Made by a program: the position numbers and the translations under genes
Notes under the pieces: model-generated
What the model saw: the letters and a program-made list of their open reading frames with translations, nothing else
Told to the model about the DNA's origin: nothing
Database searches by the model: none
NCBI GenBank assembly: GCA_900553855.1
Contig: USFG01000003.1
Coordinates: 12,630 to 76,629, forward strand
Length of the DNA stretch: 64,000 nt
DNA from: an uncultured Mycoplasmatota bacterium
GTDB taxonomy: Bacteria > Bacillota_I > Bacilli_A > RF39 > UBA660
Direction of reading: 5' to 3'
In this document: piece by piece, positions 1-64,000 of the stretch
Layout of the letters: each line of letters opens with the position of its first letter
Numbering within the stretch: the stretch's first letter is position 1

Positions 1-83
1 TAGTAATCTAGCACTCATGAACTTCAACCTCTTTCATAGTGATATATATTACAAAATTATTGATAAAAAGTCAAATTTTAAGT

Positions 84-114
84 TAAAAGAAAAAGTATAA
101 ATTAATATACTTTT
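84..114 (-). terminator. Rho-independent terminator after mltG
   Basis: 9-bp stem AAAAGTATA/TATACTTTT (91-99 / 106-114) with a 6-nt loop and a T-rich tract on the minus strand. It abuts the mltG stop codon. Confidence 0.45.
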
Positions 115-1236
115 CTAATATTCATACCATAATCCATCTTTTCTCAGTTGTGAAACTGTTTGAGTATGTTCTTTGTAAGTTTTAGCAAAATAAGTTTTTT
201 TATTTTTATCGGCAACAAAGTAATAATAATCATGTTCTTCTGGTTCCATAACGGCATTTATTGAATTTAGTGAAGGACTATCTATTGGTCCAATTGGTAA
301 ACCAGTAAATGAACAAGTATTTTCACTTCTTGTATTGTATTTATTACATGATTTTAAATTGTTATTGGTTAAATCTTTAGTAAAATCTTTATTAACAGCA
401 TAATAAGTTGTTGCATCAGATCCAAGTGTCCATCCAGCTTCTATTCTATTATAGAATACTCCAGCAACACCTGCTCTATCGTCTGAATTTGCTCCTTCAA
501 GCTCAACTATTGAAGCAAGAGTAAGTAACTCATGAACACTAAATTTACTAACATTGATATCATCTTTATATACTTCTAATTTTTTTCCCATTGTATAAAT
601 CATTTTATTAAGTATTTCATCTATGGTTGCATTCTTTTTAAAATCATAGGTATCTGCAAACAAATATCCTTCTAATGGATGATATATTCCATCTTGTTTT
701 ATATCCTCAGTAATGAAATCATAGGTACTTATCATTTTGTTAACGAATTCATCACTATCAGCATAAGATATAACGTCATCAGCCTTATAACCAAATTTAG
801 TTTCAATTACTTTTGCATAATCAGTTAATCTTTTGCCTTCGATAAAAGTTACCTGAATTACTTCTGTTTCTAATGATTTATTTTTATGAAGAGTATCTAT
901 TATTTCATTAACACTCATACTTTTAGATAAATTATAAGTACCAGCATATAATTCCTTATTACTATTTAATTTAATATAGATCTTAAATATGGTTGCATTT
1001 TTTATTAAACCTGCTTTTTCTAAATCATCAGCAATTTTATTTTTACCTGTATTATTTTTAATCTCAAATTTGATTATTTCATCACTTTTCTTATCTACTG
1101 GAGATAAATAATAATCGCTTGCTACAATAAATGAGACAAGCACAACTATCACAATTGCACAAATAATTAAAATTATTTTATTTACTCCTAATTTTTTATT
1201 TTTAACAATTTTGTCTTTATTTATTTTCTTCTCCAC
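115..1236 (-). CDS. mltG: Endolytic murein transglycosylase MltG (YceG-like)
   Basis: N-terminal TM helix followed by YceG-type motifs ASIVELEG, GVFYNRI, LGSDATTYY and YNTR..GLPIGPIDSPS. Lies in the conserved Firmicutes order ireB-ruvX-DUF1292-mltG. Confidence 0.9.
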   Translation of the reverse strand: MEKKINKDKIVKNKKLGVNKIILIICAIVIVVLVSFIVASDYYLSPVDKKSDEIIKFEIKNNTGKNKIADDLEKAGLIKNATIFKIYIKLNSNKELYAGTYNLSKSMSVNEIIDTLHKNKSLETEVIQVTFIEGKRLTDYAKVIETKFGYKADDVISYADSDEFVNKMISTYDFITEDIKQDGIYHPLEGYLFADTYDFKKNATIDEILNKMIYTMGKKLEVYKDDINVSKFSVHELLTLASIVELEGANSDDRAGVAGVFYNRIEAGWTLGSDATTYYAVNKDFTKDLTNNNLKSCNKYNTRSENTCSFTGLPIGPIDSPSLNSINAVMEPEEHDYYYFVADKNKKTYFAKTYKEHTQTVSQLRKDGLWYEY

Positions 1237-1510
1237 TTTCTTCTCCTATCTTTTCTTGTAGTGAAGCAAGTAATCCTTCAATAACTTCCCACTCTTTATC
1301 TGTTTCAATTTGTCCTAAATTAATATCGTTCCCACTAGGATCATAAGTATTAGCATATACTTTTATTTTACCATTTTCATCAGTTGTATTATCAGTAAAC
1401 ACTATATAACTTTTTTTAAATTCGTCTGAATCAAATGTAAATAAAACGTTACATGTTAATTCTTCTCCTTTATTATTTTTAATTGTAAATGTTCCATTTG
1501 AATTATTCAT
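1217..1510 (-). CDS. DUF1292 (YrzB-like) small acidic protein
   Basis: 97 aa with the pattern GEELTCNVLFTF...YIVF...KVYANTY...IETDKEWEVIE and an acidic tail. Same position as B. subtilis yrzB between ruvX and mltG. Confidence 0.75.
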   Translation of the reverse strand: MNNSNGTFTIKNNKGEELTCNVLFTFDSDEFKKSYIVFTDNTTDENGKIKVYANTYDPSGNDINLGQIETDKEWEVIEGLLASLQEKIGEESGEENK

Positions 1511-1923
1511 TTCTTCTCTTCCCTTCTTAAATATGTATCCAAAATGATAGCTGCTGATGTATTATCGATATGTTCTTTTCTTTTTTTTCTGGACATATCA
1601 TAATCGAGTAATATTCTTTCAGCTTCAACAGTAGATAGTCTTTCGTCAATTAATTCTATTTTTAAATCGGTTTTTTCTTCTAATAATTTTTTAAAATTTA
1701 AACTTCTTTCACTTGCAAAGCCAAGTGAATTGTTCATATTTTTTGGAAGCCCTAAAACTAAATTATCAACTTTTTCTTTTTCAATTATTTCTAAAACTTC
1801 ATTTACAGCATCTTCTATATTATTATATTTAATTAATTTGTAAGGTGATGCTATAATTCCTTGTTTATCAGATATTGCAAGACCTAAAGTTTTAGTTCCT
1901 AAATCCATTCCTAATGTTCTCAT
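1507..1923 (-). CDS. ruvX: Holliday junction resolvase-like RNase H-fold protein RuvX/YqgF
   Basis: N-terminus MRTLGMDLGTKTLGLAISD, LGLPKNMNNS and ERLSTVEAE are typical YqgF motifs. The 4-nt overlaps with both neighbours suggest coupling. Confidence 0.9.
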   Translation of the reverse strand: MRTLGMDLGTKTLGLAISDKQGIIASPYKLIKYNNIEDAVNEVLEIIEKEKVDNLVLGLPKNMNNSLGFASERSLNFKKLLEEKTDLKIELIDERLSTVEAERILLDYDMSRKKRKEHIDNTSAAIILDTYLRREEKK

Positions 1924-2165
1924 TTTAAAAAGTAATTCTCCACTAATATTGAAATTAATTTTACTTTTTCAATATTCATTATTTTTTCTCTAGCTCTTTT
2001 GTAATTAGTAATATATCCTGCATCTCCAGTAACTAGATAACCGGTTATTTGATTGACTGGATTATATCCACTTTCTTCTAAAGCTTCAAATACTTCAAAA
2101 AAAGTTTTACTAACTAAAGCACTTTCTATTTTTTTATGATCAAATAATGATGTATTATCTAACAA
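1920..2165 (-). CDS. IreB-family regulatory phosphoprotein (DUF965/YrzL)
   Basis: 81 aa with EALEESGYNPVNQITGYLVTGDAGYIT..KRAREKI, characteristic of the IreB/YrzL family. TTG start behind a GGTGG SD. Confidence 0.85.
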   Translation of the reverse strand: MLDNTSLFDHKKIESALVSKTFFEVFEALEESGYNPVNQITGYLVTGDAGYITNYKRAREKIMNIEKVKLISILVENYFLK

Positions 2166-2240
2166 ACTACCACCTACTCAATAAAATAATTATAACAAAA
2201 TATTACAATCATTTCAATTTGATTACTTAAATAAAATGGT

Positions 2241-2276
2241 AAAAAAGAAAAAAACTATGAATAAAATTTTCATAGT
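2241..2276 (-). terminator. Rho-independent terminator after ftsK
   Basis: 8-bp stem ACTATGAA/TTCATAGT (2254-2261 / 2269-2276) followed on the minus strand by a long T tract (A-run 2241-2253 on plus). Confidence 0.55.
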
Positions 2277-2281
2277 CTTAA

Positions 2282-4519
2282 TTATTGTTCTTCTTTGGAT
2301 ATTTTAACGATTACTTCTCTAGGTTTTGAACCGTTTTGTGGTCCAATTATACCTCTTTCTTCAAGTAAATCAACAATTCTAGCCGCTCTTGAAAAACCAA
2401 CTCTAAATCTTCTTTGTATTAATGAAGCACTTATCTTACCGGTTGTTATGGCAAAATCTACAACATCATTATAAAGAGGATCATCATATTCTTCAGTACC
2501 ACTATTTGCACCAGCCATGTGATTATCAGGTATTTCAGTTAAACTATTATCATAACTAGCAACTTGTTCTTTGGAAACATAATCAATTAATCTTTGAGTT
2601 TCTTCATCAGAAATAAAGTTTCCTTGAATTCTTATTGGAGTATTTTCACCCATTGGAAGATATAACATATCACCTTTACCAAGTAATTTTTCAGCTCCAG
2701 CTCGATCTAAAATAGTTCTTGAATCGATTTGAGATGCAACGGCAAATGAGATACGTGATGGAATATTAGCTTTAACAACCCCGGTAATTACATCGGTTGA
2801 TGGTCTTTGAGTTGCAACAATTAAATGAATACCAGCGGCTCTTGCCATCTGAGTTATTCGCATAATTGAGTCTTCAACCTCTTTAGCAGCAACAAGCATT
2901 AAATCAGCAAGCTCATCTATTATTACTAAAATATATGGCATCTTAGGAACATTTGTGTTATTCTTTTTATTATTTTTTTCGATCAGTTCATTATATCCTG
3001 AAATATTTTTAACGTTGTTATCAGCAAATTTTTGATATCTATTTTCCATTTCAGCAACTATTTTTTGCAATACGACATTGGCTTTCTTAGGATCAGTAAC
3101 AACTGGACATAATAAATGTGGTATTCCATTATAATTAGATAATTCTACCTTTTTAGGATCGACAAGCACTAATTTAATATCATTCGGATTCATTCTCATT
3201 AGGATAGAAGCGATAAAACTATTAATACAAACTGATTTACCTGAACCAGTAGATCCGGCAACAAGTAGGTGTGGCATTTTAGATAAATCAGCGCAACATG
3301 TTCTTCCCATTAAGTCTTTACCAAGAGCAACTAATATCTTAGCATCATTCATTGATTTTGGAACAGTGCTTAATACTTCTCTAATTGGAACACTAGAGAC
3401 ATTTCGATTAGGTATTTCAACTCCAACAGTACTTTTTCCCGGAATAGGTGCTTCAATTCTAACATCTTTAGCGGCTAACGCTAGTGCTATTTCTTTACTG
3501 ATGCTTGTAATTCGGTTAACTTTAGTACCTGCTTTAATTTCGACTTCGAATTGTGTAACAGCTGGCCCTTCATGAATTTCAACTACTTTACCAGTAATTT
3601 GAAAATCTCTTAATACTTTTTCAAGGGCAATACGGTTTTGATTTAAGAAATCACTATTATTAATTTTTTTAGTTTTAGCAGGTTGATTTAATATATCAAG
3701 TGGTGGTAAATGATACTCTCCATTTGAACTGTTTTGAATAGTTATAGGCTCGTTGCTTGGACATTTCTCTTCTTTATTTTCATAGTTTTCGTTATGAAAT
3801 CTGCTAATGTCTTCACTTGATGTGATTATGACTTGTTTGTTAGTATTATTGGCTGGAACTATTTCTTCGTCTTCATCGTCATTATCATCATCTTCTTCAC
3901 CAGTAACTTTCAAAGCCTTGCTAGATTTAACACCGTCACCAAATCCTTTAAAGAATTTAATAATTTTAACTACAATATCTGCAAGTGATACATTAAGAGC
4001 CATTACAACTCCAAAAATAGCAAATACGGCTAAAATGATATAAGTTCCGGTTAAATCAAATAAATTAACAAATCCCCAAGAAAAGAATGCTCCAATTATT
4101 CCTCCACCAGTCTGACTTAAATTTATAAAATTTTCACTATTTATTGTATTCATAAAATTATCTATGGTATTTTGAAATATATCATTATTTTTAAGTACTG
4201 CACTATCAGCAATATAGTTAATATGACTAAGAGCAAGTAACGCAATTAATAAAAGATATAAACCGATTAATCTTGAATTAAAGAATTTAGGTAAATCTCC
4301 TTTAATTATCATATATAGGCCTAGAATAATTAATAATAAAACAAAAATAGCCCACCAAGTTCCCATTAAAAATATACAAAATGATTTAATAAGATGTCCT
4401 ACTGGACCAAACGCTCCTATTCCAATTATTCCAACAAGTACAAGTAATAAACCAATTAGTTCTGAAGAAAATTTAGTTTTACTAGCACTTTCACCTTTTC
4501 TTTTTTTCTTTTTAGCCAT
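2282..4519 (-). CDS. ftsK: DNA translocase FtsK/SpoIIIE
   Basis: N-terminal polytopic membrane domain and an acidic linker (EEDDDNDDEDEE). Motor domain has Walker A GSTGSGKS and Walker B VIIDELADL. C-terminal gamma winged helix SASLIQRRFRVGFSRAARIVDLLEERGIIGP. Confidence 0.92.
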   Translation of the reverse strand: MAKKKKRKGESASKTKFSSELIGLLLVLVGIIGIGAFGPVGHLIKSFCIFLMGTWWAIFVLLLIILGLYMIIKGDLPKFFNSRLIGLYLLLIALLALSHINYIADSAVLKNNDIFQNTIDNFMNTINSENFINLSQTGGGIIGAFFSWGFVNLFDLTGTYIILAVFAIFGVVMALNVSLADIVVKIIKFFKGFGDGVKSSKALKVTGEEDDDNDDEDEEIVPANNTNKQVIITSSEDISRFHNENYENKEEKCPSNEPITIQNSSNGEYHLPPLDILNQPAKTKKINNSDFLNQNRIALEKVLRDFQITGKVVEIHEGPAVTQFEVEIKAGTKVNRITSISKEIALALAAKDVRIEAPIPGKSTVGVEIPNRNVSSVPIREVLSTVPKSMNDAKILVALGKDLMGRTCCADLSKMPHLLVAGSTGSGKSVCINSFIASILMRMNPNDIKLVLVDPKKVELSNYNGIPHLLCPVVTDPKKANVVLQKIVAEMENRYQKFADNNVKNISGYNELIEKNNKKNNTNVPKMPYILVIIDELADLMLVAAKEVEDSIMRITQMARAAGIHLIVATQRPSTDVITGVVKANIPSRISFAVASQIDSRTILDRAGAEKLLGKGDMLYLPMGENTPIRIQGNFISDEETQRLIDYVSKEQVASYDNSLTEIPDNHMAGANSGTEEYDDPLYNDVVDFAITTGKISASLIQRRFRVGFSRAARIVDLLEERGIIGPQNGSKPREVIVKISKEEQ

Positions 4520-4632
4520 ATACTATCAACTCCATTATAATTATAAACCATATATAAATTTAATGCAAAAAGAAACTGTAAAGTTACATTAAGAATAACT
4601 ATTTAATTATATTAATATTTTCACTTGTTCGC

Positions 4633-4661
4633 TTGTTTATAAATTACACTAATAGTATAAT
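4633..4661 (+). promoter_or_regulatory. Sigma-A-type promoter of the small-peptide (candidate type I toxin) gene, copy 1
   Basis: TTGTTT (4633-4638), a 17-nt spacer, then TATAAT (4656-4661). Confidence 0.4.
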
Positions 4662-4736
4662 ACCAACTAAGGAACAATTAGTTGCTGGGTGTCTATCCTC
4701 ACCTTTTAATAATAATAAGATGAGGAGGTGATGCAT

Positions 4737-4829
4737 ATGAGTAAAAGAAAATTTATTATTAAATTTCTAAGATACTTATGTTTCATTATTCTGTGTATAT
4801 CTATTTTGGTATATATAATAAAAAAATAG
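4737..4829 (+). CDS. 30-aa hydrophobic peptide, candidate type I toxin (copy 1)
   Basis: Not in the ORF track because it is too short. Strong SD GAGGAGG (4722-4728) lies 8 nt before the ATG. The product is MSKRKFIIKFLRYLCFIILCISILVYIIKK: basic N-terminus, single TM helix, KK tail. A homologous locus lies at 63321-63410. Confidence 0.5.
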   Translation: MSKRKFIIKFLRYLCFIILCISILVYIIKK

Positions 4830-4941
4830 ACACTTAATTACCAGGAAAGATAATTAAATGTCTTATCACAATATATAAAGGATAGACATTCAGCATAGCA
4901 AACTAAATGTTCCTTTTTTATTTTATGTAAGTTTTCCTTAC
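4820..4941 (-). ncRNA. Candidate antisense sRNA (antitoxin-like), copy 1
   Basis: Starts about 7 nt downstream of TATTAT. Has a 5' stem-loop GTAAG/CTTAC. Ends at a 13-position hairpin (4828-4840 / 4851-4863, one mismatch) plus a T7 run that overlaps the last codons of the peptide ORF. The 5' ~45 nt are ~90% identical to 63207-63255. Confidence 0.45.
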
Positions 4942-4947
4942 GTATTC

Positions 4948-4976
4948 ATAATAGCATATTTTAAAAAAATTATCAA
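4948..4976 (-). promoter_or_regulatory. Sigma-A-type promoter of antisense sRNA, copy 1
   Basis: On the minus strand: TTGATA (4976-4971), a 17-nt spacer, then TATTAT (4953-4948). Confidence 0.4.
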
Positions 4977-4995
4977 ATTAATTAATTCAAAATAT

Positions 4996-5874
4996 TTACC
5001 TCATATAAGTAAATATTTTAATTTTATTCATTGGTCCATCACTATTTAATATTTCATTTTCTAATTTTTTTCGATTAAATTTAACCAAAATTTTTTGAAC
5101 ATCAAATCCTTGATTATTTCTTTTTTCTTTTAAAATAACATAAGATGCTGTATCAATTGGATCATTTCCATAAGCCATGCCAACAGCTCTTAAAGTATAA
5201 AAAGATGTATTTTTTCCTTCTTCAAACATTTCAAAATGAACATGTCCCTGTAATATAGAAGCATAGTCAGTTACTTTATTACCATTAAATAATGGCTCAT
5301 TCATCGCTGAAATTAGTCCTTTAGCTTCTTCATTATTTTCTCCTAAAAATTTAATCTTATTTACCATATCAAGTTTTTGTTCTTGACTATTTGTATACAA
5401 AAATTGTTTATATGCATTTTTACCATTATTATAATTTGCTTGATAAGTCCAAGTACTAAATCTATCAAAATCAAATCTACAATCATTGGCAAAATGACAT
5501 AATGCGATTTTCTTTCCACCCAAAGTTAAATCAATAAAATGAGGATATAATTTTATAATTCCTATTTCATAACTACTTAAATTAGATAATGTCCATAAAT
5601 AACTTTCTTCTTTTTCATGAGTAAAAAAACTTCTAAATGGTGCAATTCCTAAAGCTATATAATCTTCACTATTACCTGCTATAGATTTAACATTATATTC
5701 ATTTAATAAATCCATTACTTCCTTAGGGCTAGGTCCAACTCCGAAATTATCACCTAAAGAATATATTTCTGTTATCCCTTTATTTTTTAAATCTTCTAAA
5801 CAAGCAATAGTTGGCACTAACAAACTATGAACATCAGTAATGATTCCAATACATCTTCCAGTATAATTATTCAT
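4996..5874 (-). CDS. Calcineurin-like metallophosphoesterase
   Basis: Motifs IITDVHS (DxH), SLGDNFG (GD), GNSED (GNHE-like, His missing) and GHVHFE (GHxH). Confidence 0.7.
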   Translation of the reverse strand: MNNYTGRCIGIITDVHSLLVPTIACLEDLKNKGITEIYSLGDNFGVGPSPKEVMDLLNEYNVKSIAGNSEDYIALGIAPFRSFFTHEKEESYLWTLSNLSSYEIGIIKLYPHFIDLTLGGKKIALCHFANDCRFDFDRFSTWTYQANYNNGKNAYKQFLYTNSQEQKLDMVNKIKFLGENNEEAKGLISAMNEPLFNGNKVTDYASILQGHVHFEMFEEGKNTSFYTLRAVGMAYGNDPIDTASYVILKEKRNNQGFDVQKILVKFNRKKLENEILNSDGPMNKIKIFTYMR

Positions 5875-5879
5875 TTTCT

Positions 5880-6731
5880 TTATTTTCCTTCTAAATAGGC
5901 AATTATTTCTTTATAAGTTTCATCATAACATTTATCTAACTTAAACCATTTAACATCCATTTGATTTTTAAACCAAGTATATTGTCTTTTAGCATAATGT
6001 CTACTATTTTTCTTAATTAAATCTAAAGCTTCATTTAAACTTATTTTACCATCAAAATACATATATAATTCTTTATAGCCAATACAAGTAAGCACTGCTT
6101 TTGAATATACATGTTCATCATACAACTTTCTTGCTTCTTCAATTAAGCCATCTTTAACCATTATATCAACACGCTTATTAATTCGATCATATAAAACATC
6201 CCTATCCAAATCAATAGCAATAAATTTAGCATCATATAATAATTCATTGCCTTTATTATCATAATCTTCTTTTTTATTAAGTGCTCTTATTAATCTCTTT
6301 CGATTATTTACGTGTATATCAAGATTAGGATATTTTTCTTTAACTTTTTCATATAATTCTTCATTAGAAATATCATTATAAGTATCATAAGAAGTATCAT
6401 CTTCAAACACATAATTATATAAACCAGCTTTAATATATAAACCAGTACCACCTACAATTATAATATTTTTATCTTTATTATTATCTAATATATTTCTTAA
6501 ATCTTTTTGATAATCATAAACTGTATACATATCATTTTTATCTACTATATCAAATAAATAATGAGGAATTCCTTCTTTTTCTTCTTCTTTAATTTTCGCA
6601 GTTGCAATATCAAGTTCTTTATAAACTTGAAGTGAATCAGCATTAACTACTATTCCATTATATCTTTTTGCTAAATCAACACTTAATCTTGTTTTATAAC
6701 TAGCCGTTGCCCCACATACTACTATAATCAT
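5880..6731 (-). CDS. miaA: tRNA dimethylallyltransferase MiaA
   Basis: IPPT-family pattern NADSLQVYKELDIATAKIKEEEKEGIPHYLFD and RHYAKRQYTWFKN. The P-loop reads GATASYKT, which deviates from GPTASGKT. Confidence 0.9.
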   Translation of the reverse strand: MIIVVCGATASYKTRLSVDLAKRYNGIVVNADSLQVYKELDIATAKIKEEEKEGIPHYLFDIVDKNDMYTVYDYQKDLRNILDNNKDKNIIIVGGTGLYIKAGLYNYVFEDDTSYDTYNDISNEELYEKVKEKYPNLDIHVNNRKRLIRALNKKEDYDNKGNELLYDAKFIAIDLDRDVLYDRINKRVDIMVKDGLIEEARKLYDEHVYSKAVLTCIGYKELYMYFDGKISLNEALDLIKKNSRHYAKRQYTWFKNQMDVKWFKLDKCYDETYKEIIAYLEGK

Positions 6732-6732
6732 T

Positions 6733-8517
6733 TTAATTCATTACCCTCTTAAATAATCTTTCTAATTCATATTTAGTAAATGTAATAATAGTTGGTCTTC
6801 CATGCGGACAATTATAAGGATTATCACATTTAACTAATTGATTTAATATGCTTTCAGCTTCTTCCATTGTTATTGAGGTATTTCCTTTAACACTCATCTT
6901 ACAAGCACATGTAGCAGAAATATTATCAATAAATCTTACTCTATCAAAATCTTTAGGCATTTCTAAAATATAATCAATAATTCTTCTAATATTTTCTTCT
7001 TCATAACCTGAAATTAACCAGGTTGGATGGGTTTTAATAATAATTGTATTTATTCCAAAATCATCAATAACAAAACCTAAATCAGTTAATACTTTTTTAT
7101 TATCTTGTAATTTTAAATAGTCACTAGGAGATAGTTCAATACTTATTGGAATAAGTAAATCAGTTGTTTTAATTTTATCATCATATAATGCATTTCTAAT
7201 CTTTTCATAATTAATTCTTTCTTGAGCAGCATGTTGATCTATTAGGTACATCGCATCATCATTTTGGGCAATTATATAAGTTCCCATAACTAATCCACAA
7301 GGATAAAACTCAATCTTTTTAATTTGTTCATTCTTTTCATTAACTTTAAAATCCATAGTTACTTGTTCTTTTTCACTTTGATTATCATTAATAGAATCAT
7401 TAATAAATAAAGGAGTTTCCTCTATAACATAATCTTCTTCACTATCATTATTAAAAGATTTATCAACTTCACTTACTGTTTGAATAGGAATATTTATTTG
7501 TTTACTTTCTTTAACTTCTACATTTGGCACTAATAAGCTATTATATAAAGCATCTTTAATAGCGCTAGTAATTAAACTAGTTAAACTATCTATCTTACTA
7601 AATTTAATATCTTGTTTAGTTGGATGAATATTTACATCTATTAAAGTAGGATCTGTTTCAATTTTTAAAACTACCACTGGATATTTAATATCAGGTTTAT
7701 ATGTGTAATAAGCATCATTAATAGTTTTATTTACCTCAGCATTTTTAACTACTCTACCATTAACTATTGTAATCATAAAATTACGATTAGACTTTAATAC
7801 ACATGGTTTACAAATATATCCAGAAATATCATAATCATCGTTACTAGCGTTTATCTTAACCATATTTTTACTGATATTTGCTCCAAATAATTCATGTATA
7901 ACTTTAAGTAAATTATTACTACCACTTGTTTCTATTAAAGTATTCCCATTATTCATAAGTTTAAATGATACATTAGGATAACTAAGCGCTAATTTCTCTA
8001 CATAATTAGTTATATAACTTAACTCAGTTACTTCACTTTTTAAATATTTAAGTCTGGCAGGGGTATTATAAAATAAGTCTCTAACTGTAACAATAGTTCC
8101 TTTTCTTAAATCACATGATGAAGTATTTTCTAACTTACCGCCATTTATTTCTAAATAAGTTCCTTCTTTACCATCACTAGTTCTTAAACTTACTTTAGAA
8201 ACAGATGCAATTGATGGAAGTGCCTCACCTCTAAAACCAAGTGAATTAATAAAGAATAAATCTTCTAATTTATATATTTTACTAGTTGCATGTCTTTTAA
8301 ACGCTAAAAGAGCATCTTCATGATTCATTCCAATTCCATCATCAGTTATCATTATTTCTTTTAATCCTGAATTAATTAGTTCTATTTTAATTGATTTACT
8401 CTGAGCATCTATTGAATTTTCAACTAATTCTTTAACCACATTAGCAGCTTTCTCTACTACTTCTCCAGCCGCAATTTTATTGGATAAATCTTCATCCATT
8501 ACTCTAATTTTTGTCAT
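6733..8517 (-). CDS. mutL: DNA mismatch repair endonuclease MutL
   Basis: GHKL ATPase N-terminus (IAAGEVVEKAANVVKELVENSIDA), endonuclease motif DQHAAQERINYE and C-terminal CPHGRP. Confidence 0.93.
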   Translation of the reverse strand: MTKIRVMDEDLSNKIAAGEVVEKAANVVKELVENSIDAQSKSIKIELINSGLKEIMITDDGIGMNHEDALLAFKRHATSKIYKLEDLFFINSLGFRGEALPSIASVSKVSLRTSDGKEGTYLEINGGKLENTSSCDLRKGTIVTVRDLFYNTPARLKYLKSEVTELSYITNYVEKLALSYPNVSFKLMNNGNTLIETSGSNNLLKVIHELFGANISKNMVKINASNDDYDISGYICKPCVLKSNRNFMITIVNGRVVKNAEVNKTINDAYYTYKPDIKYPVVVLKIETDPTLIDVNIHPTKQDIKFSKIDSLTSLITSAIKDALYNSLLVPNVEVKESKQINIPIQTVSEVDKSFNNDSEEDYVIEETPLFINDSINDNQSEKEQVTMDFKVNEKNEQIKKIEFYPCGLVMGTYIIAQNDDAMYLIDQHAAQERINYEKIRNALYDDKIKTTDLLIPISIELSPSDYLKLQDNKKVLTDLGFVIDDFGINTIIIKTHPTWLISGYEEENIRRIIDYILEMPKDFDRVRFIDNISATCACKMSVKGNTSITMEEAESILNQLVKCDNPYNCPHGRPTIITFTKYELERLFKRVMN

Positions 8518-8520
8518 AAA

Positions 8521-9474
8521 CTACTTAAACACACTTTCTCTAAACTCTAATAAACTACTATCTATGTTAGATACACAAATGGTACATTCATTTTTAACAT
8601 TTATAAAACCTAAACCATAAATTACAATATCACTATTTGAATCAATCTTCTGATTATATGTAAAACTTATATCATTTTTGTAATATTTTTTTATTTCTAA
8701 ATCATAACAAGAATAAATAGTTATACTAGTTGATGCAGAAAAATTAAGATAAAATTTATCTATTTTAAGTACTTCTCCATCTTTCATTTGGTATGTTAAA
8801 GGTTTAATCACTTTCTTTAATGGACAATTTACTTCATAACTATCAGTTACAAACCCAGGAGAATCAATTATAGTTAAATTATTATTAACATTTAGTCTTA
8901 TAAAATCTAGAGTAGTATTTTTACTATTACTTATAGTTGTTTTAGTTAATTTAGAATCAAAGGCATCTAAAATATTATTTATTAAGGTACTTTTACCTGA
9001 ATTGGTTTCTCCTAAAATGTAACTTTCCCTAATATTATTAGTTATTAAATAATTAATTAAAGAATCTATTCCATAACCATTAACACTACTAACAAATCTA
9101 ACATTATTTACTTTATAATTATCCATTATATATTTTCTAATATTATCAATTTTAATATCTTTTGGAATTACATCTATTTTAGATATTAACAATAGTTTTT
9201 TACCTTTAATCTTATTATAGATATTAATTATTTTATCTGATAAAGATAGAAAGTCACACATAAATATTGTATGTTTATTATCACGGTTAACTAAATATAA
9301 TATTTCTTCAACTTTTTTAGGAACTGTATCATTAATATTTACTCCGTAATGCATTAATTTAAAACATCTCATACAATATTTAGCATCATTTAATTTATTT
9401 TCTGGAACATAACCTTTAGAATCTTTATTACTATATTGTAATTTAGCACCACATCCAAAACATATTCTACTCAT
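8521..9474 (-). CDS. yqeH: Ribosome biogenesis GTPase YqeH
   Basis: N-terminal Zn ribbon CFGCG...CMRCF and a circularly permuted GTPase with GETNSGKST and DSPGF. Confidence 0.88.
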   Translation of the reverse strand: MSRICFGCGAKLQYSNKDSKGYVPENKLNDAKYCMRCFKLMHYGVNINDTVPKKVEEILYLVNRDNKHTIFMCDFLSLSDKIINIYNKIKGKKLLLISKIDVIPKDIKIDNIRKYIMDNYKVNNVRFVSSVNGYGIDSLINYLITNNIRESYILGETNSGKSTLINNILDAFDSKLTKTTISNSKNTTLDFIRLNVNNNLTIIDSPGFVTDSYEVNCPLKKVIKPLTYQMKDGEVLKIDKFYLNFSASTSITIYSCYDLEIKKYYKNDISFTYNQKIDSNSDIVIYGLGFINVKNECTICVSNIDSSLLEFRESVFK

Positions 9475-9991
9475 AATATTCTCCTTTTTTTAATAATTCT
9501 TTTTTCTCTAACTTATTATAAATAAATGGCTCAATAAACCTATTAAATTTAGTTAATACATAATCTATGTTACCAATTGGATTAACTAATATACTTAAAA
9601 ATTCCATTCTATTTGCGCCATAAATATCAGTTAATAATTGATCTCCTACACATGCTATTTGTGTAGGTTTTAATTTATATAATTTCATAATTTTAATATA
9701 CTTTTTGGATAATGGTTTACTTGCAAAATAGGCTGAATCTACATTAAGTATTTCTTTAAATGGTTCGACTCTCTTTTTGGTTGAGTTAGAAACAATTAAA
9801 ATTCTTAAATTTAATTCTTTTATATCTTCTATTAAGTCTTTTAATTTTTTAGATGGTTTATTCATATTTAATGGTGCTAGAGTATTATCTAAATCAAATA
9901 TTATACATTTAATTCCTTTCTTTTTTAATTTAGCATAATCTATATCATAAACACTTTTTAAATACATATCTGGTACAAATTTGTCTAACAT
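9467..9991 (-). CDS. yqeG: YqeG-family HAD phosphatase
   Basis: HAD motif I IIFDLDNTL, SNS, and GDQLLTDI. Conserved yqeG-yqeH pairing with an 8-nt overlap. Confidence 0.85.
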   Translation of the reverse strand: MLDKFVPDMYLKSVYDIDYAKLKKKGIKCIIFDLDNTLAPLNMNKPSKKLKDLIEDIKELNLRILIVSNSTKKRVEPFKEILNVDSAYFASKPLSKKYIKIMKLYKLKPTQIACVGDQLLTDIYGANRMEFLSILVNPIGNIDYVLTKFNRFIEPFIYNKLEKKELLKKGEYYE

Positions 9992-10089
9992 TTTATCCCT
10001 CGATTTCTTATATCAAAATTGTATCAAATTTGCTTAATAAAGAAAAGAATTTAAATTATTTAAAGTAAAGAAAAGAAGAAATATTAGTT

Positions 10090-10285
10090 ATTAATTTTAA
10101 CTTTAGTATTTCTTCTTTTGATAATCCAGTTATATCTGATATTTCATTAGTAGGTTTATTTTGTTCAACATTTTCTTGGTAATTTCTATTTTTCCTTCAA
10201 ATAATCCATTATTTTATGAATCGTTAAGTTCTGATTCTCTTATATAATAATCCAATTCCTTTTGATCATAATTAATAACTTATTA
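10090..10285 (-). pseudogene. Frameshifted C-terminal remnant of an Rpn/YhgA-like (PD-(D/E)XK) putative transposase
   Basis: Minus-strand frames give EGKIEITKKMLNK and then, in another frame, NEISDITGLSKEEILKLK. This is the typical ...EGKxEIAKKMLKxG...ISxITGLSxEEIxKL tail of Rpn-family proteins. It is interrupted by stops and frameshifts, and no N-terminal nuclease part is present. Confidence 0.45.
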
Positions 10286-10288
10286 TAA

Positions 10289-12829
10289 TTATTCTCTTAT
10301 ATCTTTAGACTTGTTTTTTAAGTCAAATAATATTCTTAAAGCATCCATAGGAGTTGTATTTAATGGATCAATTTTATCTATTTCTTCTTTTAATATGTTT
10401 GGTTCTTTTACTGGTTCGGTAAAATCAAATGAGATTTGTTTACTTCCACTATCTTTACTATTTGTTTCATATTCTTTAAGCATCTTATTTGCATCATTAA
10501 TAATGTCTTTAGGAAGTCCTGCTAAATCAGCAACATGAATTCCATAACTTTTATCAATTGCTCCATCTTCAATTTTATGTAAGAATACAAGTTTATTATT
10601 ATCTAAAGTGGCACTAACATGAACATTTTTAATAGTAGGATATTCATCCGTTAAACTAGTTAATTCATGATAATGAGTACTAAAAAGTGTTTTACACTTA
10701 ATATTTTTGGTCACGTATTTTAAAATAGCTCCAGCTAAACTCATACCATCATAAGTTGCAGTACCTCTTCCTAATTCATCAAATAAAATTAATGATTCAC
10801 TAGTTGCATTTTTAATAGCACTTCTACTTTCTTTCATTTCAACCATAAAAGTAGATTCACCACTAACTAAATCGTCACTAGCACCAATTCTAGTAAAGAT
10901 AGCATCAAAAATACATAAATTAGCGTAATCAGCAGGAACAAAAGATCCTATTTGAGCCATAATAATTATGATAGCAAGTTGTCTCATATAAGTAGATTTA
11001 CCACTCATATTAGGTCCCGTTATTAAAAGTGTGTTTATATTTTTATCCATATAAATATCATTTTTAACATACTTTCCATTAGTAACTATATTGATTACTG
11101 GATGAAAACCGTTTTTGATATCAACTAACTTATCATGATTAAATATTGGTCTAATTAACTTTTCCTTTTCTGACACTATAGATAAAGAACATAAAGCATC
11201 AATTATACCAATCTTATTAGATGTTTCTTTCAAAGAAATAATATCCTTTTTAATTGTTTCCTTTATTTCATTAAATAAATCATATTCAAGTTCAATAATT
11301 CTTTCTTCAGCATTTAAAATCATAGCTTCTTTTTCTTTTAGTATAGGACTAATAAATCTTTCGCCAGTAGTCAAAGTTTGCTTTCTTTCCCAGCCAAATT
11401 CTTCCTTAACACGAGATGCTTGTCCTTTACTTATTTCAATGTAGTAACCAAAAACTTTATTATATCCAACTTTTAAATTTTGAATACCAGTTTTTGCTCT
11501 TTCTTCTTGTTCTAAAGTACTTAAAAATTCTTTACCACCACTTCTTATTTTCTTAAGTTCATCTAATTCATTATTGTATCCATCTTTAATTAAATAACCT
11601 TCTTTAATTGTTATAGGTGGTTCTTCATATATAGCTTTATCAAGTAAGTTGTATAATTCTTCATGAGTATTAATTTTAATATCAATATTCATCTTAGTTA
11701 AGATATCTTTTACTTCTGGTAATACCTTTAAACTATTTCTTATTTGTAATGCATCCCTAGCGTTAAAAGAACCACAAGTTAACTTACCACATAATCTTTC
11801 TAAATCGTAAACTTCATATAAACATTTAAGCAAGTCACTTCTTAAAATGAATTCTTCATTTAATTTAGTAATAATATCTAAACGTTTATTAATCTCTTCT
11901 TCATTCCTTAAAGGATTAGATACCCATAACTTTAAAGTACGTGATCCCATACTAGTTTTGCATCTATCTAAAAACCAAATTAAAGAATACTCTCTTTCTT
12001 TTAATCTTAGGGTTTCAAATAATTCTAAATTTCTAATTGTATGGATATTTAAATTTAAATAATTACTATTGTTAATTATTTTAACACTTTCAAATAAAGA
12101 TACATCTTTAAGTTCTTTAACAATTAAATAATAAAATAAATGTTTAACTCCAATAGTTACTCTCTCATCACTAATATTATCTAGTATTTTTAATTCATTG
12201 TCATATAATTCATCACTATAATTAATATTAACACTATAGCTATTTTTAAATAGATTAACTATTTTTTCATTAAAATCTTTTTTTAATATTAATTCTTTAA
12301 TATTTAAAGTAAGAATTTTATTAACTAAAGCATCTTCATTATAGTCTAAAAATTCAGCATAAATATCTCCTGTAGAAATATCGGCGTATGTAAGTAAATA
12401 AGCGTAATTTAAATCTATTATACTTGCTAAATAATTAAAATCAAAAGAATCTAAGAAATCTAAATCCACTAAAGTACCTTTAGAAACTACATTTATTACT
12501 TCTCTTTTAACCATACCTTTAGTTTTTTTTGGATCTTCCATTTGTTCACAAATTGCTACTTTAAATCCTTTATTAACTGCTTTTTCTAAGTAAGGTTTAA
12601 CGGCATGATGAGGCACCCCACACATTGGAACTCTTTCTTCTAATCCAGCATTTTTACCAGTTAATGTTAGTTCAAGTTCATGAGCAGCAACATCAGCATC
12701 TTCAAAAAATAATTCATAAAAATCACCAATACGATAAAATAGTAAAGTATCTTCATAATCTTTTTTGATATCCATATACTGTTTCATCATAGGACTTAAA
12801 TCTTCATAGTTTACTTCATTTCTTTTCAT
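10289..12829 (-). CDS. mutS: DNA mismatch repair protein MutS
   Basis: 846 aa. N-terminal mismatch-binding domain (TPMMKQY..FYRIGDFYELFFEDA), Walker A GPNMSGKST, DELGRGT and STHYHEL. Confidence 0.95.
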   Translation of the reverse strand: MKRNEVNYEDLSPMMKQYMDIKKDYEDTLLFYRIGDFYELFFEDADVAAHELELTLTGKNAGLEERVPMCGVPHHAVKPYLEKAVNKGFKVAICEQMEDPKKTKGMVKREVINVVSKGTLVDLDFLDSFDFNYLASIIDLNYAYLLTYADISTGDIYAEFLDYNEDALVNKILTLNIKELILKKDFNEKIVNLFKNSYSVNINYSDELYDNELKILDNISDERVTIGVKHLFYYLIVKELKDVSLFESVKIINNSNYLNLNIHTIRNLELFETLRLKEREYSLIWFLDRCKTSMGSRTLKLWVSNPLRNEEEINKRLDIITKLNEEFILRSDLLKCLYEVYDLERLCGKLTCGSFNARDALQIRNSLKVLPEVKDILTKMNIDIKINTHEELYNLLDKAIYEEPPITIKEGYLIKDGYNNELDELKKIRSGGKEFLSTLEQEERAKTGIQNLKVGYNKVFGYYIEISKGQASRVKEEFGWERKQTLTTGERFISPILKEKEAMILNAEERIIELEYDLFNEIKETIKKDIISLKETSNKIGIIDALCSLSIVSEKEKLIRPIFNHDKLVDIKNGFHPVINIVTNGKYVKNDIYMDKNINTLLITGPNMSGKSTYMRQLAIIIIMAQIGSFVPADYANLCIFDAIFTRIGASDDLVSGESTFMVEMKESRSAIKNATSESLILFDELGRGTATYDGMSLAGAILKYVTKNIKCKTLFSTHYHELTSLTDEYPTIKNVHVSATLDNNKLVFLHKIEDGAIDKSYGIHVADLAGLPKDIINDANKMLKEYETNSKDSGSKQISFDFTEPVKEPNILKEEIDKIDPLNTTPMDALRILFDLKNKSKDIRE

Positions 12830-12870
12830 TTTTTCTACACCTAGATGTATTATAAAATATTTTAAAGAAA

Positions 12871-12897
12871 ATAAAAAGAAAACAATTTCAGTTTTCT
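12871..12897 (-). terminator. Rho-independent terminator after 12922..13509
   Basis: Stem AGAAAAC/GTTTTCT (12877-12883 / 12891-12897) followed by a T-run on the minus strand. Confidence 0.4.
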
Positions 12898-12921
12898 AAA
12901 ATTTGTTTTCATTAAAAGATA

Positions 12922-13509
12922 CTAACCGATACGAAACGCGGGTGAAAAACCTGCAGAGACGTTTGCACTGAAATCAGCCCAGCCACCAGACGAGCTTATA
13001 TATATAAATATATAATCATAACTAGACCATGCATTTCTTAACCACCAATAAGAATCTTTAATTCTGCTATTATTATTCTTTCCTTTATAATAGTCTAATA
13101 ATCGTGTTTTGCTTGATGCAGTGTCTGGCCCTGTATCGCCAATTTCTGGACTACTTAATAAATATATTTTATCGATTGATGTACAATTCGAATCACTACA
13201 TACATCATAAATAAGTTCACACTTAGTACCTATTTTATTTAAATTCGTTATTGTTGATGTAAAAGATTCTGTTTTTCCGGCTTGCAATCTTAATATTCTA
13301 TCATCTGATTCTCCACTATTTGTTGTTATATTAAATACTAAGTCATTTACTTTAATATTAGCAAATAACATTGAACTATTTTTATTAAAAAATGATAAAG
13401 AATAACCTATAATTGATATAAATAATAACATTATTGTAACAACTAATGTATATTTAAATCTTTTATCATTCTTTATCATTTTAATTATATTTATAAATTT
13501 TTTACCCAA
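12922..13509 (-). CDS. Secreted protein: TasA/camelysin-like (SipW-type) signal plus small beta domain plus DUF6273-like C-terminal piece
   Basis: TTG start behind an AGGAGTGA SD. The N-terminus is TM + GYSLSFFN, followed by beta-strand-like NIKVNDLVFNIT...LQAGKTESF..ITN. The C-terminus is YLLSSPEI...YWWLRNAW...GFSPAFRIG. Confidence 0.6.
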   Translation of the reverse strand: MGKKFINIIKMIKNDKRFKYTLVVTIMLLFISIIGYSLSFFNKNSSMLFANIKVNDLVFNITTNSGESDDRILRLQAGKTESFTSTITNLNKIGTKCELIYDVCSDSNCTSIDKIYLLSSPEIGDTGPDTASSKTRLLDYYKGKNNNSRIKDSYWWLRNAWSSYDYIFIYISSSGGWADFSANVSAGFSPAFRIG

Positions 13510-13618
13510 GTAACTTCACTCCTACTCTAGTGAAATTATATCTTGGGTTCCCCGTCAAGCAAACAATCGTATTTTATAAAAATTTATAGAATGTTTGCTT
13601 GTCGAAATTGTTTTAAAT

Positions 13619-14158
13619 CTATACTCTCATTAATTCTTCTTCTTTTGCTTTTGCTTTCTCATCTATTATTTTATTATATTTATTAATTAAATCTTGGATT
13701 TCTTCATAATAAGTATTTTCTTCATCTTCAGGTAATTCTTGTTTTTTAACATTATTACGAGCATCTTCTCGAGCATTTCTTAAGGCTACTTTGCCATCCT
13801 CGGCTATGGCTTTAACTTGTTTAACATAGTCTCTTCTTTTTTCTTCTGTTAATTCTGGTACGGTCATTATAACCATTTCTCCATTATTTGTTGGAGTAAT
13901 ACCTAAATTAGCTTCGTTAATAGCTCTTTCAATATCTTTGATACAAGATCTATCAAAAGGTTTAATAAATAATTGTCTTGCTTCAGGAACAGTTATATTG
14001 GCTAAACTTTGAATAGGAGTTGGGGCACCATAATAATCTACCATAATACCACTTACCATTGATGGATTAGCACGTCCTGCTCTAACATTATTGAATCTAC
14101 TTTCCATATTTTCAACTGCTTTTAACATTCTAAGTTCTGTTTCTTCTAATATATCCAT
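13619..14158 (-). CDS. frr: Ribosome recycling factor
   Basis: 179 aa with motifs VRAGRANPSM, ITVPEARQL and VPELTEEKRRDYVKQVK. Confidence 0.93.
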   Translation of the reverse strand: MDILEETELRMLKAVENMESRFNNVRAGRANPSMVSGIMVDYYGAPTPIQSLANITVPEARQLFIKPFDRSCIKDIERAINEANLGITPTNNGEMVIMTVPELTEEKRRDYVKQVKAIAEDGKVALRNAREDARNNVKKQELPEDEENTYYEEIQDLINKYNKIIDEKAKAKEEELMRV

Positions 14159-14196
14159 AAATTTTCTCTCTTTCTAATAATAATATATCTAATAAT

Positions 14197-14607
14197 TTAA
14201 CTTAAAGCAAGAATTAATATAGCGATAGTTAATCCAAGTAATAATGATACTTCAAGAATAACTGATGTTAGGATAATACCATTATTATTAACACCGTTCT
14301 TTTTTTCCATAATTAATACTTTATGATGACCCTCTTTATGGGCAATATTTTCTTCACCATAATTTAAATTATTTTTTTGATTTATAACTTCATCATATTT
14401 ATTAACTATATCCATATCAATTAGGTTATTTCTTAGATAATTGGTATATACATCTAATAACGCTTGTTCGTCATAACTAATAGTGTTATCACTCATTTTA
14501 CTTATTAAATAATTAATGTATCCATCAAGAACTTTTTGTTCTTCTTCAGATATAGGGTGTCCTATTAAGATATTTCTAACTATTTGATTTGCATTTTCTA
14601 TATTCAT
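14197..14607 (-). CDS. Hypothetical tail-anchored membrane protein
   Basis: 136 aa. Helical N-terminal part and a single C-terminal TM helix (IILTSVILEVSLLLGLTIAILILAL). No recognisable family. Confidence 0.5.
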   Translation of the reverse strand: MNIENANQIVRNILIGHPISEEEQKVLDGYINYLISKMSDNTISYDEQALLDVYTNYLRNNLIDMDIVNKYDEVINQKNNLNYGEENIAHKEGHHKVLIMEKKNGVNNNGIILTSVILEVSLLLGLTIAILILALS

Positions 14608-14618
14608 TTTTAATCCTC

Positions 14619-17027
14619 CTATCCTAGATTTGTTGGTTTTCCTATGTATGTTATTTTAGCATAACCATTTCCTTCTTTAGAACAATTTGATGTTGGGGTT
14701 CCATTATGACATTTAGTTGAAGTGGTTTTAGTAGAATTATCACTTGATTCAGAACATTCATAACAATACATTGATTTATTAAATAATCTTGAATTGCCGA
14801 TATAAGATGAACCGCCACCAGCACCAGTATGTCTTGCACTACCGCCACCATAGAAACCACCGCCACCACCAGTTTGATAGTTAGCTTGACAATGTTCAGT
14901 TGTGCACCCATTATATTTATTTCCACCTTGGCCAAATGTTCCCGATTGTCCACATATATTTCCATCTTGACATAAGCCGTATGATCCACCGGCCGTTTGA
15001 GTTCCACCTTTTCCGGGGTTTTTACTCCAAGTACCATAGAAACCGTTGCCACCTATATAACCACCGGCATTTCCACCTTTGCCAGATGCACTTGCACTTT
15101 CACTATAATTAATAGATCCACCACCAGCTCCTGAAACAATTAATATACTTGAAATATTTGCTGACAAATCACTTAAAAGTCCTATTTTTTTTGCTATATG
15201 TGTTGCGCCACCGCCACCATAGCCAGTAGAATAGTTGGATCCGCCACCATTATATCCGCCACCACTTGATGTTCCTTGACCACCTACATATACATATAAC
15301 GTTTCTCCTTTACTTAGTGATATAGTTCCTACACTATAACCACCATAGCCACCAAAGTATGTTGATGAATCACTTCCTCCTTGAGCACCCCATGTTTCTA
15401 GTTTATAATCACCGGCTATTGGAGCAGTAAATGTGTAATATGGAGTGGAATTACTAGATGATGGAGCTTCGTATTCATACACTCCATCAATCAAAATTGT
15501 TATTCTTGCATAGCCATCTCCTGTATTACCAGTACCACTTCCATAATATCCGCCATTAGGATTTGGCATTTGTTCTAAATCACCTTTTGTAGTTGTCCAT
15601 TTATATCCTGATCCATCAATCATTAATGTATCGGTAAATACTTTATTGCTATAATGAACACTACAGGAATTATTTGTTGTTTCTGTTGTACACCCAGATT
15701 TTGCTGTTGTATCTGAATTGGATTTTATGGCAATACATCCGGTATGACCACTTATATAAGATGATCCACCTCCAGCTGACCCACCACAATCATGATGACA
15801 GGCTTCTCCACTTCCGCCACCATAGTAACCGCCACCACCGCCGGCACCACCAGAGGTAACGTATGATTTAGCATTTGTTCCTTTTGAAGGGCTACCGGAT
15901 CCACCTTGACCAAAAATCCCTGATTCTCCCGTAGTTCTGTCAGTATTGTCGGAATTTCCAAATGCTCCGCCACTAGTTTGTGAAGCTCCTAAACCTGACA
16001 TTTTATCAATAGAAACATTTACTGCTGAGTAACCTTTTTCGCCACTTAAGCCACCTGCAGCTCCACCATTTGTTCCGATTCCGTATTTATTTAAACCGTC
16101 AGCGTTTGCTCCGCCACCTCCAGCTGCAACCATAATTCTTGAATTTAAATTATCTATTTTTAATCTTATATCAGTGGCTCCGCCACCACCGTCATTGTTT
16201 TTGAGTTTTATTCCAGCATTTCCACCGCCATTGTAGCCTCCGTTTCCGTTTGAATCACCTTGACCACCAACATAAATATATATTGTATCATTTTTATTTA
16301 ATTCGATGTTTCCTTTAACATATCCACCTTTACCACCGTTGGTGCCTCCACCTTTTGCACCCCAAAGTTCTATTTGATATGTTGCTTTAATTGGTGCTGT
16401 AAATGTATAGAAGGGTTTATTTGCATCATAGCTATAATTGTAAATTTTTTGAGTTATTTCTAGGACATCAGAATCACCTGGATTACTTGGATCTGGGGTT
16501 GGATATTCTGGATCATCACCATTAAGGGCATCTTGTTTAATCTTATATGCTTCATATTTAGCAAAATAATAATGATTACCTCTTTTTATCTTAACTATAG
16601 TTAAACAATCATTATTTTCTTCACATTTATCAACATCAGATTTATTTTCAATACTCTTTAAATAAGCAATTGTAGTTCCATCAAAACAATCTAATGAATC
16701 TAAATTTCCACAATTCGTAACTTTTTTTGTGTATAAATTTGTAAAAACATCTTTATCAATAAAATAAATTCTTTCAATACCTAAATTATCTAATACCTTA
16801 TTATCTGATACGTCTACAACTTCTTTACTGTTAGTATTAATGGTATCTTTATTAAGATAAACATAATAGGCTGTATACATATCTTCAACATTATCATAAT
16901 AAGATATTTTACCGCTATTCATAAATATTCTATTATAATTTGAATAAAGTAAAATCATTCCTATTAAAAGCACACTCATTACAATAATAGTTTCTAATAA
17001 AACAAATCCTTTATTTTTTATTGACAT
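14619..17027 (-). CDS. Type IV prepilin-leader protein carrying two tandem glycine-rich (ALK/LTK-type Gly_rich) modules
   Basis: The leader MSIKNKG/FVLLETIIVMSVLLIG has Gly-1, Phe+1 and Glu+5. It is followed by two ~300-aa modules with YTFTAP..Y..E.WGA.GG, VYVGGQG, GYNGGG, GGGGAT, GGGSSYI and G.GYA(R/K)IT. Confidence 0.8.
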   Translation of the reverse strand: MSIKNKGFVLLETIIVMSVLLIGMILLYSNYNRIFMNSGKISYYDNVEDMYTAYYVYLNKDTINTNSKEVVDVSDNKVLDNLGIERIYFIDKDVFTNLYTKKVTNCGNLDSLDCFDGTTIAYLKSIENKSDVDKCEENNDCLTIVKIKRGNHYYFAKYEAYKIKQDALNGDDPEYPTPDPSNPGDSDVLEITQKIYNYSYDANKPFYTFTAPIKATYQIELWGAKGGGTNGGKGGYVKGNIELNKNDTIYIYVGGQGDSNGNGGYNGGGNAGIKLKNNDGGGGATDIRLKIDNLNSRIMVAAGGGGANADGLNKYGIGTNGGAAGGLSGEKGYSAVNVSIDKMSGLGASQTSGGAFGNSDNTDRTTGESGIFGQGGSGSPSKGTNAKSYVTSGGAGGGGGYYGGGSGEACHHDCGGSAGGGSSYISGHTGCIAIKSNSDTTAKSGCTTETTNNSCSVHYSNKVFTDTLMIDGSGYKWTTTKGDLEQMPNPNGGYYGSGTGNTGDGYARITILIDGVYEYEAPSSSNSTPYYTFTAPIAGDYKLETWGAQGGSDSSTYFGGYGGYSVGTISLSKGETLYVYVGGQGTSSGGGYNGGGSNYSTGYGGGGATHIAKKIGLLSDLSANISSILIVSGAGGGSINYSESASASGKGGNAGGYIGGNGFYGTWSKNPGKGGTQTAGGSYGLCQDGNICGQSGTFGQGGNKYNGCTTEHCQANYQTGGGGGFYGGGSARHTGAGGGSSYIGNSRLFNKSMYCYECSESSDNSTKTTSTKCHNGTPTSNCSKEGNGYAKITYIGKPTNLG
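14637..16445 (-). repeat. Intragenic tandem duplication of the glycine-rich module (about 2 x 0.9 kb, diverged)
   Basis: Module 1 spans about 15492-16445 and module 2 about 14637-15491. The motif order is collinear in both. The repeated GGN-rich coding creates the spurious internal ORFs in the track. Confidence 0.7.
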
Positions 17028-17749
17028 GGAGTTGCACCTCCTTTAAGTATAAAAGGGTTGGTACTTGTTCCGTCTCCACCAATTATCATTGTTTCATTAT
17101 GTATATCAAATACTAATCTTACAAATACTTTTTCATTATTAATATCATCATTATTTAAATCTTGTATTTCATGAATGGTATTTTTATCATTATCTTCTTT
17201 TATTTTAATTACTTTACTATTTGTATAATTTTTCTTGTCGGTTGCAAGTAAATACATGCTGTCTAAATTAAAGTCAGAATAAATTAATAGTTTTTTTACT
17301 TTCTCATCTTCTATTTTAGATATTTTTTGTTCATAATCATTTATAGTCATACTTCTAGATTCAATAGTGTTTACACCTTGTTTAACACTTATATAGCCTA
17401 AGATATTATTTATTAATTCTAAACTATTTAATTTAAATGAATAGTTCTTTGATATTAAACTGGCCATATTATTTTTATCAGTTGTACCGTTATCGAATAT
17501 AATATAATCTAATGTATCAGCTTGATTAAAATAACTAGATGATACACATACATTTAATCTAAAATAAGATCCTATTTTAGCATTTTTAAGGTATTTAATT
17601 GAATGTAAATCTTCATTAATTTGATCTATTTCTTTATTTAATAAAAGAGATTTTTGAGCCATATTACCAATGAACACTAGAATAAGTGCACAAAATAACA
17701 AGAAAAAAGAATACAATAAAGATGTAGCTATAAAACCTTTCTTATTCAT
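17018..17749 (-). CDS. Minor pseudopilin-like protein
   Basis: Leader MNKKG/FIATSLLYSFFLLFCALILVFIG is prepilin-like but lacks Glu+5. The C-terminus is GGDGTSTNPFILKGG. A 10-nt overlap (ATGTCAATAA) with the downstream Gly-rich pilin gene suggests coupling. Confidence 0.6.
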   Translation of the reverse strand: MNKKGFIATSLLYSFFLLFCALILVFIGNMAQKSLLLNKEIDQINEDLHSIKYLKNAKIGSYFRLNVCVSSSYFNQADTLDYIIFDNGTTDKNNMASLISKNYSFKLNSLELINNILGYISVKQGVNTIESRSMTINDYEQKISKIEDEKVKKLLIYSDFNLDSMYLLATDKKNYTNSKVIKIKEDNDKNTIHEIQDLNNDDINNEKVFVRLVFDIHNETMIIGGDGTSTNPFILKGGATPCQ

Positions 17750-17804
17750 TTACATACCTTCTAACCTATTATAATTATATAATAAAAATATTCTAAAATC
17801 TATA

Positions 17805-17828
17805 CAAAAAAAGAACAATTTGTTCTTT
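17805..17828 (-). terminator. Rho-independent terminator (spoVID-ysxE unit)
   Basis: 8-bp stem AAAGAACA/TGTTCTTT (17810-17817 / 17821-17828) with a 3-nt loop, followed by a T-run on the minus strand. Confidence 0.5.
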
Positions 17829-17880
17829 CTATAATTAACATAGTAAATATTATTTTCATATAATAATTTAGGTGATATTC

Positions 17881-18099
17881 ATGAATTGCAATAACTGTAA
17901 TAACTGTAATAACTTTAATAATTTTCATAATCCTTTTAATAGATTTAGTTCGTTTATTTTATTTTTAGTACTTTGTACCTTAATATTTTATCAAGCAATA
18001 ATAACTTTTTTCTTTCCACTTAGATGGAACATAATCATACTATTTATTGAAATATTTCTTCAGTTTTATTTATTATTTAGAATAATATGGCCTAATTAA
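17881..18099 (+). CDS. Small membrane protein with a Cys/Asn-repeat N-terminus (uncertain)
   Basis: ATG 17881 lies behind an AGGTGA SD (17870-17875). A possible TTAACA-N18-TATAAT promoter is present. The N-terminus MNCNNCNNCNNFNNFHN is followed by two TM helices. The gene converges on and overlaps the ysxE 3' end by 27 nt. Confidence 0.3.
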   Translation: MNCNNCNNCNNFNNFHNPFNRFSSFILFLVLCTLIFYQAIITFFFPLRWNIIILFIEIFLQFYLLFRIIWPN

Positions 18100-18930
18100 T
18101 TTATTGGTATCTTCAATATAACTAATTGACTTACTAACCATAATAGTGTTATCTAATTCATTATTAGTAAAATCATAAGTTTTAGGCATTGAAATCATTA
18201 TAAATAATAGTGTTTTTTCATAATCTAATAATTCAAAGTGTTTAAAGTATTCGTTTAAAAATAAACTAAAATCATATTTATTATAATCGTTTTTATATAA
18301 ATTGATTAAATCAATAACTGGACTATCTACTAAAAATTTATCCCAGCTTATAAATTTGTTATTAATAAAATGATCAATACTTAAATTATTATGATTATAT
18401 ACTACTCTAATTTTATCTAAATCATTAATCATTTTATACCATTTTTCTAATTCTCTTTTTAAAAAACTAATATTTGCTTTTATTAAGGAAGAATTAATAA
18501 TTAAGATATATAATGAAGGTCTAATATACTCTTCACTTAAAGCTTTATCGAATAGATTATTATAATAGCTTTCTAAATAATTTATATTAGAACTTATATT
18601 TTCATATATTTCTTTAAAGTTATCTATTTTAACATTTTTAAAATAGCTTGTCTTATAGTGAAGTTCAGCAAGAGTTTTAGCTTCATCAATCATTTTTTGA
18701 TTAATAGGAACTTCAACATCATCTAAATATTCATATACATAATTATTATCATATTCATCTATTATTTGAGGATATTTGTTAAAATTACGATTATTTAAAT
18801 AATTATATAAAGATTTAATATCTTTATTTTTTTCTTTTACGACATATTTTCCTTCATTAGTTGTTAAAATATGGCTTTTACCACTTATTGTAATTTTAGT
18901 TGGATTAAATATTTCTCTATAATTCTTCAT
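18073..18930 (-). CDS. ysxE: CotS-family spore coat kinase-like protein (YsxE-like)
   Basis: Kinase-like degenerate catalytic region VYNHNNLSIDHFINNKFISWDKFLVDSPVIDL. Lies immediately downstream of, and overlapping, spoVID, as in B. subtilis spoVID-ysxE. Confidence 0.6.
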   Translation of the reverse strand: MKNYREIFNPTKITISGKSHILTTNEGKYVVKEKNKDIKSLYNYLNNRNFNKYPQIIDEYDNNYVYEYLDDVEVPINQKMIDEAKTLAELHYKTSYFKNVKIDNFKEIYENISSNINYLESYYNNLFDKALSEEYIRPSLYILIINSSLIKANISFLKRELEKWYKMINDLDKIRVVYNHNNLSIDHFINNKFISWDKFLVDSPVIDLINLYKNDYNKYDFSLFLNEYFKHFELLDYEKTLLFIMISMPKTYDFTNNELDNTIMVSKSISYIEDTNKLIRPYYSK

Positions 18931-19627
18931 TTGGAATTATTAGTTTCATATTTAATTCTAAATTCTCAAATGAATTATATTCTTTTAAGGTATTAACACT
19001 TATGTTATATTTTTTGGTTATGCTTTCGATTGAATCACTTATTCCGACAGTGTGAATGTGATATAAAACATACTCGTCTTCTTCATTAATTGAATTAATT
19101 AACATATTCTCATCTATTTTATTATCTTCTTTTGGTTCTTTAATTTCTTTTTCTTTTTTAGGAGTCAATTCATCACTTGCTACTAGCATAGGTATATCAT
19201 TTTTATATTCTTGTCTATCTTCTCTTAAATCGATTACGTCTACGTCTTCTTTCTTTTGTTCATTTAAGAAATCATCTAATTTTTCAGCACTTTCAAATAC
19301 TTTAATCCCTTCTTCTGCTGTTACAATATATTCAATATGAACACTTAATTCATCATAATTGTTAAAATTATAATTAAAATCATTTATCTCTAACTTAATA
19401 GTATCTAAATTAATGTTAGATTTTAATTCATGTTTAAAAGGTATTTTGAAACTAAAATCTTCCTTATTAATACTTATTTCATGTAATCTATAACTTCCAG
19501 AAACTATAAATTCACCAACTAAATTACTTCCTTCAATTTTAGAGTCTTGTTCAATTGAAATTGATGTTATTTCATATATTTTTGATTTAAATAAAAATTC
19601 TTTATCCAAAGTAAATACTTCGTTCAT
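18917..19627 (-). CDS. spoVID: Stage VI sporulation protein D-like (SpoVID N-domain plus C-terminal LysM)
   Basis: The N-terminus (FTLDKEFLFKSKIYEITSISIEQDSKIEG...GEFIVSGSY...FKIPF...LEINDFNY...) follows the SpoVID pattern, then an acidic middle region and a C-terminal LysM (YHIHTVGISDSIESITKKYNISVNTLKEYN). The start was chosen at ATG 19627 behind AAAGGAAAA. The ORF track extends to a TTG at 19651. Confidence 0.65.
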   Translation of the reverse strand: MNEVFTLDKEFLFKSKIYEITSISIEQDSKIEGSNLVGEFIVSGSYRLHEISINKEDFSFKIPFKHELKSNINLDTIKLEINDFNYNFNNYDELSVHIEYIVTAEEGIKVFESAEKLDDFLNEQKKEDVDVIDLREDRQEYKNDIPMLVASDELTPKKEKEIKEPKEDNKIDENMLINSINEEDEYVLYHIHTVGISDSIESITKKYNISVNTLKEYNSFENLELNMKLIIPNEEL

Positions 19628-19717
19628 ATAATCATTTTCCTTTCTTTTCAAAATAATTATATGAATAGGAAAAAAAGATATTCGCGAATATTCTTAAATA
19701 TCTTTATATTTTTTACG

Positions 19718-21049
19718 CTAATTAGGATAATAAATTGCTCTTTTACCATAAAGATTATATATTTTTTCTAATTGTTTTCGATTATAACTTTCTATCTTAC
19801 CTGTATAAGAATCGGATACAAAAACTTTGTTTTTATTATATCCAATTACAACGACACTATGCAATTTACATATCCAATTAATTTTTTCACCCGTTGGTTT
19901 ATAAATCCAGTTTGTACATATATCGGTATTTTGCATATTAACTGATGCCCAAATTTGGACAGGAATTCCTTTTTTTACTATTTCTAATACAGCTTCTAAA
20001 GAACGTCCTGTATAATCAACAATACCTGATTTAAATTTATTAGCTACTTCTATTATTGGCTTTTGATAGACACCATAACCGTGTTCATCAGTTGGATCTC
20101 CGACAAATTCAATTTCAGGATTACCACCATAATAAATACCATCTTCATAATGAGGTCCATCGCCCTTTTTTAAAGTATTAACTATTTGACTCATACTAAC
20201 ATTAATTTTATAAAATCTAAGCAAGTTATATAAGGCAGAACTTTCACATCCATTAGGATAATCTGGATATTGATAATAAGTAGGAAAATTATCTATTTTA
20301 TATGTAATGTCTTTTTCAGTAATTGTTATATTTCGGTATTTAGTAGTTTTATTTCCAAGTTTATCTTCTGCATAATATTTTATTTTATAATTTCCCGGAA
20401 CATCATATTTGACACTGCTATCATCAACTGTAAAATTAACCTCACCAAATCTCTTATCAACTGCTTTAACATTAGAATATAAATTATATTTATTTCCAGC
20501 CTCTAATGTAATATTTTTTAATCCGCTAAATACGGGTGATTCTGTATCCTCTATAATGGTTAATTTAGTATTCCCTTCAAATTTATTATTATAATTATCA
20601 TATATTTTAATTAGTACTTCTTGAGTTCCTAACTCTTTTTTTAGCAATAACTCATCATATTTATACAAAGACAAATCAATATCATTGACTATAAAATCTT
20701 TAATAGAGGGTAATTCTTCATCAATGTACATTGTAACTTCTTTTAACTCTATTTTATCTATAACGTTATCATATATAATTAATTTTGATATGTACTCATT
20801 ATTATCAACTATAATTTTAATTTCATAATTACCTATTTCTTTAATATTTTCTAAGTCTTGATCGCATTTAACATTTTTAATATCTTCTTTTAGAAAATCA
20901 TTAATTGTAATTGTTTCTCCATAAGGTTTTATAACTTCTTTTATTATTAATTTATCAATATTGATTCTTTTAACAATATTTAATAATAAAATGGATAGAC
21001 TTATACAAAATAAAACTATAATTATTAATATCCAACTTTTTTTCTTCAT
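19718..21049 (-). CDS. Secreted/anchored C39-like (YvpB-type) cysteine peptidase with Ig-like domain
   Basis: N-terminal TM, an Ig-like segment (ESPVFSGLKNITLEAGNKY...GNYKIKYYAEDKLGNKTT), and a C-terminal papain-like domain with YPNGCESSALYNLL ... HSVVVIGY ... VSDSY. Confidence 0.75.
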   Translation of the reverse strand: MKKKSWILIIIVLFCISLSILLLNIVKRINIDKLIIKEVIKPYGETITINDFLKEDIKNVKCDQDLENIKEIGNYEIKIIVDNNEYISKLIIYDNVIDKIELKEVTMYIDEELPSIKDFIVNDIDLSLYKYDELLLKKELGTQEVLIKIYDNYNNKFEGNTKLTIIEDTESPVFSGLKNITLEAGNKYNLYSNVKAVDKRFGEVNFTVDDSSVKYDVPGNYKIKYYAEDKLGNKTTKYRNITITEKDITYKIDNFPTYYQYPDYPNGCESSALYNLLRFYKINVSMSQIVNTLKKGDGPHYEDGIYYGGNPEIEFVGDPTDEHGYGVYQKPIIEVANKFKSGIVDYTGRSLEAVLEIVKKGIPVQIWASVNMQNTDICTNWIYKPTGEKINWICKLHSVVVIGYNKNKVFVSDSYTGKIESYNRKQLEKIYNLYGKRAIYYPN

Positions 21050-21128
21050 TCTATTCCTCTATCTTTATCTTATAACAATAATATATCACGTTTTTTGAAC
21101 GACTTTTATAAATTATGTATTATTTTGA

Positions 21129-21920
21129 CTATTTAAATCTTTCCCTATAACCACATCTTTGGCATAAAGGACTTACTAATTCATGTCTATTAAACCCATT
21201 TAATATTTCTTGATATTTACTAGAATTAATAATTTCATTTATGTCTTGCTTAAATACATTTCCTAATTTATTATCACCATTATTATCTAAGCAACAACTA
21301 ACAACATCTCCATTAACAAGGATTCCAATTTGATCTTTTAAGGCTTTACATGTTCCTTTAGTGCTAATAACAGGTATGTTCAAACTTGGCCAATCAAACT
21401 TTTTATCAACGCTTAAAAATGTATGATTATTTAGGTTATTTCTTGAATTTTTTCTATTAATTTTAACATTATAATGTTTATCTAAAAAATCAAATATTTC
21501 TTTATTATCTAAATCATTCCATAACCTAAAATTAATATATGTATTCTTGATATTATCACATAACTTAACTATATCTTTTATTTCTTCTAAAGAATTAAAA
21601 CTATGTAATGAGATATTTATTTGTCTTATTTTATTATTATTCATAATATCTAATTTGTCTTTTAATAATCTTCCATTAGTAGTTATATTTATATTTAAAT
21701 TATTCTTATTTGCTATTTTAATTATTTCATCTAGATTAGGATGCATTAATGGTTCACCTTTAATATGTAAATAGATGTGATTGGTGTAAATCTTGATTTT
21801 ATTAATTATTGTAGTAAAATTCTCAATATTCATAAATTCTTTTTCTCTTTTGATTTGAGGACAAAATGGGCAATTTAAATTACATACATTGGTTATTTCA
21901 ATATATATTCTTTTATACAT
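21129..21920 (-). CDS. Radical SAM / SPASM-domain protein
   Basis: CNLNCPFC (CxxxCxxC) at residues 13-20, GEPLMHP, and a C-terminal Cys cluster C..CC...C..C (SCCLDNNGD...CQRCGY). Confidence 0.85.
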   Translation of the reverse strand: MYKRIYIEITNVCNLNCPFCPQIKREKEFMNIENFTTIINKIKIYTNHIYLHIKGEPLMHPNLDEIIKIANKNNLNINITTNGRLLKDKLDIMNNNKIRQINISLHSFNSLEEIKDIVKLCDNIKNTYINFRLWNDLDNKEIFDFLDKHYNVKINRKNSRNNLNNHTFLSVDKKFDWPSLNIPVISTKGTCKALKDQIGILVNGDVVSCCLDNNGDNKLGNVFKQDINEIINSSKYQEILNGFNRHELVSPLCQRCGYRERFK

Positions 21921-21935
21921 ATTATGTTTTCCTCT

Positions 21936-23843
21936 TTATCTATTTTTCTTATGTTCTTCAATTTCATATGAATCACCACTACTCATATACGTATTAAAAT
22001 CATCATTTCCAAGATGTCTATATATGCTTGATGGCATTTCAATTCCCTTATTATATTTCTTAGAATTAATTAACATTATTCCAATACCTTGTATTTTTGC
22101 TGTTTCAACGTCTTTAGCAGTAATTTGATCAACACAATATAACGCGATTCTTTTTAATTTAGGTATTCTAGAATCTATATCAGTTTGCGTACTTCCTTGT
22201 TCTAATATTAATACCTCATTATATGTTCTTTTATTATAAAGTAATTCATCAGGCATCATAAGTTGTTCTACTCTATCTGTTGCTTTTTCGGTAAAACTAA
22301 ATGGCTGATATAATGTATAAGAATCTTCTGGAAATATATGAACAATTTGTTCCGGATTTAAATCATTAGCATCATAAACATAAGTATTAGAGTTTTTTAA
22401 ACTACCAAACACAGATATACATCCATTCCCTACTAAAGAATAAGAATGTCCTACCGGCAAACTATCTTCAAATCTAATTCCTGATTTAACTATAGCAAAA
22501 AAAGGATTATCATTGATATTATAAACATCAACACCATATTCATTAGATAGTTCTTCGTCTTTAAATTTAACTAACTCATCTTTAACCATAGCATAATCTT
22601 TTAAAGCTTCTCTAACTTTCTTTCTCGCAAAGGTCATATCATCATAGAAAATTTCCATCATATTATATTGTTTTAACTCATTATGTAACTCGATTTTTTC
22701 TTGTGAAGATAACATATCTATATTTACTATTTGTTGATATAAATAAAGTCTATCTTCAGGAATATCTATATTTCCAGCATAATAAAACTCTAATAATTCT
22801 CTTAAATCATACATTACATTATAGTAGTTTTCTTCAAAGTGATAATCTATAATGTAATCTGATTTTTTCTCATCTAGTGATTTTGTTATTAAATTAATTG
22901 CTTCAGCAAATTCACCATTAAATATAAGCTCTCTAAGATTAGTATATTCATTAGGAAATATTTGGATTTGTCTAATTAAATTTCTAAAAATATCACGATA
23001 TTCATTAGAACTTGAATCTAGGTTGCTTAATTTATTTATCATATTAAAAATATTTTGGTATGTTTTAGGATAATCAGTATTTAAAATAAACTCTTCTTCT
23101 TTTGTTTTAGCATAATTATTTAAATTGGTTGGATCTCCACAATAATTAGCATCATTAATTAAGAATCTATACTCATAAACATTTAACTCATTCCATAATT
23201 TTTTTGCAACATCCATATTTAATAAATCAGATGATAAATAAAAAACTTCTCCACTAGAATTAACATATGAATATCCTTTTCTTTTAGTCATATCTTCAAA
23301 TGAAAGAGATTTACCAGCAGCTACTAAACCACCAACTGGTATATTATGTGATAATAAATCAATATTATATTTTTCTAATATTTTTTTACCAAGTATTTTA
23401 GGATTTCTCTTTAACATTTCATATATTAAATCATTTGGATAATCATACTTATCAATAAATTTTAATCGATAATCTTTATTAAAATAACTAATTAACTGAC
23501 CTGTTAAATTTATATCTTTATTAAGTTCTAGGCATCTATTTACTATTAAATCGTATGTTTTATTATTTAGATTCTTTAACGATGCATAGTATTTTGAAAT
23601 ATCAGTGCTTAAAAATAAATCTAAAAATTTTTGGTTATTAAATAAAAAATCTACATAATTGGAATAATTTAAAATGTATGTAATTCTATCTTCTATATAA
23701 CTATTCTTTTTTAAAAGTTCAACACCTTCATCATCTAATAAGTTAAGAATTTTTCCATTATAATCATTATCTAAAAAATCCAAAAAATCTTGCTTATTTG
23801 AATTAATTATTTTAATTTTTGTAACACTTTTCATATTTATCAC
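21936..23843 (-). CDS. Hypothetical 635-aa cytoplasmic protein
   Basis: Long intact ORF with no TM segment, no signal peptide and no motif I can recognise. It has its own upstream intergenic region after the T4SS-locus terminator. Confidence 0.55.
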   Translation of the reverse strand: MINMKSVTKIKIINSNKQDFLDFLDNDYNGKILNLLDDEGVELLKKNSYIEDRITYILNYSNYVDFLFNNQKFLDLFLSTDISKYYASLKNLNNKTYDLIVNRCLELNKDINLTGQLISYFNKDYRLKFIDKYDYPNDLIYEMLKRNPKILGKKILEKYNIDLLSHNIPVGGLVAAGKSLSFEDMTKRKGYSYVNSSGEVFYLSSDLLNMDVAKKLWNELNVYEYRFLINDANYCGDPTNLNNYAKTKEEEFILNTDYPKTYQNIFNMINKLSNLDSSSNEYRDIFRNLIRQIQIFPNEYTNLRELIFNGEFAEAINLITKSLDEKKSDYIIDYHFEENYYNVMYDLRELLEFYYAGNIDIPEDRLYLYQQIVNIDMLSSQEKIELHNELKQYNMMEIFYDDMTFARKKVREALKDYAMVKDELVKFKDEELSNEYGVDVYNINDNPFFAIVKSGIRFEDSLPVGHSYSLVGNGCISVFGSLKNSNTYVYDANDLNPEQIVHIFPEDSYTLYQPFSFTEKATDRVEQLMMPDELLYNKRTYNEVLILEQGSTQTDIDSRIPKLKRIALYCVDQITAKDVETAKIQGIGIMLINSKKYNKGIEMPSSIYRHLGNDDFNTYMSSGDSYEIEEHKKNR

Positions 23844-23904
23844 TACCCTATGGTAAGTATATCATATAATAAATGTTTGTAGCAATTTTTTAAGATTTTT
23901 AGCA

Positions 23905-23930
23905 AAATAAAAACCAGATAACCTATCTGG
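23905..23930 (-). terminator. Rho-independent terminator closing the T4SS-like locus
   Basis: Stem CCAGATA/TATCTGG (23914-23920 / 23924-23930) with a 3-nt loop and a T-run on the minus strand. Lies 3 nt after the stop of 23934..24491. Confidence 0.5.
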
Positions 23931-23933
23931 AAT

Positions 23934-24491
23934 TTATGCAGCACTAAATAGAATTCTTGTTTCAAAGTTTTTATTTGCTTTAGTATTAGTGGTGTAATAA
24001 TAGATTACATAGGTGTGAACACTATTTTGAGATTCGGTACTAAAGAAACCATTACCTAAATCCATTACACTTTGACCTTCTTGTTTATTTAAATAGTATT
24101 TTGTTTTGGCATCAGCAAATTCTGTTTTAACACCGTTTTCATCGGTTTTACCACCTAGGATAAAATATACTTCATTATCTTCATATTCGTTATAGTTTAC
24201 TAGTAGAGATAACTTATAATTAATAATATCGGTTGCACTGTTATTTGTTCCTGTTAATGAAAATGTTTTAGAACCAATAAGTTCTCCTTGTTTTTCATAA
24301 TCGCTTGATTTAAATACTGGATTATTGCCTTGATAAGCAGCAATCATTTTACCATCTTTAACTTCAATAACGTCTAATTGGACACTTCCATCTAAACCAC
24401 TAGTCATATATGAAAAGCTTGTTCCTATTGTAACAACGACAATGATTGCAACTAACATTATACCTAATAAGGTTTTATTCATTTTATTCAT
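23934..24491 (-). CDS. TasA/camelysin-like (SipW-type signal) secreted protein, last gene of the T4SS-like operon
   Basis: Start at ATG 24491 behind a GAAGGTGA SD; the track's longer ORF start is unsupported. The N-terminus is MNKMNKTLLGIMLVAIIVVVTIGTSFSYMTSG, followed by a beta-rich region (FSLTGTNNS, YKLSLLVN). Confidence 0.6.
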   Translation of the reverse strand: MNKMNKTLLGIMLVAIIVVVTIGTSFSYMTSGLDGSVQLDVIEVKDGKMIAAYQGNNPVFKSSDYEKQGELIGSKTFSLTGTNNSATDIINYKLSLLVNYNEYEDNEVYFILGGKTDENGVKTEFADAKTKYYLNKQEGQSVMDLGNGFFSTESQNSVHTYVIYYYTTNTKANKNFETRILFSAA

Positions 24492-24545
24492 TTTATCACC
24501 TTCTATATTAATATTACTAAATTTAATAGAAAACTTCAATTATTT

Positions 24546-26810
24546 TTATTCACTAAAGAAATCGTCAAAGTATTCATCATCACTTGGATCGTTAACAACT
24601 TTACTATCTTTATCAACGACAATCTTAGGTTCATCTTTAACATTGTTCTTGGAATTATCACTTTGTTTAAAGAAATCATCGAATTTTTCAACCATAGTTG
24701 AATCTAGTTTATCGTAATCTGTAATTTTATTTGCTTGATTATTTTGTTTCTTTTGCTCTTCTTGTTCTTCTTTTTCTAATTCAGCAATTTTAGCATCGAT
24801 CTTTTTTAATATGTTGTCAACATCAAAATCGGGCTTAGAATTTATATTTTGTTCATTAGCACTTTTTTGAATCATTGGCAAATCTAAGAAGTCAGTTTTA
24901 TCTAAATCTTTTTTATCAGTTGGTTTTTGGTTTAACAAACTATTAAAGTCAAATGGAACACTATTTCCGCCAAATGGAGTATTATTACCAGATGGTTTAT
25001 TTAATCCTTCAAAAATATTACCAATTGGTTTTCCACCACCAAAACCTGCTCCATTCATTCCCATTCCACCATTATTTACGGATTCTAGAAACTTACTTTG
25101 CTTTTGATCTTGAACATATTTTTTAAAATCAAATATTTCAACAGGCGTTTGTTTTCTTTCAATAAATGGGGATTCTTCATCACTATGTCCCCAATTAATT
25201 TCATAACTTGGTGTTAATTTTGTTTTGTAGGGATTCATTCTTTGTCTTAAAATAACAACTTGGAATTTTTTTAGTTTTTGTAAATCACTTGGTGTTAATA
25301 ATGGACGTGATGCGGTTTTTTCTTTTTCTTTTGATTTAATTTCACCACATAATTTACTTATTTCATCTAAATCAGCTAAATCACTACTATTAATAAATAT
25401 TTTATTACCACAGTTACCTTTAATTGTATCGGCTTGTTCTTTGCCATATACATCATTTAACTGAGAAAATCCTTGAATAATAAAGGTAAATCTTATATTT
25501 CTTGAACGAGCTGCTGAAACCATTGCTGTAACATCTTTAAGTGGTGGCATGTTGGCAAACTCATCTAAAATAAAGTTGGTTCTTATTGGTAATTTTCCTT
25601 TTGGTGATTTGTGAGCAACATCAACTAAAACTTCATAAGCTTGTTTTAAGAAAATCGTTGCTAGTGGATGGTATGTTGTTTTTTCATCATGTATTACGAC
25701 GAATAAAGCTGTCTTTTCAGTACCTATTTTATGCATATCAAAATCACTATAACTAAGCATTTGACTTAAGTTTTTTTGTGTTGTAAATTTTTCCATTTTT
25801 TCACTAAATACGGATAACACACTGGTTCTTGTTTCAGTTGGACCAGTAATTGTTGATTTAGCAAAGTTATATGGTGTTGAATCTTTACCCTTTAAATTAA
25901 AGTATTCTGTCGAAAAGTTACTGTTCATTCCCATTTTTTCTTCACCGACAGCGGCCATATAGTTTATTGAATTAATATTAATATATTTTTCTTCAGCATC
26001 TTGAAATAAACCAAGTGCTAAACCATTGAAGTATCCCATACTAGCATTTCCCCAGAATGGATCATTTGCTTTAGGATCATTAACCATATTAAATGAAACG
26101 TCTTTTAATAACTCAATTGCTTTATCTTCGTTTCCTTGTTTATATAGATCATAAGGTATTGCCAAGGGATTCCAAGCATTTCCCATTTGTGGATCACGGA
26201 AATTTAATGTAATAATATTGTAACCTTTACTTCTTAAGAAATTAGCATGATCTCTATATAATTCACCTTTGGGGTCAGTAATAATCATTGATTCACCTTT
26301 ACGGCCTAAGCTTTCAATCATCGGCTCAACTACACATTGACTCTTACCGTTACCAGTTGATCCAATAACTAAGGTATGATATGAACCGTTATCTACCCAC
26401 ATAGCCTTGCCGTCATTAACCATAGGAACACCACCATATTCACTAGTTAATTCACTAATAACAACTTTTTTGACATCATCAGCATTTTTCATTTCTTTAT
26501 CAGTGGTGAATCTGGTATAACCTTTTTCCTCTTCTTTTTCACCTATTTTTAAACCTATTCCTCTACCTTTTTCATGGTCGAATATATATGAAGATATACT
26601 TAAAAATATTGATACTAAAACAGCAATAAACACAAATAAGGTAGCTGGTAAATAAGGTGGAAATAATCCAGCAAAAAAATTCAATCCATATAATTTTCCC
26701 TCGTTTAACAATGATGATAAGTTAACTACTGCTAATGAACATAAAATTAATAAAAATATACTATATATTACAAACATTATTAAATCTTTAGATGATACTC
26801 TAAATTTCAT
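24546..26810 (-). CDS. virD4: Type IV coupling protein (VirD4/TraG family)
   Basis: N-terminal TM helices, Walker A VIGSTGNGKSQ, ITDPKGELY, NAWNPL and Walker B-like FILDEFANMP. A ~200-aa low-complexity C-terminal tail ends in DDEYFDDFFSE. Confidence 0.9.
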   Translation of the reverse strand: MKFRVSSKDLIMFVIYSIFLLILCSLAVVNLSSLLNEGKLYGLNFFAGLFPPYLPATLFVFIAVLVSIFLSISSYIFDHEKGRGIGLKIGEKEEEKGYTRFTTDKEMKNADDVKKVVISELTSEYGGVPMVNDGKAMWVDNGSYHTLVIGSTGNGKSQCVVEPMIESLGRKGESMIITDPKGELYRDHANFLRSKGYNIITLNFRDPQMGNAWNPLAIPYDLYKQGNEDKAIELLKDVSFNMVNDPKANDPFWGNASMGYFNGLALGLFQDAEEKYININSINYMAAVGEEKMGMNSNFSTEYFNLKGKDSTPYNFAKSTITGPTETRTSVLSVFSEKMEKFTTQKNLSQMLSYSDFDMHKIGTEKTALFVVIHDEKTTYHPLATIFLKQAYEVLVDVAHKSPKGKLPIRTNFILDEFANMPPLKDVTAMVSAARSRNIRFTFIIQGFSQLNDVYGKEQADTIKGNCGNKIFINSSDLADLDEISKLCGEIKSKEKEKTASRPLLTPSDLQKLKKFQVVILRQRMNPYKTKLTPSYEINWGHSDEESPFIERKQTPVEIFDFKKYVQDQKQSKFLESVNNGGMGMNGAGFGGGKPIGNIFEGLNKPSGNNTPFGGNSVPFDFNSLLNQKPTDKKDLDKTDFLDLPMIQKSANEQNINSKPDFDVDNILKKIDAKIAELEKEEQEEQKKQNNQANKITDYDKLDSTMVEKFDDFFKQSDNSKNNVKDEPKIVVDKDSKVVNDPSDDEYFDDFFSE

Positions 26811-26859
26811 GTTAATCCCTCTTCTCTTCTTTAAATTATATAATATTATTTATTATATT

Positions 26860-28173
26860 TCAATTCTTACAATTAGCAGAATAGTAAGAACTCATATCTA
26901 TAACAGTATAGCTCTTTAATTCTTGATATGTATACTTTTTATAATCAAGTCCACTAGCATCTATATAGGCTACGGTAACATTTTCACCAGTATTTTGAAC
27001 TATAATGTATGCTTTATCTTCATTAATTACTAGATTTCCTGGATTTCCATATGCTAAATCAATTATATTTGATCTATCATTGTAATCACTAATATTAGTT
27101 ATAGGATTATTTATATTAGCACTATTTATGGCCCAATTTATAAGACTATATTCATTTAAACCAACTATATTACCATCAATTGTTTTTCCCCAATCTGGAT
27201 CAATAACTTTATATTCACTAGAAATATTACTATAAGGAATTTTATAGCCTTTCTTTCCTACTTCATCAATAAGAGTTACTGCTTTTTGAGCTACATTTAT
27301 TCCATTACATTGGTTATTACCAGCATTATTAATCTTATCTGTTAATTCAGTTATTCCATCTTCACCAATTTTTTCACCTAAACTAACTGATAAAACTTCA
27401 TTATCACTACTTGAGAAATCAGTGTCGGATTCTACTGTTCCAGTTTGATAATTAAGATTGCCAAAATTCCAAGTTGTCGTTTCTAAAATATTTTGTTCAT
27501 CACCATCAATTATGTAAAAAAGAAATAGAAAAAGGAATGCAACTCCGAATGCAGCGGCACATATACCTATTATTTTTAATTTTATTATAAGGAGTTTCTT
27601 GTTACCTAAAAATGATGCTGCTCCTCCTTTTTTGCCACCGATTAATCCAGTTATAGCGCTTGATGCATTACCTTTTCCTTTTAATAAACCGCTTATTCCT
27701 TGAGCTTTTGCACCTAATGGACTATTACCTGTAAGCCCATCTTTTGGTGATAAGGGACTCGAGCTGCCAGGACTTGCTGATGATAATGGATTATTATTAG
27801 CTATTCCTTTTAATGGATTTATCATTCTATTTGCTTTATTGGCAGCAAGTTTAGCTAAAGGATTATTACTTTGGTTTAATGCATTTAAGGTATTTTGCCC
27901 TTTAGTAATTAAATTTCTTCCTAAATTTGTACGAGAAAACTTATTATAAGCATTAGCTCCGACAGCAGTTGCAGCAGTAATAGCTGCACTTTTTGCTAGT
28001 TCTTTCATAGGATCAGATGAATACTGATTATTTGGCTTTTTTGCTATATTTGGCTCATTAATATTATTATCTTCTGGTAAATCTTCACTTTCAACTTCAG
28101 TTTGTTCACTTACTTCTTCAGATAAGTTTTCATTTTCTAATTCTTCATCTAAAGTTTCATAATCATTATTCAT
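26860..28173 (-). CDS. Bitopic T4SS-associated protein with [NS]PL repeats
   Basis: Acidic N-terminus and five [NS]PL motifs in a Gly/Ser/Lys-rich linker. One TM helix (IIGICAAAFGVAFLFLFLFYII). The ~200-aa external domain has a QCNGINVAQ motif; a papain-like/NlpC-P60-type fold is only a guess. Confidence 0.5.
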   Translation of the reverse strand: MNNDYETLDEELENENLSEEVSEQTEVESEDLPEDNNINEPNIAKKPNNQYSSDPMKELAKSAAITAATAVGANAYNKFSRTNLGRNLITKGQNTLNALNQSNNPLAKLAANKANRMINPLKGIANNNPLSSASPGSSSPLSPKDGLTGNSPLGAKAQGISGLLKGKGNASSAITGLIGGKKGGAASFLGNKKLLIIKLKIIGICAAAFGVAFLFLFLFYIIDGDEQNILETTTWNFGNLNYQTGTVESDTDFSSSDNEVLSVSLGEKIGEDGITELTDKINNAGNNQCNGINVAQKAVTLIDEVGKKGYKIPYSNISSEYKVIDPDWGKTIDGNIVGLNEYSLINWAINSANINNPITNISDYNDRSNIIDLAYGNPGNLVINEDKAYIIVQNTGENVTVAYIDASGLDYKKYTYQELKSYTVIDMSSYYSANCKN

Positions 28174-28184
28174 ATAATCACTCC

Positions 28185-28655
28185 TTAATTAATTCTTATC
28201 TTATAGTTGTTAATACTATTTTCAATAAAAACAAATTTATTATCGTCTTTATCAATTACATATACTGCTCTTTTGCCATCCACTATTCCACTAGAATAGC
28301 TTTTAACTTCAGCACTTAAAAACTTAATTGTTTTAATACTTGTAATCATTTTTTCAAATTCACTGTAAGTGGAATATTTATTTCTTGTTTCATTATCCAA
28401 ATTATTATATACATCTTTGGGATTATATAATATATCAGATACCAAATTGGCTAAATATTTGGATGAAATTTCCGCAGATGATAAATATAATCTTTGAATT
28501 TCATTTACTTTATAATCATGGAAATATTCAGTAAAATCATTAAATGTATTGGTTTTGTTAGCATTTTTACTATAAATTAATCCAAAAATGATTGTTCCAA
28601 TTATTGATATAACACTTATTATAATTACTATTTTTTCATCACTTTTGCTTTTCAT
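28185..28655 (-). CDS. Bitopic membrane protein (possible VirB8-like/NTF2-like component)
   Basis: N-terminal TM helix plus a ~120-aa alpha/beta domain. Overlaps the upstream paralogue by 17 nt. The functional assignment rests on architecture only. Confidence 0.4.
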   Translation of the reverse strand: MKSKSDEKIVIIISVISIIGTIIFGLIYSKNANKTNTFNDFTEYFHDYKVNEIQRLYLSSAEISSKYLANLVSDILYNPKDVYNNLDNETRNKYSTYSEFEKMITSIKTIKFLSAEVKSYSSGIVDGKRAVYVIDKDDNKFVFIENSINNYKIRIN

Positions 28656-29157
28656 TTATTACCTCATTATATTTAGTCTTATCAATAGGTGTTATTGAAA
28701 ATAATTTAAAATCTTTATCAACTTTTATAAATAAATATTCATCTTCTAGTTTATTAACTTTATTTTTTAATTCTTCATATACAGTACCTTTTACGTAATA
28801 GATATTGTCATGCATATACATTCCATTTAGTCTAATACTTATGTTTTTACCAATATATTTATTATTTAAATTATCTATATTATTATTAATACTATTTAAA
28901 TACTCTTGATCTAATATTTTTTTTAAACTGTCTTTATCATTTAAGGATAGATAACTTAAATATTTATTTACACAATTTTCTATTGTAAAAAAATCACTAT
29001 AATCATTAACTGTTTCATAAACATATGGTTTGGTTGTTTCAGGAACAACTTTATTATTTTCTTTTTTATTAGTACTAACGATATAAATTAAAACCCCAAC
29101 TAAAATAACAAAAATTATCATTAATATTATATTATTTATATTACTTTTATTCTTCAT
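28639..29157 (-). CDS. Bitopic membrane protein (possible VirB8-like/NTF2-like component)
   Basis: N-terminal TM helix plus a ~130-aa domain (FFTIENCVNKYLSYLSLNDKDSLKKILDQEY...YYVKGTVYEE...FIKVDKDFKLFSITP). Same architecture as 28185..28655. Confidence 0.4.
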   Translation of the reverse strand: MKNKSNINNIILMIIFVILVGVLIYIVSTNKKENNKVVPETTKPYVYETVNDYSDFFTIENCVNKYLSYLSLNDKDSLKKILDQEYLNSINNNIDNLNNKYIGKNISIRLNGMYMHDNIYYVKGTVYEELKNKVNKLEDEYLFIKVDKDFKLFSITPIDKTKYNEVINEKQK

Positions 29158-29168
29158 ATTTTTCCTTT

Positions 29169-31214
29169 TTAACTATTGCATCCATTAGTAACGTAATTAT
29201 AGTAGGATCTAGCATTATTTACTCTTGTTGTATCACATTGGGTGTGTTCTGTAGGATTTTCAAAATTATGGCAAAAATTTGATGTGATACTATCAACAGA
29301 TTCACTACCAGACATGATAGCATTATATAAACCACTATAACCGCTTTTAAGTTCTATAAACAAATAACTTATTTGGTTACCAGGATCACCTATTGATACT
29401 CCATTTTGTTTTGCGGAGTTTAGTAATCCGGCTTTTCTAGTGGAAAATGTCCATTGACATAATCCATAACCCGCATCATCATTTGCAAAATTAGTATATG
29501 TTCCATTATCAACGGCGGCTGTATAACTTTCATCAGTATGGCCAAGTGGCCCTTCAAAAGTATTTTGTAAATTAATATAATTGAATGCACTTTCAGCATT
29601 TATATTTGACATAATTGCCGCAATACCATTATCAGATGCTCCATATTCTTTTAAAGTTAAACAAACTGTTTGAGTCTTTGTTCCACCATTAATAGTACCT
29701 ACAGTTGATGGTTGAGGTCTAGGATTTTGGCTCGAAATATATGTGTTAGGATTTACTCTTGCTCCTGATGATATTTTAATTTCAAAATGAAGAGCTTTTT
29801 CATTAGTATCACCAGTTGTACCCATAGTACCAAGAACTTCTCCCTGAGTTACACTTTGTCCATCAGTAACATATACTTGATCTAAATATGCATATGTTGA
29901 ACTCATTCCATCAGAATGACTTACAACTACCATATTTCCATAGCCTGAATTACATGTTTTATCTCCTGATTCACAATTATTAACTACTTTAGAAACTACT
30001 CCAGACTTAATGCTTATTATATTAACTAAATCTTCACTTGATCCAATATCTATTCCCTCATTAGAACCAGGACTATAATCCTTAATTATATAGGCAGATA
30101 CTGGATTACCTTTAGCAAATTTTTTACCATTTTCCTCAGTAATTTCAGTACTCCCAATTGGATAATAATATTTATTATCAACACTAGTAAAATAAGTTAA
30201 ACTTTCAGGATTACTTCTATAAAACAATTCTAGGTTGTATTTAATTGCATCTATTATTTCTTGTCTTTCTTCAACTATTTTATCATGATATTTGTTATAT
30301 AGTTCATCATCATTTTCCATTGCCGATTCTAAATCTTCTAAAGTTTTGTAGCCAGATTCATCTACAATATGGGAAAAACGATATTGTAAATGAGGTTTTT
30401 TATCAAAATATTCACTTGTTTTTAAAAATTCCCAATATGCATCTTCACTAACTGTTTTATTATTAGCAACTGTATATGTGCCACCGCGATTTAAACATTC
30501 TTGATGTTTTTCGCTTCGAGTTATTCCAAAAAAATTGGTTAATCCAGATTTAACTAATAATTTTTCACCAAATGAGGCCATAGTAACTGAATCGACTGCT
30601 TTACAAGTAAAAGTATCACCTTCTTTGTGAAGTTCTCCTTGAGGACACGTTGGTACTGATTGATTATTTTCATTAATTTCATAAACTGGAGCAGTTGCAA
30701 CACTACATGTTGCCTCATAACCAATCATCGCTTTAATTAAAATTTTAATTGCATTTGATTCGGATGTTAGGGATGTATATCCCTCTTCCTCTTCATTATC
30801 ATCTATAGATATTTCATCATTTTCATTTTCAAAATCAAATGAAATTTTATCGAACCATCTTTTATAAAAAGCATTATCATCTCTAAATGAATCAGCATTT
30901 AGGCCATAATAAATAGTTGCAATAATTATTTCATCTTTAATATATAAACCACTACGTTCATATTTAGCTAACATCTTATATAATTTAGTATAAAATTTCT
31001 TTTGGCTTTTAATAGTTTGTTCAACACATTTTTCACTATCTTCTTCTTTTTCACATGTTCCTGACCAATAATTTTTAAATTGTTCAGCGAAGTCTTCCCA
31101 ATTAAAACTAGCGTAGTTATATCCATCTGCTTTTACATTATTAAATATCAAAAAAAGTGATATACATAATATCATTTTTATTAAAAATGGAATACTTTTA
31201 TTTATCACTTTCAT
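29169..31214 (-). CDS. Secreted cell-wall hydrolase: unknown N-domain, degenerate M23/LytM domain, C-terminal lysozyme-like (phage-tail-lysozyme type) domain
   Basis: Has a signal peptide. The M23 core is GYGNMVVVSHSDGMSSTYAYL..GQSVTQGEVLGTMGTTG. NEGIDIG replaces HxxxD and KALHFE replaces HxH. The C-terminal domain has GIAAIMSNINAESAFN...GYGLCQWT. Confidence 0.8.
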   Translation of the reverse strand: MKVINKSIPFLIKMILCISLFLIFNNVKADGYNYASFNWEDFAEQFKNYWSGTCEKEEDSEKCVEQTIKSQKKFYTKLYKMLAKYERSGLYIKDEIIIATIYYGLNADSFRDDNAFYKRWFDKISFDFENENDEISIDDNEEEEGYTSLTSESNAIKILIKAMIGYEATCSVATAPVYEINENNQSVPTCPQGELHKEGDTFTCKAVDSVTMASFGEKLLVKSGLTNFFGITRSEKHQECLNRGGTYTVANNKTVSEDAYWEFLKTSEYFDKKPHLQYRFSHIVDESGYKTLEDLESAMENDDELYNKYHDKIVEERQEIIDAIKYNLELFYRSNPESLTYFTSVDNKYYYPIGSTEITEENGKKFAKGNPVSAYIIKDYSPGSNEGIDIGSSEDLVNIISIKSGVVSKVVNNCESGDKTCNSGYGNMVVVSHSDGMSSTYAYLDQVYVTDGQSVTQGEVLGTMGTTGDTNEKALHFEIKISSGARVNPNTYISSQNPRPQPSTVGTINGGTKTQTVCLTLKEYGASDNGIAAIMSNINAESAFNYINLQNTFEGPLGHTDESYTAAVDNGTYTNFANDDAGYGLCQWTFSTRKAGLLNSAKQNGVSIGDPGNQISYLFIELKSGYSGLYNAIMSGSESVDSITSNFCHNFENPTEHTQCDTTRVNNARSYYNYVTNGCNS

Positions 31215-31233
31215 AGTTTACACCTTCTTTATT

Positions 31234-33027
31234 TTATAGTCCGCCACCTGAACCAAATGAATCTAGTTCTTCTTGTGTTAAGATTACATTAATTCTCATA
31301 CGACGGTTTCCACATACAAATAATGCTTCACCTTGACTATATGTTTTAATACTTTCTTTTTCGTTATCATTTAAGTCGATTAATCTTGCTAAATCTTCAA
31401 CTGCTTGTTTACGTAATCCCATAACCAAATAATAAGATGCATTATCAAATATAGCTTTACCATGAACAAATACTTTTTCAGCTGCAAAGTCGGTAGGTTG
31501 TTGAGTAATAATTATTGTTCCAGTATTATATTTACGACTTCTTCTTTGAACTTGGGCTAAGAATTCAGCACCTAATTCATTTCCAGCACTTAATAAGATA
31601 TGAGCTTCATCAACGTACATAACTGTGTTATTAGATTTATCTAAACATAAACTCCAAGCATATTTTAATATGTTAAAGAATAAAGCATTTCTAATATTTG
31701 CATCACTATTCATTAATTCTTTAATATTAAATACGATAAAATTACTATCGGCTTTTAAAGATGTATGACCATTAAAGTAATATCTTAATTCTCCAATAAA
31801 TGGTCTAACTCTAAGTTCTAGACGTTCCATAACATCTTTTTCTCTTGTTGCTTCTGGCATTGATAATAATTTACCTTTAATAGTTGAATAAACATCATCA
31901 AATGTTGGATATTCATCTGAACTTAAACTACTAAAATCTGAGTTAAAATCAATATTAAATCTTTTATATGTTTCTTGACATACCTCACTAAACATTTGTA
32001 ATACGTCATCTTCAATGGTTGGATAATAGTATTTCATAAATGCTTTTAATGATTGAAGAGTTCTAGTTAAAACTGAGTAACCAGCACCTTCCTTAATTTC
32101 ATCTTCATCAGCATCCATAATTACTTCTAAAGGGTTAATTAAACCAAAAGCTCCACCTTTACCTAAATCAATAAAGTCACCATTAAAGATTTTGGCCATT
32201 TCTTCAAGTTCGCCTTCAGGGTCAATAGCGATTATTTTACAATTATTTCTAATATGAGTTCTTAGTAAAAGTTTAGCAGTTGTTGATTTACCACTACCTG
32301 ATGTTCCTAAGATAATAACATTGGCATTATTTCGGTTATATTCTTTTTTCATTTGATATAAGAATTGGTTAAATAATACAACACCGCCTGAAAAATCAAC
32401 TCCTAATAATGTACTTGATCCAGGATCTTTGATGCTATCGAATACGAATGGGTACATAGCAGCAATTGTTGGAGCAGGAATTGGAATACCTACTCTATCT
32501 TCGATATCTTGTTTAGGGAATATTGGAAGCATTGATTTTAAAACTTTTTCTTGTTCGAACATCATAGGAATTCCACGCATTCCCATGCTATCTAAATAAT
32601 TTCTAACTTGCATTTTTTTATTTTCAAGTTCTTCTTTACTGTCAGCAGTTATCATAACATGCATTTGAAAATCCCATATTTTTGATTGAGTTGCTGCTAA
32701 CATTTGAACAAATGCCTCTAACGATTCATAGTCTTGTCTAAATCTCTCTTGAAGTGTTCTATCATGTTCTTTTTGATATCTTTCTTTTAAATCAACAATT
32801 TCTTTATTAAGCATTTTTTGCATTGATGAAAAAGGAATAGGAATATGCTTAACAACAACTTTAATACCAGGAATATTTGTGACATTTGATAAGAATCCTG
32901 GTTGAATTGTTTTAGGATAACTTATGATTGTCAAAATAGTTGCATATTTATCACTAATCATAAAATCATTAACATTAAATTTCATTCCTTTTGGAGCTAT
33001 TTCACTTTTTAAATTAGCACTACTCAT
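31234..33027 (-). CDS. virB4: VirB4-like conjugation ATPase, C-terminal (ATPase) portion
   Basis: Walker A ILGTSGSGKST, Walker B VMYVDEAH, and IIITQQPTDF. 597 aa, i.e. lacking the usual ~190-aa N-terminal domain, which is encoded by the upstream ORF. Confidence 0.88.
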   Translation of the reverse strand: MSSANLKSEIAPKGMKFNVNDFMISDKYATILTIISYPKTIQPGFLSNVTNIPGIKVVVKHIPIPFSSMQKMLNKEIVDLKERYQKEHDRTLQERFRQDYESLEAFVQMLAATQSKIWDFQMHVMITADSKEELENKKMQVRNYLDSMGMRGIPMMFEQEKVLKSMLPIFPKQDIEDRVGIPIPAPTIAAMYPFVFDSIKDPGSSTLLGVDFSGGVVLFNQFLYQMKKEYNRNNANVIILGTSGSGKSTTAKLLLRTHIRNNCKIIAIDPEGELEEMAKIFNGDFIDLGKGGAFGLINPLEVIMDADEDEIKEGAGYSVLTRTLQSLKAFMKYYYPTIEDDVLQMFSEVCQETYKRFNIDFNSDFSSLSSDEYPTFDDVYSTIKGKLLSMPEATREKDVMERLELRVRPFIGELRYYFNGHTSLKADSNFIVFNIKELMNSDANIRNALFFNILKYAWSLCLDKSNNTVMYVDEAHILLSAGNELGAEFLAQVQRRSRKYNTGTIIITQQPTDFAAEKVFVHGKAIFDNASYYLVMGLRKQAVEDLARLIDLNDNEKESIKTYSQGEALFVCGNRRMRINVILTQEELDSFGSGGGL

Positions 33028-33574
33028 AAGTTACCACCGTCCCAAATTCATTTTTCTGTCCACCATTTAAGAAGTTTTGCAATAAGAATTTTAAATCTTC
33101 ATCGCTTGCTTTACTTGATATTAATCCAATACTTGCTAATTGTGTTATTAATTGTTGAACACGTTTATTAACTACATCTAAATTTTTATCTCTAAATAAT
33201 ATGTAATATTCTGTATCAACTACATTGTATTCATTACCTGAAAATAATTCGGCCTTTTGAATATCTTCAGAAATTAATTTTCTTACAGCTTGTGACTGGG
33301 CATTATCAAAATCAAGTTGTAATTGAGATAAATACATTTTTATATCTACCGGTCTATCGGCAACAATTAACCAAAATTCATAATCAATTGTGTTATAAAA
33401 ATTTCTAAAGTTAAATATAATATTATTTTGAGTTTGATAATCTAAAATAAAGATATTTTTAGGCTCAACTTTGATTCCAGTAACCATCCAATTATTATCT
33501 AGAATTATCATTCCATTTTCTATTTTTTTTACTGGTAACCAATCTTCTGTAAATTTATTTTGTGTCTTCGCCAT
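33020..33574 (-). CDS. VirB4-like ATPase, separately encoded N-terminal domain
   Basis: FTEDWLPVKKIENGMIILDNNWMVTGIKVEPKNIFILDYQTQNNIIFNFRNFYNTIDYEFWLIV follows the N-terminal pattern of Gram-positive VirB4/TraE ATPases. Has an 8-nt overlap (ATGAGTAG) with the ATPase ORF. Confidence 0.65.
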   Translation of the reverse strand: MAKTQNKFTEDWLPVKKIENGMIILDNNWMVTGIKVEPKNIFILDYQTQNNIIFNFRNFYNTIDYEFWLIVADRPVDIKMYLSQLQLDFDNAQSQAVRKLISEDIQKAELFSGNEYNVVDTEYYILFRDKNLDVVNKRVQQLITQLASIGLISSKASDEDLKFLLQNFLNGGQKNEFGTVVTYE

Positions 33575-33875
33575 TTCGAATACACCAACCTTTCCAACGA
33601 TATTCTTTTTGACCTGTAAAATAATTATAAATATTTTTTATAAATGTTCTAACATTGTGTTGGTTTGGAAGTGGTATTACTAGGAATGCACAAAATAACA
33701 TTGGCATTATTATTGATACAATTCCTAGTAATGTACTTGTACTAACCGCAAATAATAATATAAGTGTTATTGTAAAACCAGTTCCAACTATTATTAAATC
33801 GGTGCTATTAAACATTCCTAATATTAACATTGATCTTTTTGAGTTAGCCGGAATTAAATAATCATTATTTCCCAT
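33555..33875 (-). CDS. Small two-TM protein in the VirB3/PrgI/TcpE position
   Basis: 106 aa with two adjacent TM helices. Lies immediately upstream of, and overlapping, the VirB4 N-domain gene. Confidence 0.5.
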   Translation of the reverse strand: MGNNDYLIPANSKRSMLILGMFNSTDLIIVGTGFTITLILLFAVSTSTLLGIVSIIMPMLFCAFLVIPLPNQHNVRTFIKNIYNYFTGQKEYRWKGWCIRNGEDTK

Positions 33876-33886
33876 TTCTATTCCTC

Positions 33887-36832
33887 CTATTTTTTATCTT
33901 TATCTAAGACAGCCTTTTTAATTTTATCCCAGGCAAGATCTTCTGCTGATTTGGTTTTAACTCCATCATTACTAATTTTTTCGTTTTGTGCATATTCTGC
34001 ATTATAAACTTTATCAAGTTTTCCGTCCTTGTCATTAGTATGTATTCCCGTGATACGACCTTCTTCATGTTTTAATACACCTTTGGCAATTATGTTGGCT
34101 GCGGCTTCATTAGCTTCGATCATAACTTTGCGTTCAACATTATCATAATTATCACGATACAATTGTTCTTCTACACCAGCCCTTAATTGTTGATCATAAA
34201 CAAATTGTCTAGCACCTTCTGTTTGTTGTTCTTGAATTAAAACAGTTCTAGTAATTTCGTCTTTGTTGCAAGCATTGGCTACTTGTTTTTGAACTAAATT
34301 ATCACGTACTTTAGCTATACTTTCATTTAATTTATCGAATACTTCGCCAGCAATTTGTTGACGTTTATCTGCTTTAGCATCAGCAACAGCCTGATCAGCT
34401 TTAGCTTTTAATTCTTGAGGAGATAAATTTCTAATAATTCCTCCTTCATCAACTGTAGATTTACTATATATTTCATTTCTAATTTTAGTTTCATCAGCTT
34501 GGGTAAATTCTGCACTTAGTCTTGATTCAACTTCACTAGTAGCACTAGCTTTCATAGTTTGTTCTGTTGCAGCAAATGTTGCCTGGTTAGTTGCATCTAA
34601 TGCAATTTTTTCTGATCCACCTGCTTTAGCAATTGTTTCAGTAACTTGCGTTTTAATTGCTGAGTTTACATTTGCTTGTTGATCAGCGGTTAATGTAATA
34701 TTTCCTACTCCACCAGCAGCAGTAATTTGTGCATCTACATTTGCAACAGCAGTTGCATTAATTTTTCCCATTGAACTACTATCTATATTTAATTTTGAAA
34801 TATCACCTTTAACGGAAGCCATAATTCCATCAGCTTGTACTTTAGCATTTCCTTCTAATTGTAATCTAACACTTTGATCGCTAATTGCTGCTTGTAATCC
34901 CTTACTATCTATTTCAGCCTTTACAAGTGCTTTTGTTTTAGTATCTGCTTCAACTTTAACTTTGGCTATTGCATCTTTGTTTCCAGCTAAAATTGAAGAT
35001 TGATAATCTGCTATTACACTTTCTCTAGATAGGTATGAGTCAATTAAACGTTTTTCATTTGCATTAGTAGTTGTTGCAGATATTTGGCTAAGCTTTTCAT
35101 TAATTTTAGCTTTTCTTTCTTCGGGAGAAAGTGTGATTCCTTTAGTTGCTGCTTCTCTATCTACTTCTGCAGCAACATCTTTATATGTTTGAGAATTTGC
35201 TGCAAATTCAGCATTTTTAGCCATATAGTCTCCTGCCTTCATACGTGCTGATGCAACATCATTTTCTCTAGGTATTTCATGTCCAATAGCTTTATCTCTT
35301 ATTGCAGCATTTTGTTCTTTGGCATGTTGCTTTACATTATCTTCATAGGCTTTACCATATTTTTCATTTACCTGTGTTCCAAACGATTTACCACCAAAGA
35401 ATCCCTGTTTTTTACCATAACCGTATGTGTTTGTATATACACTTTCACCTTGACTTTTAAATTGTTTAAGTCCTCCACCACCGGCATACCCTTTAGCAGC
35501 TCCTTGTTTTGCTGCTGCACCGGCAGACATATGAGTCATTCCTTTGGCTGATTTTAATCCAAGTTTGTTGCCAACTTTCATTGCAGCATTGTTTCTAAGA
35601 GCACTCCATGCTCCACCAGCAGCACCAGCAGCAGCACCTATTCCTTGATTAGCTTTGTCTAATCCTTTTCCTATTATTCCACCGACGCCAGGTGCTTCTC
35701 TAACTCCTGATAATTTCTTAGCAATTGATTTAGGTGAAAATCCTCCACCTTCACCAAATGTGGTTCCTAATAGATTTTCTAATAATTTTGGTGCGTCTTT
35801 AGCAAACAATAAAACTCCAATTATTAAAACAACGTTTGCAAGTAATTTAACAAAACCAGTTACTCCTTCACTATTTCCGAATACACCACCGGTATTATTT
35901 CCTACTGAAGTTGCCAAGATATTAATAAGAAACATTGCAAAATAAATTGTAATTAAACGCATGAATAAACTCAAATAAGTCTTAATTAAATTGTCAAGCC
36001 ACTTTGAAAATACTCCACCACTTGGTTTAACTATATAAGCCATAATTGGAATAGGGGCAATTATCTGTAAAAAGGCCATCTTTGCAACTCTTATACCTAT
36101 ATCAAACACATAAGATACAAACATAAGAAGTGCAACTACACCACTAATACTCGAAATAATATAAAGATAATTTATATGAGGGGTATCTTTTTTTAATGAA
36201 TCAAAGAGGGTAGAATTTTTTGCTAAGTCGCTTATCGTTCCCGTTTGGGCATTTGTTACTCCGGTTTTATATGCTTCACATACATCTAACGAGCTGTCTT
36301 TCCAGCAATCAACGTAATCTCCGTTATCATTAATTGGGTAAAAAAATGCGGTGAATATTTGAACTGCGACTTTCGAACCCATACTGTCCTCTCTAAGTTC
36401 TGAAGAGCCATTTCCTGTACCCAATATTATATTTTCAATTACTTGATCATCAATAATATGATTTTGAATTTTAGTCATATATGTAAATACCATACTGTAT
36501 GCTGTAAGCATAACAATTGCGATAACTGCATTTTTTAATATTCCCTGCATTGATTTATCGCCGCCCGCACTTATCTTATCGGGATTCATGATATTTAAAA
36601 TAATATTATAAGCAAGAATAAATAGCATTCCTATTCCAAGTATAACAGAAATACGATTAACCATTGTTGTTATGTTAGCATTTTCACTGTTATATAAACT
36701 TGCTTTAGCAATTATTTTAAATAATTGATATGAAAATGCAATTAAGGAGTATATTAAATTATCTATAAAGATCCATAGTGAATACCAAGCACTAATAAAA
36801 GCATCACCAATTGTTTTTGTCCAGCCAAACAT
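33887..36832 (-). CDS. Extended VirB6/TrbL-like polytopic membrane protein with ~630-aa Ala/Gln/Lys-rich C-terminal region
   Basis: The N-terminal ~350 aa carry 6-7 TM helices, followed by a Gly-rich hinge (GGGFSP..GVGGIIGKG..AAGAAGGAW). The long helical, low-complexity tail differs in composition from the Asn/Ile/Lys-rich proteome. Confidence 0.65.
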   Translation of the reverse strand: MFGWTKTIGDAFISAWYSLWIFIDNLIYSLIAFSYQLFKIIAKASLYNSENANITTMVNRISVILGIGMLFILAYNIILNIMNPDKISAGGDKSMQGILKNAVIAIVMLTAYSMVFTYMTKIQNHIIDDQVIENIILGTGNGSSELREDSMGSKVAVQIFTAFFYPINDNGDYVDCWKDSSLDVCEAYKTGVTNAQTGTISDLAKNSTLFDSLKKDTPHINYLYIISSISGVVALLMFVSYVFDIGIRVAKMAFLQIIAPIPIMAYIVKPSGGVFSKWLDNLIKTYLSLFMRLITIYFAMFLINILATSVGNNTGGVFGNSEGVTGFVKLLANVVLIIGVLLFAKDAPKLLENLLGTTFGEGGGFSPKSIAKKLSGVREAPGVGGIIGKGLDKANQGIGAAAGAAGGAWSALRNNAAMKVGNKLGLKSAKGMTHMSAGAAAKQGAAKGYAGGGGLKQFKSQGESVYTNTYGYGKKQGFFGGKSFGTQVNEKYGKAYEDNVKQHAKEQNAAIRDKAIGHEIPRENDVASARMKAGDYMAKNAEFAANSQTYKDVAAEVDREAATKGITLSPEERKAKINEKLSQISATTTNANEKRLIDSYLSRESVIADYQSSILAGNKDAIAKVKVEADTKTKALVKAEIDSKGLQAAISDQSVRLQLEGNAKVQADGIMASVKGDISKLNIDSSSMGKINATAVANVDAQITAAGGVGNITLTADQQANVNSAIKTQVTETIAKAGGSEKIALDATNQATFAATEQTMKASATSEVESRLSAEFTQADETKIRNEIYSKSTVDEGGIIRNLSPQELKAKADQAVADAKADKRQQIAGEVFDKLNESIAKVRDNLVQKQVANACNKDEITRTVLIQEQQTEGARQFVYDQQLRAGVEEQLYRDNYDNVERKVMIEANEAAANIIAKGVLKHEEGRITGIHTNDKDGKLDKVYNAEYAQNEKISNDGVKTKSAEDLAWDKIKKAVLDKDKK

Positions 36833-36844
36833 GTAATATCACTC

Positions 36845-37261
36845 CTATCTTACACAAGTGTTTCCCTGACCCAGTGTTAATTCTAATAAAAAATTTAATA
36901 CTGAAGGTAGCAAATATAAAAGTACCACCAGTGCTAATCTAGTTGTAAACTTTTTGGCAGATTTTTGCAATCCTTCAGCCTGCTTGCTTGTTATTGATAC
37001 AACAAAATCATAACTAGATAGTGCTAAAGTTAACAAAGGGGCAACTATTTTAAATACATTAAATATTGATTGCAAATCTTGACCAAATGAACCTAGTGTA
37101 CTGCAATCTGTATTAGAGTTTTCATTAGCTAGAAGATTTATACCATAAGTATCATTATAATCTAATTTAGATTCAATGCTATCAGCATTTACACTTATAA
37201 AACAAAATAAACATGAAATTATAATAGATATATATATAATTTTATTTTTCATAATTACCAC
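36845..37261 (-). CDS. VirB2/TrbC-like pilin-type membrane protein, paralogue 1
   Basis: Signal peptide, N-proximal Cys (TDCSTLGSFG), two TM helices flanking a polar loop (SITSKQAEGLQKSAKK), and a C-terminal NTCVR. Confidence 0.5.
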   Translation of the reverse strand: MVIMKNKIIYISIIISCLFCFISVNADSIESKLDYNDTYGINLLANENSNTDCSTLGSFGQDLQSIFNVFKIVAPLLTLALSSYDFVVSITSKQAEGLQKSAKKFTTRLALVVLLYLLPSVLNFLLELTLGQGNTCVR

Positions 37262-37298
37262 CTATCATTGCACAATTATACACATAACATTATATCAT

Positions 37299-37327
37299 AC
37301 AAAAAAACAACAGTAAAGTTGTTTTTT
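37299..37327 (-). terminator. Rho-independent terminator after pilin-like paralogue 2
   Basis: Stem AAACAAC/GTTGTTT (37305-37311 / 37318-37324) flanked by A/T runs on both sides. Confidence 0.5.
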
Positions 37328-37339
37328 ATTATTTTATTA

Positions 37340-37693
37340 TTAATCTATTTGTTGTTGTGCTTCTGTACACTTGTATGGAGTTAAGATACATTTTTTACAT
37401 GTATTAAAACCTAGTTCATCAGATGCATCAGTAAATCCATTAACAAGTCCAAATATCCATAAAATAATAGATGGAGATAAGAATATTAAAATTCCAGCTG
37501 CTATTCTTATTCCTAATGATTTAGTATTCTTTTTAATATCATCATCTTTTCCAGATGTTACAGCTTTTCCTAAATCTATTGCTCCTAGTGCAACTATAAT
37601 AACAGGAATAGCAACTTTAAAAATTAATAACACATATCCTAATACTTGTACTACTGCACTCATTTTTGTACAAAAACTTCCTAATCCGCTCAT
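37340..37693 (-). CDS. VirB2/TrbC-like pilin-type membrane protein, paralogue 2 (no signal peptide)
   Basis: Strong AAGGAGAGAG SD. The product starts directly at MSGLGSFCTK, followed by TM1, the loop GAIDLGKAVTSGKDDDIKKN, TM2, and a C-terminal NTCKKCILTPYKC. Confidence 0.55.
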   Translation of the reverse strand: MSGLGSFCTKMSAVVQVLGYVLLIFKVAIPVIIVALGAIDLGKAVTSGKDDDIKKNTKSLGIRIAAGILIFLSPSIILWIFGLVNGFTDASDELGFNTCKKCILTPYKCTEAQQQID

Positions 37694-37767
37694 TTTCTCT
37701 CTCCTTTACATCTAATAAAATTATAAACTATTTATATAATTACGTCAAATATTTTACAATAATATTT

Positions 37768-38736
37768 TTATATTTTTTGTTGTTTATTAAATCCTAATTT
37801 AATTAACAACTTATCTATAGATAGTAATCTATCTTTTTTATCATCAAAATTATTTAAATTATAATAAACTTTTAAATCAGTTTCTTTTTCAAAATAATTG
37901 ATTTCTTCATCTTTTAAAGCACTGCGATTTAACACTATTTTTATATCATTTAGTTTATCTTTATATTTATTAATATTTTTGATAAATTTTGATATTCTAA
38001 TAATACCAGGCTCTAATAAATAAATAATGTCTGTGCATATGTTATTCTTATCTTCAAATTCATTTAAATCAATAATTATTGCATCTATTCCTTTTAATCC
38101 TTGAATCTTTGTTTCAGCTTCTGTGTAGTCGTTACAAAATATTATATCAGGGTTTCTAAAATACATAGCATCAAAACCATTTAGTTCAATACCTTTAACT
38201 TTATAGTTAAACGCTAATTGTTTAACCATTTGTTGCATTAATGTTGTAGATCCGGCACCTTCACTTAGGTTTTTAATACCTATTATTTTCATTTCATTTA
38301 CTTTAAATGCTGAATTAGTGCTACCGATTGAACTATTTAATTCACTTGTAAATGTTGTTGTTTGAATATATTTTTTTACATCTTCATAAGTATTAGATCT
38401 ATTAACTAAGAAACTAACTCCTTGTGAATTACTTGTAAAATTATAATAACCATTATTAATTAACTGGGTTAAAAATTCTTTACTATTACAATAAGCACTA
38501 TCATTTAAAAGTAAAATTACTTTGTCTTTGCCAAAGTAATTTAAAAATTCAAATAAATCAAAACTTGAAAAATAATTTTTTATTGCAGTTATATCAATTA
38601 TTACTTTGTTAAAATAAAAATTTACTAGTTCTTTTTCAACACTGTTAACGTCATAGACTCCATTTAATACTTTAATAATATCTATTGTTAATGAGTTTAC
38701 TACTCTTGTATTTTCATTTACAATTACTAAATTCAT
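37768..38736 (-). CDS. TadZ/CpaE-like protein: receiver-like N-domain plus ParA/MinD-fold domain with degenerate Walker A
   Basis: The N-terminal ~120 aa have a pseudo-receiver pattern (VIIDIT...KVILLLND). This is followed by IIGIKNLSEGAGSTTLM in place of KGGxGK[ST]T, IIIDL (Walker B-like), and LNRS. Confidence 0.5.
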   Translation of the reverse strand: MNLVIVNENTRVVNSLTIDIIKVLNGVYDVNSVEKELVNFYFNKVIIDITAIKNYFSSFDLFEFLNYFGKDKVILLLNDSAYCNSKEFLTQLINNGYYNFTSNSQGVSFLVNRSNTYEDVKKYIQTTTFTSELNSSIGSTNSAFKVNEMKIIGIKNLSEGAGSTTLMQQMVKQLAFNYKVKGIELNGFDAMYFRNPDIIFCNDYTEAETKIQGLKGIDAIIIDLNEFEDKNNICTDIIYLLEPGIIRISKFIKNINKYKDKLNDIKIVLNRSALKDEEINYFEKETDLKVYYNLNNFDDKKDRLLSIDKLLIKLGFNKQQKI

Positions 38737-38745
38737 ATAACCACC

Positions 38746-39210
38746 TTAATCTTTTGCAAAATATACTGCCTTGCTTTCTCCGGTAACTGGAAATGTAAAT
38801 GCGTTATCTAAAATCGGAATATCAAATTTAAAAAACACGGTTACTCTATAATATTTTCTGTTTAAAGTATCTCCTTCAATCGATCTTTCGTAAACACAAT
38901 ATTTATATTTATCAGCATTTCCTTGTTTTTCATATCCCGTTAATTTACCATTTATTGCTCCATCTAGATAATCATCTCCAGTATCAGTACACTTACCATA
39001 TACATAATATCCTGTACTGTTAAGATATTTTACTATTTTTTCCTGAGTTTTATCTGTTAATCCTTCATTTTCTTCAATTAAAGATATAATTTCATTTTTA
39101 ACTTTAAAAGCTTTTGAGTAATTAACAGATAGAGCAAGATAACTAGTGAATAATACAACAAAAGTAATTACAATTCCAACTAGCCAGGCTCCACCAATTG
39201 ACTCTCTCAT
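38746..39210 (-). CDS. TadE-like pseudopilin candidate
   Basis: Short charged leader MRESIGG followed by a hydrophobic helix AWLVGIVITFVVLFTSYLAL. The leader resembles that of the upstream Flp-like gene (KEASGE). Confidence 0.4.
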   Translation of the reverse strand: MRESIGGAWLVGIVITFVVLFTSYLALSVNYSKAFKVKNEIISLIEENEGLTDKTQEKIVKYLNSTGYYVYGKCTDTGDDYLDGAINGKLTGYEKQGNADKYKYCVYERSIEGDTLNRKYYRVTVFFKFDIPILDNAFTFPVTGESKAVYFAKD

Positions 39211-39224
39211 ACTATCTTATAATA

Positions 39225-39488
39225 CTATCCATTATTTGTGTTTGAACTTGTATCTTTTTCAACTGGGCAAACAACATCTTTCATATCGCCATTAGCATCA
39301 TAATATTTACATTTACAAGTACTTTCATTTCCAGAACATTCACAATTAAATTTATTAGCACATTTTGTTTGATTTAAAATATTTACCTTTATTTGTGGCC
39401 AAACAAGTGCTGTAAAAACACCTCCAATAGCCGCAATAGCAACAACTGTGATAGCTGTCATACTTAATTCTCCTGATGCTTCTTTCAT
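39225..39488 (-). CDS. Flp-like small pilin candidate with Cys-rich C-terminus
   Basis: Strong AAGGAGGA SD. The leader MKEASGE is followed by LSMTAITVVAIAAIGGVFTALVW (compare Flp ...G/VTAIEYGLIA, but without EY). The C-terminal part carries 6 Cys. Confidence 0.45.
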   Translation of the reverse strand: MKEASGELSMTAITVVAIAAIGGVFTALVWPQIKVNILNQTKCANKFNCECSGNESTCKCKYYDANGDMKDVVCPVEKDTSSNTNNG

Positions 39489-39528
39489 ATATAAATTCCT
39501 CCTTTATTTTATAATTTTATTATATATC

Positions 39529-39563
39529 AAAAAAAATAAACTATCAATATAATTTGACAGTTT
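39529..39563 (-). terminator. Rho-independent terminator after pilin-like paralogue 3
   Basis: 10-position stem TAAACTATCA/TGACAGTTTA (39537-39546 / 39554-39563, one mismatch) followed on the minus strand by T8. Confidence 0.5.
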
Positions 39564-39578
39564 ATATGTTAAGAGTAA

Positions 39579-39989
39579 TTATTTATTATTTGATTTTGGA
39601 CAATTACTTGGATTAGATATGCATGCTAAACAAGTTTTGTAGTCAGCCGGTTGTTTATTGAAAGCATCTACAACAAGATTAACAAATGTTGGTAAAAAGA
39701 ATACTGCAAAGCCTATTACTATTCTTTTTCCAAGTGTAATTATTTGATTTTTTAAATCATCATCTTTACCGCTTGTTACTGCTTTATATAAATCAAATGT
39801 TCCCATTGCTATTATTAATAATGGCACTATTGTTCTTACTATTAAGATTGAGTAAGACACTAATTTTAATGTGCTTCCAAAATCTGAGCAAAAATTGTTT
39901 GCTACAGGAGCTTCATTTTCTGCTAGTACATTAATATAACTAAAATTTAATAATAAAATTAATAATTTACTCATAATCATATTTTTCAT
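39579..39989 (-). CDS. VirB2/TrbC-like pilin-type membrane protein, paralogue 3
   Basis: Signal peptide (..NVLA/ENE), NFCSDFGST, TM1, the loop GTFDLYKAVTSGKDDDLKNQ (near-identical to paralogue 2), TM2, and a C-terminal KTCLACISNPSNC. Confidence 0.55.
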   Translation of the reverse strand: MKNMIMSKLLILLLNFSYINVLAENEAPVANNFCSDFGSTLKLVSYSILIVRTIVPLLIIAMGTFDLYKAVTSGKDDDLKNQIITLGKRIVIGFAVFFLPTFVNLVVDAFNKQPADYKTCLACISNPSNCPKSNNK

Positions 39990-41121
39990 CCGCCTTTGCT
40001 GGTATCATATTTTTTATAAATTTAAAGGCTACTACGCCAATAATTCCTATGATTAATAATATTAATAAAATAGTTAAGAAATTACTTTTCTTCTTTGGTA
40101 CTACTACTGTTTCTTTAATAATATTAAAATAAAATGTTTTTTCAGTTAAATCTTCAGCTATTACTTTAACAGTAACTATACTACCATTTACTAAATCACT
40201 ATTGTCATTTATTTCATATGTTGCGTTTTCATCCTCTAATTCAATATTAAAATTTAATGAATTTGTATCTTGGTTTACTACTACATCATAATTTTGTTTA
40301 TTATTATCAAAATCTAAATTGTAATTTTCAATTGTTATATTTTTGATATTGATATTATTTGATAGTGCTTTATAAGTTAAGTTGATAGTATAATCTTTAA
40401 TACTTCCGTCTTCAGCTGTTACAGTAATAATTATGGGATTAATAATACTTATTGGATCATTATTTCTTACATTTACAGTAGCTTTATCTGATTCGGTTTC
40501 ATATTTTATATCTATTTTATTAACTGTTTTATCTATAACTATTTCATAGGTTAATTGTTCTTTATAAAAGTTAATTGTGTATCCTTCAATTGTTAGACTT
40601 TTTAAAAAGGCATTACTATCTTTAACTAGGGCTGTTGTCGTTGTCGTAGTTGTGGTTGTTTTGGTTGGCTTAGTAGTTCTTCTTTTGGTTGTGGTTGTTG
40701 TTCTTTTAGTTGTTTTTGTTTTTTTAGTTGTTGGTTTAGTTGTTGTTTTTTTAGGTATATATATAGATCCATCTGAAACCTTGTCACAATCATAGGCATA
40801 AGTAATACCACAATATGTTTCGGAGCTATTTGAACATGCTCCTTGATAATCATTACAACCAGACGAAATAACATATTGATAATAATCTTCATTACCATTT
40901 GAACAACTAACTGTATTTCCTCTTACAAACAATTTTTGAGTTTGCCATTGACCTTTATCACATTTTGCCTTTATACAATAATTGATACTTCCAGAACCAC
41001 TAGAAATTATTCCTTTAGTTTGAAAATTTGTGCAGTCAAAATAGTTACTACCAAATTTTAGATTAGCACCAAACACGGTTAATGGAAATAATAAACATAT
41101 AAGTAATATTATCTTTTTCAT
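39967..41121 (-). CDS. Surface protein: Cys-rich N-domain, Thr/Lys-rich stalk, two cadherin-like beta-sandwich repeats, C-terminal TM anchor
   Basis: Has a signal peptide and a stalk TTTKPTTKKTKTTKRTTTTTKRRTTKPTKTTTTTTTTT. The beta-sandwich repeats read LKSLTIEGYTINF...YEIVID...VTAEDGSIKDYTINL and IKNITIENYNLDF...VKVIAEDLTEKTFYFNI. The anchor is FLTILLILLIIGIIGVVAF. Confidence 0.7.
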   Translation of the reverse strand: MKKIILLICLLFPLTVFGANLKFGSNYFDCTNFQTKGIISSGSGSINYCIKAKCDKGQWQTQKLFVRGNTVSCSNGNEDYYQYVISSGCNDYQGACSNSSETYCGITYAYDCDKVSDGSIYIPKKTTTKPTTKKTKTTKRTTTTTKRRTTKPTKTTTTTTTTTALVKDSNAFLKSLTIEGYTINFYKEQLTYEIVIDKTVNKIDIKYETESDKATVNVRNNDPISIINPIIITVTAEDGSIKDYTINLTYKALSNNINIKNITIENYNLDFDNNKQNYDVVVNQDTNSLNFNIELEDENATYEINDNSDLVNGSIVTVKVIAEDLTEKTFYFNIIKETVVVPKKKSNFLTILLILLIIGIIGVVAFKFIKNMIPAKADEKYDYE

Positions 41122-41135
41122 AACAACCTCTTTCC

Positions 41136-41163
41136 AAAAAAATAATACCGTAATGGTATTATT
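41136..41163 (-). terminator. Rho-independent terminator after 41206..41823
   Basis: 9-bp stem AATAATACC/GGTATTATT (41141-41149 / 41155-41163) with a 5-nt loop and T7 on the minus strand. Confidence 0.55.
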
Positions 41164-41205
41164 TCACCAAGACCTATAATAATAATATCATAATATTATT
41201 ATTTT

Positions 41206-41823
41206 TTAAATCTTTTTAAACACATTTTTCTTATCTACAACATATAAAAGTGCTGTTACAGCAATGCCGATTGTTCCAAGTGCTATAAAATAATCTTCAA
41301 CACCTGTTTCTTTGTTATCAGTTGTACCTGTATCTTTTGTAGTATCGCCATCTTTGTTTCCACTATTTGTAGTTGTAGTAGTTGTTGTACTATATGGTTT
41401 TTTATTATCATCAGTACTTCCTGCTAAATAATCACAATCAAATTTATAAATTCTTGTTGCATATAATTTACTTTCATTTTCATCAGCAGTACATGCACTG
41501 CCATTTTCAATTGATTTTCCTTTTGTTCCATCAACTACATTGTTATAGTATGGATTAGTATTACCATTTGCACATGTTAATGTACTTGCAATAGCACTAT
41601 TCATAATAGTATAAACTCTTTTGCCATTAGTACATGTTATTTCTAATCCTTCAATGTAGAAACCGTTTGTAGCATTTTTTATACTTTCATTAAGTTTAAG
41701 TGATTCTTCAACTTGTGGTTTTGCATCTGCTGCTGCTCCAATTGCTTGAGTACTGCTACTAACCTCAGCTCTAACTGCCAAAGGCATAACTAATAACAAT
41801 CCTAAAATAAACATCTTTTTCAT
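41206..41823 (-). CDS. Surface protein with the same Cys-rich N-domain, Thr-rich stalk and C-terminal TM anchor
   Basis: Start at ATG 41823 behind a GGAGGAAAG SD. Has a signal peptide (..AVRA/E). The domain ...TCANGNTNPYYNNVV..GSAC....YKFDCD is paralogous to 39967..41121 (..SCSNGNEDYYQYVI..GAC...YAYDCD). Confidence 0.6.
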   Translation of the reverse strand: MKKMFILGLLLVMPLAVRAEVSSSTQAIGAAADAKPQVEESLKLNESIKNATNGFYIEGLEITCTNGKRVYTIMNSAIASTLTCANGNTNPYYNNVVDGTKGKSIENGSACTADENESKLYATRIYKFDCDYLAGSTDDNKKPYSTTTTTTTNSGNKDGDTTKDTGTTDNKETGVEDYFIALGTIGIAVTALLYVVDKKNVFKKI

Positions 41824-41925
41824 ATTTCTTTCCTCCATTTATTCCTTGCTTACTTTACTTTTCTATTAAACTATTAATAGTATACCATAAAATTTTATAA
41901 ATAAACATATAATTTTTTTATTTAT

Positions 41926-42732
41926 TTAAGATTTTTTACCACTTTTAGTATCAATTGTTTCATCATAATATTTGCTATCATAAATTGTTACTCTATGAAT
42001 ATCTATTTTGTTTTTCTTTTTATAACTTAAATAATAGATACTATCACTTGAAATATTTAGTTTATTATTAAAAGATAAATCATAATCTTCAATTAATGTT
42101 AATTCTTGTCCTATGACAAATGGAACTTCGTAAATAATTTTAAAATCATCATTTAGGGTGTAAACATAATGTCTACTTGTTGAATAGTCATTAGCGTTAA
42201 TATTAGTATCAATTACTAAATATTCTTTATTATCTAATCCTTTTATTTTATTAAAATGAATATTATCTAATTTTATACTTCCTAGTTCACTATAAGTTTC
42301 TTTAGTATCATTTATTTTAATTACTTTACTTAATTTAGTATTGTTAAAATACAATTCTAGATAATAACTATAATAAACATTATTTTCTTTATCTTCATTT
42401 TCTTCTTGATATATTACATATCTAATACCTACTTCATTATCATTTAATTTAATACTTGTAAAACTATTATCACTTTGAACTATTTTCATATCTCTAACAA
42501 CATAATTATCTTTGATATTTTTAAGTGTATCATAATCTTTTCTATTAAAGGTTTTATATAATTTTTCATTTATTTTGGTATTACTTACTATATTATCTTC
42601 ATTAATATTCTTTTCTTTTTTCTTATTAATTGCTTTGTATAACACGATACTAAGTAATGCGATTATTATGCATAACATGATTATTAAGACAATATATTCC
42701 CAATTTTTAAATTCTTTTTCTTTTTCCATCAA
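41926..42732 (-). CDS. Bitopic membrane protein, first gene of the T4SS-like locus
   Basis: N-terminal TM helix (YIVLIIMLCIIIALLSIVLY) and a beta-rich ~220-aa external part. No recognisable family. Confidence 0.5.
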   Translation of the reverse strand: MMEKEKEFKNWEYIVLIIMLCIIIALLSIVLYKAINKKKEKNINEDNIVSNTKINEKLYKTFNRKDYDTLKNIKDNYVVRDMKIVQSDNSFTSIKLNDNEVGIRYVIYQEENEDKENNVYYSYYLELYFNNTKLSKVIKINDTKETYSELGSIKLDNIHFNKIKGLDNKEYLVIDTNINANDYSTSRHYVYTLNDDFKIIYEVPFVIGQELTLIEDYDLSFNNKLNISSDSIYYLSYKKKNKIDIHRVTIYDSKYYDETIDTKSGKKS

Positions 42733-42757
42733 TTATCAACCTCTTTGCTACAATTAA

Positions 42758-42786
42758 ATATTATCAATTTAAATATATTTATTCAA
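42758..42786 (-). promoter_or_regulatory. Sigma-A-type promoter of the T4SS-like locus
   Basis: On the minus strand: TTGAAT (42786-42781), a 17-nt spacer, then TAATAT (42763-42758). Lies directly downstream of the dnaI terminator and ~25 nt upstream of the AGAGG SD. Confidence 0.4.
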
Positions 42787-42809
42787 GAAAAAAGCAGTTA
42801 TTCTGCTTT
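42787..42809 (-). terminator. Rho-independent terminator of the dnaB-dnaI operon
   Basis: Stem AAAGCAG/CTGCTTT (42791-42797 / 42803-42809) with loop TTATT and a T-run on the minus strand. Confidence 0.55.
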
Positions 42810-43005
42810 AAGTTTATTATAAGTTATTAAAAAGAAATTATAATATCTATATTCAGTATTCAGTGCATTTATAATAAAAATCTTTTAATACCAGTCACGA
42901 TTTTAATCAATCCAATTATATGCTATTTAAATTATCTTTTCAAAATTTTATTGAGAATTTTGCCACTTTTACTACTTTTTTTCAATGAAACACTAATAAT
43001 ACAAA

Positions 43006-43917
43006 CTACTTTCTTCTATTTTCTCCTATTAATTCTTTATTATTAGTTAAAAATTTAATTCTTTCCATTATTCGTCTAGCCTTAATTTTTTCTTCTTCAT
43101 TATTTTTAATAATAAAATGTTCTTCTAATTCATTTAATGTTAAGTTAGATGTAAAAAATGTACTTAGCTTATTATCCATTCGATATTGTAAAATAGTTCC
43201 TAAAATTTCATCTCTATTCCATAAAGAGGTTGCTTCAGCTCCAATATCATCTAATAGTAATAAATCACACTTCTTTATTTCATTAAGTCGATCATTAAAA
43301 TCCTCATTGCCAAATCCTTCTTTTAAACTTCTAAGTAGTTCAGGATAATAAACAATAATAGAATTATATCCATCTTTAGCAAGTTCGTTTAATAAAGCAC
43401 TTACAATAAATGTTTTACCAGAACCAAAAGAACCACTTAAATATAAACCTTTTTGTTTATTATCTTTTTTATAATCTTTATAAAATTTAGTTATCCATTT
43501 AATCAGTTCTACTCTATCTTTACTTGATGGGTCAATATCCTTAATTCTTGCTTTTTTAATTTCATATGGCATTTCAAAAAATTTAGATTTAATTTCTTCT
43601 TTTTCTTGTAAATCTTTTTTCATATATTTGCAAGCAACATAATTAAAATCAATCTTTCCTTCTAGTACTTTAGGATAATAAACACAACCTAGACATTTAT
43701 TTTTACAGCCTAATAATCCTTTACAATTTTTACAGTTATTAAGTTCATTAACACTTCTTTCTAATTTAGATGTATATTTATATGCTATATCATCTTTAAT
43801 TTTTAAAGAAACTACTAACTTTTTAAAGTCTTCATTTTTTAAAGCTTCAATATAATCTTTTTTTAAAGACATTTCTAAATTATTATTTTTGTAATTATTA
43901 ATATTTAATTTATCCAT
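43006..43917 (-). CDS. dnaI: Primosomal helicase loader DnaI
   Basis: N-terminal Cys cluster (CKNCKGLLGCKNKCLGC), Walker A GSFGSGKTF and Walker B LLLLDDIGAE. Has a 1-nt overlap with dnaB. Confidence 0.88.
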   Translation of the reverse strand: MDKLNINNYKNNNLEMSLKKDYIEALKNEDFKKLVVSLKIKDDIAYKYTSKLERSVNELNNCKNCKGLLGCKNKCLGCVYYPKVLEGKIDFNYVACKYMKKDLQEKEEIKSKFFEMPYEIKKARIKDIDPSSKDRVELIKWITKFYKDYKKDNKQKGLYLSGSFGSGKTFIVSALLNELAKDGYNSIIVYYPELLRSLKEGFGNEDFNDRLNEIKKCDLLLLDDIGAEATSLWNRDEILGTILQYRMDNKLSTFFTSNLTLNELEEHFIIKNNEEEKIKARRIMERIKFLTNNKELIGENRRK

Positions 43918-45191
43918 TATTTAAACTCCTTAAGTAATGCTTCTATTTCTTTCTTTTCTTCTTCACTTACATTTATATCTTTTTGTTCATTATCAAACCA
44001 AGTTGGTAATTTAACACTCTTATTAATTTCTTTTTTAGGTTTCTTTTTATATTCTTTTTTAGCTTGATTCATTGCTTCTCTGGCTGTTTTAATACCTAGT
44101 CTAGTCCATTGTCCAGCAATAGTTTCAACATAAGCTTTATTAAGTTTATTGTCACTTATTCTTAAAACATAATCGATTAATACGTTAATAACAGCTGGAG
44201 GCATATTTAATTCAAGGGCTAAATATTCTAATAATTTTAAATCTCTAGGGGTAGGATTATTATTTTTATATTTACTTTTTAAGAAATCATATGGGGTTGT
44301 ATTTTCAAAAATATAAACCATTTTACCAGCACTTGATAAATCTCCTTCAGGACTTTTTAAATGTTCAGGCTGTGTTCTATAAATAATTGTAGGTAAACTT
44401 CCACCATTATTATATTCATAATATTTTCTTACTTCTTTAATAAATAAGTCTTTATTAATAAGCCCGTTTTCATCAATTGTTAATCTTAATATTTCACTTA
44501 CTTTAAGTGTATCTAGGTTATAAATGAACGCTAGATTATTAATTAATTCTTTTGTTTTTTTATTAAAAGCATTATTACCTAACACTTTATTAGGAATGCT
44601 TTCTTTTAAAACATCAAAATCAATTAAATTATCTAATTTAGGTTTATTACTATTTTTATTTTTAATATTTTCATTGCTGAAATTATTATAGGCACTGCTT
44701 TTAAAGGTATCATTTAATTTACTAGATATATCTTTATAGTCATCATATTTAAAGTTAACTTTTTTATAAGATTTAATTAAGTTATTATATTCATTTACTC
44801 CTAAGTTATTGTATAACACTATATTTAAAATAGGATGGTTAAAGAATTCATAGGCACTTATTGGAGAATATAGTTCATAGATATAATAATTAATATTATC
44901 TCCTTCTTTATAGTATGTTTTAATTAAACCTAATGCTTCTAAGGCACTTCTGGCTTCTTTAATATCGTTTAAGTTACTTTTTAAAAAGGTCATTAAATGA
45001 TGATGATTATAGGAATCACTAAATGTTAAGGTTCTATCTAAATCGCTCCATAGTGTTAAATATAAACTAATTGCAAGAGGGCCTATTATTGGCTCATATA
45101 AATTAATTAAATTAACTTTATCATTGTCTGTTAATATAGTTTTGTTAACCACTACATAATTATCTGCTGGTAATAAAGTTATCTCATTCAT
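43917..45191 (-). CDS. dnaB: Replication initiation/membrane attachment protein DnaB (DnaD-domain family)
   Basis: LINLYEPIIGPLAISLYLTLWSDLD matches the B. subtilis DnaB N-terminus (LYQPLIGPVAFSLYMTLW). Start at ATG 45191 behind GAAAGAAGG. Confidence 0.85.
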   Translation of the reverse strand: MNEITLLPADNYVVVNKTILTDNDKVNLINLYEPIIGPLAISLYLTLWSDLDRTLTFSDSYNHHHLMTFLKSNLNDIKEARSALEALGLIKTYYKEGDNINYYIYELYSPISAYEFFNHPILNIVLYNNLGVNEYNNLIKSYKKVNFKYDDYKDISSKLNDTFKSSAYNNFSNENIKNKNSNKPKLDNLIDFDVLKESIPNKVLGNNAFNKKTKELINNLAFIYNLDTLKVSEILRLTIDENGLINKDLFIKEVRKYYEYNNGGSLPTIIYRTQPEHLKSPEGDLSSAGKMVYIFENTTPYDFLKSKYKNNNPTPRDLKLLEYLALELNMPPAVINVLIDYVLRISDNKLNKAYVETIAGQWTRLGIKTAREAMNQAKKEYKKKPKKEINKSVKLPTWFDNEQKDINVSEEEKKEIEALLKEFK

Positions 45192-45326
45192 ATGTAAGCC
45201 TTCTTTCAACTTCTATTTTATTATTTAAGTAAACCAAAAGCAAGAATAATATTTAAATAATTTATGTATTTATTAATACTTAACTATTTTAAAATAAAAT
45301 GTTATTATTAATTTAATGGAGGTAGT

Positions 45327-46268
45327 ATGAAATTAGATGTAATAATTCCTTGTTATAATGAAGAAGGAAATATATTAATATTAAACGATAAAATAAAAGA
45401 AGTATTAAATAATATTAATTATCAAATTATATATATAAATGATGGTAGTACGGATAATACTTATAATAAATTGGAAGAAATATATAAACAAGATAAAGAA
45501 CATGTAAAAGTTATTAATTTTAGTCGTAATTTTGGTAAGGATGCTGCTATGTATGCTGGAATGAGATATAGCACTAGTAAATACTGTGCTATTATAGATA
45601 GTGATATGCAACAAAATCCGAAGTATTTATTACAAATGTTAAATTTTTTAGAAAATAATCCAGATTATGATCAAGTATCAATGATTAATAAAGATAGATC
45701 TAATGATAATTTTTTTGTTAAAACTTTAAAGAAGATTTTTTATAAATTTATTAATTTAATAAGTGATACTAACTTTAAAGAAGATGCATCGGATTTTAGG
45801 ATGTTTAGTAAAAGTGCTAAAGAGGCTGTATTAAATTTAGGAGAAATAAATAGATTTTCTAAAGGTATATTTTCTTGGATTGGTTTTAAAACTAAATATT
45901 TAGAATATAAGGTTGAGAAAAGATATTCTGGTACTTCTAAATTTAATTTAACTAATTCTTTTAGATATGCTTTTAATGGCATTGTTAATTTTAGTACTAA
46001 ACCACTTAGACTTGCAACTGTAACTGGGTTACTTACTTCAACAATCTCATTTATTTATTTTATAGTAATGATTTTAGAAACGTTAATTAGGGGTAATAAT
46101 GTACCTGGTTATCCATCTATTATATGTTTAATTTTAATATTAGGCGGAATAAACCTACTTGCAATTGGTATTGTTGGTGAGTATATTTCAAAAATATATT
46201 TAGAAATTAAAAAAAGACCTATATATATTACTAAGAATACATTAGGCTTTGATGAAGATGTTTTATAG
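45327..46268 (+). CDS. GT2 polyprenyl-phosphate glycosyltransferase (GtrB/CsbB-like)
   Basis: Motifs IIPCYNEE, NDGSTDNT, FSRNFGKDAA and DSDMQ, plus two C-terminal TM helices. This is the only sizeable plus-strand gene. Confidence 0.88.
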   Translation: MKLDVIIPCYNEEGNILILNDKIKEVLNNINYQIIYINDGSTDNTYNKLEEIYKQDKEHVKVINFSRNFGKDAAMYAGMRYSTSKYCAIIDSDMQQNPKYLLQMLNFLENNPDYDQVSMINKDRSNDNFFVKTLKKIFYKFINLISDTNFKEDASDFRMFSKSAKEAVLNLGEINRFSKGIFSWIGFKTKYLEYKVEKRYSGTSKFNLTNSFRYAFNGIVNFSTKPLRLATVTGLLTSTISFIYFIVMILETLIRGNNVPGYPSIICLILILGGINLLAIGIVGEYISKIYLEIKKRPIYITKNTLGFDEDVL

Positions 46269-46280
46269 CATCTTTTTTAT

Positions 46281-47426
46281 TTACTTGTTTTTTAAATCAT
46301 TTACATAATTAATTCTTTTATTTATTTCAAAAATTATTTTATTAATTCTTTCATTAGACATAAATGGATTTTTAGATAATATCTTTCCTACTTCTTTTGT
46401 AAATCCTTCTAATTTATTTATATCAAAGAAACTAAAATCTTTAACTAAATTAATTTGCATATTTTCATATTCTTCAAATGGCTTAGTTAAAAAGAATTCT
46501 CCAACGTATATATCATTTTCGTCATACCATAATGAACATCCATTATCAAATATTGGGGCAACTTTTATAAAATCTAAAGAGTTAATATCTCTTATTACTC
46601 CAAAGTTATTAAAATGTCTGTCTTTATTAGCTAAAATATAATCACAAACTATCATTTTATCAACTGATTTTCTAGAATCTTCTATTTTAAGTTCTTCTAA
46701 GCATCTTATGTAATGTTCGTATTTATTTTCATTTTCTTTAAATTCAAAATAATCATTGATTTTCCAGGCAGGTACTAATTCAGTATCTTTATTAATAAAA
46801 TTTTCACAGACTGATATAGCATTATTGTTTTCATAGATAATTTCATATTTAACATATTCATCTTCATTTAATAATCTTTCATACAATTTGGTAGCTATTA
46901 CTTCATTGTATGGTTCTTGATTTAAGATTTTACTACCTGCTTTAAGTAAATATCTTTTCCCGTTAATAATTTTCCATCTCTTGCTATAATTACCATTACT
47001 TGTCATATCTGGTGTATTTAAATTTAAATTCATAGGTGTTTTACCACCATTAAATAATATTTTTCCAATATCCTCAGAAAATTCATTATCAAAGAAATTA
47101 ATGTTTTCCCACAATATATTATCGTTAGGCTTTTTAACCCAATATTGATCTGATAATGATAAACAATATGCTTTAGCATCTAATAGATCGAAATTATCAT
47201 CAGAGATAAGTTCTTTTAATCCATTTCTTGATGCTGGTATTTGTCTATTTTTCCACCATTTATTAAACTCATTCTTATTTACTATTCCATCTTTTATTAG
47301 TCCGAAAGGCGCATATTTTAAATTATTAGGATAATTATAATCAAATTTTATAATTAGGTGTTCTTCTTCATCATACCAAAAATCAAAAACTTTATTATTT
47401 TTATTCATTAATGTATATTGCTTCAT
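46281..47426 (-). CDS. HipA-like Ser/Thr kinase (orphan; no HipB-like partner seen)
   Basis: Catalytic-loop-like ANKDRHFNNFGVIRD and PIFDNG. The N-terminal part has WWKNRQIPASR. Start at ATG 47426 behind AAAGAGGAG. Confidence 0.7.
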   Translation of the reverse strand: MKQYTLMNKNNKVFDFWYDEEEHLIIKFDYNYPNNLKYAPFGLIKDGIVNKNEFNKWWKNRQIPASRNGLKELISDDNFDLLDAKAYCLSLSDQYWVKKPNDNILWENINFFDNEFSEDIGKILFNGGKTPMNLNLNTPDMTSNGNYSKRWKIINGKRYLLKAGSKILNQEPYNEVIATKLYERLLNEDEYVKYEIIYENNNAISVCENFINKDTELVPAWKINDYFEFKENENKYEHYIRCLEELKIEDSRKSVDKMIVCDYILANKDRHFNNFGVIRDINSLDFIKVAPIFDNGCSLWYDENDIYVGEFFLTKPFEEYENMQINLVKDFSFFDINKLEGFTKEVGKILSKNPFMSNERINKIIFEINKRINYVNDLKNK

Positions 47427-47466
47427 AATTGCTCCTCTTTTCATTAAAAATATTATATCAAATACT

Positions 47467-47501
47467 TAAAAAAACTTATATACTCTTCATGAATATATAA
47501 G
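47467..47501 (-). terminator. Rho-independent terminator after cotE
   Basis: 8-bp stem CTTATATA/TATATAAG (47475-47482 / 47494-47501) followed by T7 on the minus strand. Confidence 0.5.
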
Positions 47502-47514
47502 ACTTTTTAGATAA

Positions 47515-48036
47515 TTAATTCTTTTTATTTAAATATTCTTCATCGATATTAATATCTTCTGTTACATTTGAATTATCTACTTCATAGTCATCATAATCAT
47601 CTAAAACATTGATTTTAACTTTTATATCTCCAACTATTTCTACGCCAAGTTCTTTTTCAACTTTTAGTTTTAAAGTATTTCCTTCAACTTCAACAGCACT
47701 GGCACTTGGAGCCGTTAAACTTCTAACTATTATTTCATTTGTATCAGTAATTTTATCTTTTAAATTAACATTTATAATATCACTGTAATTAAATGTCCTA
47801 GCTATAACATTTGTTTTGGTGTTGTTATCATATGAATACCAAATATTTACATCATATGATCCATTAACAGCAACTTTACCATTGGAATTATATCCTTTAA
47901 ATGTATGATTTATTACCCAACAACCTAAAACATTACTTATATTTTCTTCTAGCAAGATACTGTATTCGTCTGTACTTGTTTTTTTACTTTTACCGATAAC
48001 AGCTTTAGTAACTATTTCTTTATAATTATTATTCAT
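47515..48036 (-). CDS. cotE: Outer spore coat morphogenetic protein CotE
   Basis: Collinear with B. subtilis CotE: YKEIVTKAVIGKSKK, LGCWVINH, GSYDVNIWYSYDNNTKTNV, and an acidic C-terminal tail. Confidence 0.85.
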   Translation of the reverse strand: MNNNYKEIVTKAVIGKSKKTSTDEYSILLEENISNVLGCWVINHTFKGYNSNGKVAVNGSYDVNIWYSYDNNTKTNVIARTFNYSDIINVNLKDKITDTNEIIVRSLTAPSASAVEVEGNTLKLKVEKELGVEIVGDIKVKINVLDDYDDYEVDNSNVTEDINIDEEYLNKKN

Positions 48037-48093
48037 TCTATCACTCTCCTAATTTAAGATATGCATTTGTCTTATAAAAAGTGATATTAACCC

Positions 48094-48122
48094 AAAAAGA
48101 AAAGGATAATTTTATTTATCCT
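48094..48122 (-). terminator. Rho-independent terminator after 48122..49429
   Basis: Stem AGGATAA/TTATCCT (48103-48109 / 48116-48122) followed by a T-rich tract on the minus strand. Confidence 0.45.
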
Positions 48123-49429
48123 TAGTATTTGTAACAATAGTTTTTATTACTGTGTAAGGTATATCCGGAATCGCAGGAATATGTAGTTTTTATTCCTCCG
48201 TCTTGATAACATTTTTTGCTAAGTCCTCCGCCTTCCCATCCGCTTGGACAACACCATTTTACTGCGGTCCCTATATGTCCACATTGAACTCCAATAGTTT
48301 CATTTGTTATTGGTGTTTCTTCTTTTAAGGATTTTTTCACTGTAATAGAACATTGATTTGTCTTTTCTCTTACATCTTTTACATAGTATGTATAAATATT
48401 TGCATCTGTATCTGATTCAAATACGATTTCTTTAGAAATATCATTACCTCCCTCATATTTGTCGTTCCATCCTTGATAAACAATACCTAATTTTCCTTTA
48501 GTAGTTGCTTCTATTAAGTTTGACTCTGAATTTATGTTTAGATTGCAAGTTGTTGTGAAATCTGAATAGTTAATTTGATTTTTCTTTAATAAATATCCGG
48601 TATTAGCTGTTACAGCTTTTGAAAGTGTTTTATCAGAATACCAAATTGCTACTTCATTGTTATAAACCATTTCTGGGATAGTTCCATATGTATCTTTTAC
48701 ATCTACTTCTTTTTGACATTTACTACCATTTCGTTCATATCCATCTGATGATTTGCAGGTGTCATCCGTCCATGTATCATTACCTTCAAGATCAAACGCT
48801 ACTGTGTAAGATAATATATTTTGAGCATTAGTATATGTAATAGCGGTAATTGATGCATTAAAAGTATCATCTTCATATGTAGAATCTTTATCTATCCATA
48901 AAATTATACTGTATGTTTTTTTGTTTGATTCGCCTGTACCAAATGTTTTTCCAGCTGTTAATAATTTACCTGAATATTTAGATGAAATAGTATCATTATT
49001 GTCTAATATTTCTGATAATTTTGCTATAGCATAATTAGGATTAGTACAGTTTTCATCATCACAGGTTGCGAACGCTACTTTTATTGTATCTTCTGGAGCT
49101 GAAGTTTGATATTCTAAATTTAAATAATATTCTAAATCAATTTTATTATTATTAGTTAGAGTGAATTGATATGGCGTACAACTTAATCCTTCAGTATCGG
49201 AAATTGGATAATTTTTACATAAAGATAGACTTCCACTTACATTACTGATTTCTAAATTAATATTTGATGCTTTAACTGCTACATCATTATTACTATTGTC
49301 TCCATTTAAATTTACGATATAATAAGCATAACTACTTCCTATAATTAAGACAATTAGTCCTAATAAAATAGAAACTGATAATAAAATATATTGTTTATTA
49401 AACCACTTACTTTTTTTCATGATTATCAC
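48122..49429 (-). CDS. TasA/camelysin-like-signal secreted protein with Cys-rich C-terminus
   Basis: The N-terminus is TM + GSSYAYYIVN, followed by beta-sandwich-like VAVKASNINLEISN...YQFTLTNNNKIDLEYYLNL. The C-terminus is CGHIGTAVKWCCPSGWEGGG..CYQDGG..SCDSGY..YCYKY. Confidence 0.6.
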   Translation of the reverse strand: MIIMKKSKWFNKQYILLSVSILLGLIVLIIGSSYAYYIVNLNGDNSNNDVAVKASNINLEISNVSGSLSLCKNYPISDTEGLSCTPYQFTLTNNNKIDLEYYLNLEYQTSAPEDTIKVAFATCDDENCTNPNYAIAKLSEILDNNDTISSKYSGKLLTAGKTFGTGESNKKTYSIILWIDKDSTYEDDTFNASITAITYTNAQNILSYTVAFDLEGNDTWTDDTCKSSDGYERNGSKCQKEVDVKDTYGTIPEMVYNNEVAIWYSDKTLSKAVTANTGYLLKKNQINYSDFTTTCNLNINSESNLIEATTKGKLGIVYQGWNDKYEGGNDISKEIVFESDTDANIYTYYVKDVREKTNQCSITVKKSLKEETPITNETIGVQCGHIGTAVKWCCPSGWEGGGLSKKCYQDGGIKTTYSCDSGYTLHSNKNYCYKY

Positions 49430-49489
49430 CTTATTTTTTCTATTAAAAATATATCATAAGTTAATAATAAATTCAATTTGGATTTACAT

Positions 49490-49530
49490 AAAAAAGAAAA
49501 GTGATTAAAAAATTTTACAATTAATCACTT
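49490..49530 (-). terminator. Rho-independent terminator of the ftsEX-M23 operon
   Basis: 10-bp stem AAGTGATTAA/TTAATCACTT (49499-49508 / 49521-49530) followed by a T-rich tract on the minus strand. Confidence 0.5.
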
Positions 49531-50720
49531 TATCTACTATACCAATATGTATATTTATTTGGTAAATTTAATGTTTTCTTAGCATCAAATAAATTACTTA
49601 ACCATGTACTATATGAAGTATATGTTGATCCATACCAACCATTTGCTAACATAAAGTGTAAGTGGGCACCGGTTGAACAGCTTTCCCAGCTTTGAGTTCT
49701 TCTTCCACCACCAACATGACCTATAACAGTTTCACTTGTTACTTTGTCTCCTACTTTAACATTGATATTTAATAAATGCATATAACCAGATGTATATTTT
49801 TTTCCATTAATTGTATGATAAATATAGACTTGTCTACCGCCACATATTTTTTTACTTGTATTATCTATAATCATTCCAACAACACCATTTGCAGTAGCAT
49901 AAACATTGGTTCCTTCAGGGTTACCTCCAATATCTGTACCACTATGGAAGTTATTCTTTCCAGTAATAGGATGAATACGATATCCAAAATAACTAGTAAT
50001 TGTTCCTTTAATTAATGGTTTTCTAAATCCAGTATCTCCTTTAACAGATACACATTCATTTAAATCTTGATTATCTTTACATCCTAATCCCTGATAATAT
50101 TTAACTAAAGAATCTATACCATCAATTTGTTCTTGAATATCCATAACTATATCACTAATTTTTTCTAAATCAGTACCAAGTGAATCAATTTCTTTTTCTA
50201 AGGAAGATATTTTGTTATTAAGTTCTTCCTCTTGTTTAGCTAAATCAACTTGTAACTGTTCATTGTATGTTACTTTTTCGTTCCAAGATTCTATTTGACT
50301 ATTATTGTATCCTAATATTTGATTTACAACTTCAAAGCGATATACTAAATCAGCATATGTTTGAGCTTCAAAAATATATTCTAAATATATATTATCGCCT
50401 TGTAATAATTCATAAGAATTTATTAATTTTTTAATACTTTCCTTAGTACTAGCAATATCTTTATTTAATTCTTCAATTTCCTTTCTAGCGTTTTCAATCT
50501 TTTCTCTATTTTGAGTTATTTCCTTTTGAGAATTATATATATTAGTACGAGCACTTTCTATTTCATTATTAGTTCTTTTCTTTTCATATTCTTGATTAGC
50601 TTTCTTAGACTTTAAAGAAGCAAGTTCTTTTTTTAACTCTCCTAAAGTTCTTGCATTAGTAGCAAATACATTTGGGATAAATAATATTAATGAAATAAAT
50701 ATAATAATTATCTTTCTCAT
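49530..50720 (-). CDS. Coiled-coil M23/LytM metalloendopeptidase (FtsEX-associated, EnvC/PcsB-like arrangement)
   Basis: Signal peptide, a ~200-aa coiled coil, and a LytM domain with intact HSGTDIG (HxxxD) and AHLHF (HxH). Has a 4-nt overlap with ftsX. Confidence 0.85.
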   Translation of the reverse strand: MRKIIIIFISLILFIPNVFATNARTLGELKKELASLKSKKANQEYEKKRTNNEIESARTNIYNSQKEITQNREKIENARKEIEELNKDIASTKESIKKLINSYELLQGDNIYLEYIFEAQTYADLVYRFEVVNQILGYNNSQIESWNEKVTYNEQLQVDLAKQEEELNNKISSLEKEIDSLGTDLEKISDIVMDIQEQIDGIDSLVKYYQGLGCKDNQDLNECVSVKGDTGFRKPLIKGTITSYFGYRIHPITGKNNFHSGTDIGGNPEGTNVYATANGVVGMIIDNTSKKICGGRQVYIYHTINGKKYTSGYMHLLNINVKVGDKVTSETVIGHVGGGRRTQSWESCSTGAHLHFMLANGWYGSTYTSYSTWLSNLFDAKKTLNLPNKYTYWYSR

Positions 50721-51625
50721 ATTGTTAAATACTTTCTAACAGCCTTAACTGATGAGAACGCTCCTATGACTGTACCAATTAATATTAATAATAATGATAC
50801 TTTATAAATAACTTCACCGGGACTTACTAATGTTAATATGTTCATTATATTGGATAGGTTAACAGTATTTAAGGCATTATAAGCATATGAATAACCAAAT
50901 ATTGTAATTAATACTGGTACTAAACTACCTATAAATCCAATAAAGAATCCTTCAATAAAGAATGGTAATTTAATAACTATATTACTTGTTCCTACTAATC
51001 TCATGATGTCTATTTCTCTTTTTCGAGAGAAGATGGTTATTTTAATTGTATTATTAATTAAGAAAGCAGTTACTAAAATTAGTCCAACTACTAATCCAAT
51101 GGTTATTTTTTTAACAGCACTAAATACTTTAATTAAATCATTAACAGTTGTTTCGCCATATTTAACTAAAGATACTTTTTCCATATTTTTAATAGTTGTT
51201 GCTGTTTCGTTAATATCTTTAATATCTTTTACTTCAATTATAAATGAATCTTGAAGAGGATTTTCTCCTTCTTCCCAAGTACTTATTATTTTATTAAATG
51301 TATCATTTTCATTAGCCATATTATTTTTTATTTCTTCTTTAGATTTGAAGGTAACATGTTTAACATTGTCTATATTATTTAAATCTTCTTTGGTTTTATT
51401 TAATTCATCTGTTGTAATATTTTTATCCATGAATATAACTATTGTTAGTTCGTTTTCGATATTTTTGGTTATGTTATTAATGTTATAGGAAAGTAACATT
51501 CCGATTGATACTAATATCAATGTTATAATTGAACAGGTAATTGAAGCCATACTTAAACTAAAATTACGTAATATGCTTTTACCGGCGTTTTGAATGCTTC
51601 TACCAATAATTCTAAATATCCTCAT
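50717..51625 (-). CDS. ftsX: Cell division permease-like protein FtsX
   Basis: 302 aa. TM1, a large external loop, then three C-terminal TM helices. Overlaps ftsE by 14 nt. Confidence 0.88.
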   Translation of the reverse strand: MRIFRIIGRSIQNAGKSILRNFSLSMASITCSIITLILVSIGMLLSYNINNITKNIENELTIVIFMDKNITTDELNKTKEDLNNIDNVKHVTFKSKEEIKNNMANENDTFNKIISTWEEGENPLQDSFIIEVKDIKDINETATTIKNMEKVSLVKYGETTVNDLIKVFSAVKKITIGLVVGLILVTAFLINNTIKITIFSRKREIDIMRLVGTSNIVIKLPFFIEGFFIGFIGSLVPVLITIFGYSYAYNALNTVNLSNIMNILTLVSPGEVIYKVSLLLILIGTVIGAFSSVKAVRKYLTI

Positions 51626-52313
51626 TTACTTTATACCTTCCTTTCGCATAATCGCCACTAATTAATCCATTCTTAATTACGATTACTCTTTTTTTCATTC
51701 TATTAACTATATCTTGATCATGGGTTGCCATAACAACTGTTGTACCTGTTTCTTTATTGATTTTATCAATTACATCCATGATTTCTTTACTTGTTTCGGG
51801 ATCTAGATTACCAGTTGGCTCATCGCAAATTAATAATTTAGGTTTATTAACTATTGCTCTAGCAATACATACTCTTTGTTGTTCTCCTCCTGATAATTCA
51901 TAGGGAAATGATCTTGTTTTATTAGATAGTCCTACTTGTTCTAGGGCATCTAGTACCATTGGTCTTATTTCCTTTGAACTTAATCCATAACTTTCTAATG
52001 GATAAGAAACATTTTCATAAACTGTTAATTTAGGAAGTAACTTATAATCTTGGAATACAATACCTATTTTTCTTCTTAATTTATATATTTTACTGTTTCT
52101 TAACTTGGCTACGTTTACCCCGCCAACTGTTACATTTCCTTTACTTGGCTTTTCTTCACGATAAAGTAATTTAATTAAAGTTGATTTACCAGATGCGGTT
52201 TGTCCAATAATAAAGCAAAAATCGCCTTTTTTTATTTTTAAATTTACTCCAGCAAGACCGGTAACTCCATTTTTGTATATTTTATAAACATCTTTAAGTT
52301 CTATAAATTCCAT
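51612..52313 (-). CDS. ftsE: Cell division ATP-binding protein FtsE
   Basis: Walker A GQTASGKST, ABC signature LSGGEQQRV and Walker B LLICDEPT. Start taken at ATG 52313; the track ORF extends to a TTG at 52343. Confidence 0.9.
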   Translation of the reverse strand: MEFIELKDVYKIYKNGVTGLAGVNLKIKKGDFCFIIGQTASGKSTLIKLLYREEKPSKGNVTVGGVNVAKLRNSKIYKLRRKIGIVFQDYKLLPKLTVYENVSYPLESYGLSSKEIRPMVLDALEQVGLSNKTRSFPYELSGGEQQRVCIARAIVNKPKLLICDEPTGNLDPETSKEIMDVIDKINKETGTTVVMATHDQDIVNRMKKRVIVIKNGLISGDYAKGRYKVNEDI

Positions 52314-52421
52314 TAAAACATCTCTACTTTCTATAGTAAACAATTAAATTATATCATATTTTGACATATTTTGTGTACCAATTTATGGTTCTTTACATTT
52401 TGAATCAAAAAAAGACTATTT

Positions 52422-53483
52422 CTAGTCCTTATGATCTATTAGATTTACATTGTTAATTGAGTCAAATCTTTTGGTAATTTTTTCGGTTGTTGTATGAATA
52501 TCTTCAACATCCTTGCTTACTGTGTTAATACTTCTTGATAATTTATCCCATCTTTCACGATATCTACCAAATTCAATTCCTAATTTAGTTAATTCTTCGT
52601 GAATAACTTTAGCATATTTATCTCTTTCAATATTCATAACTACCATATTTATAATTGTTAAGGTACTCATTAATGTTGTTGGCCCTGCTATCCATACGTT
52701 TGATTTATAGGAATACTCTAAAAGATCAGGATGATATGCATTAATTTCAGCAAATATTGCTTCAGCAGGTAAGAATAAAATTGCTTCAGGAGCGGTTTCA
52801 CCCGGTATGATATATTTGGTTCTAATAGCATCAATATGTTTTTTTACATCAACTTTGAATGCTTTTAAAGCTTCATCTCTTTCAGTTTTTGGTAAATTAC
52901 GGTCTGTCATAATTTCATAATGTTCTAAAGGAAATTTTGAATCTATACAAATAGTTCCAATTGGGTTTGGAGCATAAACAACTGCATCAGCAATAGATCC
53001 ATTTTTCATTGTAACTTGGGTATTATATACTTTTTTTACATCCCCAAATACACTTGATAAGATATAATTTAAGTTTGTTTCACCAAAAATCCCTCTTGTC
53101 TTTTTATCAGTTAAAACAGATTGTAAACTAATAATATCTCGACTTAAATTATCAATTTTCTTTTGAGCTTCATCTATTTTACCAATTCTTTCTAAGACAG
53201 CACCAAAAGTTTTATTAGTCTTTTCAAAATTAATATCTAATCTTTCATTAACTTTATCGTTTATGTAATTAAGTCTTTGCTCTATAACCATGTTTGTTTC
53301 TTTGAAATCTTTATCAATATCTTTACTAAATTCATATTTAAAATCACCTAATGATTTGGTAAAGTTTGTTTCGAGTTTTCCTATTCTTTCTATCATTTCA
53401 TTATTATTATTTTTTCTTAATAAAGAAATAATTAATAATATAATAACGATTACTAATAAACCAATAATAATATATTCTAACAT
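52422..53483 (-). CDS. rmuC: DNA recombination protein RmuC
   Basis: N-terminal TM helix, a coiled coil, and an RmuC nuclease-like domain (RGIFGE..L..IL, DAVVY.P....ICIDSKFPLE). Confidence 0.85.
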   Translation of the reverse strand: MLEYIIIGLLVIVIILLIISLLRKNNNNEMIERIGKLETNFTKSLGDFKYEFSKDIDKDFKETNMVIEQRLNYINDKVNERLDINFEKTNKTFGAVLERIGKIDEAQKKIDNLSRDIISLQSVLTDKKTRGIFGETNLNYILSSVFGDVKKVYNTQVTMKNGSIADAVVYAPNPIGTICIDSKFPLEHYEIMTDRNLPKTERDEALKAFKVDVKKHIDAIRTKYIIPGETAPEAILFLPAEAIFAEINAYHPDLLEYSYKSNVWIAGPTTLMSTLTIINMVVMNIERDKYAKVIHEELTKLGIEFGRYRERWDKLSRSINTVSKDVEDIHTTTEKITKRFDSINNVNLIDHKD

Positions 53484-53489
53484 TTTACA

Positions 53490-54077
53490 CTACTCCATTC
53501 TTAATTTCTTACTTACTATTTTACTTATTATAAATGCGATTAACATAAACAAGCATATTTTTATTAGGGTAACTGGGTTATTTATACTTTCAATTAAACT
53601 AGTACCAATTAACTCCCAAAATAACACCAAAGATATTTTACCAATAAGGATACTTATTATAAATTTTTTCTTATCAATTCCAGCAAGTCCAGATGCGATA
53701 TTAACGAGAAATGCGGGAGTAAATGGCATCGCTATAATTAAGGATAATTCTTCTAACTTTAATTTTTGTATTTGTTTGGTAAACCTTTTTAATTTTCGAT
53801 GTTCCGTTTTGTCTAACATATTGTAATAATGTGTTTTTAACTTATTTGAACAAAATGAATATGATATATAACATCCTACACAGGTTAATACGTAACTTAT
53901 TATGAAACCAGGTATGTATCCCATATAATAGGCGTTTATTGCTATAAATAACGATAAAGGAAGAATTGGAAAAATACTTTCTATTATAATAAGAAAGCAT
54001 GCTAAAACAGGAGCAAACGCACCTAAATCATTCATAACATTTTCAACTATTGTATTTATAAATTCAAATATACTCAT
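53490..54077 (-). CDS. TVP38/TMEM64 (DedA/SNARE-associated) family membrane protein, YtxB-like
   Basis: Polytopic membrane protein with a VTT-domain pattern. Occupies the same relative position as B. subtilis ytxB between dnaI and thrS. Confidence 0.75.
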   Translation of the reverse strand: MSIFEFINTIVENVMNDLGAFAPVLACFLIIIESIFPILPLSLFIAINAYYMGYIPGFIISYVLTCVGCYISYSFCSNKLKTHYYNMLDKTEHRKLKRFTKQIQKLKLEELSLIIAMPFTPAFLVNIASGLAGIDKKKFIISILIGKISLVLFWELIGTSLIESINNPVTLIKICLFMLIAFIISKIVSKKLRME

Positions 54078-54125
54078 ATGTTAATTATAAATCAAAATCT
54101 AGTTTATTTAAAGAGTTATATTATA

Positions 54126-54155
54126 TAAAAAGAATCAACATTAAATTTGATTCTT
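54126..54155 (-). terminator. Rho-independent terminator after the rhodanese gene
   Basis: 9-bp stem AAGAATCAA/TTGATTCTT (54130-54138 / 54147-54155) overlapping the stop codon, followed by a T-run on the minus strand. Confidence 0.4.
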
Positions 54156-54374
54156 ATCATTTAAAACTAAAACTGTGTTATAACCATAAGCTGATAAAAT
54201 ACTTGCTACTTTTTTAGATTTAACTCCACCTTTACAATAGAAGTAATATTCTTTATCTTTACTTAAATATTTATAATGATTATTAAGTAAATTATCGTAT
54301 GGTTTAAATGACATATCTAAATTAATAAATACACCTTCATTATTATAATCTTTTATATTTATAACTCTCATCAT
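54141..54374 (-). CDS. Single-domain rhodanese-like protein
   Basis: 77 aa with an active-site-like loop YCKGGVKS. Confidence 0.7.
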   Translation of the reverse strand: MMRVINIKDYNNEGVFINLDMSFKPYDNLLNNHYKYLSKDKEYYFYCKGGVKSKKVASILSAYGYNTVLVLNDKNQI

Positions 54375-54416
54375 ACTATATTATATTAAGTAAATAAAAA
54401 AAGGTGAATAAATCAC

Positions 54417-56054
54417 CTAATCAATTGTATATGGGTTTGTACTTGTACCTGTTCCACCAGTTATTTTTACACTTTGTTTTAAATAAAGCGTTGGATAAAC
54501 GGCCCATGCTGTAGATGTATTATCAGAATGAAAGGTATATTGTAAATTTTGAGGCGTGCTATAAACACTTAAAGCAGTATATCCATCGGTTGTTAATGAA
54601 GATAATGTCCAATAAAGACCAAAAGCATATAACCAATTATTAACACGGCAATTCGAAACAATTGATGTTGTATTTCTACAAGCTGCATTACTTGATGCGT
54701 AACCATAATCGGATGGATACATTAACCCTATTTTATCACTATAAAAATCAGTTCTTTCTGTATCATCTGTTATAGTACTTACATGACTTGTTCCTCTTTC
54801 TTCTACATATAAACTAGAAGCAGGTTTAGTTGGATTAGATAAACCTCCTAAATTCCATCTTACCGTTGCTATCTTATCAACATATTCATCTTTAATATTT
54901 TTACTATAATCATAAGATCCAGTTTGTTGTTCATTTTGACCATTAAACCATGTTGTTGTTCCTGTATTTGTTCCTAAATAATCATTATTTAATTCATTCA
55001 TTAAGTCAGCCTGACTCCATTCATTTATTCCATAACCAGAATTAATGCTTGATTTAGATGTATCCCATGAATAATTTCCTAAAGAAGAGCCCCTAACTAT
55101 TTTAATTAAACGTTCATATTTATTTGTTTCTTCATTATATACATTAAATACTCCTATTATTCTCCATGTTTCATTATTAAATGTAATATAATTATTTGGC
55201 TTAAGTCCTGTATATCTAATATTATCATAACTATCAAATTCAATATCAGCTAAAGTGTTATCAAGTAAAGACACATTATAAGATTTATTTTTATTACTTA
55301 ATAATGACATATTAAATTCGCCTGTTCCATCTTTTTGAAGTCCATCAATTGTTATTCCATTTGCATCTTTATCTCTTGTACTATATAAATCTGCAATATA
55401 ATTAGTTACTGAAAAATCATAATTAACTACTACTGCAGCATTAATACTCTTACCTTTTTCACTATCTTGATTTTCCCCATTATCCGGGAATTGAAATTTT
55501 AAATTAAATGTTATAGTTTGATCACTGGTTTTTGAAGGAAATACACCACTAACCATTTTTTGATAAATAGCATCTTTAGCTAAAGTTCCATGAGCATAAC
55601 CTATCTCAGTATCATGTCCTGGGATAGTTTGATTTGGTTCTCCAACAAAATCTGTTGTAATATCATCATTATTGCTACTCATCTTCTTTATATAATAGTG
55701 AATCATTCCATCACTAAATGAAGATATATACTTTAACCCCACTTCATAAGGCATTGGAAGTCCATCACTTGAACTTGTTCCTACTGTTGTATTTGATCCA
55801 GTTAAAGTAAATGTCTTATTAACCAATATTGCATTACTTGGTTGGATATTGGTTAATGGTACAATATTATCTGTTCCATCGTTGTAAGTAATAAGCATAC
55901 GACCTGTTTCAGATTTTATTTCAGCTGTTGATCCTTCGGGATTATTTGCTGTAAAGAACGCATATGTTATTCCTCCAAATGTGATTATTAATATTCCTAC
56001 AGTTAAAATTGTTATTATCGTAATTTTCTTGTTTTCCATAAAAAATTTCACCAT
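54417..56054 (-). CDS. Large secreted protein: TasA/camelysin-like signal and N-domain plus DUF6273-like C-terminal domain
   Basis: The N-terminus TFGGITYAFFTANN (compare SipW-type GGTFAYFSD) is followed by LITYNDGTDNIVPLTNIQPSNAILVNKTFTLTGSN. The C-terminal half has WRIIGVFNV..., YWTLSS..., WAVYPTLYLK and ends GGTGTSTNPYTID. Confidence 0.65.
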   Translation of the reverse strand: MVKFFMENKKITIITILTVGILIITFGGITYAFFTANNPEGSTAEIKSETGRMLITYNDGTDNIVPLTNIQPSNAILVNKTFTLTGSNTTVGTSSSDGLPMPYEVGLKYISSFSDGMIHYYIKKMSSNNDDITTDFVGEPNQTIPGHDTEIGYAHGTLAKDAIYQKMVSGVFPSKTSDQTITFNLKFQFPDNGENQDSEKGKSINAAVVVNYDFSVTNYIADLYSTRDKDANGITIDGLQKDGTGEFNMSLLSNKNKSYNVSLLDNTLADIEFDSYDNIRYTGLKPNNYITFNNETWRIIGVFNVYNEETNKYERLIKIVRGSSLGNYSWDTSKSSINSGYGINEWSQADLMNELNNDYLGTNTGTTTWFNGQNEQQTGSYDYSKNIKDEYVDKIATVRWNLGGLSNPTKPASSLYVEERGTSHVSTITDDTERTDFYSDKIGLMYPSDYGYASSNAACRNTTSIVSNCRVNNWLYAFGLYWTLSSLTTDGYTALSVYSTPQNLQYTFHSDNTSTAWAVYPTLYLKQSVKITGGTGTSTNPYTID

Positions 56055-56123
56055 ATCCTATAGTGAAATTATAAAACTTAATTGGCTCCTTAGTCAATTA
56101 CTTAATTTAATTTTTTACATATA

Positions 56124-57380
56124 TTACTCTACTTCACCGTAAACATTGCAGTTGTCAACTTTAATTATTTTTACATTATAAAATTTATTGTGTTCTAATT
56201 TTTTATTAATGATAACTTTAATATAATTATCAGTATGGCCAGTACAATATTTATCAAATACTTCTTCAACTAAAACACTTAAAGTTTTGTCTATAAATTT
56301 ATTATAGTATTCATTTTCTAATTTATTAGATAATGTAATCATTTTATGAGTACGTTCTTTTTTCTCAGTGTCAGTAACTATACTTTTCATTTTAGCAGCT
56401 ACTGTTCCATCTCTTTTTGAATATGGGAATACATGAATTTTTCCAAATTTAATTTCTTTAGCGTTGTTATAACTTTCTAAAAAGTCTTCTTTTGTTTCGG
56501 TTGGAAAGCCAACTATTAAATCTGTTGTTATATTAATATCTGGTCTAACTTCTCTTATTTTATTAATTATTTCTTTAAATTTATTCATATCATATTTACG
56601 GTTCATTTTCTTTAGGGTATTATCACAGGCTGCTTGAACCGGTATATGCATATGATTACATATTTTATTATTGTTCTTTAATTCTTTTAAGAATTCATCA
56701 TTAATTTCGGTTGCTTCAATACTGCTAATTCTAATTCTTTCTAATTTATCATTTTTGCTTATTTCTTGAATTAATTTAACTAATTCAGGATAACTTCCTG
56801 TATGAATTCCAGTTAAGACAATTTCTTTAAACCCATTATTAACTAATGTATTTATTTCATTTATGGCATCATTTAAATCTTTATTTCTAATTGTTCCTCT
56901 TAAGTAAGGAATAATACAATAAGAACAATAATTATTACAACCATCTTGAATTTTAACGAACGCTCTTGTTCTCTCACTATAATTATCTAAACTCATTTTT
57001 TCAAAATCAGTATTAATCATATTATAATAATTAATTATTTGTTTGTTATCATAATTATTTACATAATCAAAGATTTTAGATTTGTCTTTATTTCCAATTA
57101 AAATATCGGCTCCTAAATCTTTTAGTTCATCTTGATGATTTTGGCTAGAACATCCACAAACAACTAAAATAGCATTTTTATTATTTTTTCTGGCATTACG
57201 AATTACTTTTCTACTTTTAGCATCACTTTGATTTGTTACTGAACAAGTATTTACTACTATTACATTTGCATCACTTAAATTATCTGCTAATTCATAACCA
57301 TTTCTTAAAAATTCTTCTTTTATAACTTCGGATTCATAAGTATTAACTTTACACCCTAATGTTTCAATAAATATTTTCAT
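56124..57380 (-). CDS. mtaB: MiaB-like tRNA methylthiotransferase (MtaB/YqeV type)
   Basis: UPF0004 N-domain (TLGCKVNTYESE, NTCSVT), radical SAM CNNYCSYC, and a C-terminal TRAM-like segment. Confidence 0.78.
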   Translation of the reverse strand: MKIFIETLGCKVNTYESEVIKEEFLRNGYELADNLSDANVIVVNTCSVTNQSDAKSRKVIRNARKNNKNAILVVCGCSSQNHQDELKDLGADILIGNKDKSKIFDYVNNYDNKQIINYYNMINTDFEKMSLDNYSERTRAFVKIQDGCNNYCSYCIIPYLRGTIRNKDLNDAINEINTLVNNGFKEIVLTGIHTGSYPELVKLIQEISKNDKLERIRISSIEATEINDEFLKELKNNNKICNHMHIPVQAACDNTLKKMNRKYDMNKFKEIINKIREVRPDINITTDLIVGFPTETKEDFLESYNNAKEIKFGKIHVFPYSKRDGTVAAKMKSIVTDTEKKERTHKMITLSNKLENEYYNKFIDKTLSVLVEEVFDKYCTGHTDNYIKVIINKKLEHNKFYNVKIIKVDNCNVYGEVE

Positions 57381-57392
57381 AACATCACCTTT

Positions 57393-58373
57393 TTATTTTT
57401 TATATATTTTTAATTTTGGCATTGTTGTATATGTTAAACTTTCATTATTTTCTTCATAATTATGACTATTCTCTTTACCCAAATAATCATTTTCTAAAAT
57501 ACCATTTAGAAGTTCTACATCAAATTCATATTGTCTATTTATATAAATATTTTTAATATTTATATCTATTTCATTATTTAAATCAGTTATATTTTCGGAT
57601 ATATTATTTGTTTTTGTTAAATCATTATACTCGTTTAAAACTTTTCCAGCATTGACATAATTATTTATTTGATTTATTAAGTTTATTGATAATAAAGAAC
57701 TACCAATTAAGCAAGTCAACATAGGTGGAATTGATAGTAAGTTATAATAAAGTGAACCTAATATTGTAAATAACACTATTAAAGGACTACTTATAAGTAA
57801 TTTTTTAATTATATTTTTTAAAGAATATTCTTTTTTTATTTCTAAAATACTTTTCTTTTTAGATGCTTTATTAATATTATTAATACTATTATTTATTACA
57901 TCTTCATATTTTTCTATATCTAAGTCATTATTTGAAAATGAAAAATAATGTTCAATATTAAATTTAGGCATTCCATTATCATTATCATATTTTTTATTTA
58001 ATAATTCTAATTCGCTATCAATCAATTTATCTTTACATACTTCTTTATTATATGATATTAAACTATTTAGTTGGTTCTTGATATGATTGTTTTTATGGGA
58101 ATATATTTTTCTTAATATGTTTTTTTGTAATTCATAACTTAAAATTCCTACAATTAAATATGTTATTATAGATGATTTAAATGTCAAAAAATAATTAAAT
58201 GGTAATAATAAAGATATTATGGCAGTTAATATAAAACTACAATTTAATGAATTAATTTTATTTAATATCTTTTGTTTTCTTAAATTCTTTTGATAATATA
58301 AAATCTTATTTTGAACTTTTGTTTTTTCTTTTCTTTTTTCTTCTATCATTAAATTTATTTTATTTTTATTCAT
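57393..58373 (-). CDS. Hypothetical polytopic membrane protein
   Basis: 326 aa. Two pairs of TM helices separated by a polar/coiled region. No recognisable family. Confidence 0.45.
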   Translation of the reverse strand: MNKNKINLMIEEKRKEKTKVQNKILYYQKNLRKQKILNKINSLNCSFILTAIISLLLPFNYFLTFKSSIITYLIVGILSYELQKNILRKIYSHKNNHIKNQLNSLISYNKEVCKDKLIDSELELLNKKYDNDNGMPKFNIEHYFSFSNNDLDIEKYEDVINNSINNINKASKKKSILEIKKEYSLKNIIKKLLISSPLIVLFTILGSLYYNLLSIPPMLTCLIGSSLLSINLINQINNYVNAGKVLNEYNDLTKTNNISENITDLNNEIDINIKNIYINRQYEFDVELLNGILENDYLGKENSHNYEENNESLTYTTMPKLKIYKK

Positions 58374-58444
58374 ATTAAAATCCCCTTACCAAAATATTAA
58401 AATTGCTAATGAAGATATTATCACAAATATATAAAAAAAGCAAA

Positions 58445-58933
58445 CTAACTTAGCTTGCTTTGCAAATCTTTTAATACTTTTAAAAACTCTTCTTCTTTTT
58501 CATAATCTATCAATTTAACTTCAATTTTTGGATCAACAATTTTTATTTTACCAGTACCCTCTAAATCAATTTTTTTAATATCTAAATCAGGTTCAGTATT
58601 AGAGAAATTATCATCGTAAGTAACTACATTCATTTCTCTAGTTTTAACAAGTTCATCATAACTTATAATGGCATTATTTTCTTGCTCTTCTTCATAACTT
58701 GTTAATTTAATGTTTGGCGGTGCTGGTTTGTAATTTTCTTCTAAATTCTTAGTAACTTTACTAATATCAAATTTTTCTTCTTTTTTCTTTGGTAATTCTT
58801 CAGGTTCTGTTTTAAGTAAATAAATAATATAAATAAATAAAACGATTAATAAAAATGTACCTATAAAGAAGAAATAATCTCCCATACTAAGTGAATACAT
58901 AAAACCAAATAAATCTTTTATTGTTTCTTTCAT
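58445..58933 (-). CDS. Hypothetical bitopic membrane protein
   Basis: 162 aa. N-terminal TM helix (YFFFIGTFLLIVLFIYIIYLL) and an acidic C-terminal part. Confidence 0.45.
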   Translation of the reverse strand: MKETIKDLFGFMYSLSMGDYFFFIGTFLLIVLFIYIIYLLKTEPEELPKKKEEKFDISKVTKNLEENYKPAPPNIKLTSYEEEQENNAIISYDELVKTREMNVVTYDDNFSNTEPDLDIKKIDLEGTGKIKIVDPKIEVKLIDYEKEEEFLKVLKDLQSKLS

Positions 58934-58969
58934 AATAAACTCCAGTTTCTAAATATTATATATTTTCTT

Positions 58970-59671
58970 TTATAAGAGTGCAAGACTTATTATCATACTA
59001 AATAAATTATTTAAAGCATGAATAAATATTACAAACCAAATATTTTCTGTTTCAGTATAAATATATGCTAGATAAAAGCCCATAGCAACATATGTAATTG
59101 AATAAATAAGCGCTAGAGATGTTGGTAAATCAGTTGGAAAGATATGCATCATTCCAAAGAATAAACCACTTACTAGAATAAATAAATATTTATTGTTAAA
59201 GACTTTTCTAATTGATAATCTAAAAATTCCTTCTTCAACAAATGGGGCTAATATACATGTATTTATTATCATTAATAAAGGTTCAGCACTAACAAGTTTC
59301 ATTACAGCTTCTTGATTTTCGCTTTCACCTAATGTATAGTTTAAAGCAAAGGAAAGAATAGATGAAATTAAAGCAGTCCCTATTTTAAGTGCTATAAATA
59401 AAGCAAAATAACTTATTATTTTTCTAATATTATCTTTGGAATTCAACTTAAATATTTTATAATCTTTTTTAAATTCTTTATTGTATAGAAGCATCACTAC
59501 TACAAATAGTATTAGTTCTATTAACACATTAAAGTAAGTGTAATCTTTATAATTAAAAGTATTATAATTAATTCCTACTAAATTAAATAGCAACGCAATT
59601 AAATAACTTAAGTTAAAAAATAATATAAAACATAATAATAATTTTAATAAATATTTGATATCTTTCTTCAT
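58970..59671 (-). CDS. CPBP-family (CAAX-like) intramembrane glutamic metalloprotease
   Basis: Motifs EEGIFR, FFGMMH and HALNN within a polytopic membrane protein. Confidence 0.8.
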   Translation of the reverse strand: MKKDIKYLLKLLLCFILFFNLSYLIALLFNLVGINYNTFNYKDYTYFNVLIELILFVVVMLLYNKEFKKDYKIFKLNSKDNIRKIISYFALFIALKIGTALISSILSFALNYTLGESENQEAVMKLVSAEPLLMIINTCILAPFVEEGIFRLSIRKVFNNKYLFILVSGLFFGMMHIFPTDLPTSLALIYSITYVAMGFYLAYIYTETENIWFVIFIHALNNLFSMIISLALL

Positions 59672-59678
59672 ATTAACC

Positions 59679-60380
59679 TCACAAAAATCTTCTCATTAAT
59701 ATGCTCGTAAATAATTCATATAAAGTATATGAAATTATACTATAGCCTATATTATTATTCTTTTTATATATAAAACTTAGTATATTAAATAATAAATAAT
59801 AAGGTATCATATTAATTAGTATATATCCAATCGAAGCATTGAAATGACACATAACATATATTGCATATAAAGAGTATAATAATCCACTAAAGAACATTCC
59901 GGTCTTTTTGGAACACATATTATTTATTCCTAAAACAAATACGACTACTTTAATAAATGGAACTATGATAATATCTTTAATAATTATTACTATTAAATCA
60001 AAACTAAATTGATAATCAAAAATATTGATAAAACTTAATCCTTCATAAGTTATATTAAATCCTTTAGCTAATGCAACAACCAAATAATTTATAATCATCA
60101 TTGCAATAAATAAAACGATAAAACAAATAATACTATAAAAGATATTGGTTGTTAATTTGTGCTTATATTTAGCAAATGCAGCTGTAATTTCACTTTTATA
60201 AATTATAAATATGATTATAAATATTAAAATATAAACAATTAATGAAACAATACTTTTACTATTAATACTTAATTTAAGTAAATCTAATAGCTTATAAAAA
60301 TATTCTTCAGTAAATGTAATAACTAGTACACTTAATATTAATTTGATTAAATTTACTAAAAAATCTTTCATTTTTACCAC
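59679..60380 (-). CDS. CPBP-like polytopic membrane protein lacking the catalytic motifs
   Basis: Same size and topology as the adjacent CPBP protease, but no EExxxR or HxxxN motif is recognisable. Confidence 0.45.
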   Translation of the reverse strand: MVKMKDFLVNLIKLILSVLVITFTEEYFYKLLDLLKLSINSKSIVSLIVYILIFIIIFIIYKSEITAAFAKYKHKLTTNIFYSIICFIVLFIAMMIINYLVVALAKGFNITYEGLSFINIFDYQFSFDLIVIIIKDIIIVPFIKVVVFVLGINNMCSKKTGMFFSGLLYSLYAIYVMCHFNASIGYILINMIPYYLLFNILSFIYKKNNNIGYSIISYTLYELFTSILMRRFL

Positions 60381-60444
60381 CTAAAATTATTATATTATAC
60401 TTTACATTACATTACACTTATTAAATGTAAAGAAATGTAAATTT

Positions 60445-61098
60445 TTACAAATTGTTTACATTAGATTTTAAGATAGTATAAATTTTTCCATTTTTGTAAA
60501 AAGCATAGAATATATCTTCTAGGTTAATATTTTGTTTTCTTAAATATAATTTAATCCATATTTTGTTTTTACGAATATTTTTTAAGGTGTTTTCTTGAAT
60601 AACTCCATCAACTATAATTGGTGCTGGATAGGCAGAATCAGTTTTAAATAAATTATATTTAAAAATACTAAGTTTGCCATTACTTTCTAAAAAAGCATAT
60701 TCAACATCTTCAATTGATTTAATTGATGCTTGTCTTAAACTGACTAATAAATCGTCTAGACTATATCTTTGTTTAATCATTTCTTTGTAATTTATAACTC
60801 CATGATTAATAATTACTGATGGCTTAGAAGTGAAGACTTGCCTAAACCATCTTGATTTAGTAGAAAGATATGCAAGTGCTACTTCAATTACTACTAATAG
60901 ACTTATAGGAGCAATCGTGAGCATTATTGATTTATCAACATTTTCAACACTTATTGCAACTAACTCTGCAATTAAGATTGATACGATTAAATCGACTATT
61001 CCTAGTTGACCCACTTCTCTTTTTCCCATAATTCGGTAAGCAAATGTAACAAAAAAATAAAAGAATAATGTTCGTAATACAGTTGTTAATAATTCCAT
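60445..61098 (-). CDS. DUF421 (YetF-like) membrane protein
   Basis: MGKREVGQLGIVDLIVSILIAELV and a C-terminal soluble domain typical of the YetF/YrbG-type DUF421 family. Confidence 0.75.
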   Translation of the reverse strand: MELLTTVLRTLFFYFFVTFAYRIMGKREVGQLGIVDLIVSILIAELVAISVENVDKSIMLTIAPISLLVVIEVALAYLSTKSRWFRQVFTSKPSVIINHGVINYKEMIKQRYSLDDLLVSLRQASIKSIEDVEYAFLESNGKLSIFKYNLFKTDSAYPAPIIVDGVIQENTLKNIRKNKIWIKLYLRKQNINLEDIFYAFYKNGKIYTILKSNVNNL

Positions 61099-61143
61099 AT
61101 CATCACCAACTATATTATGGGTTATATTCTTTTATTTTAATCA

Positions 61144-62913
61144 TTATAAATCATATTTAATATTTTTATTTTGAATAATTTCTTTTATTTTACTTAAGAA
61201 TTCATCTTTATCTAAAGTAATATTTTCAGTTGTACCATGTAGTCTAACTGTTACAGTATTAGCATCTCTTTCTTTATCTCCAATAATTATTGTATATGGT
61301 ACTTTCTTTGTTTGACTTTCTCTCATTTTATATGTTAGTTTCTCATTGCGATCATCTAATTTTACACGGATGTTTGCTTCTTCTAACATTTTTTCTATTT
61401 CCTTAGCGTATTCTAAATGATATTCATTGTTAACGGGAATAATATTAACTTGTACTGGAGCAAGCCAAACAGGAAGTGCTCCTTTAGTTTCTTCTAGGAT
61501 ATAAGCCATAAAACGATCAAGTGAGCCTAATATTGCACGATGTAATACGACAGGAGTTTTTCTTTCACCATTTTCATCAATATATTTTAGATTAAATTTA
61601 GCTGGTAAACAGAAATCTAATTGACAAGTTGATAATGTATATTCTGCTCCAACTGCTGGTTTAACATTAACATCTAACTTAGGTCCGTAAAAGGCAGCTT
61701 CTCCAATTTCTTCAGTATATTTAATACCTAACTCATTTAAAACTTCTCTAAGTTCATTTTCAGCCTTATTCCACATTTCATCATCTGGATGATACTTTTC
61801 TTTATCTTCAGGATCTCTTAAAGATAATACGCAACGATAATCTTTAATACCAAAATCTTTATAAACATCAAATATTAAATCAACAACACTCTTAAATTCA
61901 GATTTAATTTGATCAGGTGTTACGAAAAGATGGGCATCATTTTGACAAAAGTGTCTTCCTCTTTCAATACCTTTAACTGCTCCACTTGCTTCATATCTAA
62001 AGTCATGAGCAATTTCACCAATACGAATTGGTAAATCTTTATAAGAATGTAATTTATTAGAATAAATCATCATATGGTGAGGACAATTCATTGGTCTTAA
62101 TACGAATGCTTCACCGTCAAGTTCCATAGCTGGAAACATATTTTCTTTGTAATGATCCCAGTGTCCGCTTGTCTTGTATAATTCTACATTACCAACACAT
62201 GGTGTAAGTACATGTAAATATCCTAATTTTCTTTCTTTTTCTTTAATATAATTTTCAAGTTCTTGCCAAATAATATATCCATTAGGTAAAAACATTGGAA
62301 GTCCTCTACCAACTAAATCATCAGACATAAATAAATCTAAATCTTTACCTATTTTACGATGATCTCTTTCTTCAGCATCCTTAAGTTCTTGCATGTAATT
62401 ATCAAGTTCTTCTTCTGTTGGAAAGCATACTCCATAAATTCTTTGAAGCATTTGGTTTTTAGAATCGCCTTTCCAATAAGCACCACTAACTTTTAATAAT
62501 TTAAAATGTTTAAGTAATTTAACAGTTTCAACATGTGGTCCACGGCAAAGGTCGGTAAAATCTCCTTGTGTATACATACTTATTACAGTATTATCTTCGT
62601 CCATACGAGTGATTAAATCTATTTTATATGGATCATCTTTAAATTTTTCTAATGCTTCTTGTTTTGTAATTTCTTCTCTAACAATTCTTTTACCATCTTT
62701 AGCTATTTTTTTCATTTCTTTTTCAATAACTGGTAAATCTTCATTTGTTAATGTTACATCACCTAAATCAATATCGTAGTAGAATCCACTTTCTACAACT
62801 GGTCCAACCCAAAACTTTGCATTTGGATATAAATGTTTAACTGCTTGGGCAAGTAAATGGGCACATGAATGATTCATTACACTTAAATTTTCATTTTCTT
62901 TAATATTTATCAT
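61144..62913 (-). CDS. thrS: Threonine-tRNA ligase (no N-terminal TGS domain)
   Basis: HSCAHLL (editing-domain HxxxH), class II core FRYEASGAVKGIERGRHFCQNDAHLF, and an anticodon-binding C-terminus. Start set at ATG 62913 behind GAAGGAAG, because the track's upstream extension runs through the T-box terminator. Confidence 0.93.
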   Translation of the reverse strand: MINIKENENLSVMNHSCAHLLAQAVKHLYPNAKFWVGPVVESGFYYDIDLGDVTLTNEDLPVIEKEMKKIAKDGKRIVREEITKQEALEKFKDDPYKIDLITRMDEDNTVISMYTQGDFTDLCRGPHVETVKLLKHFKLLKVSGAYWKGDSKNQMLQRIYGVCFPTEEELDNYMQELKDAEERDHRKIGKDLDLFMSDDLVGRGLPMFLPNGYIIWQELENYIKEKERKLGYLHVLTPCVGNVELYKTSGHWDHYKENMFPAMELDGEAFVLRPMNCPHHMMIYSNKLHSYKDLPIRIGEIAHDFRYEASGAVKGIERGRHFCQNDAHLFVTPDQIKSEFKSVVDLIFDVYKDFGIKDYRCVLSLRDPEDKEKYHPDDEMWNKAENELREVLNELGIKYTEEIGEAAFYGPKLDVNVKPAVGAEYTLSTCQLDFCLPAKFNLKYIDENGERKTPVVLHRAILGSLDRFMAYILEETKGALPVWLAPVQVNIIPVNNEYHLEYAKEIEKMLEEANIRVKLDDRNEKLTYKMRESQTKKVPYTIIIGDKERDANTVTVRLHGTTENITLDKDEFLSKIKEIIQNKNIKYDL

Positions 62914-63125
62914 TTTTCTTCCTTCTTTCTTAACAAAAAAAGGATAGTAACAGGCGTCTTTTAAAGACGGTACCATCCTTGATTTATCTTTTTATAATTC
63001 TTAACGGGAATAACTCGGATATTATTATATCTCTCAAAAGGTAGTAATTATTAATAACTCAATAAGTTTTCACCAACCACTTACTCTCTATGATTTGTTA
63101 ACTAATAATCATGTCCTTTATCACT
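62914..63125 (-). promoter_or_regulatory. T-box riboswitch leader of thrS
   Basis: On the minus strand there is a Stem I AGAGAG box (63089-63084) followed by GGTTGGTGAAA, and Thr codons ACU ACC (63045-63040) in the region where a specifier is expected. The T-box sequence is AAGGATGGTACCGTC (about 62987-62966). A terminator hairpin GGATGGTACCGTCTT/AAGACGCCTGTTACTATCC plus T7 spans about 62980-62934. Confidence 0.8.
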
Positions 63126-63183
63126 GATTTCTTAAATAATTTATCACTTTTTATTTATTTTAGCAATATATCTTTCAAACTTA

Positions 63184-63212
63184 TTGTAAAAAAATTTATA
63201 ATTTGGTATTAT
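63184..63212 (+). promoter_or_regulatory. Sigma-A-type promoter of antisense sRNA, copy 2
   Basis: TTGTAA (63184-63189), a 17-nt spacer, then TATTAT (63207-63212). Confidence 0.4.
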
Positions 63213-63219
63213 GAATATG

Positions 63220-63320
63220 TAAGCAAGACTTACATAAAATAAAAAAGGAACATCTAATTTGGAAGTTAAGATGGTTACCTTAAGTAACGTACCAAAACCC
63301 CTTGAGTTTTGGCTTTTTTA
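63220..63320 (+). ncRNA. Candidate antisense sRNA (antitoxin-like), copy 2
   Basis: Has a 5' stem-loop GTAAG/CTTAC followed by AAAAAAGGAACAT, ~90% identical to copy 1. Ends at stem CCAAAAC/GTTTTGG (63292-63298 / 63306-63312) plus T6, directly abutting the stop codon of the convergent peptide ORF. Confidence 0.45.
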
Positions 63321-63410
63321 TTAATTAGCTACTTTAAATAGTAAGATAATTAATAAAATTATTATTATGAATAAATTGATTATTATAAAATATAACATCT
63401 TTTTGCTCAT
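63321..63410 (-). CDS. 29-aa hydrophobic peptide, candidate type I toxin (copy 2)
   Basis: Not in the ORF track. SD GGTGGT (63420-63415) precedes ATG 63410. The product is MSKKMLYFIIINLFIIIILLIILLFKVAN. The promoter TTGACA-N17-TAATAT lies at 63506-63478. Confidence 0.45.
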   Translation of the reverse strand: MSKKMLYFIIINLFIIIILLIILLFKVAN

Positions 63411-63477
63411 AACTACCACCAGCTTTCTTTTGAAATTTAGTGGTAACCACCAAAACAATTAGTTGTTCCTGTTTAAT

Positions 63478-63506
63478 ATATTATCAAACACATATTCGTG
63501 TGTCAA
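63478..63506 (-). promoter_or_regulatory. Sigma-A-type promoter of the small-peptide gene, copy 2
   Basis: On the minus strand: TTGACA (63506-63501), a 17-nt spacer, then TAATAT (63483-63478). Confidence 0.45.
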
Positions 63507-63533
63507 TATTTTAAATACGAAATATCACATTAA

Positions 63534-63989
63534 TTATTTTTTTATTAATGTTTTTTCTTTGTTATAATTTTCTTTAACAGTTTCAAGTATTTCCTTTACT
63601 CTAGAAATAGAGTAAAAATCTAATGTGTTTATATTTAATACTTCTTTTAGAGAGATATTTTCATTTAGTAATACATCGCCATATTTATCTATTTCATCTT
63701 TCATTTCAAAAAACTCATGATATTTTAAGACATCTTTACTTAATTTTAAATCACAAACTAAGTTATATATAAATCTTGCAATGTTTGCACCTGCAATAGC
63801 TAATACAAGACTATAAATTATTTTATAAATATCAGAACGATAGATATAGTATTGTGGGTATGTGCTTAAATTATATGTCATACAAACAGATATAAACGTA
63901 TTTGTTATTAATCTTGAAAAATCATATTTAATTTTTAAAGGTAATCTATTAAATTCGATTGCTTCCCTAGCCATAGCTTGCATAATCAT
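63534..63989 (-). CDS. Hypothetical protein
   Basis: Intact 151-aa ORF with one or two hydrophobic segments. No recognisable family. Confidence 0.4.
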   Translation of the reverse strand: MIMQAMAREAIEFNRLPLKIKYDFSRLITNTFISVCMTYNLSTYPQYYIYRSDIYKIIYSLVLAIAGANIARFIYNLVCDLKLSKDVLKYHEFFEMKDEIDKYGDVLLNENISLKEVLNINTLDFYSISRVKEILETVKENYNKEKTLIKK

Positions 63990-64000
63990 TTCATTTAATA

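Follow-up and report, generated by a model that had tools for sequence, protein, structure and literature searches.

We identified three small membrane proteins, here termed A, B and C, encoded within a type IV secretion system (T4SS) cluster in a 64,000-nucleotide stretch of DNA (the window) from an uncultured Mycoplasmatota bacterium. They belong to a large, unstudied branch (10,181 representative clusters) of the predicted 'T4SS pilin' family, a name that is itself a prediction. We consider it reasonably probable that they are VirB2-type, T4SS_pilin-related hairpin subunits of a monoderm T4SS that are stapled by a disulfide, with B as the major subunit. A pilin-like family in a Gram-positive T4SS matters because current reviews deny such systems a pilin. 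So far, pili have not been observed for T4SSs of monoderms (PMC12857230). The features of the locus are listed in Table 1.

Table 1. Features of the pilin-like locus and its surroundings, with positions in the window (TM, transmembrane segment)
Feature	Position	Strand	Basis
VirD4 coupling protein, 437-aa membrane protein, bitopic 156-aa and 172-aa proteins, M23 + lysozyme cell-wall hydrolase	24546..31214	(-)	Profile matches
VirB3-like protein and split VirB4 ATPase (184 aa + 597 aa)	31234..33875	(-)	NCBIfam, Pfam, TM segments
VirB3-like 2-TM protein, 106 aa	33555-33875	(-)	TM segments
VirB6-like polytopic membrane protein, 981 aa	33887..36832	(-)	NCBIfam, TM segments, synteny
Protein A, pilin-like, signal peptide, 135 aa	36845..37252	(-)	ORF and probable start ATG 37252 with RBS AGGTGG
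Promoter-like site for A/VirB6-like operon, TTTACT-17-TG-n-TATAAT	37289..37317	(-)	Consensus scan
AT-rich hairpin and T-run after B, terminator candidate	37299..37327	(-)	Folding energy; comparative enrichment
Protein B, short pilin-like, no signal peptide, 117 aa	37340..37693	(-)	ORF, BLASTP, homolog lengths
Promoter-like site for B, TTGACG-17-TATAAT, 11/12	37720..37748	(-)	Consensus scan
Conserved trio of genes separating C from B (87 aa, 154 aa, 322 aa)	37768..39488	(-)	Synteny, motifs
Promoter-like site for 87/154/322 genes, TTGATA-17-TATAAT, 11/12	39519..39547	(-)	Consensus scan
12-bp hairpin and T8 run after C, terminator candidate	39528..39565	(-)	Folding energy
Protein C, pilin-like, signal peptide, 133 aa	39579..39980	(-)	ORF, BLASTP
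Two Cys-rich surface proteins, 384 aa (cadherin-like domains) and 210 aa	39967..41838	(-)	Pfam/TM

An initial annotation had described A, B and C as paralogs, and their ORFs are indeed found on the minus strand at the coordinates it gave. The relationship was borne out by pairwise BLASTP (B versus C, 33 % identity, E 3e-24; A versus B, E 1e-11; A versus C, E 3e-8) and by a family-derived HMM, which, run against every ORF in the six frames of the window, found these three and no others. All share one layout, in which an N-tail cysteine is followed by TM1, a Lys-rich loop, TM2 and a C-tail cysteine, and the loop and C-terminal cysteine strings quoted previously match. The proposed N-proximal motif C(S/T)xxGS holds for its cysteine, which is invariant and mostly occurs as 'FC'; the rest is not general. 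For A, the true start is likely ATG 37252, which is preceded by the RBS AGGTGG and agrees with homologs of 133–142 aa, whilst C likely starts at ATG 39980, again matching its homologs and overlapping the 3' end of the upstream gene for the 384-aa surface protein. As had been proposed, two members possess a signal peptide and one does not: the N-termini of A and C resemble signal peptides and contain AxA-type sites, while B starts without such a segment, its ORF opening at the first start codon past an in-frame stop, which makes a signal peptide impossible, and its homologs being all equally short. The accompanying idea that B starts exactly at the mature N-terminus of the other two is roughly right but approximate, with 7 residues ahead of the N-tail cysteine in B, ∼10 past the predicted cleavage site (VLA/EN) in C and ∼27 in A.

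Searches of Pfam and NCBIfam with A, B and C returned no direct match even at E ≤ 1, and on the PF18895 (T4SS_pilin) HMM none of the three matched at that level or reached the gathering threshold of 26.6 bits. The family link was obtained through their relatives: 19 of 36 close homologs match PF18895 at E ≤ 1, as do 72 of 150 family representatives at E ≤ 0.01 (best E 1.1e-7), with alignments spanning profile positions ∼5–71 of 71, and homolog P0046, 48 % identical to B, has a precomputed PF18895 match. A, B and C are in this way transitively homologous to bona fide PF18895 members, with the scores of many relatives lying below the gathering threshold, including all five matches among ten relatives scanned individually. 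Additional weak matches of the relatives were to CagC, DUF4134 and the NCBIfam Mbov_0395 'pilin-like conjugal transfer protein' (NF045849), the last in 9 of 44 family members (best E 1.8e-3, short of the curated cutoff) and in none of A, B and C; A nonetheless sits where Mbov_0395 does, directly upstream of an MMCAP2_0566-type protein and an Mbov_0397-type VirB4. PF04956 (VirB2/TrbC) was absent from the matches listed for A, B and C and from the 25 most frequent of 43 families among their relatives, hhalign of the family against a narrow reference set, a seven-sequence alphaproteobacterial VirB2 alignment, gave a probability of 0.7 %, and none of the solved pilins was matched in sequence. The earlier label 'VirB2/TrbC-like' is supported in part: these are hairpin proteins of a T4SS cluster whose relatives match PF18895 and, weakly, CagC and Mbov_0395, but the label is unsupported by any PF04956 or VirB2 profile similarity.

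The genes around A, B and C form a monoderm T4SS cluster whose products are most similar to those of Mycoplasma ICEs. The VirB6-like protein matches the NCBIfam MMCAP2_0566 conjugal transfer family (E 6.4e-12, below that model's cutoff), the 597-aa and 184-aa VirB4 parts match the Mbov_0397 ICE VirB4 (E 4e-106 and 1e-15, respectively) as well as the Pfam AAA_10 and TraG P-loop families, and VirD4 reaches 298 bits with the CD1115 family model (cutoff 250 bits). The VirB3 position directly upstream of VirB4 is occupied by the 106-aa protein, which is distinct from A, B and C. The trio encoded between C and B comprises the 87-aa and 154-aa proteins, which open with near-invariant prepilin-like leaders (MKEAxG/MREAIG) followed by a hydrophobic segment, and the 322-aa cytoplasmic protein, which reads, from its motifs, as TadZ/CpaE-like; none of the three has Pfam or PDB matches. 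The cluster is chromosomal and adjoins dnaB-dnaI; no relaxase was detectable in it, nor was a DDE recombinase or other mobility gene found. The host is a walled, low-GC, spore-forming gut Firmicute.

For comparison we used 80 loci from other species, 41 of which are complete arrays from gut 'Bacilli/Tenericutes' MAGs. In these 41 loci, two to seven family genes lie upstream of the VirB6-like gene in a fixed order. A short B-type gene without signal peptide always comes first, directly after the 322-aa gene; it is followed by N-extended genes with secreted N-terminal domains, and an A-type gene is the last before the VirB6-like gene, the same position that A holds in the window. Amongst the top 150 relatives, 96 have N-terminal extensions of 100–430 residues ahead of the C-terminal hairpin domain, some of which are GDSL lipases or alpha/beta hydrolases. 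The synteny of the 87/154/322 trio is kept in ∼50 of the 80 loci.

AlphaFold2 (AF2) models, hydropathy, neighbouring genes and synteny together describe a membrane hairpin of two helices joined by a short polar loop in a T4SS neighbourhood, the helices spanning residues 12–47 and 50–83 in B (pLDDT 77) and 27–65 and 69–103 in mature A. Foldseek searches of the models against the PDB, which have low power for a two-helix fold, returned only generic hairpins (for instance HtrII or ATP synthase subunit c), all at E > 2, and no T4SS pilin. The previous suggestion that the cysteine motifs share the outer side of the membrane agrees with three lines of evidence: the signal peptides, the signal-peptide-like segment that opens 83 of 91 N-extended relatives and the positive-inside distribution of Lys/Arg (mean 5.5 in the loop; N-tail 0.9, C-tail 2.7). 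From these we infer that both cysteine-bearing tails of A, B and C are probably outside and the Lys-rich loop cytoplasmic.

The cysteines themselves are strongly conserved. B contains Cys8 and C99-x2-C102-x6-C109, C has the same four-cysteine pattern and mature A has two cysteines, one in the N-tail and one three residues from the C-terminus. C8 and C99 (B numbering) are invariant across all three clades, and the full four-cysteine pattern is aligned in 167 of 247 sequences, with most others being alignment shifts or A-type proteins, which have exactly one N-tail and one C-terminal cysteine. This conservation, above all that of the two-cysteine A-type, is a good fit to a disulfide between the N- and C-tails and is suggestive of an end-to-end linkage that may be analogous to pilin cyclisation, as had been speculated. 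Furthermore, the extracytoplasmic cysteine count is even in every secreted protein of the cluster's upstream half. No thiol oxidase was identified within the window.

Both B and C had been said to be followed by a canonical terminator. A hairpin is present after each (MFE −10.8 kcal/mol, z −2.8 in a folded 61-nt segment after B; −11.7 kcal/mol, z −3.2 in 71 nt after C) with a run of 7–8 T behind it, but 'canonical' is generous wording, since the stems are AT-rich and were for this reason missed by a consensus terminator scan, which requires at least three G-C pairs and reported none at either hairpin. Both also overlap the next promoter-like site, whose −35 element forms the loop of the hairpin after B and is included in the 3' arm of that after C. 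In related loci, 76 of 166 B-type genes (46 %) have a hairpin with a T-run downstream, compared with 0–9 % of the neighbouring genes in the stretch from 87/154/322 to VirB4-N; it is commoner after the gene for the 210-aa surface protein (5/6) and after VirB4 (9/35). The stem sequences downstream of B-type genes vary between loci, and the comparative data support both hairpins as terminator candidates. Upstream of the B-type gene, a promoter site of at least 10/12 occurs in 47 of 50 related loci (control-region mean 7.6/12). The notion of abundantly expressed subunits is thereby strengthened for B, for which the near-consensus promoter is conserved and terminator-like hairpins are frequent in other species.

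Taken as subunits of a T4SS, A and C would be inserted into the membrane via their Sec signal peptides, whilst B, with an N-tail of 7 residues, would most likely insert by passing this tail across the membrane in the manner of YidC-dependent hairpins. A bond on the outer side between the invariant N-tail cysteine and the first C-tail cysteine, likewise invariant, would tie the ends together and stabilize the subunit, and B and C could form a second pair within the C-tail. With its own near-consensus promoter, strong RBS and a terminator as boundary, B would be the major subunit; A, translated with the VirB6-like protein, may be a minor or adapter subunit, as may the N-extended paralogs of other species, which would bear surface domains. 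The VirB6-like, VirB3-like and VirB4 machinery would then pull subunits out of the membrane and build them into a wall-spanning conduit or short pilus.

Several features of the family would also be accounted for if A, B and C were non-polymerising channel parts of the T4SS or plain two-helix anchors tethering surface domains (adhesins, lipases, hydrolases), the short forms then being accessory subunits akin to small membrane proteins found in other T4SSs of Gram-positive bacteria. The frequent N-terminal extensions and the enzymes among them fit such a role, proven pilins are unmatched by structure or profile, and the small counterparts of A, B and C in Mycoplasma ICEs are termed 'VirB3-like' in the literature, not pilins (PMC12857230). 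We nevertheless hold this to be somewhat unlikely, given that the most conserved member is the B-type, which is found in 41/41 complete arrays, consists of the hairpin domain alone with nothing to anchor, and has its own predicted strong promoter and terminator. Moreover, the top family match is T4SS_pilin and not VirB3 or PrgI (hhalign to VirB3, 0.05 %), A and C have signal peptides, and the separate VirB3-like gene already fills the place directly upstream of VirB4.

It is considerably less probable that B partners not the T4SS but the 87/154/322 genes, which with their prepilin-type leaders and TadZ-like product would form a type-IV-pilus/Tad-like mini-module. The constant place of B behind the 322-aa gene and the near-invariance of the leaders would be expected from such a partnership, related plasmid T4SSs also adjoin Tad-like genes, and 7 of the 80 loci show the block dnaB-dnaI-384-154-87-154-322-B running into housekeeping genes, with neither VirB6 nor VirB4 adjacent; in those seven genomes, however, the T4SS may sit elsewhere. 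B is also homologous to A, C and PF18895 proteins, the TadA/CpaF ATPase, platform protein and prepilin peptidase are all absent from the window, and the TadZ call is without database support. Small size, two TM segments, a Cys-rich tail and the lack of direct database matches would also suit holins, bacteriocins or immunity proteins merely located in the island, yet T4SS synteny is kept in dozens of species, relatives consistently match T4SS_pilin and the adjacent genes include none for lysis or bacteriocins, making such an origin very unlikely indeed.

Regarded as T4SS subunits, A, B and C have close counterparts in the VirB2-like pilin arrays of Patescibacteria, such as the essential six-gene array of Southlakia epibionticum (PMC12102498, PMC12857230). 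Shared with these arrays, and with PF18895 proteins, are small hairpin proteins near a monoderm-type (MPF_FATA-like) VirB4/VirB6/VirB3 cluster; shared with the arrays are also divergent paralogs (2–7 here versus 2–11 in CPR) with similar within-array identity (∼23–33 % versus a mean of 25 %) in chromosomal clusters without a detectable relaxase. In contrast to PF18895 proteins, A, B and C themselves fall under the Pfam threshold. Unlike the Patescibacteria, the host lineage (gut 'Bacilli/Tenericutes' MAGs) is that of a walled, spore-forming Firmicute, and the arrays differ in their invariant N-tail/C-tail cysteine pattern, a conserved member that lacks a signal peptide and has a predicted promoter and terminator to itself, many paralogs with large secreted N-terminal domains and interleaving with the prepilin-like/TadZ-like trio. 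A bolder and decidedly speculative extension, which we think unlikely, is that walled gut 'Bacilli/Tenericutes' with reduced genomes assemble a genuine T4SS pilus, or a conduit through the wall, from subunits pseudo-cyclised by the N-tail-to-C-tail disulfide as a redox equivalent of VirB2/TrbC cyclisation, with a B-type major subunit and interchangeable minor subunits showing enzymes or adhesins. This chromosomally fixed system without a detectable relaxase would serve cell–cell contact or exchange, as in Patescibacteria, and not plasmid conjugation.

Canonical VirB2/TrbC proteins polymerise together with phospholipid to form a pilus, and some of them have their ends joined by head-to-tail peptide cyclisation. 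Agrobacterium VirB2 and RP4 TrbC share with our proteins the signal peptide (A and C), two hydrophobic helices, a short basic loop, ends that here would likewise be outside and genes within a virB-type cluster, and the ends are tied there by a peptide bond and here possibly by a disulfide. Unlike them, A, B and C are Cys-rich with C-tails of 25–35 residues, one member lacks a signal peptide, the genes adjoin virB6 and not virB3, the host is monoderm, sequence and profile similarity are undetectable, and Foldseek gave no match. The Mycoplasma ICE T4SS has the same order of small hairpin protein, VirB6-like protein and VirB4, and provides the best NCBIfam matches of the latter two, all scores being below curated cutoffs; the present cluster differs in its extra cell-wall hydrolase, VirB8-sized bitopic proteins and multiple pilin-like paralogs, and in having no identifiable mobility gene. 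Tandem, sequence-divergent pilin paralogs in one T4SS locus are also known from Bartonella Trw and Anaplasma, where variable VirB2/VirB5 arrays are proposed to diversify surface binding (PMC12857230); those systems are diderm with canonical VirB2, whereas here the variability lies mainly in fused N-terminal ectodomains. Upstream of C, the 384-aa and 210-aa surface proteins, with their Thr-rich linkers and C-terminal TM anchors, are candidate adhesins.

In this window of ∼26 % GC, in which the minus strand carries nearly all genes, the three ORFs that the initial annotation had read as VirB2/TrbC-like membrane proteins with conserved terminal cysteines (here A, B and C) were all found where it had placed them and as it had described them. 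Their paralogy was borne out by pairwise comparison, in which B (37340-37693) and C (39579-39989) shared 33 % identity (E 3e-24), with E-values of 1e-11 for A (36845-37261) against B and 3e-8 for A against C, and also by a family HMM, which, out of every six-frame ORF in the window, matched these three and no others. Homolog lengths and the sequence near the starts point to ATG 37252 as the first codon of A (135 aa) and to ATG 39980 as that of C (133 aa). For B an N-terminal extension is impossible, and its homologs are all equally short.

The pilin-like interpretation stood with respect to family link, architecture and context, but gained no support from direct similarity to VirB2 or from the fold search. 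Direct searches of A, B and C against Pfam and NCBIfam returned noise only, such as GPCR and DUF matches. Amongst the relatives, P0046, a homolog of B, bears a precomputed match to PF18895 (T4SS_pilin), and at E ≤ 1 this family was matched by 19 of 36 homologs, as against three for CagC and one for DUF4134. At E ≤ 0.01 it was found in 72 of the best 150 representatives (best E 1.1e-7), far ahead of any other family in frequency. The most frequent NCBIfam match, Mbov_0395 ('pilin-like conjugal transfer protein' of the Mycoplasma ICE), was weak and covered 9/44 members. Using reference alignments drawn from real PLSDB plasmids, hhalign gave 0.7 % for the family against VirB2 and 0.05 % against a VirB3 control, and canonical VirB2/TrbC membership was rejected on these sequence grounds. 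AF2 modelled both B (helices 12-47 and 50-83, pLDDT 77) and mature A (helices 27-65 and 69-103, pLDDT 62) as plain helical hairpins, for which Foldseek against the PDB found generic hairpins only and was thus uninformative; the family profile run against PDB sequences likewise yielded GPCR transmembrane noise and no solved pilins. As relatives match PF18895 whilst the hhalign, Foldseek and PDB profile comparisons were negative, we place A, B and C within the predicted T4SS_pilin family or next to it; they resemble VirB2 in architecture, yet canonical VirB2/TrbC membership is not demonstrable.

An exhaustive profile search recovered 10,181 representative clusters with E ≤ 1e-3, of which 5,857 had E ≤ 1e-10. 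The best 150 representatives included 46 consisting of the domain only and 96 with an N-terminal extension of 100-430 residues; 83 of 91 such extensions open with a signal-peptide-like segment, and some are GDSL lipases or alpha/beta hydrolases. In most family members the hairpin domain is fused to such a secreted N-terminal domain, as in relatives P0097-P0244, where one is a Peptidase_C39_2, and arrays of up to seven such fusion genes precede the VirB6L gene in loci L046, L049, L051 and L065. Scanning species-representative genomes with the B-clade alignment located at least 184 loci of the B-type branch in gut Firmicutes. For the best 80 loci, most host labels read 'Bacilli bacterium' or 'Tenericutes bacterium' (uncultured, gut), Ca. 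Coprovivens, Ca. Ventrenecus or Firmicutes CAG:582, with a few hosts labelled otherwise (Muribaculaceae, Erysipelotrichaceae, Clostridium sp.). No match to B or VirB6L was detected by tblastn among 72,556 plasmids.

The cluster is flanked on one side by YceG, RuvX, FtsK, MiaA, MutL, MutS and RRF, and on the other by the DnaB/DnaI helicase-loader genes, CotE, FtsEX and RmuC; as these are housekeeping genes, the host is a spore-forming Firmicute and the cluster chromosomal. Directly downstream of A lies VirB6L, a 981-aa polytopic protein of the NCBIfam MMCAP2_0566 conjugal-transfer family (E 6e-12), followed by a 106-aa two-TM protein in the VirB3 position (VirB3L), VirB4 in two pieces of 184 and 597 aa (Mbov_0397 ICE VirB4, E 1e-15 and 4e-106), an M23 plus lysozyme hydrolase, two small bitopic proteins and a VirD4 of the CD1115 family scoring above the family cutoff. 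The two VirB4 ORFs overlap and align to successive stretches of the Mycoplasma ICE VirB4 model, and the split is kept in related loci. Further genes lie downstream of VirD4 (table), amongst them one for a 635-aa protein without database matches, for which a PDB sequence search and tblastn against the 72,556 plasmids were both empty.

Coordinates of the features discussed (window positions unless preceded by a locus number)
Feature	Position	Remark
T4SS island	13619-45209	∼28 kb; frr on one side, dnaI-dnaB on the other
Region downstream of VirD4	14197-24539	includes 635-aa protein and LysM protein genes
802-aa protein	14619-17027	ALK/LTK glycine-rich domain
Ig-like plus Peptidase_C39_2 protein	19718-21049	downstream of VirD4
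Radical SAM/SPASM enzyme	21129-21920	downstream of VirD4
VirB4, two ORFs	31234-33574	
VirB6L	33887-36832	
A	36845-37252	minus strand
Predicted secreted proteins	36845-41838	upstream half of cluster
Hairpin and promoter-like site after B	37289-37327	-35 of following promoter-like site inside hairpin loop
B	37340-37693	minus strand
322-aa gene	37768-38736	
87-aa and 154-aa genes	38746-39488	
Hairpin and promoter-like site after C	39519-39565	-35 of following promoter-like site inside 3' arm
C	39579-39980	minus strand
B block away from T4SS genes	L012:4065-10330	example of seven loci
Mycoplasmatota plasmid hairpin protein	L092:3640-3978	
pBMB68 hairpin protein	L093:6649-7029	

A recently integrated ICE was considered for the island and is not supported: no integrase or relaxase was detected between frr and dnaI with Pfam and NCBIfam, no direct repeats flank the island (13.4-43.1 kb), and the whole window holds no tRNA genes. 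Several divergent species have the same dnaB-dnaI neighbourhood, suggesting that the locus is fixed in the chromosome and not an ICE that moved recently. Across related loci the order [384-aa surface protein]-C-87-154-322-B-(more family genes)-A-VirB6L-106-184-VirB4-hydrolase is kept. In the 41 loci having the 322-aa gene as well as that for VirB6L, two to seven family genes stand between them (two in 19 loci, three in 13, four in one, five in four, six in three and seven in one); the first is without exception a short B-type gene (109-155 aa), those in the middle are N-extended and the last is A-type.

The partners of B have features of their own. The 87-aa and 154-aa proteins share near-invariant 6-residue leaders with Gly as the last residue (MKEA[TS]G and MRE[AS]IG, respectively; loci L001-L080), followed by ∼20 hydrophobic residues, an arrangement resembling the class III signal of type IV prepilins; within the window, no prepilin peptidase was found. 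The 87-aa protein packs six cysteines into a short ectodomain, and a PDB sequence search with the 154-aa protein was empty. Kept directly upstream of B in ∼50 loci, the 322-aa gene specifies a cytoplasmic product in which a receiver-like N-terminal domain and a degenerate MinD/ParA core (GAGSTT, IIIDLN, IVLNRS) were recognized by eye; it is reminiscent of TadZ/CpaE, and had no Pfam, NCBIfam or PDB sequence matches. In seven of 80 loci (L006, L007, L011, L012, L015, L016 and L020) the block dnaB-dnaI-384-154-87-154-322-B is followed by housekeeping genes (MurJ-like, TrmB, YtxH, HAD, TyrRS), and neither VirB6 nor VirB4 is present over a distance of 10 kb. The B module thus also occurs where no T4SS genes are adjacent; B may therefore be tied to the 87/154/322 module, or else those seven genomes may encode the T4SS at another site.

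B is preceded by a promoter-like site (TTGACG-17-TATAAT) and an AAGGAG RBS, and is followed by a hairpin plus T-run. Across species, a promoter-like site scoring ≥ 10/12 was found ∼24-29 nt before the start codon of 47/50 B-type genes, compared with a mean of 7.6/12 for control regions. A hairpin plus T-run, with stem sequences that vary from locus to locus, follows 76/166 B-type genes and 0-9 % of their neighbours (87/154/322, A, VirB6L, VirB3L). By these signals, B looks like a unit expressed separately and strongly. The terminator-like hairpins after B and C share sequence with the -35 of the following promoter-like sites, making these terminator and promoter junctions very compact.

Both tails would lie outside the membrane, as three features suggest: the signal peptides of A, C and the N-extended relatives, the two hydrophobic helices of each hairpin protein and a K/R-rich loop (mean K/R 5.5, compared with 0.9 for the N-tail and 2.7 for the C-tail). 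Invariant across all three clades are the N-tail Cys, a Pro within TM1 and the first Cys of the C-tail. B- and C-type proteins carry an extra CxxCx6C pattern, and A-type proteins have just two cysteines, one in the N-tail and the other three residues before the C-terminus. Among the predicted secreted proteins of the upstream half of the cluster, extracytoplasmic cysteines come in even numbers throughout (210-aa protein, four; 384-aa, eight; C, four; 87-aa, six; 154-aa, two; B, four; A, two), implying that this Firmicute has surface proteins rich in disulfides; within the window, no gene for a thiol oxidase was seen. The cysteine pattern is consistent with a disulfide joining N-tail to C-tail, plus a second pair within the C-tail of B and C; inter-subunit disulfides would be an alternative. 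Two other roles were rejected, namely a lipoprotein site at the N-tail Cys, as the lipobox is absent, and a cytoplasmic zinc site formed by four cysteines, as signal peptides put the tails outside and A-type proteins have only two. The invariant cysteines offer a simple chemical handle that is open to testing.

According to a December 2025 review, VirB2 and VirB5 are absent from Gram-positive T4SSs with Patescibacteria as the sole exception, and genes for conjugative pili are missing from Gram-positive systems; Patescibacteria have an essential six-member VirB2-like pilin array and a possible pilus (PMC12857230). A 2025 survey reported arrays of 2-11 VirB2-like pilins in CPR genomes, mostly lacking relaxases (PMC12102498). 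No description of the A/B/C family in gut Bacilli was found in the literature searched. With > 10,000 representative clusters, the family adds pilin-like hairpin arrays ahead of a VirB6-like gene, and if its proteins assemble, the pilus-less view of monoderm T4SSs would have to be revised. The fused ectodomains point to a modular way in which abundant, uncultured gut bacteria could present enzymes or adhesins on their secretion apparatus. Related T4SSs, with the closest VirB4 proteins among plasmids, are carried by Bacillus thuringiensis pBMB68 and a Mycoplasmatota plasmid. Directly before their VirB6-like genes, both encode small proteins of a signal/leader-TM-polar loop-TM layout; these are non-homologous to A, B and C and are missed by the family HMM. 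A hairpin gene before the VirB6-like gene may be general in monoderm T4SSs. Both plasmid systems also have Tad-like genes nearby (SAF/CpaB, CpaF, TadB/C).

Follow-up and report, generated by a model that had tools for sequence, protein, structure and literature searches.

Probable Tad-type pilin and scaffold genes embedded in a chromosomal type IV secretion locus of uncultured gut Bacilli

Which functions TadZ-type hubs and Flp-type pilins can still serve in the absence of an ATPase of their own is the question posed by a locus found in a 64-kb stretch of DNA from an uncultured Mycoplasmatota bacterium (hereafter, the window means this whole stretch). In an initial annotation, three adjacent genes of this locus were described as a Tad-like trio, composed of an Flp-like small protein, a TadE-like protein and a TadZ-like pseudo-ATPase, which would have been inserted into a locus resembling those of type IV secretion systems (T4SS). 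The three minus-strand ORFs, of 87, 154 and 322 aa, are real and have the limits that were then proposed for them (Table 1). As discussed below, we consider it probable that they are the pilin-side and scaffold parts of a Firmicutes-type Tad (type IVc) system, contained in an ancestral, chromosomal and relaxase-less composite locus from which the motor has been lost.

The genes that surround the trio include those for VirB4, VirD4, a VirB6-like channel protein and a cell-wall hydrolase, that is, the set that characterizes a monoderm conjugative-type T4SS (MPF-FATA-like). Some of the remaining assignments come from relatives. For instance, the T4SS_pilin profile (PF18895) is matched by seven of the nine members of the 117-aa family (best E 9.5e-6), the window copy not being among them, and orthologues of the 981-aa protein match TrbL_4 (PF19597). 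The locus is flanked by dnaB-dnaI and by frr/mutS, its GC content is uniform, and the neighbouring genes are again dnaB-dnaI in at least 12 species-level genomes. No relaxase or integrase was detected by Pfam in any window ORF of at least 100 aa, and a megablast comparison with plasmid and phage collections matched nothing, which means that the region does not correspond to any known mobile element. The composite locus is chromosomal, vertically inherited and devoid of a relaxase. Additionally, VirB4 is 80-92% identical across genomes in which DnaB is 62-71% identical and, as its conservation exceeds that of DnaB, a core cellular role is suggested rather than plasmid transfer.

Table 1. Features of the T4SS locus and of the trio embedded in it (positions in the window)
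Feature	Position	Strand	Basis or remark
VirD4-type coupling protein	24546..26810	-	Pfam T4SS-DNA_transf, 185.6 bits; last conserved gene of the module
Three conserved bitopic/unknown proteins (172, 156, 437 aa)	26860..29157	-	Between hydrolase and VirD4
Cell-wall hydrolase (M23 peptidase + lysozyme)	29169..31214	-	Pfam
VirB4-type ATPase	31234..33027	-	Pfam AAA_10, P-loop_TraG, CagE_TrbE_VirB
184-aa TraC-like protein	33020-33574	-	Orthologues match PF26593 TraC-like
106-aa two-TM VirB3-like protein	33555-33875	-	VirB3 putative, from size, topology and position
981-aa VirB6-like polytopic channel protein	33887..36832	-	NCBIfam MMCAP2_0566 conjugal transfer family, E 6.4e-12, under the curated cut-off
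138-aa third paralogue of the T4SS-pilin-like family	36845..37261	-
117-aa VirB2-like T4SS pilin	37340..37693	-	Downstream of the trio
322-aa TadZ-like protein	37768..38736	-	Receiver-like N-domain ~aa 1-125 (38362-38736); ParA/MinD-like domain ~aa 149-322 (37771-38292)
Degenerate P-loop SEGAGSTT (aa 158-165)	38242..38265	-	Both Walker A lysines missing
154-aa minor-pilin (TadE-like) candidate	38746..39210	-	ORF; leader MRESIG(G), hydrophobic helix, two invariant Cys
87-aa Flp-like prepilin candidate	39225..39488	-	ORF; leader MKEASG, one hydrophobic helix, six-Cys C-terminal module
Shine-Dalgarno AAGGAGGA	39497-39504	-	Consensus match; 8 nt upstream of the start codon (ATG) of the 87-aa ORF
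Promoter-like site TTGATA-17-TATAAT	39547-39519	-	Upstream of the 87-aa gene; consensus match only
136-aa VirB2-like T4SS pilin paralogue	39579..39989	-	Upstream of the trio; cross-matches with the 117-aa family; signal peptide + two hydrophobic segments
Three predicted surface/anchor proteins (384 aa with Cadherin-like domains, 210 aa, 268 aa)	39967..42732	-

The combination of Tad-like and T4SS genes, which had been noted as a nonstandard arrangement, is recurrent, as orthologous loci are present in relatives of the window lineage. Orthologues of all three proteins lie next to tad genes in L043, L112 and L137, as well as within L046-L053 (L046-L048, L050, L052 and L053). In these more distant relatives, the order of such full-type loci is DUF5411, RcpC/CpaB (PF16976), TadA, two membrane proteins of ~300 and ~260 aa in the platform (TadB/TadC) position and then, directly, the trio orthologues, which encode a small pilin, a minor pilin and a ParA/MinD-like protein of two domains. 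Their motor gene encodes a T2SSE ATPase (PF00437, 98.9 bits), which NCBI and JGI annotate as TadA or CpaF. Immediately after the trio orthologues come the T4SS_pilin, TrbL_4/VirB6, VirB3-like, TraC-like and VirB4 genes. This contiguity of Tad and T4SS genes in relatives indicates an ancestral Tad-T4SS composite and not an insertion; consequently, the proposal that the trio was inserted has to be abandoned, since the three genes are an ancestral and integral part of a locus from which the window lineage lost cpaB-tadABC. No tadA or platform genes lie next to the 322-aa gene in the window or in L001-L042, and L024 preserves DUF5411, followed after an 87 bp gap by the 87-154-322 trio, which is the full-type order minus cpaB-tadABC. 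In the window, the 384-, 210- and 268-aa surface proteins stand where full-type loci have sortase, DUF5411, cpaB and tadABC. The composite is very widespread in uncultured gut Bacilli.

In the window lineage, cpaB-tadABC are absent from the locus while the pilin, minor pilin and TadZ-like genes are strongly conserved. The 87-154-322 order is seen again in ~40 species-level genomes, ~40 window-type loci keep both this order and the near-invariant leaders of the two small proteins, and the identity levels of the trio are about those of the other structural genes of these loci. The lineage may thus be regarded as a natural experiment, in which the locus no longer has the motor genes but still encodes a pilin, a minor pilin and a TadZ-like scaffold without P-loop lysines.

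The identity of the trio is decided by synteny; sequence profiles (Pfam, NCBIfam, PDB) recognize none of its three members. Profile searches (Flp/Fap, TadE, CpaE), which had been put forward as a way to check the Tad identity, gave no match for the trio, and neither the trio nor its divergent orthologues matched any Flp, TadE, CpaE or ParA model of Pfam or NCBIfam. Thus, the Tad identity that was first suggested stands as far as the synteny with cpaB and tadA in relatives is concerned, but draws no support from sequence profiles, from the Flp motif or from the Foldseek search with the 154-aa model. Synteny, predicted fold and conservation nevertheless indicate what the three genes are. Their products, of 87, 154 and 322 aa, represent three protein families that present profile libraries miss.

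The two small proteins were described as having a short leader that ends in Gly, followed by a hydrophobic helix. This description holds well beyond the window, as the leaders are almost unvarying in the orthologue alignments (MKEASGELSMTA.. in the 87-aa family and MRE[AS]IGG[TA]W.. in the 154-aa family). The hydrophobic segment of the 87-aa protein spans aa 11-29, after the MKEASG leader, an arrangement that is the one expected of Flp/Fap pilins (PF04964). Its N-terminus is near-invariant in 42 aligned orthologues, whose family members are 52-92 aa long; those from full-type loci (52-69 aa) come straight after the gene in the TadC position. ORF translation confirms the six Cys of its C-terminal part. 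The absence of the Glu-Tyr pair was also correctly noted: the G/XXXXEY motif (Glu5-Tyr6) is lacking, and no aligned orthologue has a Glu-Tyr after the Gly. The protein has no Pfam match, PF04964 included, and the sole profile signal is a weak, sub-threshold match of one orthologue to PF13400 (E 0.0035). The gene is preceded, as had been reported, by a strong Shine-Dalgarno sequence (AAGGAGGA). A promoter-like site also lies upstream of it, in a region that is AT-rich, with 111 sites found against 95 expected.

The leader of the 154-aa family, MRE[AS]IGG, parallels the MKEASG of the 87-aa family, and 154-aa orthologues sit beside the 87-aa (Flp-like) orthologue in the tad-type loci of relatives. 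The AF2 model of the 154-aa protein (pLDDT 81) contains a helix at 3-47, a second one at 53-66 and four antiparallel strands. With its long N-terminal helix, four-stranded sheet and two invariant Cys, the predicted shape is like that of a pilin. Foldseek found no significant neighbour for this model in the PDB (no pilin match and nothing below E 0.3), and one of its weak matches is to a VirB8-like protein (E 1.7). The TadE profile (PF07811) was not detected, as neither the window protein nor four divergent orthologues had a Pfam match, and none of 146 homologues carries a Pfam annotation. The family was also considered as a possible paralogue of DUF5411, an idea that was dropped because hhalign found likeness only over the first 15 residues, at a probability of 2.8%.

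For the 322-aa protein, a receiver-like N-domain fused to a ParA/MinD fold, that is, the TadZ/CpaE architecture, had been deduced from the sequence. The AF2 model (pLDDT 84.8) agrees with this, as it predicts an N-terminal alpha/beta domain built of beta-alpha repeats and a ParA/MinD-like C-domain. Foldseek aligned the model with HypB chains and, through its C-domain, with ParA, MinD and FlhG chains, at E 4e-6 to 1e-3, and, over 395 columns that span both domains, with the Eubacterium rectale entry 3fkq (E 4.9e-5), which we take to be a TadZ; the TM-scores of the model are low (~0.35), and Foldseek by itself does not tell TadZ from plasmid ParA or MinD. No TadZ/CpaE or ParA-like profile of Pfam or NCBIfam matched the protein, 36 relatives or 10 long variants. 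Similarly, single-sequence and family-profile searches of PDB sequences returned nothing relevant, and a profile search of 1.84 billion representatives provided no bridge to canonical TadZ, as only the 322-aa family appears among the 150 matches listed. The family itself is large, with 1297 homologues that form 474 clusters at 50% identity. A 635-aa protein gave no record in an exact-sequence look-up.

The absence of both lysines from SEGAGSTT, another feature of the initial annotation, turns out to be family-wide. The motif falls in the loop between a predicted strand (150-156) and a predicted helix (163-174), at the place of the P-loop. The consensus of the family there reads T-E-H-A-G-A-T-T, and G162 and T164 never vary. 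In TadZ/CpaE hubs, a deviant Walker A that still binds ATP for dimerization would be expected. Since both P-loop lysines are gone, ATP hydrolysis by the protein appears, judging from the sequence, very unlikely. The P-loop is likewise lysine-less in the tadA-adjacent orthologues and, for this reason, must be considered a family trait and not a result of motor loss. At the C-terminus, where an amphipathic helix that targets the membrane would be expected of TadZ/CpaE, many orthologues finish in G(L/I)FG(L/F)F(K/R) whereas the window copy finishes in NKQQKI, with no such tail.

A ParA-like fold beside a T4SS also calls to mind Agrobacterium VirC1, which is ParA-like and brings the relaxosome to VirD4. 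Both VirC1 and the 322-aa protein are accessory proteins with a ParA/MinD fold whose genes accompany those of a T4SS, but VirC1 is single-domain and catalytically competent, with a canonical Walker A, whereas the 322-aa protein carries an additional N-terminal domain, lacks the P-loop lysines and is of Tad ancestry. One could imagine that the trio is not of Tad type at all. Substrate would then be brought to the coupling protein by a ParA of the VirC1 or partition type, and the two small proteins would be ordinary bitopic subunits of the T4SS, VirB8- or PrgL-like, with signal anchors that stay uncleaved. The like E-values of plasmid ParA, ParF and MinD among the top Foldseek matches, the lack of any Tad profile match and the weak VirB8-like match of the 154-aa model point in this direction. 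We regard this explanation as very improbable, because the KGGxGK[ST] motif that VirC1 and ParA need is missing from the whole family, the 322-aa model has the additional receiver-like domain, the orthologues adjoin tadA and cpaB (in L043 without any T4SS) and the window contains neither a relaxase nor a ParB partner.

If the trio is of Tad type, as we favour, its motor must be accounted for. The statement that TadA, TadB, TadC and a prepilin peptidase are missing from the 64-kb window proved correct, since T2SSE, T2SSF and Peptidase_A24 were not matched by Pfam in ORFs of at least 100 aa. No A24 peptidase was seen in the inspected loci of relatives either. One alternative is that there are two independent neighbouring machines: the trio would form an ordinary adhesive pilus, for which the rest of the genome would supply a normal Tad motor, a platform and a TadV-type peptidase, and the T4SS would function separately. 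Monoderm Tad loci often have tadV elsewhere, and two proteins encoded downstream of VirD4 (14619-17027) carry canonical type IV prepilin signals (KNKG/FVLLE), which imply a PilD/ComC-type peptidase somewhere in the genome. The evidence for functional coupling of the Tad and T4SS genes is their adjacency, and one full-type relative, L043, has a Tad module with no VirB4 within 10 kb; L044 contains a lone pilin + TadZ-like pair. By contrast, in all other full-type loci examined with enough flank the two modules are contiguous, on the same strand and separated by short gaps. Moreover, the trio did not follow the motor genes when cpaB-tadABC were lost, but stayed wedged among the T4SS-pilin paralogues, and no tadA was found in the ~45 kb that span window-type loci. 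Separate machines are thus a tentative explanation, which we consider distinctly less likely than a Tad-derived part of a composite.

For the composite, we propose a working model in which all functional steps are conjectural. The alignment, motor and platform genes (cpaB, tadA, tadB and tadC), together with DUF5411, were lost from the locus in the window lineage, and the trio has stayed among the VirB2-like T4SS pilin genes, upstream of those for VirB6, the VirB3-like protein, VirB4, the hydrolase and VirD4. The two small proteins would be inserted into the membrane through their N-terminal helix, and a single processing or assembly factor might recognize their common M[KR]E[AS]xG leader. They could then assemble on the cell surface into a short filament, or a pseudopilus, whose tip would be stabilized by Cys. 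The 322-aa protein would act as an oligomeric hub on the cytoplasmic face, in the manner of CpaE/TadZ, which has a REC domain and an atypical ATPase domain and assembles as a ring of dimers around CpaF (PMC13170226; PMC6668835). Such a hub might dock either the ATPases of the secretion system or a Tad motor whose genes lie elsewhere, and the filament may provide cell contact for the neighbouring T4SS channel. Leader processing, filament formation, the hub function and the coupling to the T4SS are all inferred.

A bolder version of this model would be that the T4SS captured the Tad pilin, minor pilin and TadZ-like hub, so that VirB4 (with VirB6 and VirB3), and not a PilB/TadA-type ATPase, assembles or anchors an Flp-type filament, the TadZ-like protein serving as a scaffold for VirB4 or VirD4. 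Such a hybrid filament machine would connect the superfamily of type IV filaments with that of type IV secretion. Chimeric systems that combine VirB4/VirD4 with T4P or T7SS are already a recognized concept (PMC12857230). The clean absence of cpaB-tadABC next to three strongly conserved genes, the unusual conservation of VirB4 and the fact that the pilin gene has its own strong ribosome-binding site and promoter-like site would all fit. Nevertheless, the VirB2-like pilins, which are the expected substrates of VirB4, are already present in three copies, and the motor may simply be encoded elsewhere in the genome. Additionally, we know of no VirB4 that assembles a type IV-filament pilin, and we therefore judge capture to be unlikely.

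Gram-negative mobile elements are already known to pair a T4SS with a type IV pilus: the IncI plasmid R64 has a Dot/Icm-like T4SS and a thin T4b pilus, and PAPI-1 has VirB4/VirD4 and an essential T4b pilus (PMC12857230). As in the window locus, a VirB4/VirD4 transfer machine is there encoded with a type IV-filament pilus that is thought to give cell contact (PMC12857230). Those elements, however, are diderm, mobile and relaxase-bearing, and their type IVb pili have their own PilB-type ATPase, whereas the window locus is monoderm, chromosomal, vertically inherited, relaxase-less and Tad-type, with the pilus ATPase missing in the lineage. Full-text literature searches found no description of a Tad-T4SS composite, or of any such combination in monoderms.

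On the Tad side, the closest parallels are the CpaF/PilC/DUF5411 loci of Roseburia, Ruminococcus and Eubacterium, which are monoderm Firmicutes Tad systems (PMC9523054). Full-type relatives share with them the gene order from DUF5411 to the ParA/MinD-like protein (PMC9523054), the predicted fold of the 322-aa protein aligns with both domains of 3fkq, and the pilin leader ends in Gly and is followed by a hydrophobic helix. The window trio differs in lacking Flp, TadE and CpaE/TadZ profile similarity, the Glu5-Tyr6 pair and the P-loop lysines, and its locus differs in having no motor, platform or alignment genes and in being fused into that of a T4SS.

On the T4SS side, chromosomal and mostly relaxase-less systems with tandem VirB2-like pilins have been described in Patescibacteria (PMC12102498). 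These share with the window locus a monoderm MPF-FATA-like set (VirB4, VirB6, VirB3, hydrolase and VirD4), several VirB2-like paralogues, the lack of a relaxase and a conserved chromosomal place near replication genes, in uncultured hosts that often have reduced genomes. They belong, however, to another phylum, and their description mentions neither embedded Tad genes nor a TadZ-like protein, the words 'Tad' and 'TadZ' being absent from it (PMC12102498). With regard to the extent of the module in the window lineage, the genes past VirD4 (14.6-24.5 kb) were excluded from the core, as they are kept only in the close relative L058, while L063 has murE after VirD4.

Gene order in related genomes provides the decisive evidence on the origin of the trio, that is, the 87-aa (Flp-like), 154-aa (TadE-like) and 322-aa (TadZ-like) proteins. 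A scan of species-representative genomes recovered 48 loci, all from uncultured gut MAGs labelled mostly as Bacilli, Tenericutes/Mollicutes or Erysipelotrichaceae, with several other labels (e.g., Muribaculaceae, Clostridium). About 40 of them share the gene order of the window (VirB2-like, 87, 154, 322, two VirB2-like genes and VirB6, then VirB3-like, TraC-like, VirB4 and a hydrolase), mostly directly downstream of dnaB-dnaI. In distant loci (L043, L046-L051), four genes directly precede the trio or an 87-322 pair: RcpC/CpaB (PF16976, 29.7 bits, exceeding the cut-off), a T2SSE ATPase (PF00437, 98.9 bits) and two membrane proteins (~300 and ~260 aa) that resemble TadB/TadC in topology and position. 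The ATPase of these full-type loci has >7000 close homologues, named TadA/CpaF by NCBI and JGI, and through its homologues three further loci were reached (L052, L053, and L137 from Ca. Faecimonas). Their arrays run from a sortase, a ~900-aa protein, DUF5411, RcpC, TadA and proteins of 300 and 260 aa, through a small pilin, a minor pilin, a TadZ-like protein and T4SS pilin(s), to TrbL_4/VirB6, VirB3-like, TraC-like, VirB4 and hydrolase genes; greA adjoins the array on the chromosome in L052 and L137, and the L053 sequence stops short of there. Another locus, L112, is a compact array with VirD4 at its end. DUF5411, found just upstream of cpaB-tadABC in full-type loci, has an earlier record from gut Clostridia, in CpaF/PilC loci (PMC9523054). 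On this synteny, the trio is Tad-derived, and its juxtaposition with the T4SS is ancestral and recurrent. The initial annotation was right about the trio's identity and the Tad/T4SS mosaic, but wrong in calling the trio inserted.

Neither the window, L001-L042 nor the VirD4-centred window-type loci gave a tblastn match to CpaB, TadA or the proteins at the TadB/C positions. Additionally, no T2SSE ATPase, T2SSF platform protein or A24 prepilin peptidase was detected by Pfam in any window ORF of 100 aa or longer, in agreement with the absence of TadA, platform and peptidase claimed initially. DUF5411 is retained in L024 and L019, and in L024 it is separated by 87 bp from the start of the trio, which is the full-type order minus cpaB-tadABC. 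For this reason, the loss of cpaB-tadABC from the window-type locus is read as a deletion, the alternative being relocation elsewhere in the genome. Since the trio remained in the T4SS array once the motor genes had gone, a functional link between both is favoured, on the sole basis of adjacency. There are two main alternatives: two independent machines, with the Tad motor encoded elsewhere in the genome, which seems rather unlikely, and a true capture in which VirB4 took over assembly, which appears quite improbable. In L024 (11565-19300), an insertion with a 514-aa gene, recombinase-like by eye, and phage- or plasmid-like small genes interrupts the locus directly after the first T4SS-pilin gene.

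The trio ORFs match exactly the positions first proposed; they are separated by 14 and 9 nt, and every gene of the trio region lies on the minus strand. The strong SD of the 87-aa gene is present (AAGGAGGA, 8 nt before its ATG), and further upstream there is a promoter-like site (TTGATA-17-TATAAT), a consensus match only, of a type frequent in this DNA of 26% GC. The two other best promoter-like matches of the region (11 of 12), both intergenic, lie ahead of the gene for the 117-aa T4SS pilin and of the surface-protein gene closest to dnaI. Coordinates are collected in the table.

Features of the trio region and its surroundings (window positions)
Feature	Position	Strand	Remark
frr	13619-14158
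802-aa protein	14619-17027	minus	prepilin signal MSIKNKG/FVLLETIIV; ALK/LTK glycine-rich domain
243-aa protein	17018-17749	minus	prepilin signal MNKKG/FIATS
Lineage-specific block	17750-24539		after VirD4
VirD4	24546-26810	minus	array end
Promoter-like site	37720-37748		before 117-aa T4SS-pilin gene
322-aa ORF	37768-38736	minus
154-aa ORF	38746-39210	minus
87-aa ORF	39225-39488	minus
Promoter-like site	39547-39519		upstream of 87-aa gene
Terminator-like hairpin	42791-42809
Promoter-like site	42915-42943		before first surface-protein gene
dnaI	43006-43917		upstream of array
CotE gene	47515-48036		Pfam E 4.7e-43

Alignment of orthologues from related loci (42 of the 87-aa and 38 of the 154-aa protein) revealed the near-invariant N-termini MKEASGELSMTA[IV][TA]VVAIAAI and MRE[AS]IGG[TA]W...VNYSKAFKVKN, respectively; leaders and trio order are under strong purifying conservation. 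The six cysteines reported in the 87-aa protein are present; its Cys-rich C-terminal module is restricted to the window-type lineage, distant orthologues being Flp-sized (52-69 aa), and the Flp Glu5-Tyr6 pair is missing from the family. The 154-aa protein has two invariant cysteines, and its AF2 model (pLDDT 81) starts with an N-terminal helix of 45 residues, followed by another helix and an antiparallel sheet of four strands, a pilin-like topology without significant Foldseek neighbour in PDB. Neither family matches Pfam at threshold, including the expected Flp/Fap and TadE profiles; the sole signal is a sub-threshold PF13400 (TadE/G-like N-terminus) in the L047 orthologue of the 87-aa protein. 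In L044 (9691-11035), a small pilin-like ORF with a Cys-rich tail (..LKEAAGEANMTVITIIL..) forms an isolated pair with a TadZ-like gene, and neither Tad nor T4SS genes occur within 10 kb; by eye, the upstream neighbour encodes a YfhO-like membrane protein and the downstream one is aminoacyl-tRNA-synthetase-like.

The 322-aa protein has 1297 homologues, every one unannotated, and a profile search of 1.84 billion representatives placed the family in 474 clusters at 50% identity. No similarity was found in Pfam, NCBIfam or PDB sequences, even with a profile query. An AF2 model built from 36 sequences (pLDDT 84.8) predicts that a beta-alpha N-domain (aa 1-125) is connected to a C-domain by a disordered linker. 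Foldseek returned 43 PDB matches at E <=1e-3, nearly all of them ParA, MinD, FlhG/FleN, HypB or NifH-type SIMIBI proteins, together with two dethiobiotin synthetase chains, aligned with the C-domain; TM-scores are low (~0.35), and TadZ is not separable from other ParA-like proteins by fold search alone. The fourth-ranked match, 3fkq (395 aligned columns, so both domains), is titled an E. rectale "NtrC-like two-domain protein", and we take it, from organism and architecture, for the E. rectale TadZ structure that has been published. This TadZ combines an atypical REC domain with an atypical ATPase domain (PMC13170226).

SEGAGSTT occupies residues 158-165, and the noted loss of both Walker A lysines holds at the P-loop position family-wide (consensus TEHAGATT; G162 and T164 invariant), with a Walker-B-like hhhhD retained (D223). 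As orthologues encoded beside tadA share the lysine-less P-loop, it is older than the motor-gene loss and does not reflect decay. In many orthologues, but not in the window copy, the C-terminus is a hydrophobic G(L/I)FG(L/F)F stretch that resembles MinD-type membrane-targeting sequences. Variants of 440-520 aa (P0388, P0431, P0463 and others), none with a Pfam match, contain two stretches matching the profile, which points to an additional N-terminal region or a duplication of it. In MAG RUG11246, which also carries the complete locus L032, a second copy without pilins (L030, 3802-12337) adjoins type VII secretion genes (EssC-like FtsK-family ATPase of 1544 aa, YukD-like 84-aa protein, LXG-like protein); thus, this scaffold family may serve more than one secretion machine.

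It is proposed that the 87-aa protein would be the major Flp-type pilin, with its own strong ribosome-binding site and promoter-like site, and the 154-aa protein a minor pilin, the common leader M[KR]E[AS]xG acting as a shared recognition signal. CpaE dimers ring CpaF (PMC13170226; PMC6668835) and, by analogy, the 322-aa protein would be a non-hydrolysing oligomeric hub at the cytoplasmic membrane face. Linked to the T4SS, the trio could provide the channel with a contact filament or act as its scaffold. Among known systems, the closest are Firmicutes Tad loci and TadZ, combinations of T4SS and T4b pilus (R64, PAPI-1) and other VirB4/VirD4 chimeras (PMC12857230), and the chromosomal, mostly relaxase-less Patescibacteria T4SS with tandem VirB2-like pilins (PMC12102498). 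Tad pili and monoderm T4SS are each known; full-text literature searches turned up no earlier account of a composite of Tad and VirB4 genes from Firmicutes or Bacilli. The composite is of interest for its chromosomal location, its high conservation and its wide distribution among uncultured gut Bacilli, and because the window lineage keeps pilins and hub without a locus-encoded motor.

The window is chromosomal DNA: it contains thrS, dnaB (DnaB_2), dnaI, cotE, ftsEX with a pcsB-like gene, rmuC, frr, mutS, mutL, miaA, ftsK, ruvX and mltG, its GC content is uniform, the region matches no known plasmids or phages, and Pfam found no relaxase or integrase in ORFs of at least 100 aa. From ~42.7 kb, downstream of dnaI, a one-strand array extends to VirD4. 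Three predicted surface proteins come first, followed by a 136-aa VirB2-like gene, the trio and two further VirB2-like genes (117 and 138 aa; PF18895 T4SS_pilin matches 7/9 members of the 117-aa family). Next are a 981-aa VirB6-like protein, a VirB3-like protein with two TM segments, a TraC-like protein and VirB4; an M23/lysozyme hydrolase and three unknown proteins then lead to VirD4. VirB4 (31234-33027) is 80-92% identical in genomes (L001-L042) where DnaB reaches only 62-71% and the 322-aa protein 42-48%; such conservation, unusually strong for a T4SS ATPase, fits a core, non-mobile role. In three metagenomic contigs (L076, L077, L081), dnaB-dnaI lie downstream of VirD4 instead of upstream of the locus as in the window; the link to replication genes persists there in another arrangement. 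MAGs of the lineage bear the labels Bacilli, Tenericutes or Mollicutes; given its CotE spore-coat gene, the host probably forms spores and possesses a cell wall.

Lineage-specific genes fill the VirD4-frr interval. Being conserved only in the close relative L058, they were rejected as core components; in L063, the module stops at VirD4 and murE is next. Two of these products, the 802-aa and 243-aa proteins, carry canonical type IV prepilin signals (14619-17749), which imply that the genome encodes a PilD/ComC-type peptidase. A GRD homologue follows VirD4 in L070. The block after VirD4 encodes a 201-aa anchored protein, 635-aa and 285-aa unknown proteins, a radical-SAM/SPASM enzyme, a C39-like peptidase with an Ig-like domain and a LysM-like protein, and may be a peptide-maturation or export module.

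Follow-up and report, generated by a model that had tools for sequence, protein, structure and literature searches.

The region from 63195 to 63506 on the minus strand of the window (the whole 64,000-nt stretch analysed, from an uncultured Mycoplasmatota bacterium, GCA_900553855.1, contig USFG01000003.1) is very likely a unit belonging to a new family of modules that resemble type I toxin-antitoxin systems. The module joins a 3'-overlapping antisense RNA, of the style seen in Bacillus, with a 5'-3' mRNA lock in the style of hok and AapA, and at the level of sequence it has no homology to any proven toxin. Two generic features of type I systems were found: a small hydrophobic peptide that is truly coding, as judged from the conservation of its ORF, and an antisense gene with its own promoter and terminator, predicted to be complementary to the toxin mRNA. 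We infer that the two RNAs are transcribed, that the peptide acts as a toxin, and that its action is neutralised by the antisense RNA. An earlier note on this DNA had proposed the elements of such a module between 63184 and 63506 and had matched them to a first copy at 4.6-5.0 kb; each element was found where it had been placed, and the match between the copies was borne out.

Copy 1 (4647-4965, plus strand) belongs to the same family as the present unit (copy 2), carries the 30-aa ORF MSKRKFIIKFLRYLCFIILCISILVYIIKK, and lies between ftsK and a metallophosphoesterase gene. The two copies have in common a near-identical 47-nt block, ATGTTCCTTTTTTATTTTATGTAAGTYTTSCTTACRTATTCATAATA (63207-63253, minus strand), for which 0 matches are expected by chance. 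Homology between them stops at both promoters, with no terminal repeats beyond. A search of the window with nhmmer (--max, E <= 10) returned these two copies in total and no third. On one side, copy 2 is flanked by thrS (Pfam tRNA-synt_2b, HGTP_anticodon, and tRNA_SAD), the T-box leader of which (62949-63133, minus strand; RF00230, 52.3 bits, E = 1.7e-10, below the gathering score of 93) is a neighbour outside the module; this leader begins at 63133, and the -35 element of the antisense promoter begins at 63184, a spacing that bears on the possible interference between the antisense and thrS promoters raised in the earlier note. The other neighbour is a 151-aa ORF without a Pfam match.

Overall, 17 gut MAGs, under the titles uncultured Bacilli, Tenericutes, or Mycoplasma sp. 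CAG:472, contribute at least 90 full-length units to the family. Scanning genome contigs with a 22-mer yielded 72 loci, and a profile search gave 105 matches, 90 of them near full length. The 22-mer seed was taken from the 47-nt block; the breadth of the family and the apparent invariance of the seed block are thus biased, and conservation of the block in the wider family is partly an artefact. Seven related MAGs hold 8-15 distinct full units each, often in tandem. At the thrS site there is 1 copy in this genome and 3 in L059 and L035 (tandem expansion); copy number differs between near-identical strains, and decayed (pseudogenised) copies occur. The modules are sited between housekeeping genes, outside recognisable mobile elements. 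Plasmid and phage collections gave no match by blastn, and the 22-mer scan of viral contigs gave 0 matches.

Transcription of the putative toxin gene would start from a TTGACA-N17-TAATAT promoter (63478-63506, minus strand) that also has a TG upstream of the -10; a -10 is present at the equivalent position in 84/85 family units. The predicted mRNA (63205-63471, minus strand) corresponds to an nhmmer family match at 63494-63195 (E = 5e-52), and both of its ends are predictions. The 5' end is placed ~7 nt past the -10 (about 63471-63472), with the leader motif AGGAACA present at 63470-63464, and the 3' end is placed either at a U-run (63246-63236) or past a hairpin at 63217. Terminator prediction gave no canonical G+C-rich site for the minus strand. 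The Shine-Dalgarno (SD) sequence GGTGGT (63415-63420, minus strand) lies just before the ATG, at a spacing tabulated as 5 nt, with 4 bases (AGTT, 63414-63411) between them in the sequence; the ATG opens the 29-aa ORF MSKKMLYFIIINLFIIIILLIILLFKVAN (63321-63410, minus strand; stop codon 63323-63321).

Conservation of the ORF in related copies had been named in the earlier note as the decisive test, and the family provides it. The SD is kept, together with an ATG or GTG ORF of 25-44 aa, in 85 of the 87 distinct units, and 83 of these ORFs are 25-31 aa long; start codons across the intact units are 67 ATG, 17 GTG, and 1 ATA. Each peptide has one hydrophobic helix and a Lys/Arg-rich N-terminus. In six peptide subfamilies pN/pS is 0.06-0.34, and third-position differences are in excess in most; for the 29-aa subfamily the ratio is 0.23, with differences of 65/78/211 across the codon positions. 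The pN/pS values therefore indicate that the ORF is coding and under purifying selection.

On the opposite strand, the antisense promoter TGGTATTAT (63184-63212, plus strand) reads TTGTAA-N17-TATTAT, as the earlier note had it, and includes a TGn extended -10. TGnTANNNT is found in 84/85 units although the hexamer varies, and a -35 sits 17 nt upstream in 67; this promoter is nearer consensus and better conserved than that of the toxin. The predicted antisense (antitoxin) RNA (63219-63319, plus strand; ~100 nt) would begin with a hairpin, continue through an A-rich single-stranded tract, GGAACA, and internal hairpins, and finish with a terminator. Its complementarity to the toxin 3'UTR extends over ~100 nt (cognate duplex -170 kcal/mol) and stays outside the ORF. 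The intrinsic terminator CCAAAAC...GTTTTGG plus T6 (63292-63319, plus strand) abuts the toxin stop codon, its T-run ending at 63319. The stem (63292-63312) followed by CTTTTTT is the sole terminator-like site in 62900-64000, where 0.1 is expected in shuffles. Across the family, both-side changes occur in 7/9 pairs of this helix (H4), and its wobble pairs number 3 in the mRNA sense versus 42 in the antisense sense. Because the wobble pairs fit only the antisense strand, the terminator beside the stop codon is judged to be selected on that strand, which supports the ~100-nt plus-strand RNA that had been proposed to end there. A peptide-coding role for the antisense RNA was rejected: the longest ORFs range from 1 to 33 aa across units, and none is conserved.

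The predicted toxin mRNA (63472-63205) folds to -74.9 kcal/mol, versus -42.2 ± 4.7 kcal/mol in 200 shuffles (z = -6.96; 0/200 as good). The fold contains a two-part helix of 25 bp that connects the 5' end of the mRNA to the 3'UTR. Its first part, H1 (15 bp), pairs AGGAACAACTAATTG (63456-63470, minus strand) with AAATTAGATGTTCCT (63246-63260, minus strand), the latter situated in the 3'UTR directly before the U-run and within the antisense overlap. The second part, H2 (10 bp), pairs GGTGGTTACC in the leader (63442-63451, minus strand) with GGTAACCATC in the 3'UTR (63270-63279, minus strand). Both contacts had been suspected from complementarity, as AGGAACA against TGTTCCT (63246-63252) and GGTTACC with GGTAACC, and both are present in the minimum free energy (MFE) fold. 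Seven pairs in H1 and 7 in H2 show both-side changes (14 pairs with compensatory changes in all), and 89.8% and 96.4% of cells, respectively, are paired. The ratio of G-U to A-C is 75:7 in H1 and 140:23 in H2, favouring the mRNA strand in each case. The 5'-3' pairing occurs in the MFE folds of all 87 units. For the whole structure, 89.9% of cells are paired, versus 36.6-45.9% when the partners are slid; 22 pairs show both-side changes, and the observed covariation score was reached by 0/500 shuffles. RNAalifold, applied to an 87-sequence MAFFT alignment, independently recovered H2 and only H2, the other helices having been specified from a reference sequence and then tested by pair counts.

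The 5' arm of H2 is part of the leader element GGTGGTTACCAC (63451-63440), the 3' part of which, TTACCAC (to 63440), is also the anti-SD. Pairing of this element with GGTGGT, as the earlier note had proposed, is present in the MFE fold and involves 63445-63440. The anti-SD helix, H3, was poorly aligned by MAFFT (70.5% paired) and was assessed per sequence instead: the SD is at least 60% paired in 83/85 units, and its probability of being unpaired is 0.017 in copy 2, with a family mean of 0.09. Covariation and the folding of every unit thus uphold the 5'-3' pairing and the SD masking family-wide. Folding with the 3'UTR blocked produced no consistent change at the SD (accessibility up in 10 units, down in 12). 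Since the SD is masked in the prediction both with and without an available 3'UTR, the folding model gives no translational effect of antisense binding, and it leaves the route to translation of the peptide unexplained.

Two further hairpins involve the 3' side. H5, ATGTAAG-CAAGA-CTTACAT (63217-63235), folds at the 5' end of the antisense RNA, and the complementary hairpin would form in the mRNA if the mRNA reaches there; 92.6% of cells are paired, without compensatory changes, the stem being conserved and the loop differing among copies. H6, CATCT...AGATG (63251-63273), is a local hairpin whose formation would replace the pairing of the H1 and H2 3' arms. All 7 of its pairs show both-side changes (94.4% / 82.2% of cells paired), and the strand test is ambiguous (18:30). 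H6 is a candidate for the terminator stem of the mRNA before the U-run, and also for an internal hairpin of the antisense RNA.

The same architecture might be real and yet serve no toxin, addiction, or stress module, if the peptide were a benign small membrane protein whose mRNA is under the control of a cis-antisense RNA. We consider this unlikely. Although toxicity of the peptide is inferred and no toxin family is matched, a benign protein would hardly be expected to have 8-15 paralogues in a small genome, with tandem duplication, copy-number change between near-identical strains, and pseudogenised copies. The several layers of translational masking, and an antisense promoter that is better conserved than the mRNA promoter, also argue against it, even if the location of the modules between housekeeping genes, outside recognisable mobile elements, and their absence from plasmid, phage, and viral collections would suit such a protein. 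Paralogue number, tandem arrangement, copy-number change, pseudogenes, masking, and a better-conserved antisense promoter are all traits of type I toxins (T1TAdb, PMC8594479; PMC6733600).

If the region is a type I-like module, it might be a diverged member of a described Gram-positive family (Fst/RNAII, TxpA/RatA, BsrG-E-H, SprA1, or SprG), given that the general layout, with a convergent antisense RNA on the 3' side, is the same (T1TAdb, PMC8594479) and that the peptides are alike in length and hydrophobicity. Several results make this very improbable. Nine family peptides matched no toxin model in Pfam or NCBIfam at E <= 10, Fst models included, except a noise-level HokA (11.7 bits versus a cut-off of 89). 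The Rfam gathering-threshold scan of the whole window gave no match, and E-value scans of both copies returned, besides the thrS T-box, noise only (E 0.29-7); Rfam antitoxin families were absent, with only RsaH and RsaOG appearing at E <= 10 (E of 4-7). The differences in RNA arrangement set out below point the same way.

BsrG/SR4, BsrE/SR5, and TxpA/RatA of Bacillus subtilis are similar to the module in their convergent transcription with overlapping 3' ends (PMC8594479). They also have in common with it a small single-helix hydrophobic toxin, an RBS in a local stem, and chromosomal loci, but neither peptide nor RNA shows sequence or profile similarity, and the module differs in its covariation-supported 25-bp 5'-3' helix, the 3' strands of which are the antisense target. 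SR4 is reported to tighten the RBS stem of its mRNA; an equivalent role for the antisense RNA of the module was rejected, given the lack of a consistent effect in the folding with a blocked 3'UTR. Members of the TxpA/RatA, BsrG-E-H, and SprG/SprF class likewise have a 3'-side antisense RNA that overlaps the mRNA 3' end, but there the overlap reaches into the ORF (T1TAdb, PMC8594479), whereas the antisense RNA of the module goes no further than the stop codon.

Fst/RNAII (par of pAD1 and its Firmicutes chromosomal homologues) resembles the module in its convergent RNAs, Firmicute host, antisense RNA outside the ORF, mRNA 5' end held in a helix, and SD in a stem-loop. Fst toxins have a charged C-terminal tail, unlike the peptides of this family, which are charged at the N-terminus. 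The Fst RNAs interact via complementary 5' repeats outside the overlap (T1TAdb, PMC8594479). In the module, by contrast, the antisense RNA has same-sense sequence in common with the mRNA 5' leader and no significant complementarity to it, and an Fst-like 5' interaction was rejected (-27.0 kcal/mol for the antisense RNA with the first 77 nt of the mRNA, versus -20.9 ± 3.8 kcal/mol in shuffles).

The lock itself has its counterpart in Gram-negative systems without homology to the module. [quoted passage not shown] In those mRNAs the anti-SD is supplied by the 3' element itself, and the antisense RNA targets the 5' or translation-initiation region. In the module, by contrast, a local anti-SD upstream of the SD does the masking, and the antisense RNA is confined to the 3'UTR, where it would bind the 3' partner of the lock.

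That the unit is instead a MITE-like miniature transposable or repeat element, with terminal inverted repeats that mimic an RNA helix and an incidental ORF and promoters, is barely credible: although the unit is short (about 330 bp), multi-copy, intergenic, found in tandem arrays, and bounded by inverted repeats (the H1 arms), these repeats covary rather than being conserved (the 14 H1/H2 pairs), their mismatches are strongly strand-asymmetric, as expected of selection on one RNA strand but not of transposase-bound DNA repeats, purifying selection acts on the ORF, and copies 1 and 2 are homologous only as far as the two promoters, without further terminal repeats.

As a type I-like module, the unit is likely to work as follows. 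The toxin mRNA (minus strand, about 240-265 nt) would encode a 29-aa single-helix membrane peptide and fold as a closed rod, in which two stretches of the mRNA's own 3'UTR are paired, one with the initial ~15 nt (H1) and the other with part of the leader (H2), and a local hairpin stacked beside H2 would hide the ribosome-binding site and the start codon. With these sites hidden and the ends locked, the full-length mRNA should, on this prediction, be stable yet yield little peptide. The antisense RNA (plus strand, ~100 nt) would be made from a strong extended -10 promoter and end, through a terminator of its own, exactly where the toxin stop codon lies, so that its complementarity would take in the whole toxin 3'UTR. 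Among the sequences it targets are precisely the 3' strands of H1 and H2, and the antisense RNA thus mimics the 5' end of the mRNA in sequence. If it behaves like the antitoxins of TxpA/RatA and BsrG/SR4, it would pair with the mRNA and trigger decay.

More tentatively, the antitoxin might act by strand displacement and not by RBS masking. The antisense RNA and the 5' end of the mRNA have one sequence in common (AAGGAACA...GGTNNTTACC), so that antisense binding would have to evict that end from the 5'-3' lock, and the evicted end may then be open to 5'-dependent decay of the RNase J/Y type. A block comprising the antisense 5' hairpin, the A-rich tract, and GGAAC is conserved in all paralogues, so that the 8-15 antitoxins of a genome could form one network with possible cross-neutralisation, and not a set of independent pairs; this extension of the strand-displacement reading is equally tentative.

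The family adds an abundant, previously unannotated group of type I toxin-antitoxin-like modules to an uncultured gut lineage with reduced genomes. In the literature searched, type I toxin-antitoxin systems and RF39 were not found together, and among the 12 top-ranked matches such systems were not paired with Tenericutes, Mollicutes, or Erysipelotrichia. The ORFs of the family are missed by gene callers, which constitutes an annotation gap, and an exact look-up of ten family peptides in a collection of 15 billion proteins found none present. In design, the module is a hybrid of features so far described apart, namely the 3'-overlapping antisense RNA of Gram-positive systems and the 5'-3' mRNA lock of Gram-negative ones, and the covariation data are strong enough for the direct design of structure-function experiments. 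Genomes of 1.5-1.9 Mb are reported for the RF39 and RFN20 gut lineages (PMC7301438), to which the MAGs carrying the family may belong. Eight to 15 copies per genome represent a large investment that wants explanation, which might lie in phage defence, genome stabilisation, or selfish spread.

The layout that the earlier note had proposed for 63184-63506 was borne out in every element. On the minus strand, the toxin promoter TTGACA-17-TAATAT (63506-63478), with a TG preceding the -10 hexamer, is followed by the leader start AGGAACA (63470-63464), the leader segment GGTGGTTACCAC (63451-63440), the Shine-Dalgarno (SD) sequence GGTGGT (63420-63415) and an ORF that begins with ATG and encodes MSKKMLYFIIINLFIIIILLIILLFKVAN (63410-63321). 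On the plus strand, the antisense promoter TTGTAA-17-TATTAT (63184-63212), where a TG is present too, precedes a predicted antisense RNA (63219-63319) with a terminator composed of a stem (63292-63312) and a T-run. This is the sole terminator-like site within 62900-64000, where 0.1 are expected from shuffles. Copy 1 of the same family (about 4647-4965) has the same layout, as had been claimed, and shares with this unit (copy 2) a 47-nt block, which is above chance expectation.

The family was seeded with a 22-mer from the 47-nt block, in a scan covering one genome per species. This yielded 72 loci, nearly all from gut MAGs, and a profile built from them gave 105 matches, 90 of them near full length; a profile search of the window found no copies beyond the two known. 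The apparent invariance of the 22-mer derives partly from its use as the search seed; copies that the profile alone recovered depart from it by a short deletion or by one or two bases.

The toxin ORF is a gene and did not arise by chance from AT-rich sequence. Conservation of the ORF in related copies, the check set by the earlier note, held in an alignment of 87 distinct full units. In 85 of them an SD still precedes a start codon (67 ATG, 17 GTG and 1 ATA) that opens an ORF of 25-44 aa, and the length is 25-31 aa in 83 of these 85. The peptides fall into at least eight types that can barely be aligned to one another. They nevertheless follow a common plan of Met, two to six Lys/Arg-rich residues, a hydrophobic stretch of ~20 residues and often a terminal Lys. 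Within six peptide subfamilies pN/pS is 0.06-0.34, and substitutions are in excess at third codon positions in 4 of the 6 (e.g., 16/16/116, and 65/78/211 in the copy 2 type).

A few copies have decayed through frameshift (L011 6790-7051), loss of the SD or start (L015 2834-3093), ATA replacing ATG (L044 6078-6349), deletion of the SD hairpin (L060 3979-4338) or 5' truncation, the 5' halves being replaced in L051 and L056. At five further loci (L009 65-424, L024 1868-2227, L029 2541-2900, L042 61-420, L067 1358-1717) the conserved 3' module, i.e. a terminator-like stem, a GGTA-type segment, a TTCC-T-run block and a hairpin, lacks a recognisable family toxin upstream, although L029 retains a toxin-like hydrophobic frame with no clear start. 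These loci might hold orphan antitoxins, or their toxins might be of another kind or highly diverged.

The predicted copy 2 mRNA folds at -74.9 kcal/mol, compared with -42.2 +/- 4.7 kcal/mol in 200 dinucleotide shuffles (z = -6.96), and the fold contains both pairings noticed earlier from the sequence, between the 5' end and the 3'UTR and between the SD and the leader. Pairs were counted on the 87-unit alignment, with the structure specified from one reference unit. Standard pairs are formed in 89.9% of cells, against 36.6-45.9% when partners were slid by 1-3 columns; 22 pairs have changed on both sides (shuffle mean 14.4) and the covariation score is 0.232 (shuffle mean 0.134), values reached in 0 of 500 shuffles.

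A two-part lock joins the ends of the mRNA. Helix H1 connects the 5' end to the distal 3'UTR (15 pairs, 7 with compensatory changes, 89.8% of cells paired), and H2, recovered independently by RNAalifold, connects the GGTGATTACC-type segment of the leader to another part of the 3'UTR (10 pairs, 7 with compensatory changes, 96.4% of cells paired). Examples of compensation are GGAACA/TGTTCC to GGAAGC/GCTTCC, and GGTGATTACC/GGTAATCAC to GGGTGTCTATCC/GGATAGACA or GGCGCTGCC/GGTAGCGC. The excess of G-U over A-C mismatches (75:7 in H1, 140:23 in H2) indicates that the pairing has been selected as RNA on the mRNA strand and not as a DNA inverted repeat. The 5'-3' pairing appears in the MFE fold of each of the 87 units, and in 83 of 85 units 60% or more of the SD is paired (mean P(unpaired) 0.09). 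A local 3'UTR hairpin, H6, is built from the nucleotides that also form the 3' arms of H1 and H2, and each of its seven pairs shows covariation. Two of its positions switch from C-G to U-A while the leader partners remain G or U, bases able to pair with both versions; this would be expected if the two alternative structures are both important. The minus strand within 62900-64000 gave no canonical terminator call; the best guess for the mRNA terminator is H6 or H1, just before the U-run at 63246-63236.

In the antisense gene, helix H4, adjoining the stop codon, has compensatory changes in 7 of 9 pairs, and its wobble asymmetry (3 in the mRNA sense vs 42 in the antisense sense) identifies it as a terminator for the plus-strand RNA. 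The antisense -10 element TANNNT is at the expected place in all 85 units, with a TGn extension in 84 and a TTGAAA-like -35 element 17 nt upstream in 67. The toxin promoter is further from consensus, with TGn in 39 of 84. Variation among the antisense -10 hexamers (TATTAT, TAATAT, TATAAT, TATATT, TAGTAT, TACAAT) fits selection on promoter function. The predicted RNA opens with a 5' hairpin; after it come an A-rich unpaired stretch with GGAACA at its end, two small hairpins and the terminator. No conserved ORF was found on this RNA across units. Along its whole length it is complementary to the toxin 3'UTR, and it stays outside the toxin ORF. The cognate duplex is predicted at -170 kcal/mol; non-cognate duplexes between copies 1 and 2 reach -55 to -65 kcal/mol via the shared block, so that cross-talk between paralogues is possible on this modelling.

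Near the start of the antisense RNA, the hairpin stem ATGTAAG/CTTACAT (63217-63235; alignment columns 326-344) is near-invariant, and its 5-nt loop differs among copies (TCTTG, TTTTC, TCTTC, TCTTA and others). Should the mRNA reach this point, the complementary loops could make a copy-specific kissing contact.

Seven related MAGs carry 8-15 distinct full units each, and more distant ones 1-3. Tandem arrangement is frequent, with a spacing of about 375 nt, and the units lie next to housekeeping genes (thrS, ftsK, miaA, ruvX). No relatives were found in plasmid, phage and viral collections. Contigs of two family MAGs are 97-99% identical to the window around both copies, and these relatives have two or three tandem units at the thrS site, where the window has one (63195-63506). 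Upstream of thrS there are three units in L059 (5860-6844) and L035 (5916-6893) and two in L071 (6124-6754), with flanks 92-97% identical; thus, copy number at a fixed site changes between strains.

Nearly all of the loci are in MAGs titled uncultured Bacilli, Tenericutes, Mycoplasma sp. CAG:472 or Bacillales UBA6331. Sources include human (Hadza) samples and the rectum of a water deer, and rabbit and chicken are suggested by isolate names in the record titles. The MAGs are suspected to belong to the RF39/RFN20-type gut Bacilli described in PMC7301438. Units on contigs titled Muribaculaceae or Clostridia (among L006, L010, L054 and L065) probably reflect MAG binning or labelling and not true hosts, and L053 2776-3135, titled Streptococcus, is a chance 22-mer match outside the family.

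In the window, copy 2 is flanked by thrS (61144-62913, minus strand) and by a 151-aa ORF with no Pfam match. ThrRS apparently starts at the ATG at 62913 (589 aa), and no match to an N-terminal TGS domain was found. The thrS T-box leader (62949-63133, minus strand; Rfam E = 1.7e-10), with most of the Stem II region absent from the alignment, was missed by the whole-window gathering-threshold scan because it scores only 52 bits vs a gathering score of 93. The antisense promoter, whose -35 begins at 63184, is back-to-back with the thrS promoter region (63133-63212), in which a weak candidate, TTGCTA-17-TAAATT, lies on the minus strand near 63166-63138. Since the toxin gene is directly upstream of thrS in the same direction, any read-through of the toxin mRNA would enter the T-box leader. 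Across the window, 55 of the 57 ORFs that reach 120 aa or more are on the minus strand, and every 2-kb bin except 44001-46000 has a negative GC skew. G+C content is ~25%, apart from two stretches of ~35% at 14-16 kb and 34-36 kb, inside long ORFs.

The layout groups the unit with the Gram-positive families that have an antisense RNA on the 3' side, namely Fst, TxpA, YonT, SprA1, SprG and BsrE/G/H (PMC8594479), but membership fails for each. Fst-type 5' complementarity is absent, and in TxpA, BsrG and SprG the antisense RNA overlaps the ORF, which here it does not. Pfam and NCBIfam toxin models gave no meaningful match to the peptides, HokA, the sole type I hit, reaching 11.7 bits where the cut-off is 89, and no Rfam antitoxin family matched. 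The peptides are absent from a collection of 15 billion proteins. No paper treating type I systems and RF39 together was found in the literature searched, and the type I phrase with Tenericutes or Mollicutes was absent among the 12 top-ranked matches. The 5'-3' lock resembles that of hok and aapA; in those systems, however, the 3' element acts as the anti-SD and the 5' region is what the antisense RNA binds (PMC6733600), whereas here the antisense RNA covers the 3'UTR.

The unit is a new family uniting two known regulatory designs. New type I families in Firmicutes are unsurprising. In silico, it comprises a coding gene for a small membrane peptide, an mRNA that is closed by the two-part 5'-3' lock and holds its SD and start codon in local stems, and a convergent antisense gene covering the 3'UTR. 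The type I toxin-antitoxin interpretation of the earlier note is supported, the ORF being conserved in relatives, and we regard this reading as likely. Its main alternative, a benign small membrane protein under antisense RNA control, is improbable, and strand asymmetry in the covariation, together with coding constraint, rules out a MITE-like repeat.

Under the toxin-antitoxin reading, and by analogy with established type I systems (PMC8594479; PMC6733600), the full-length mRNA would be stable and poorly translated, pairing of the antisense RNA with the 3'UTR would lead to decay of the duplex, and surplus peptide would harm the membrane. Folding does not support a BsrG/SR4-like translational effect: with the 3'UTR blocked, SD accessibility rose in 10 units and fell in 12, mean P(unpaired) being 0.073 vs 0.094 unblocked. 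Because its target is formed by the 3' strands of the lock, the antisense RNA repeats the sequence of the mRNA 5' end, and its binding must release that end. As an alternative to a translational effect, the freed 5' end may be exposed to decay. With its copy number in a reduced genome, clean covariation and an antisense RNA that mimics the mRNA 5' end, the family is a good experimental system.
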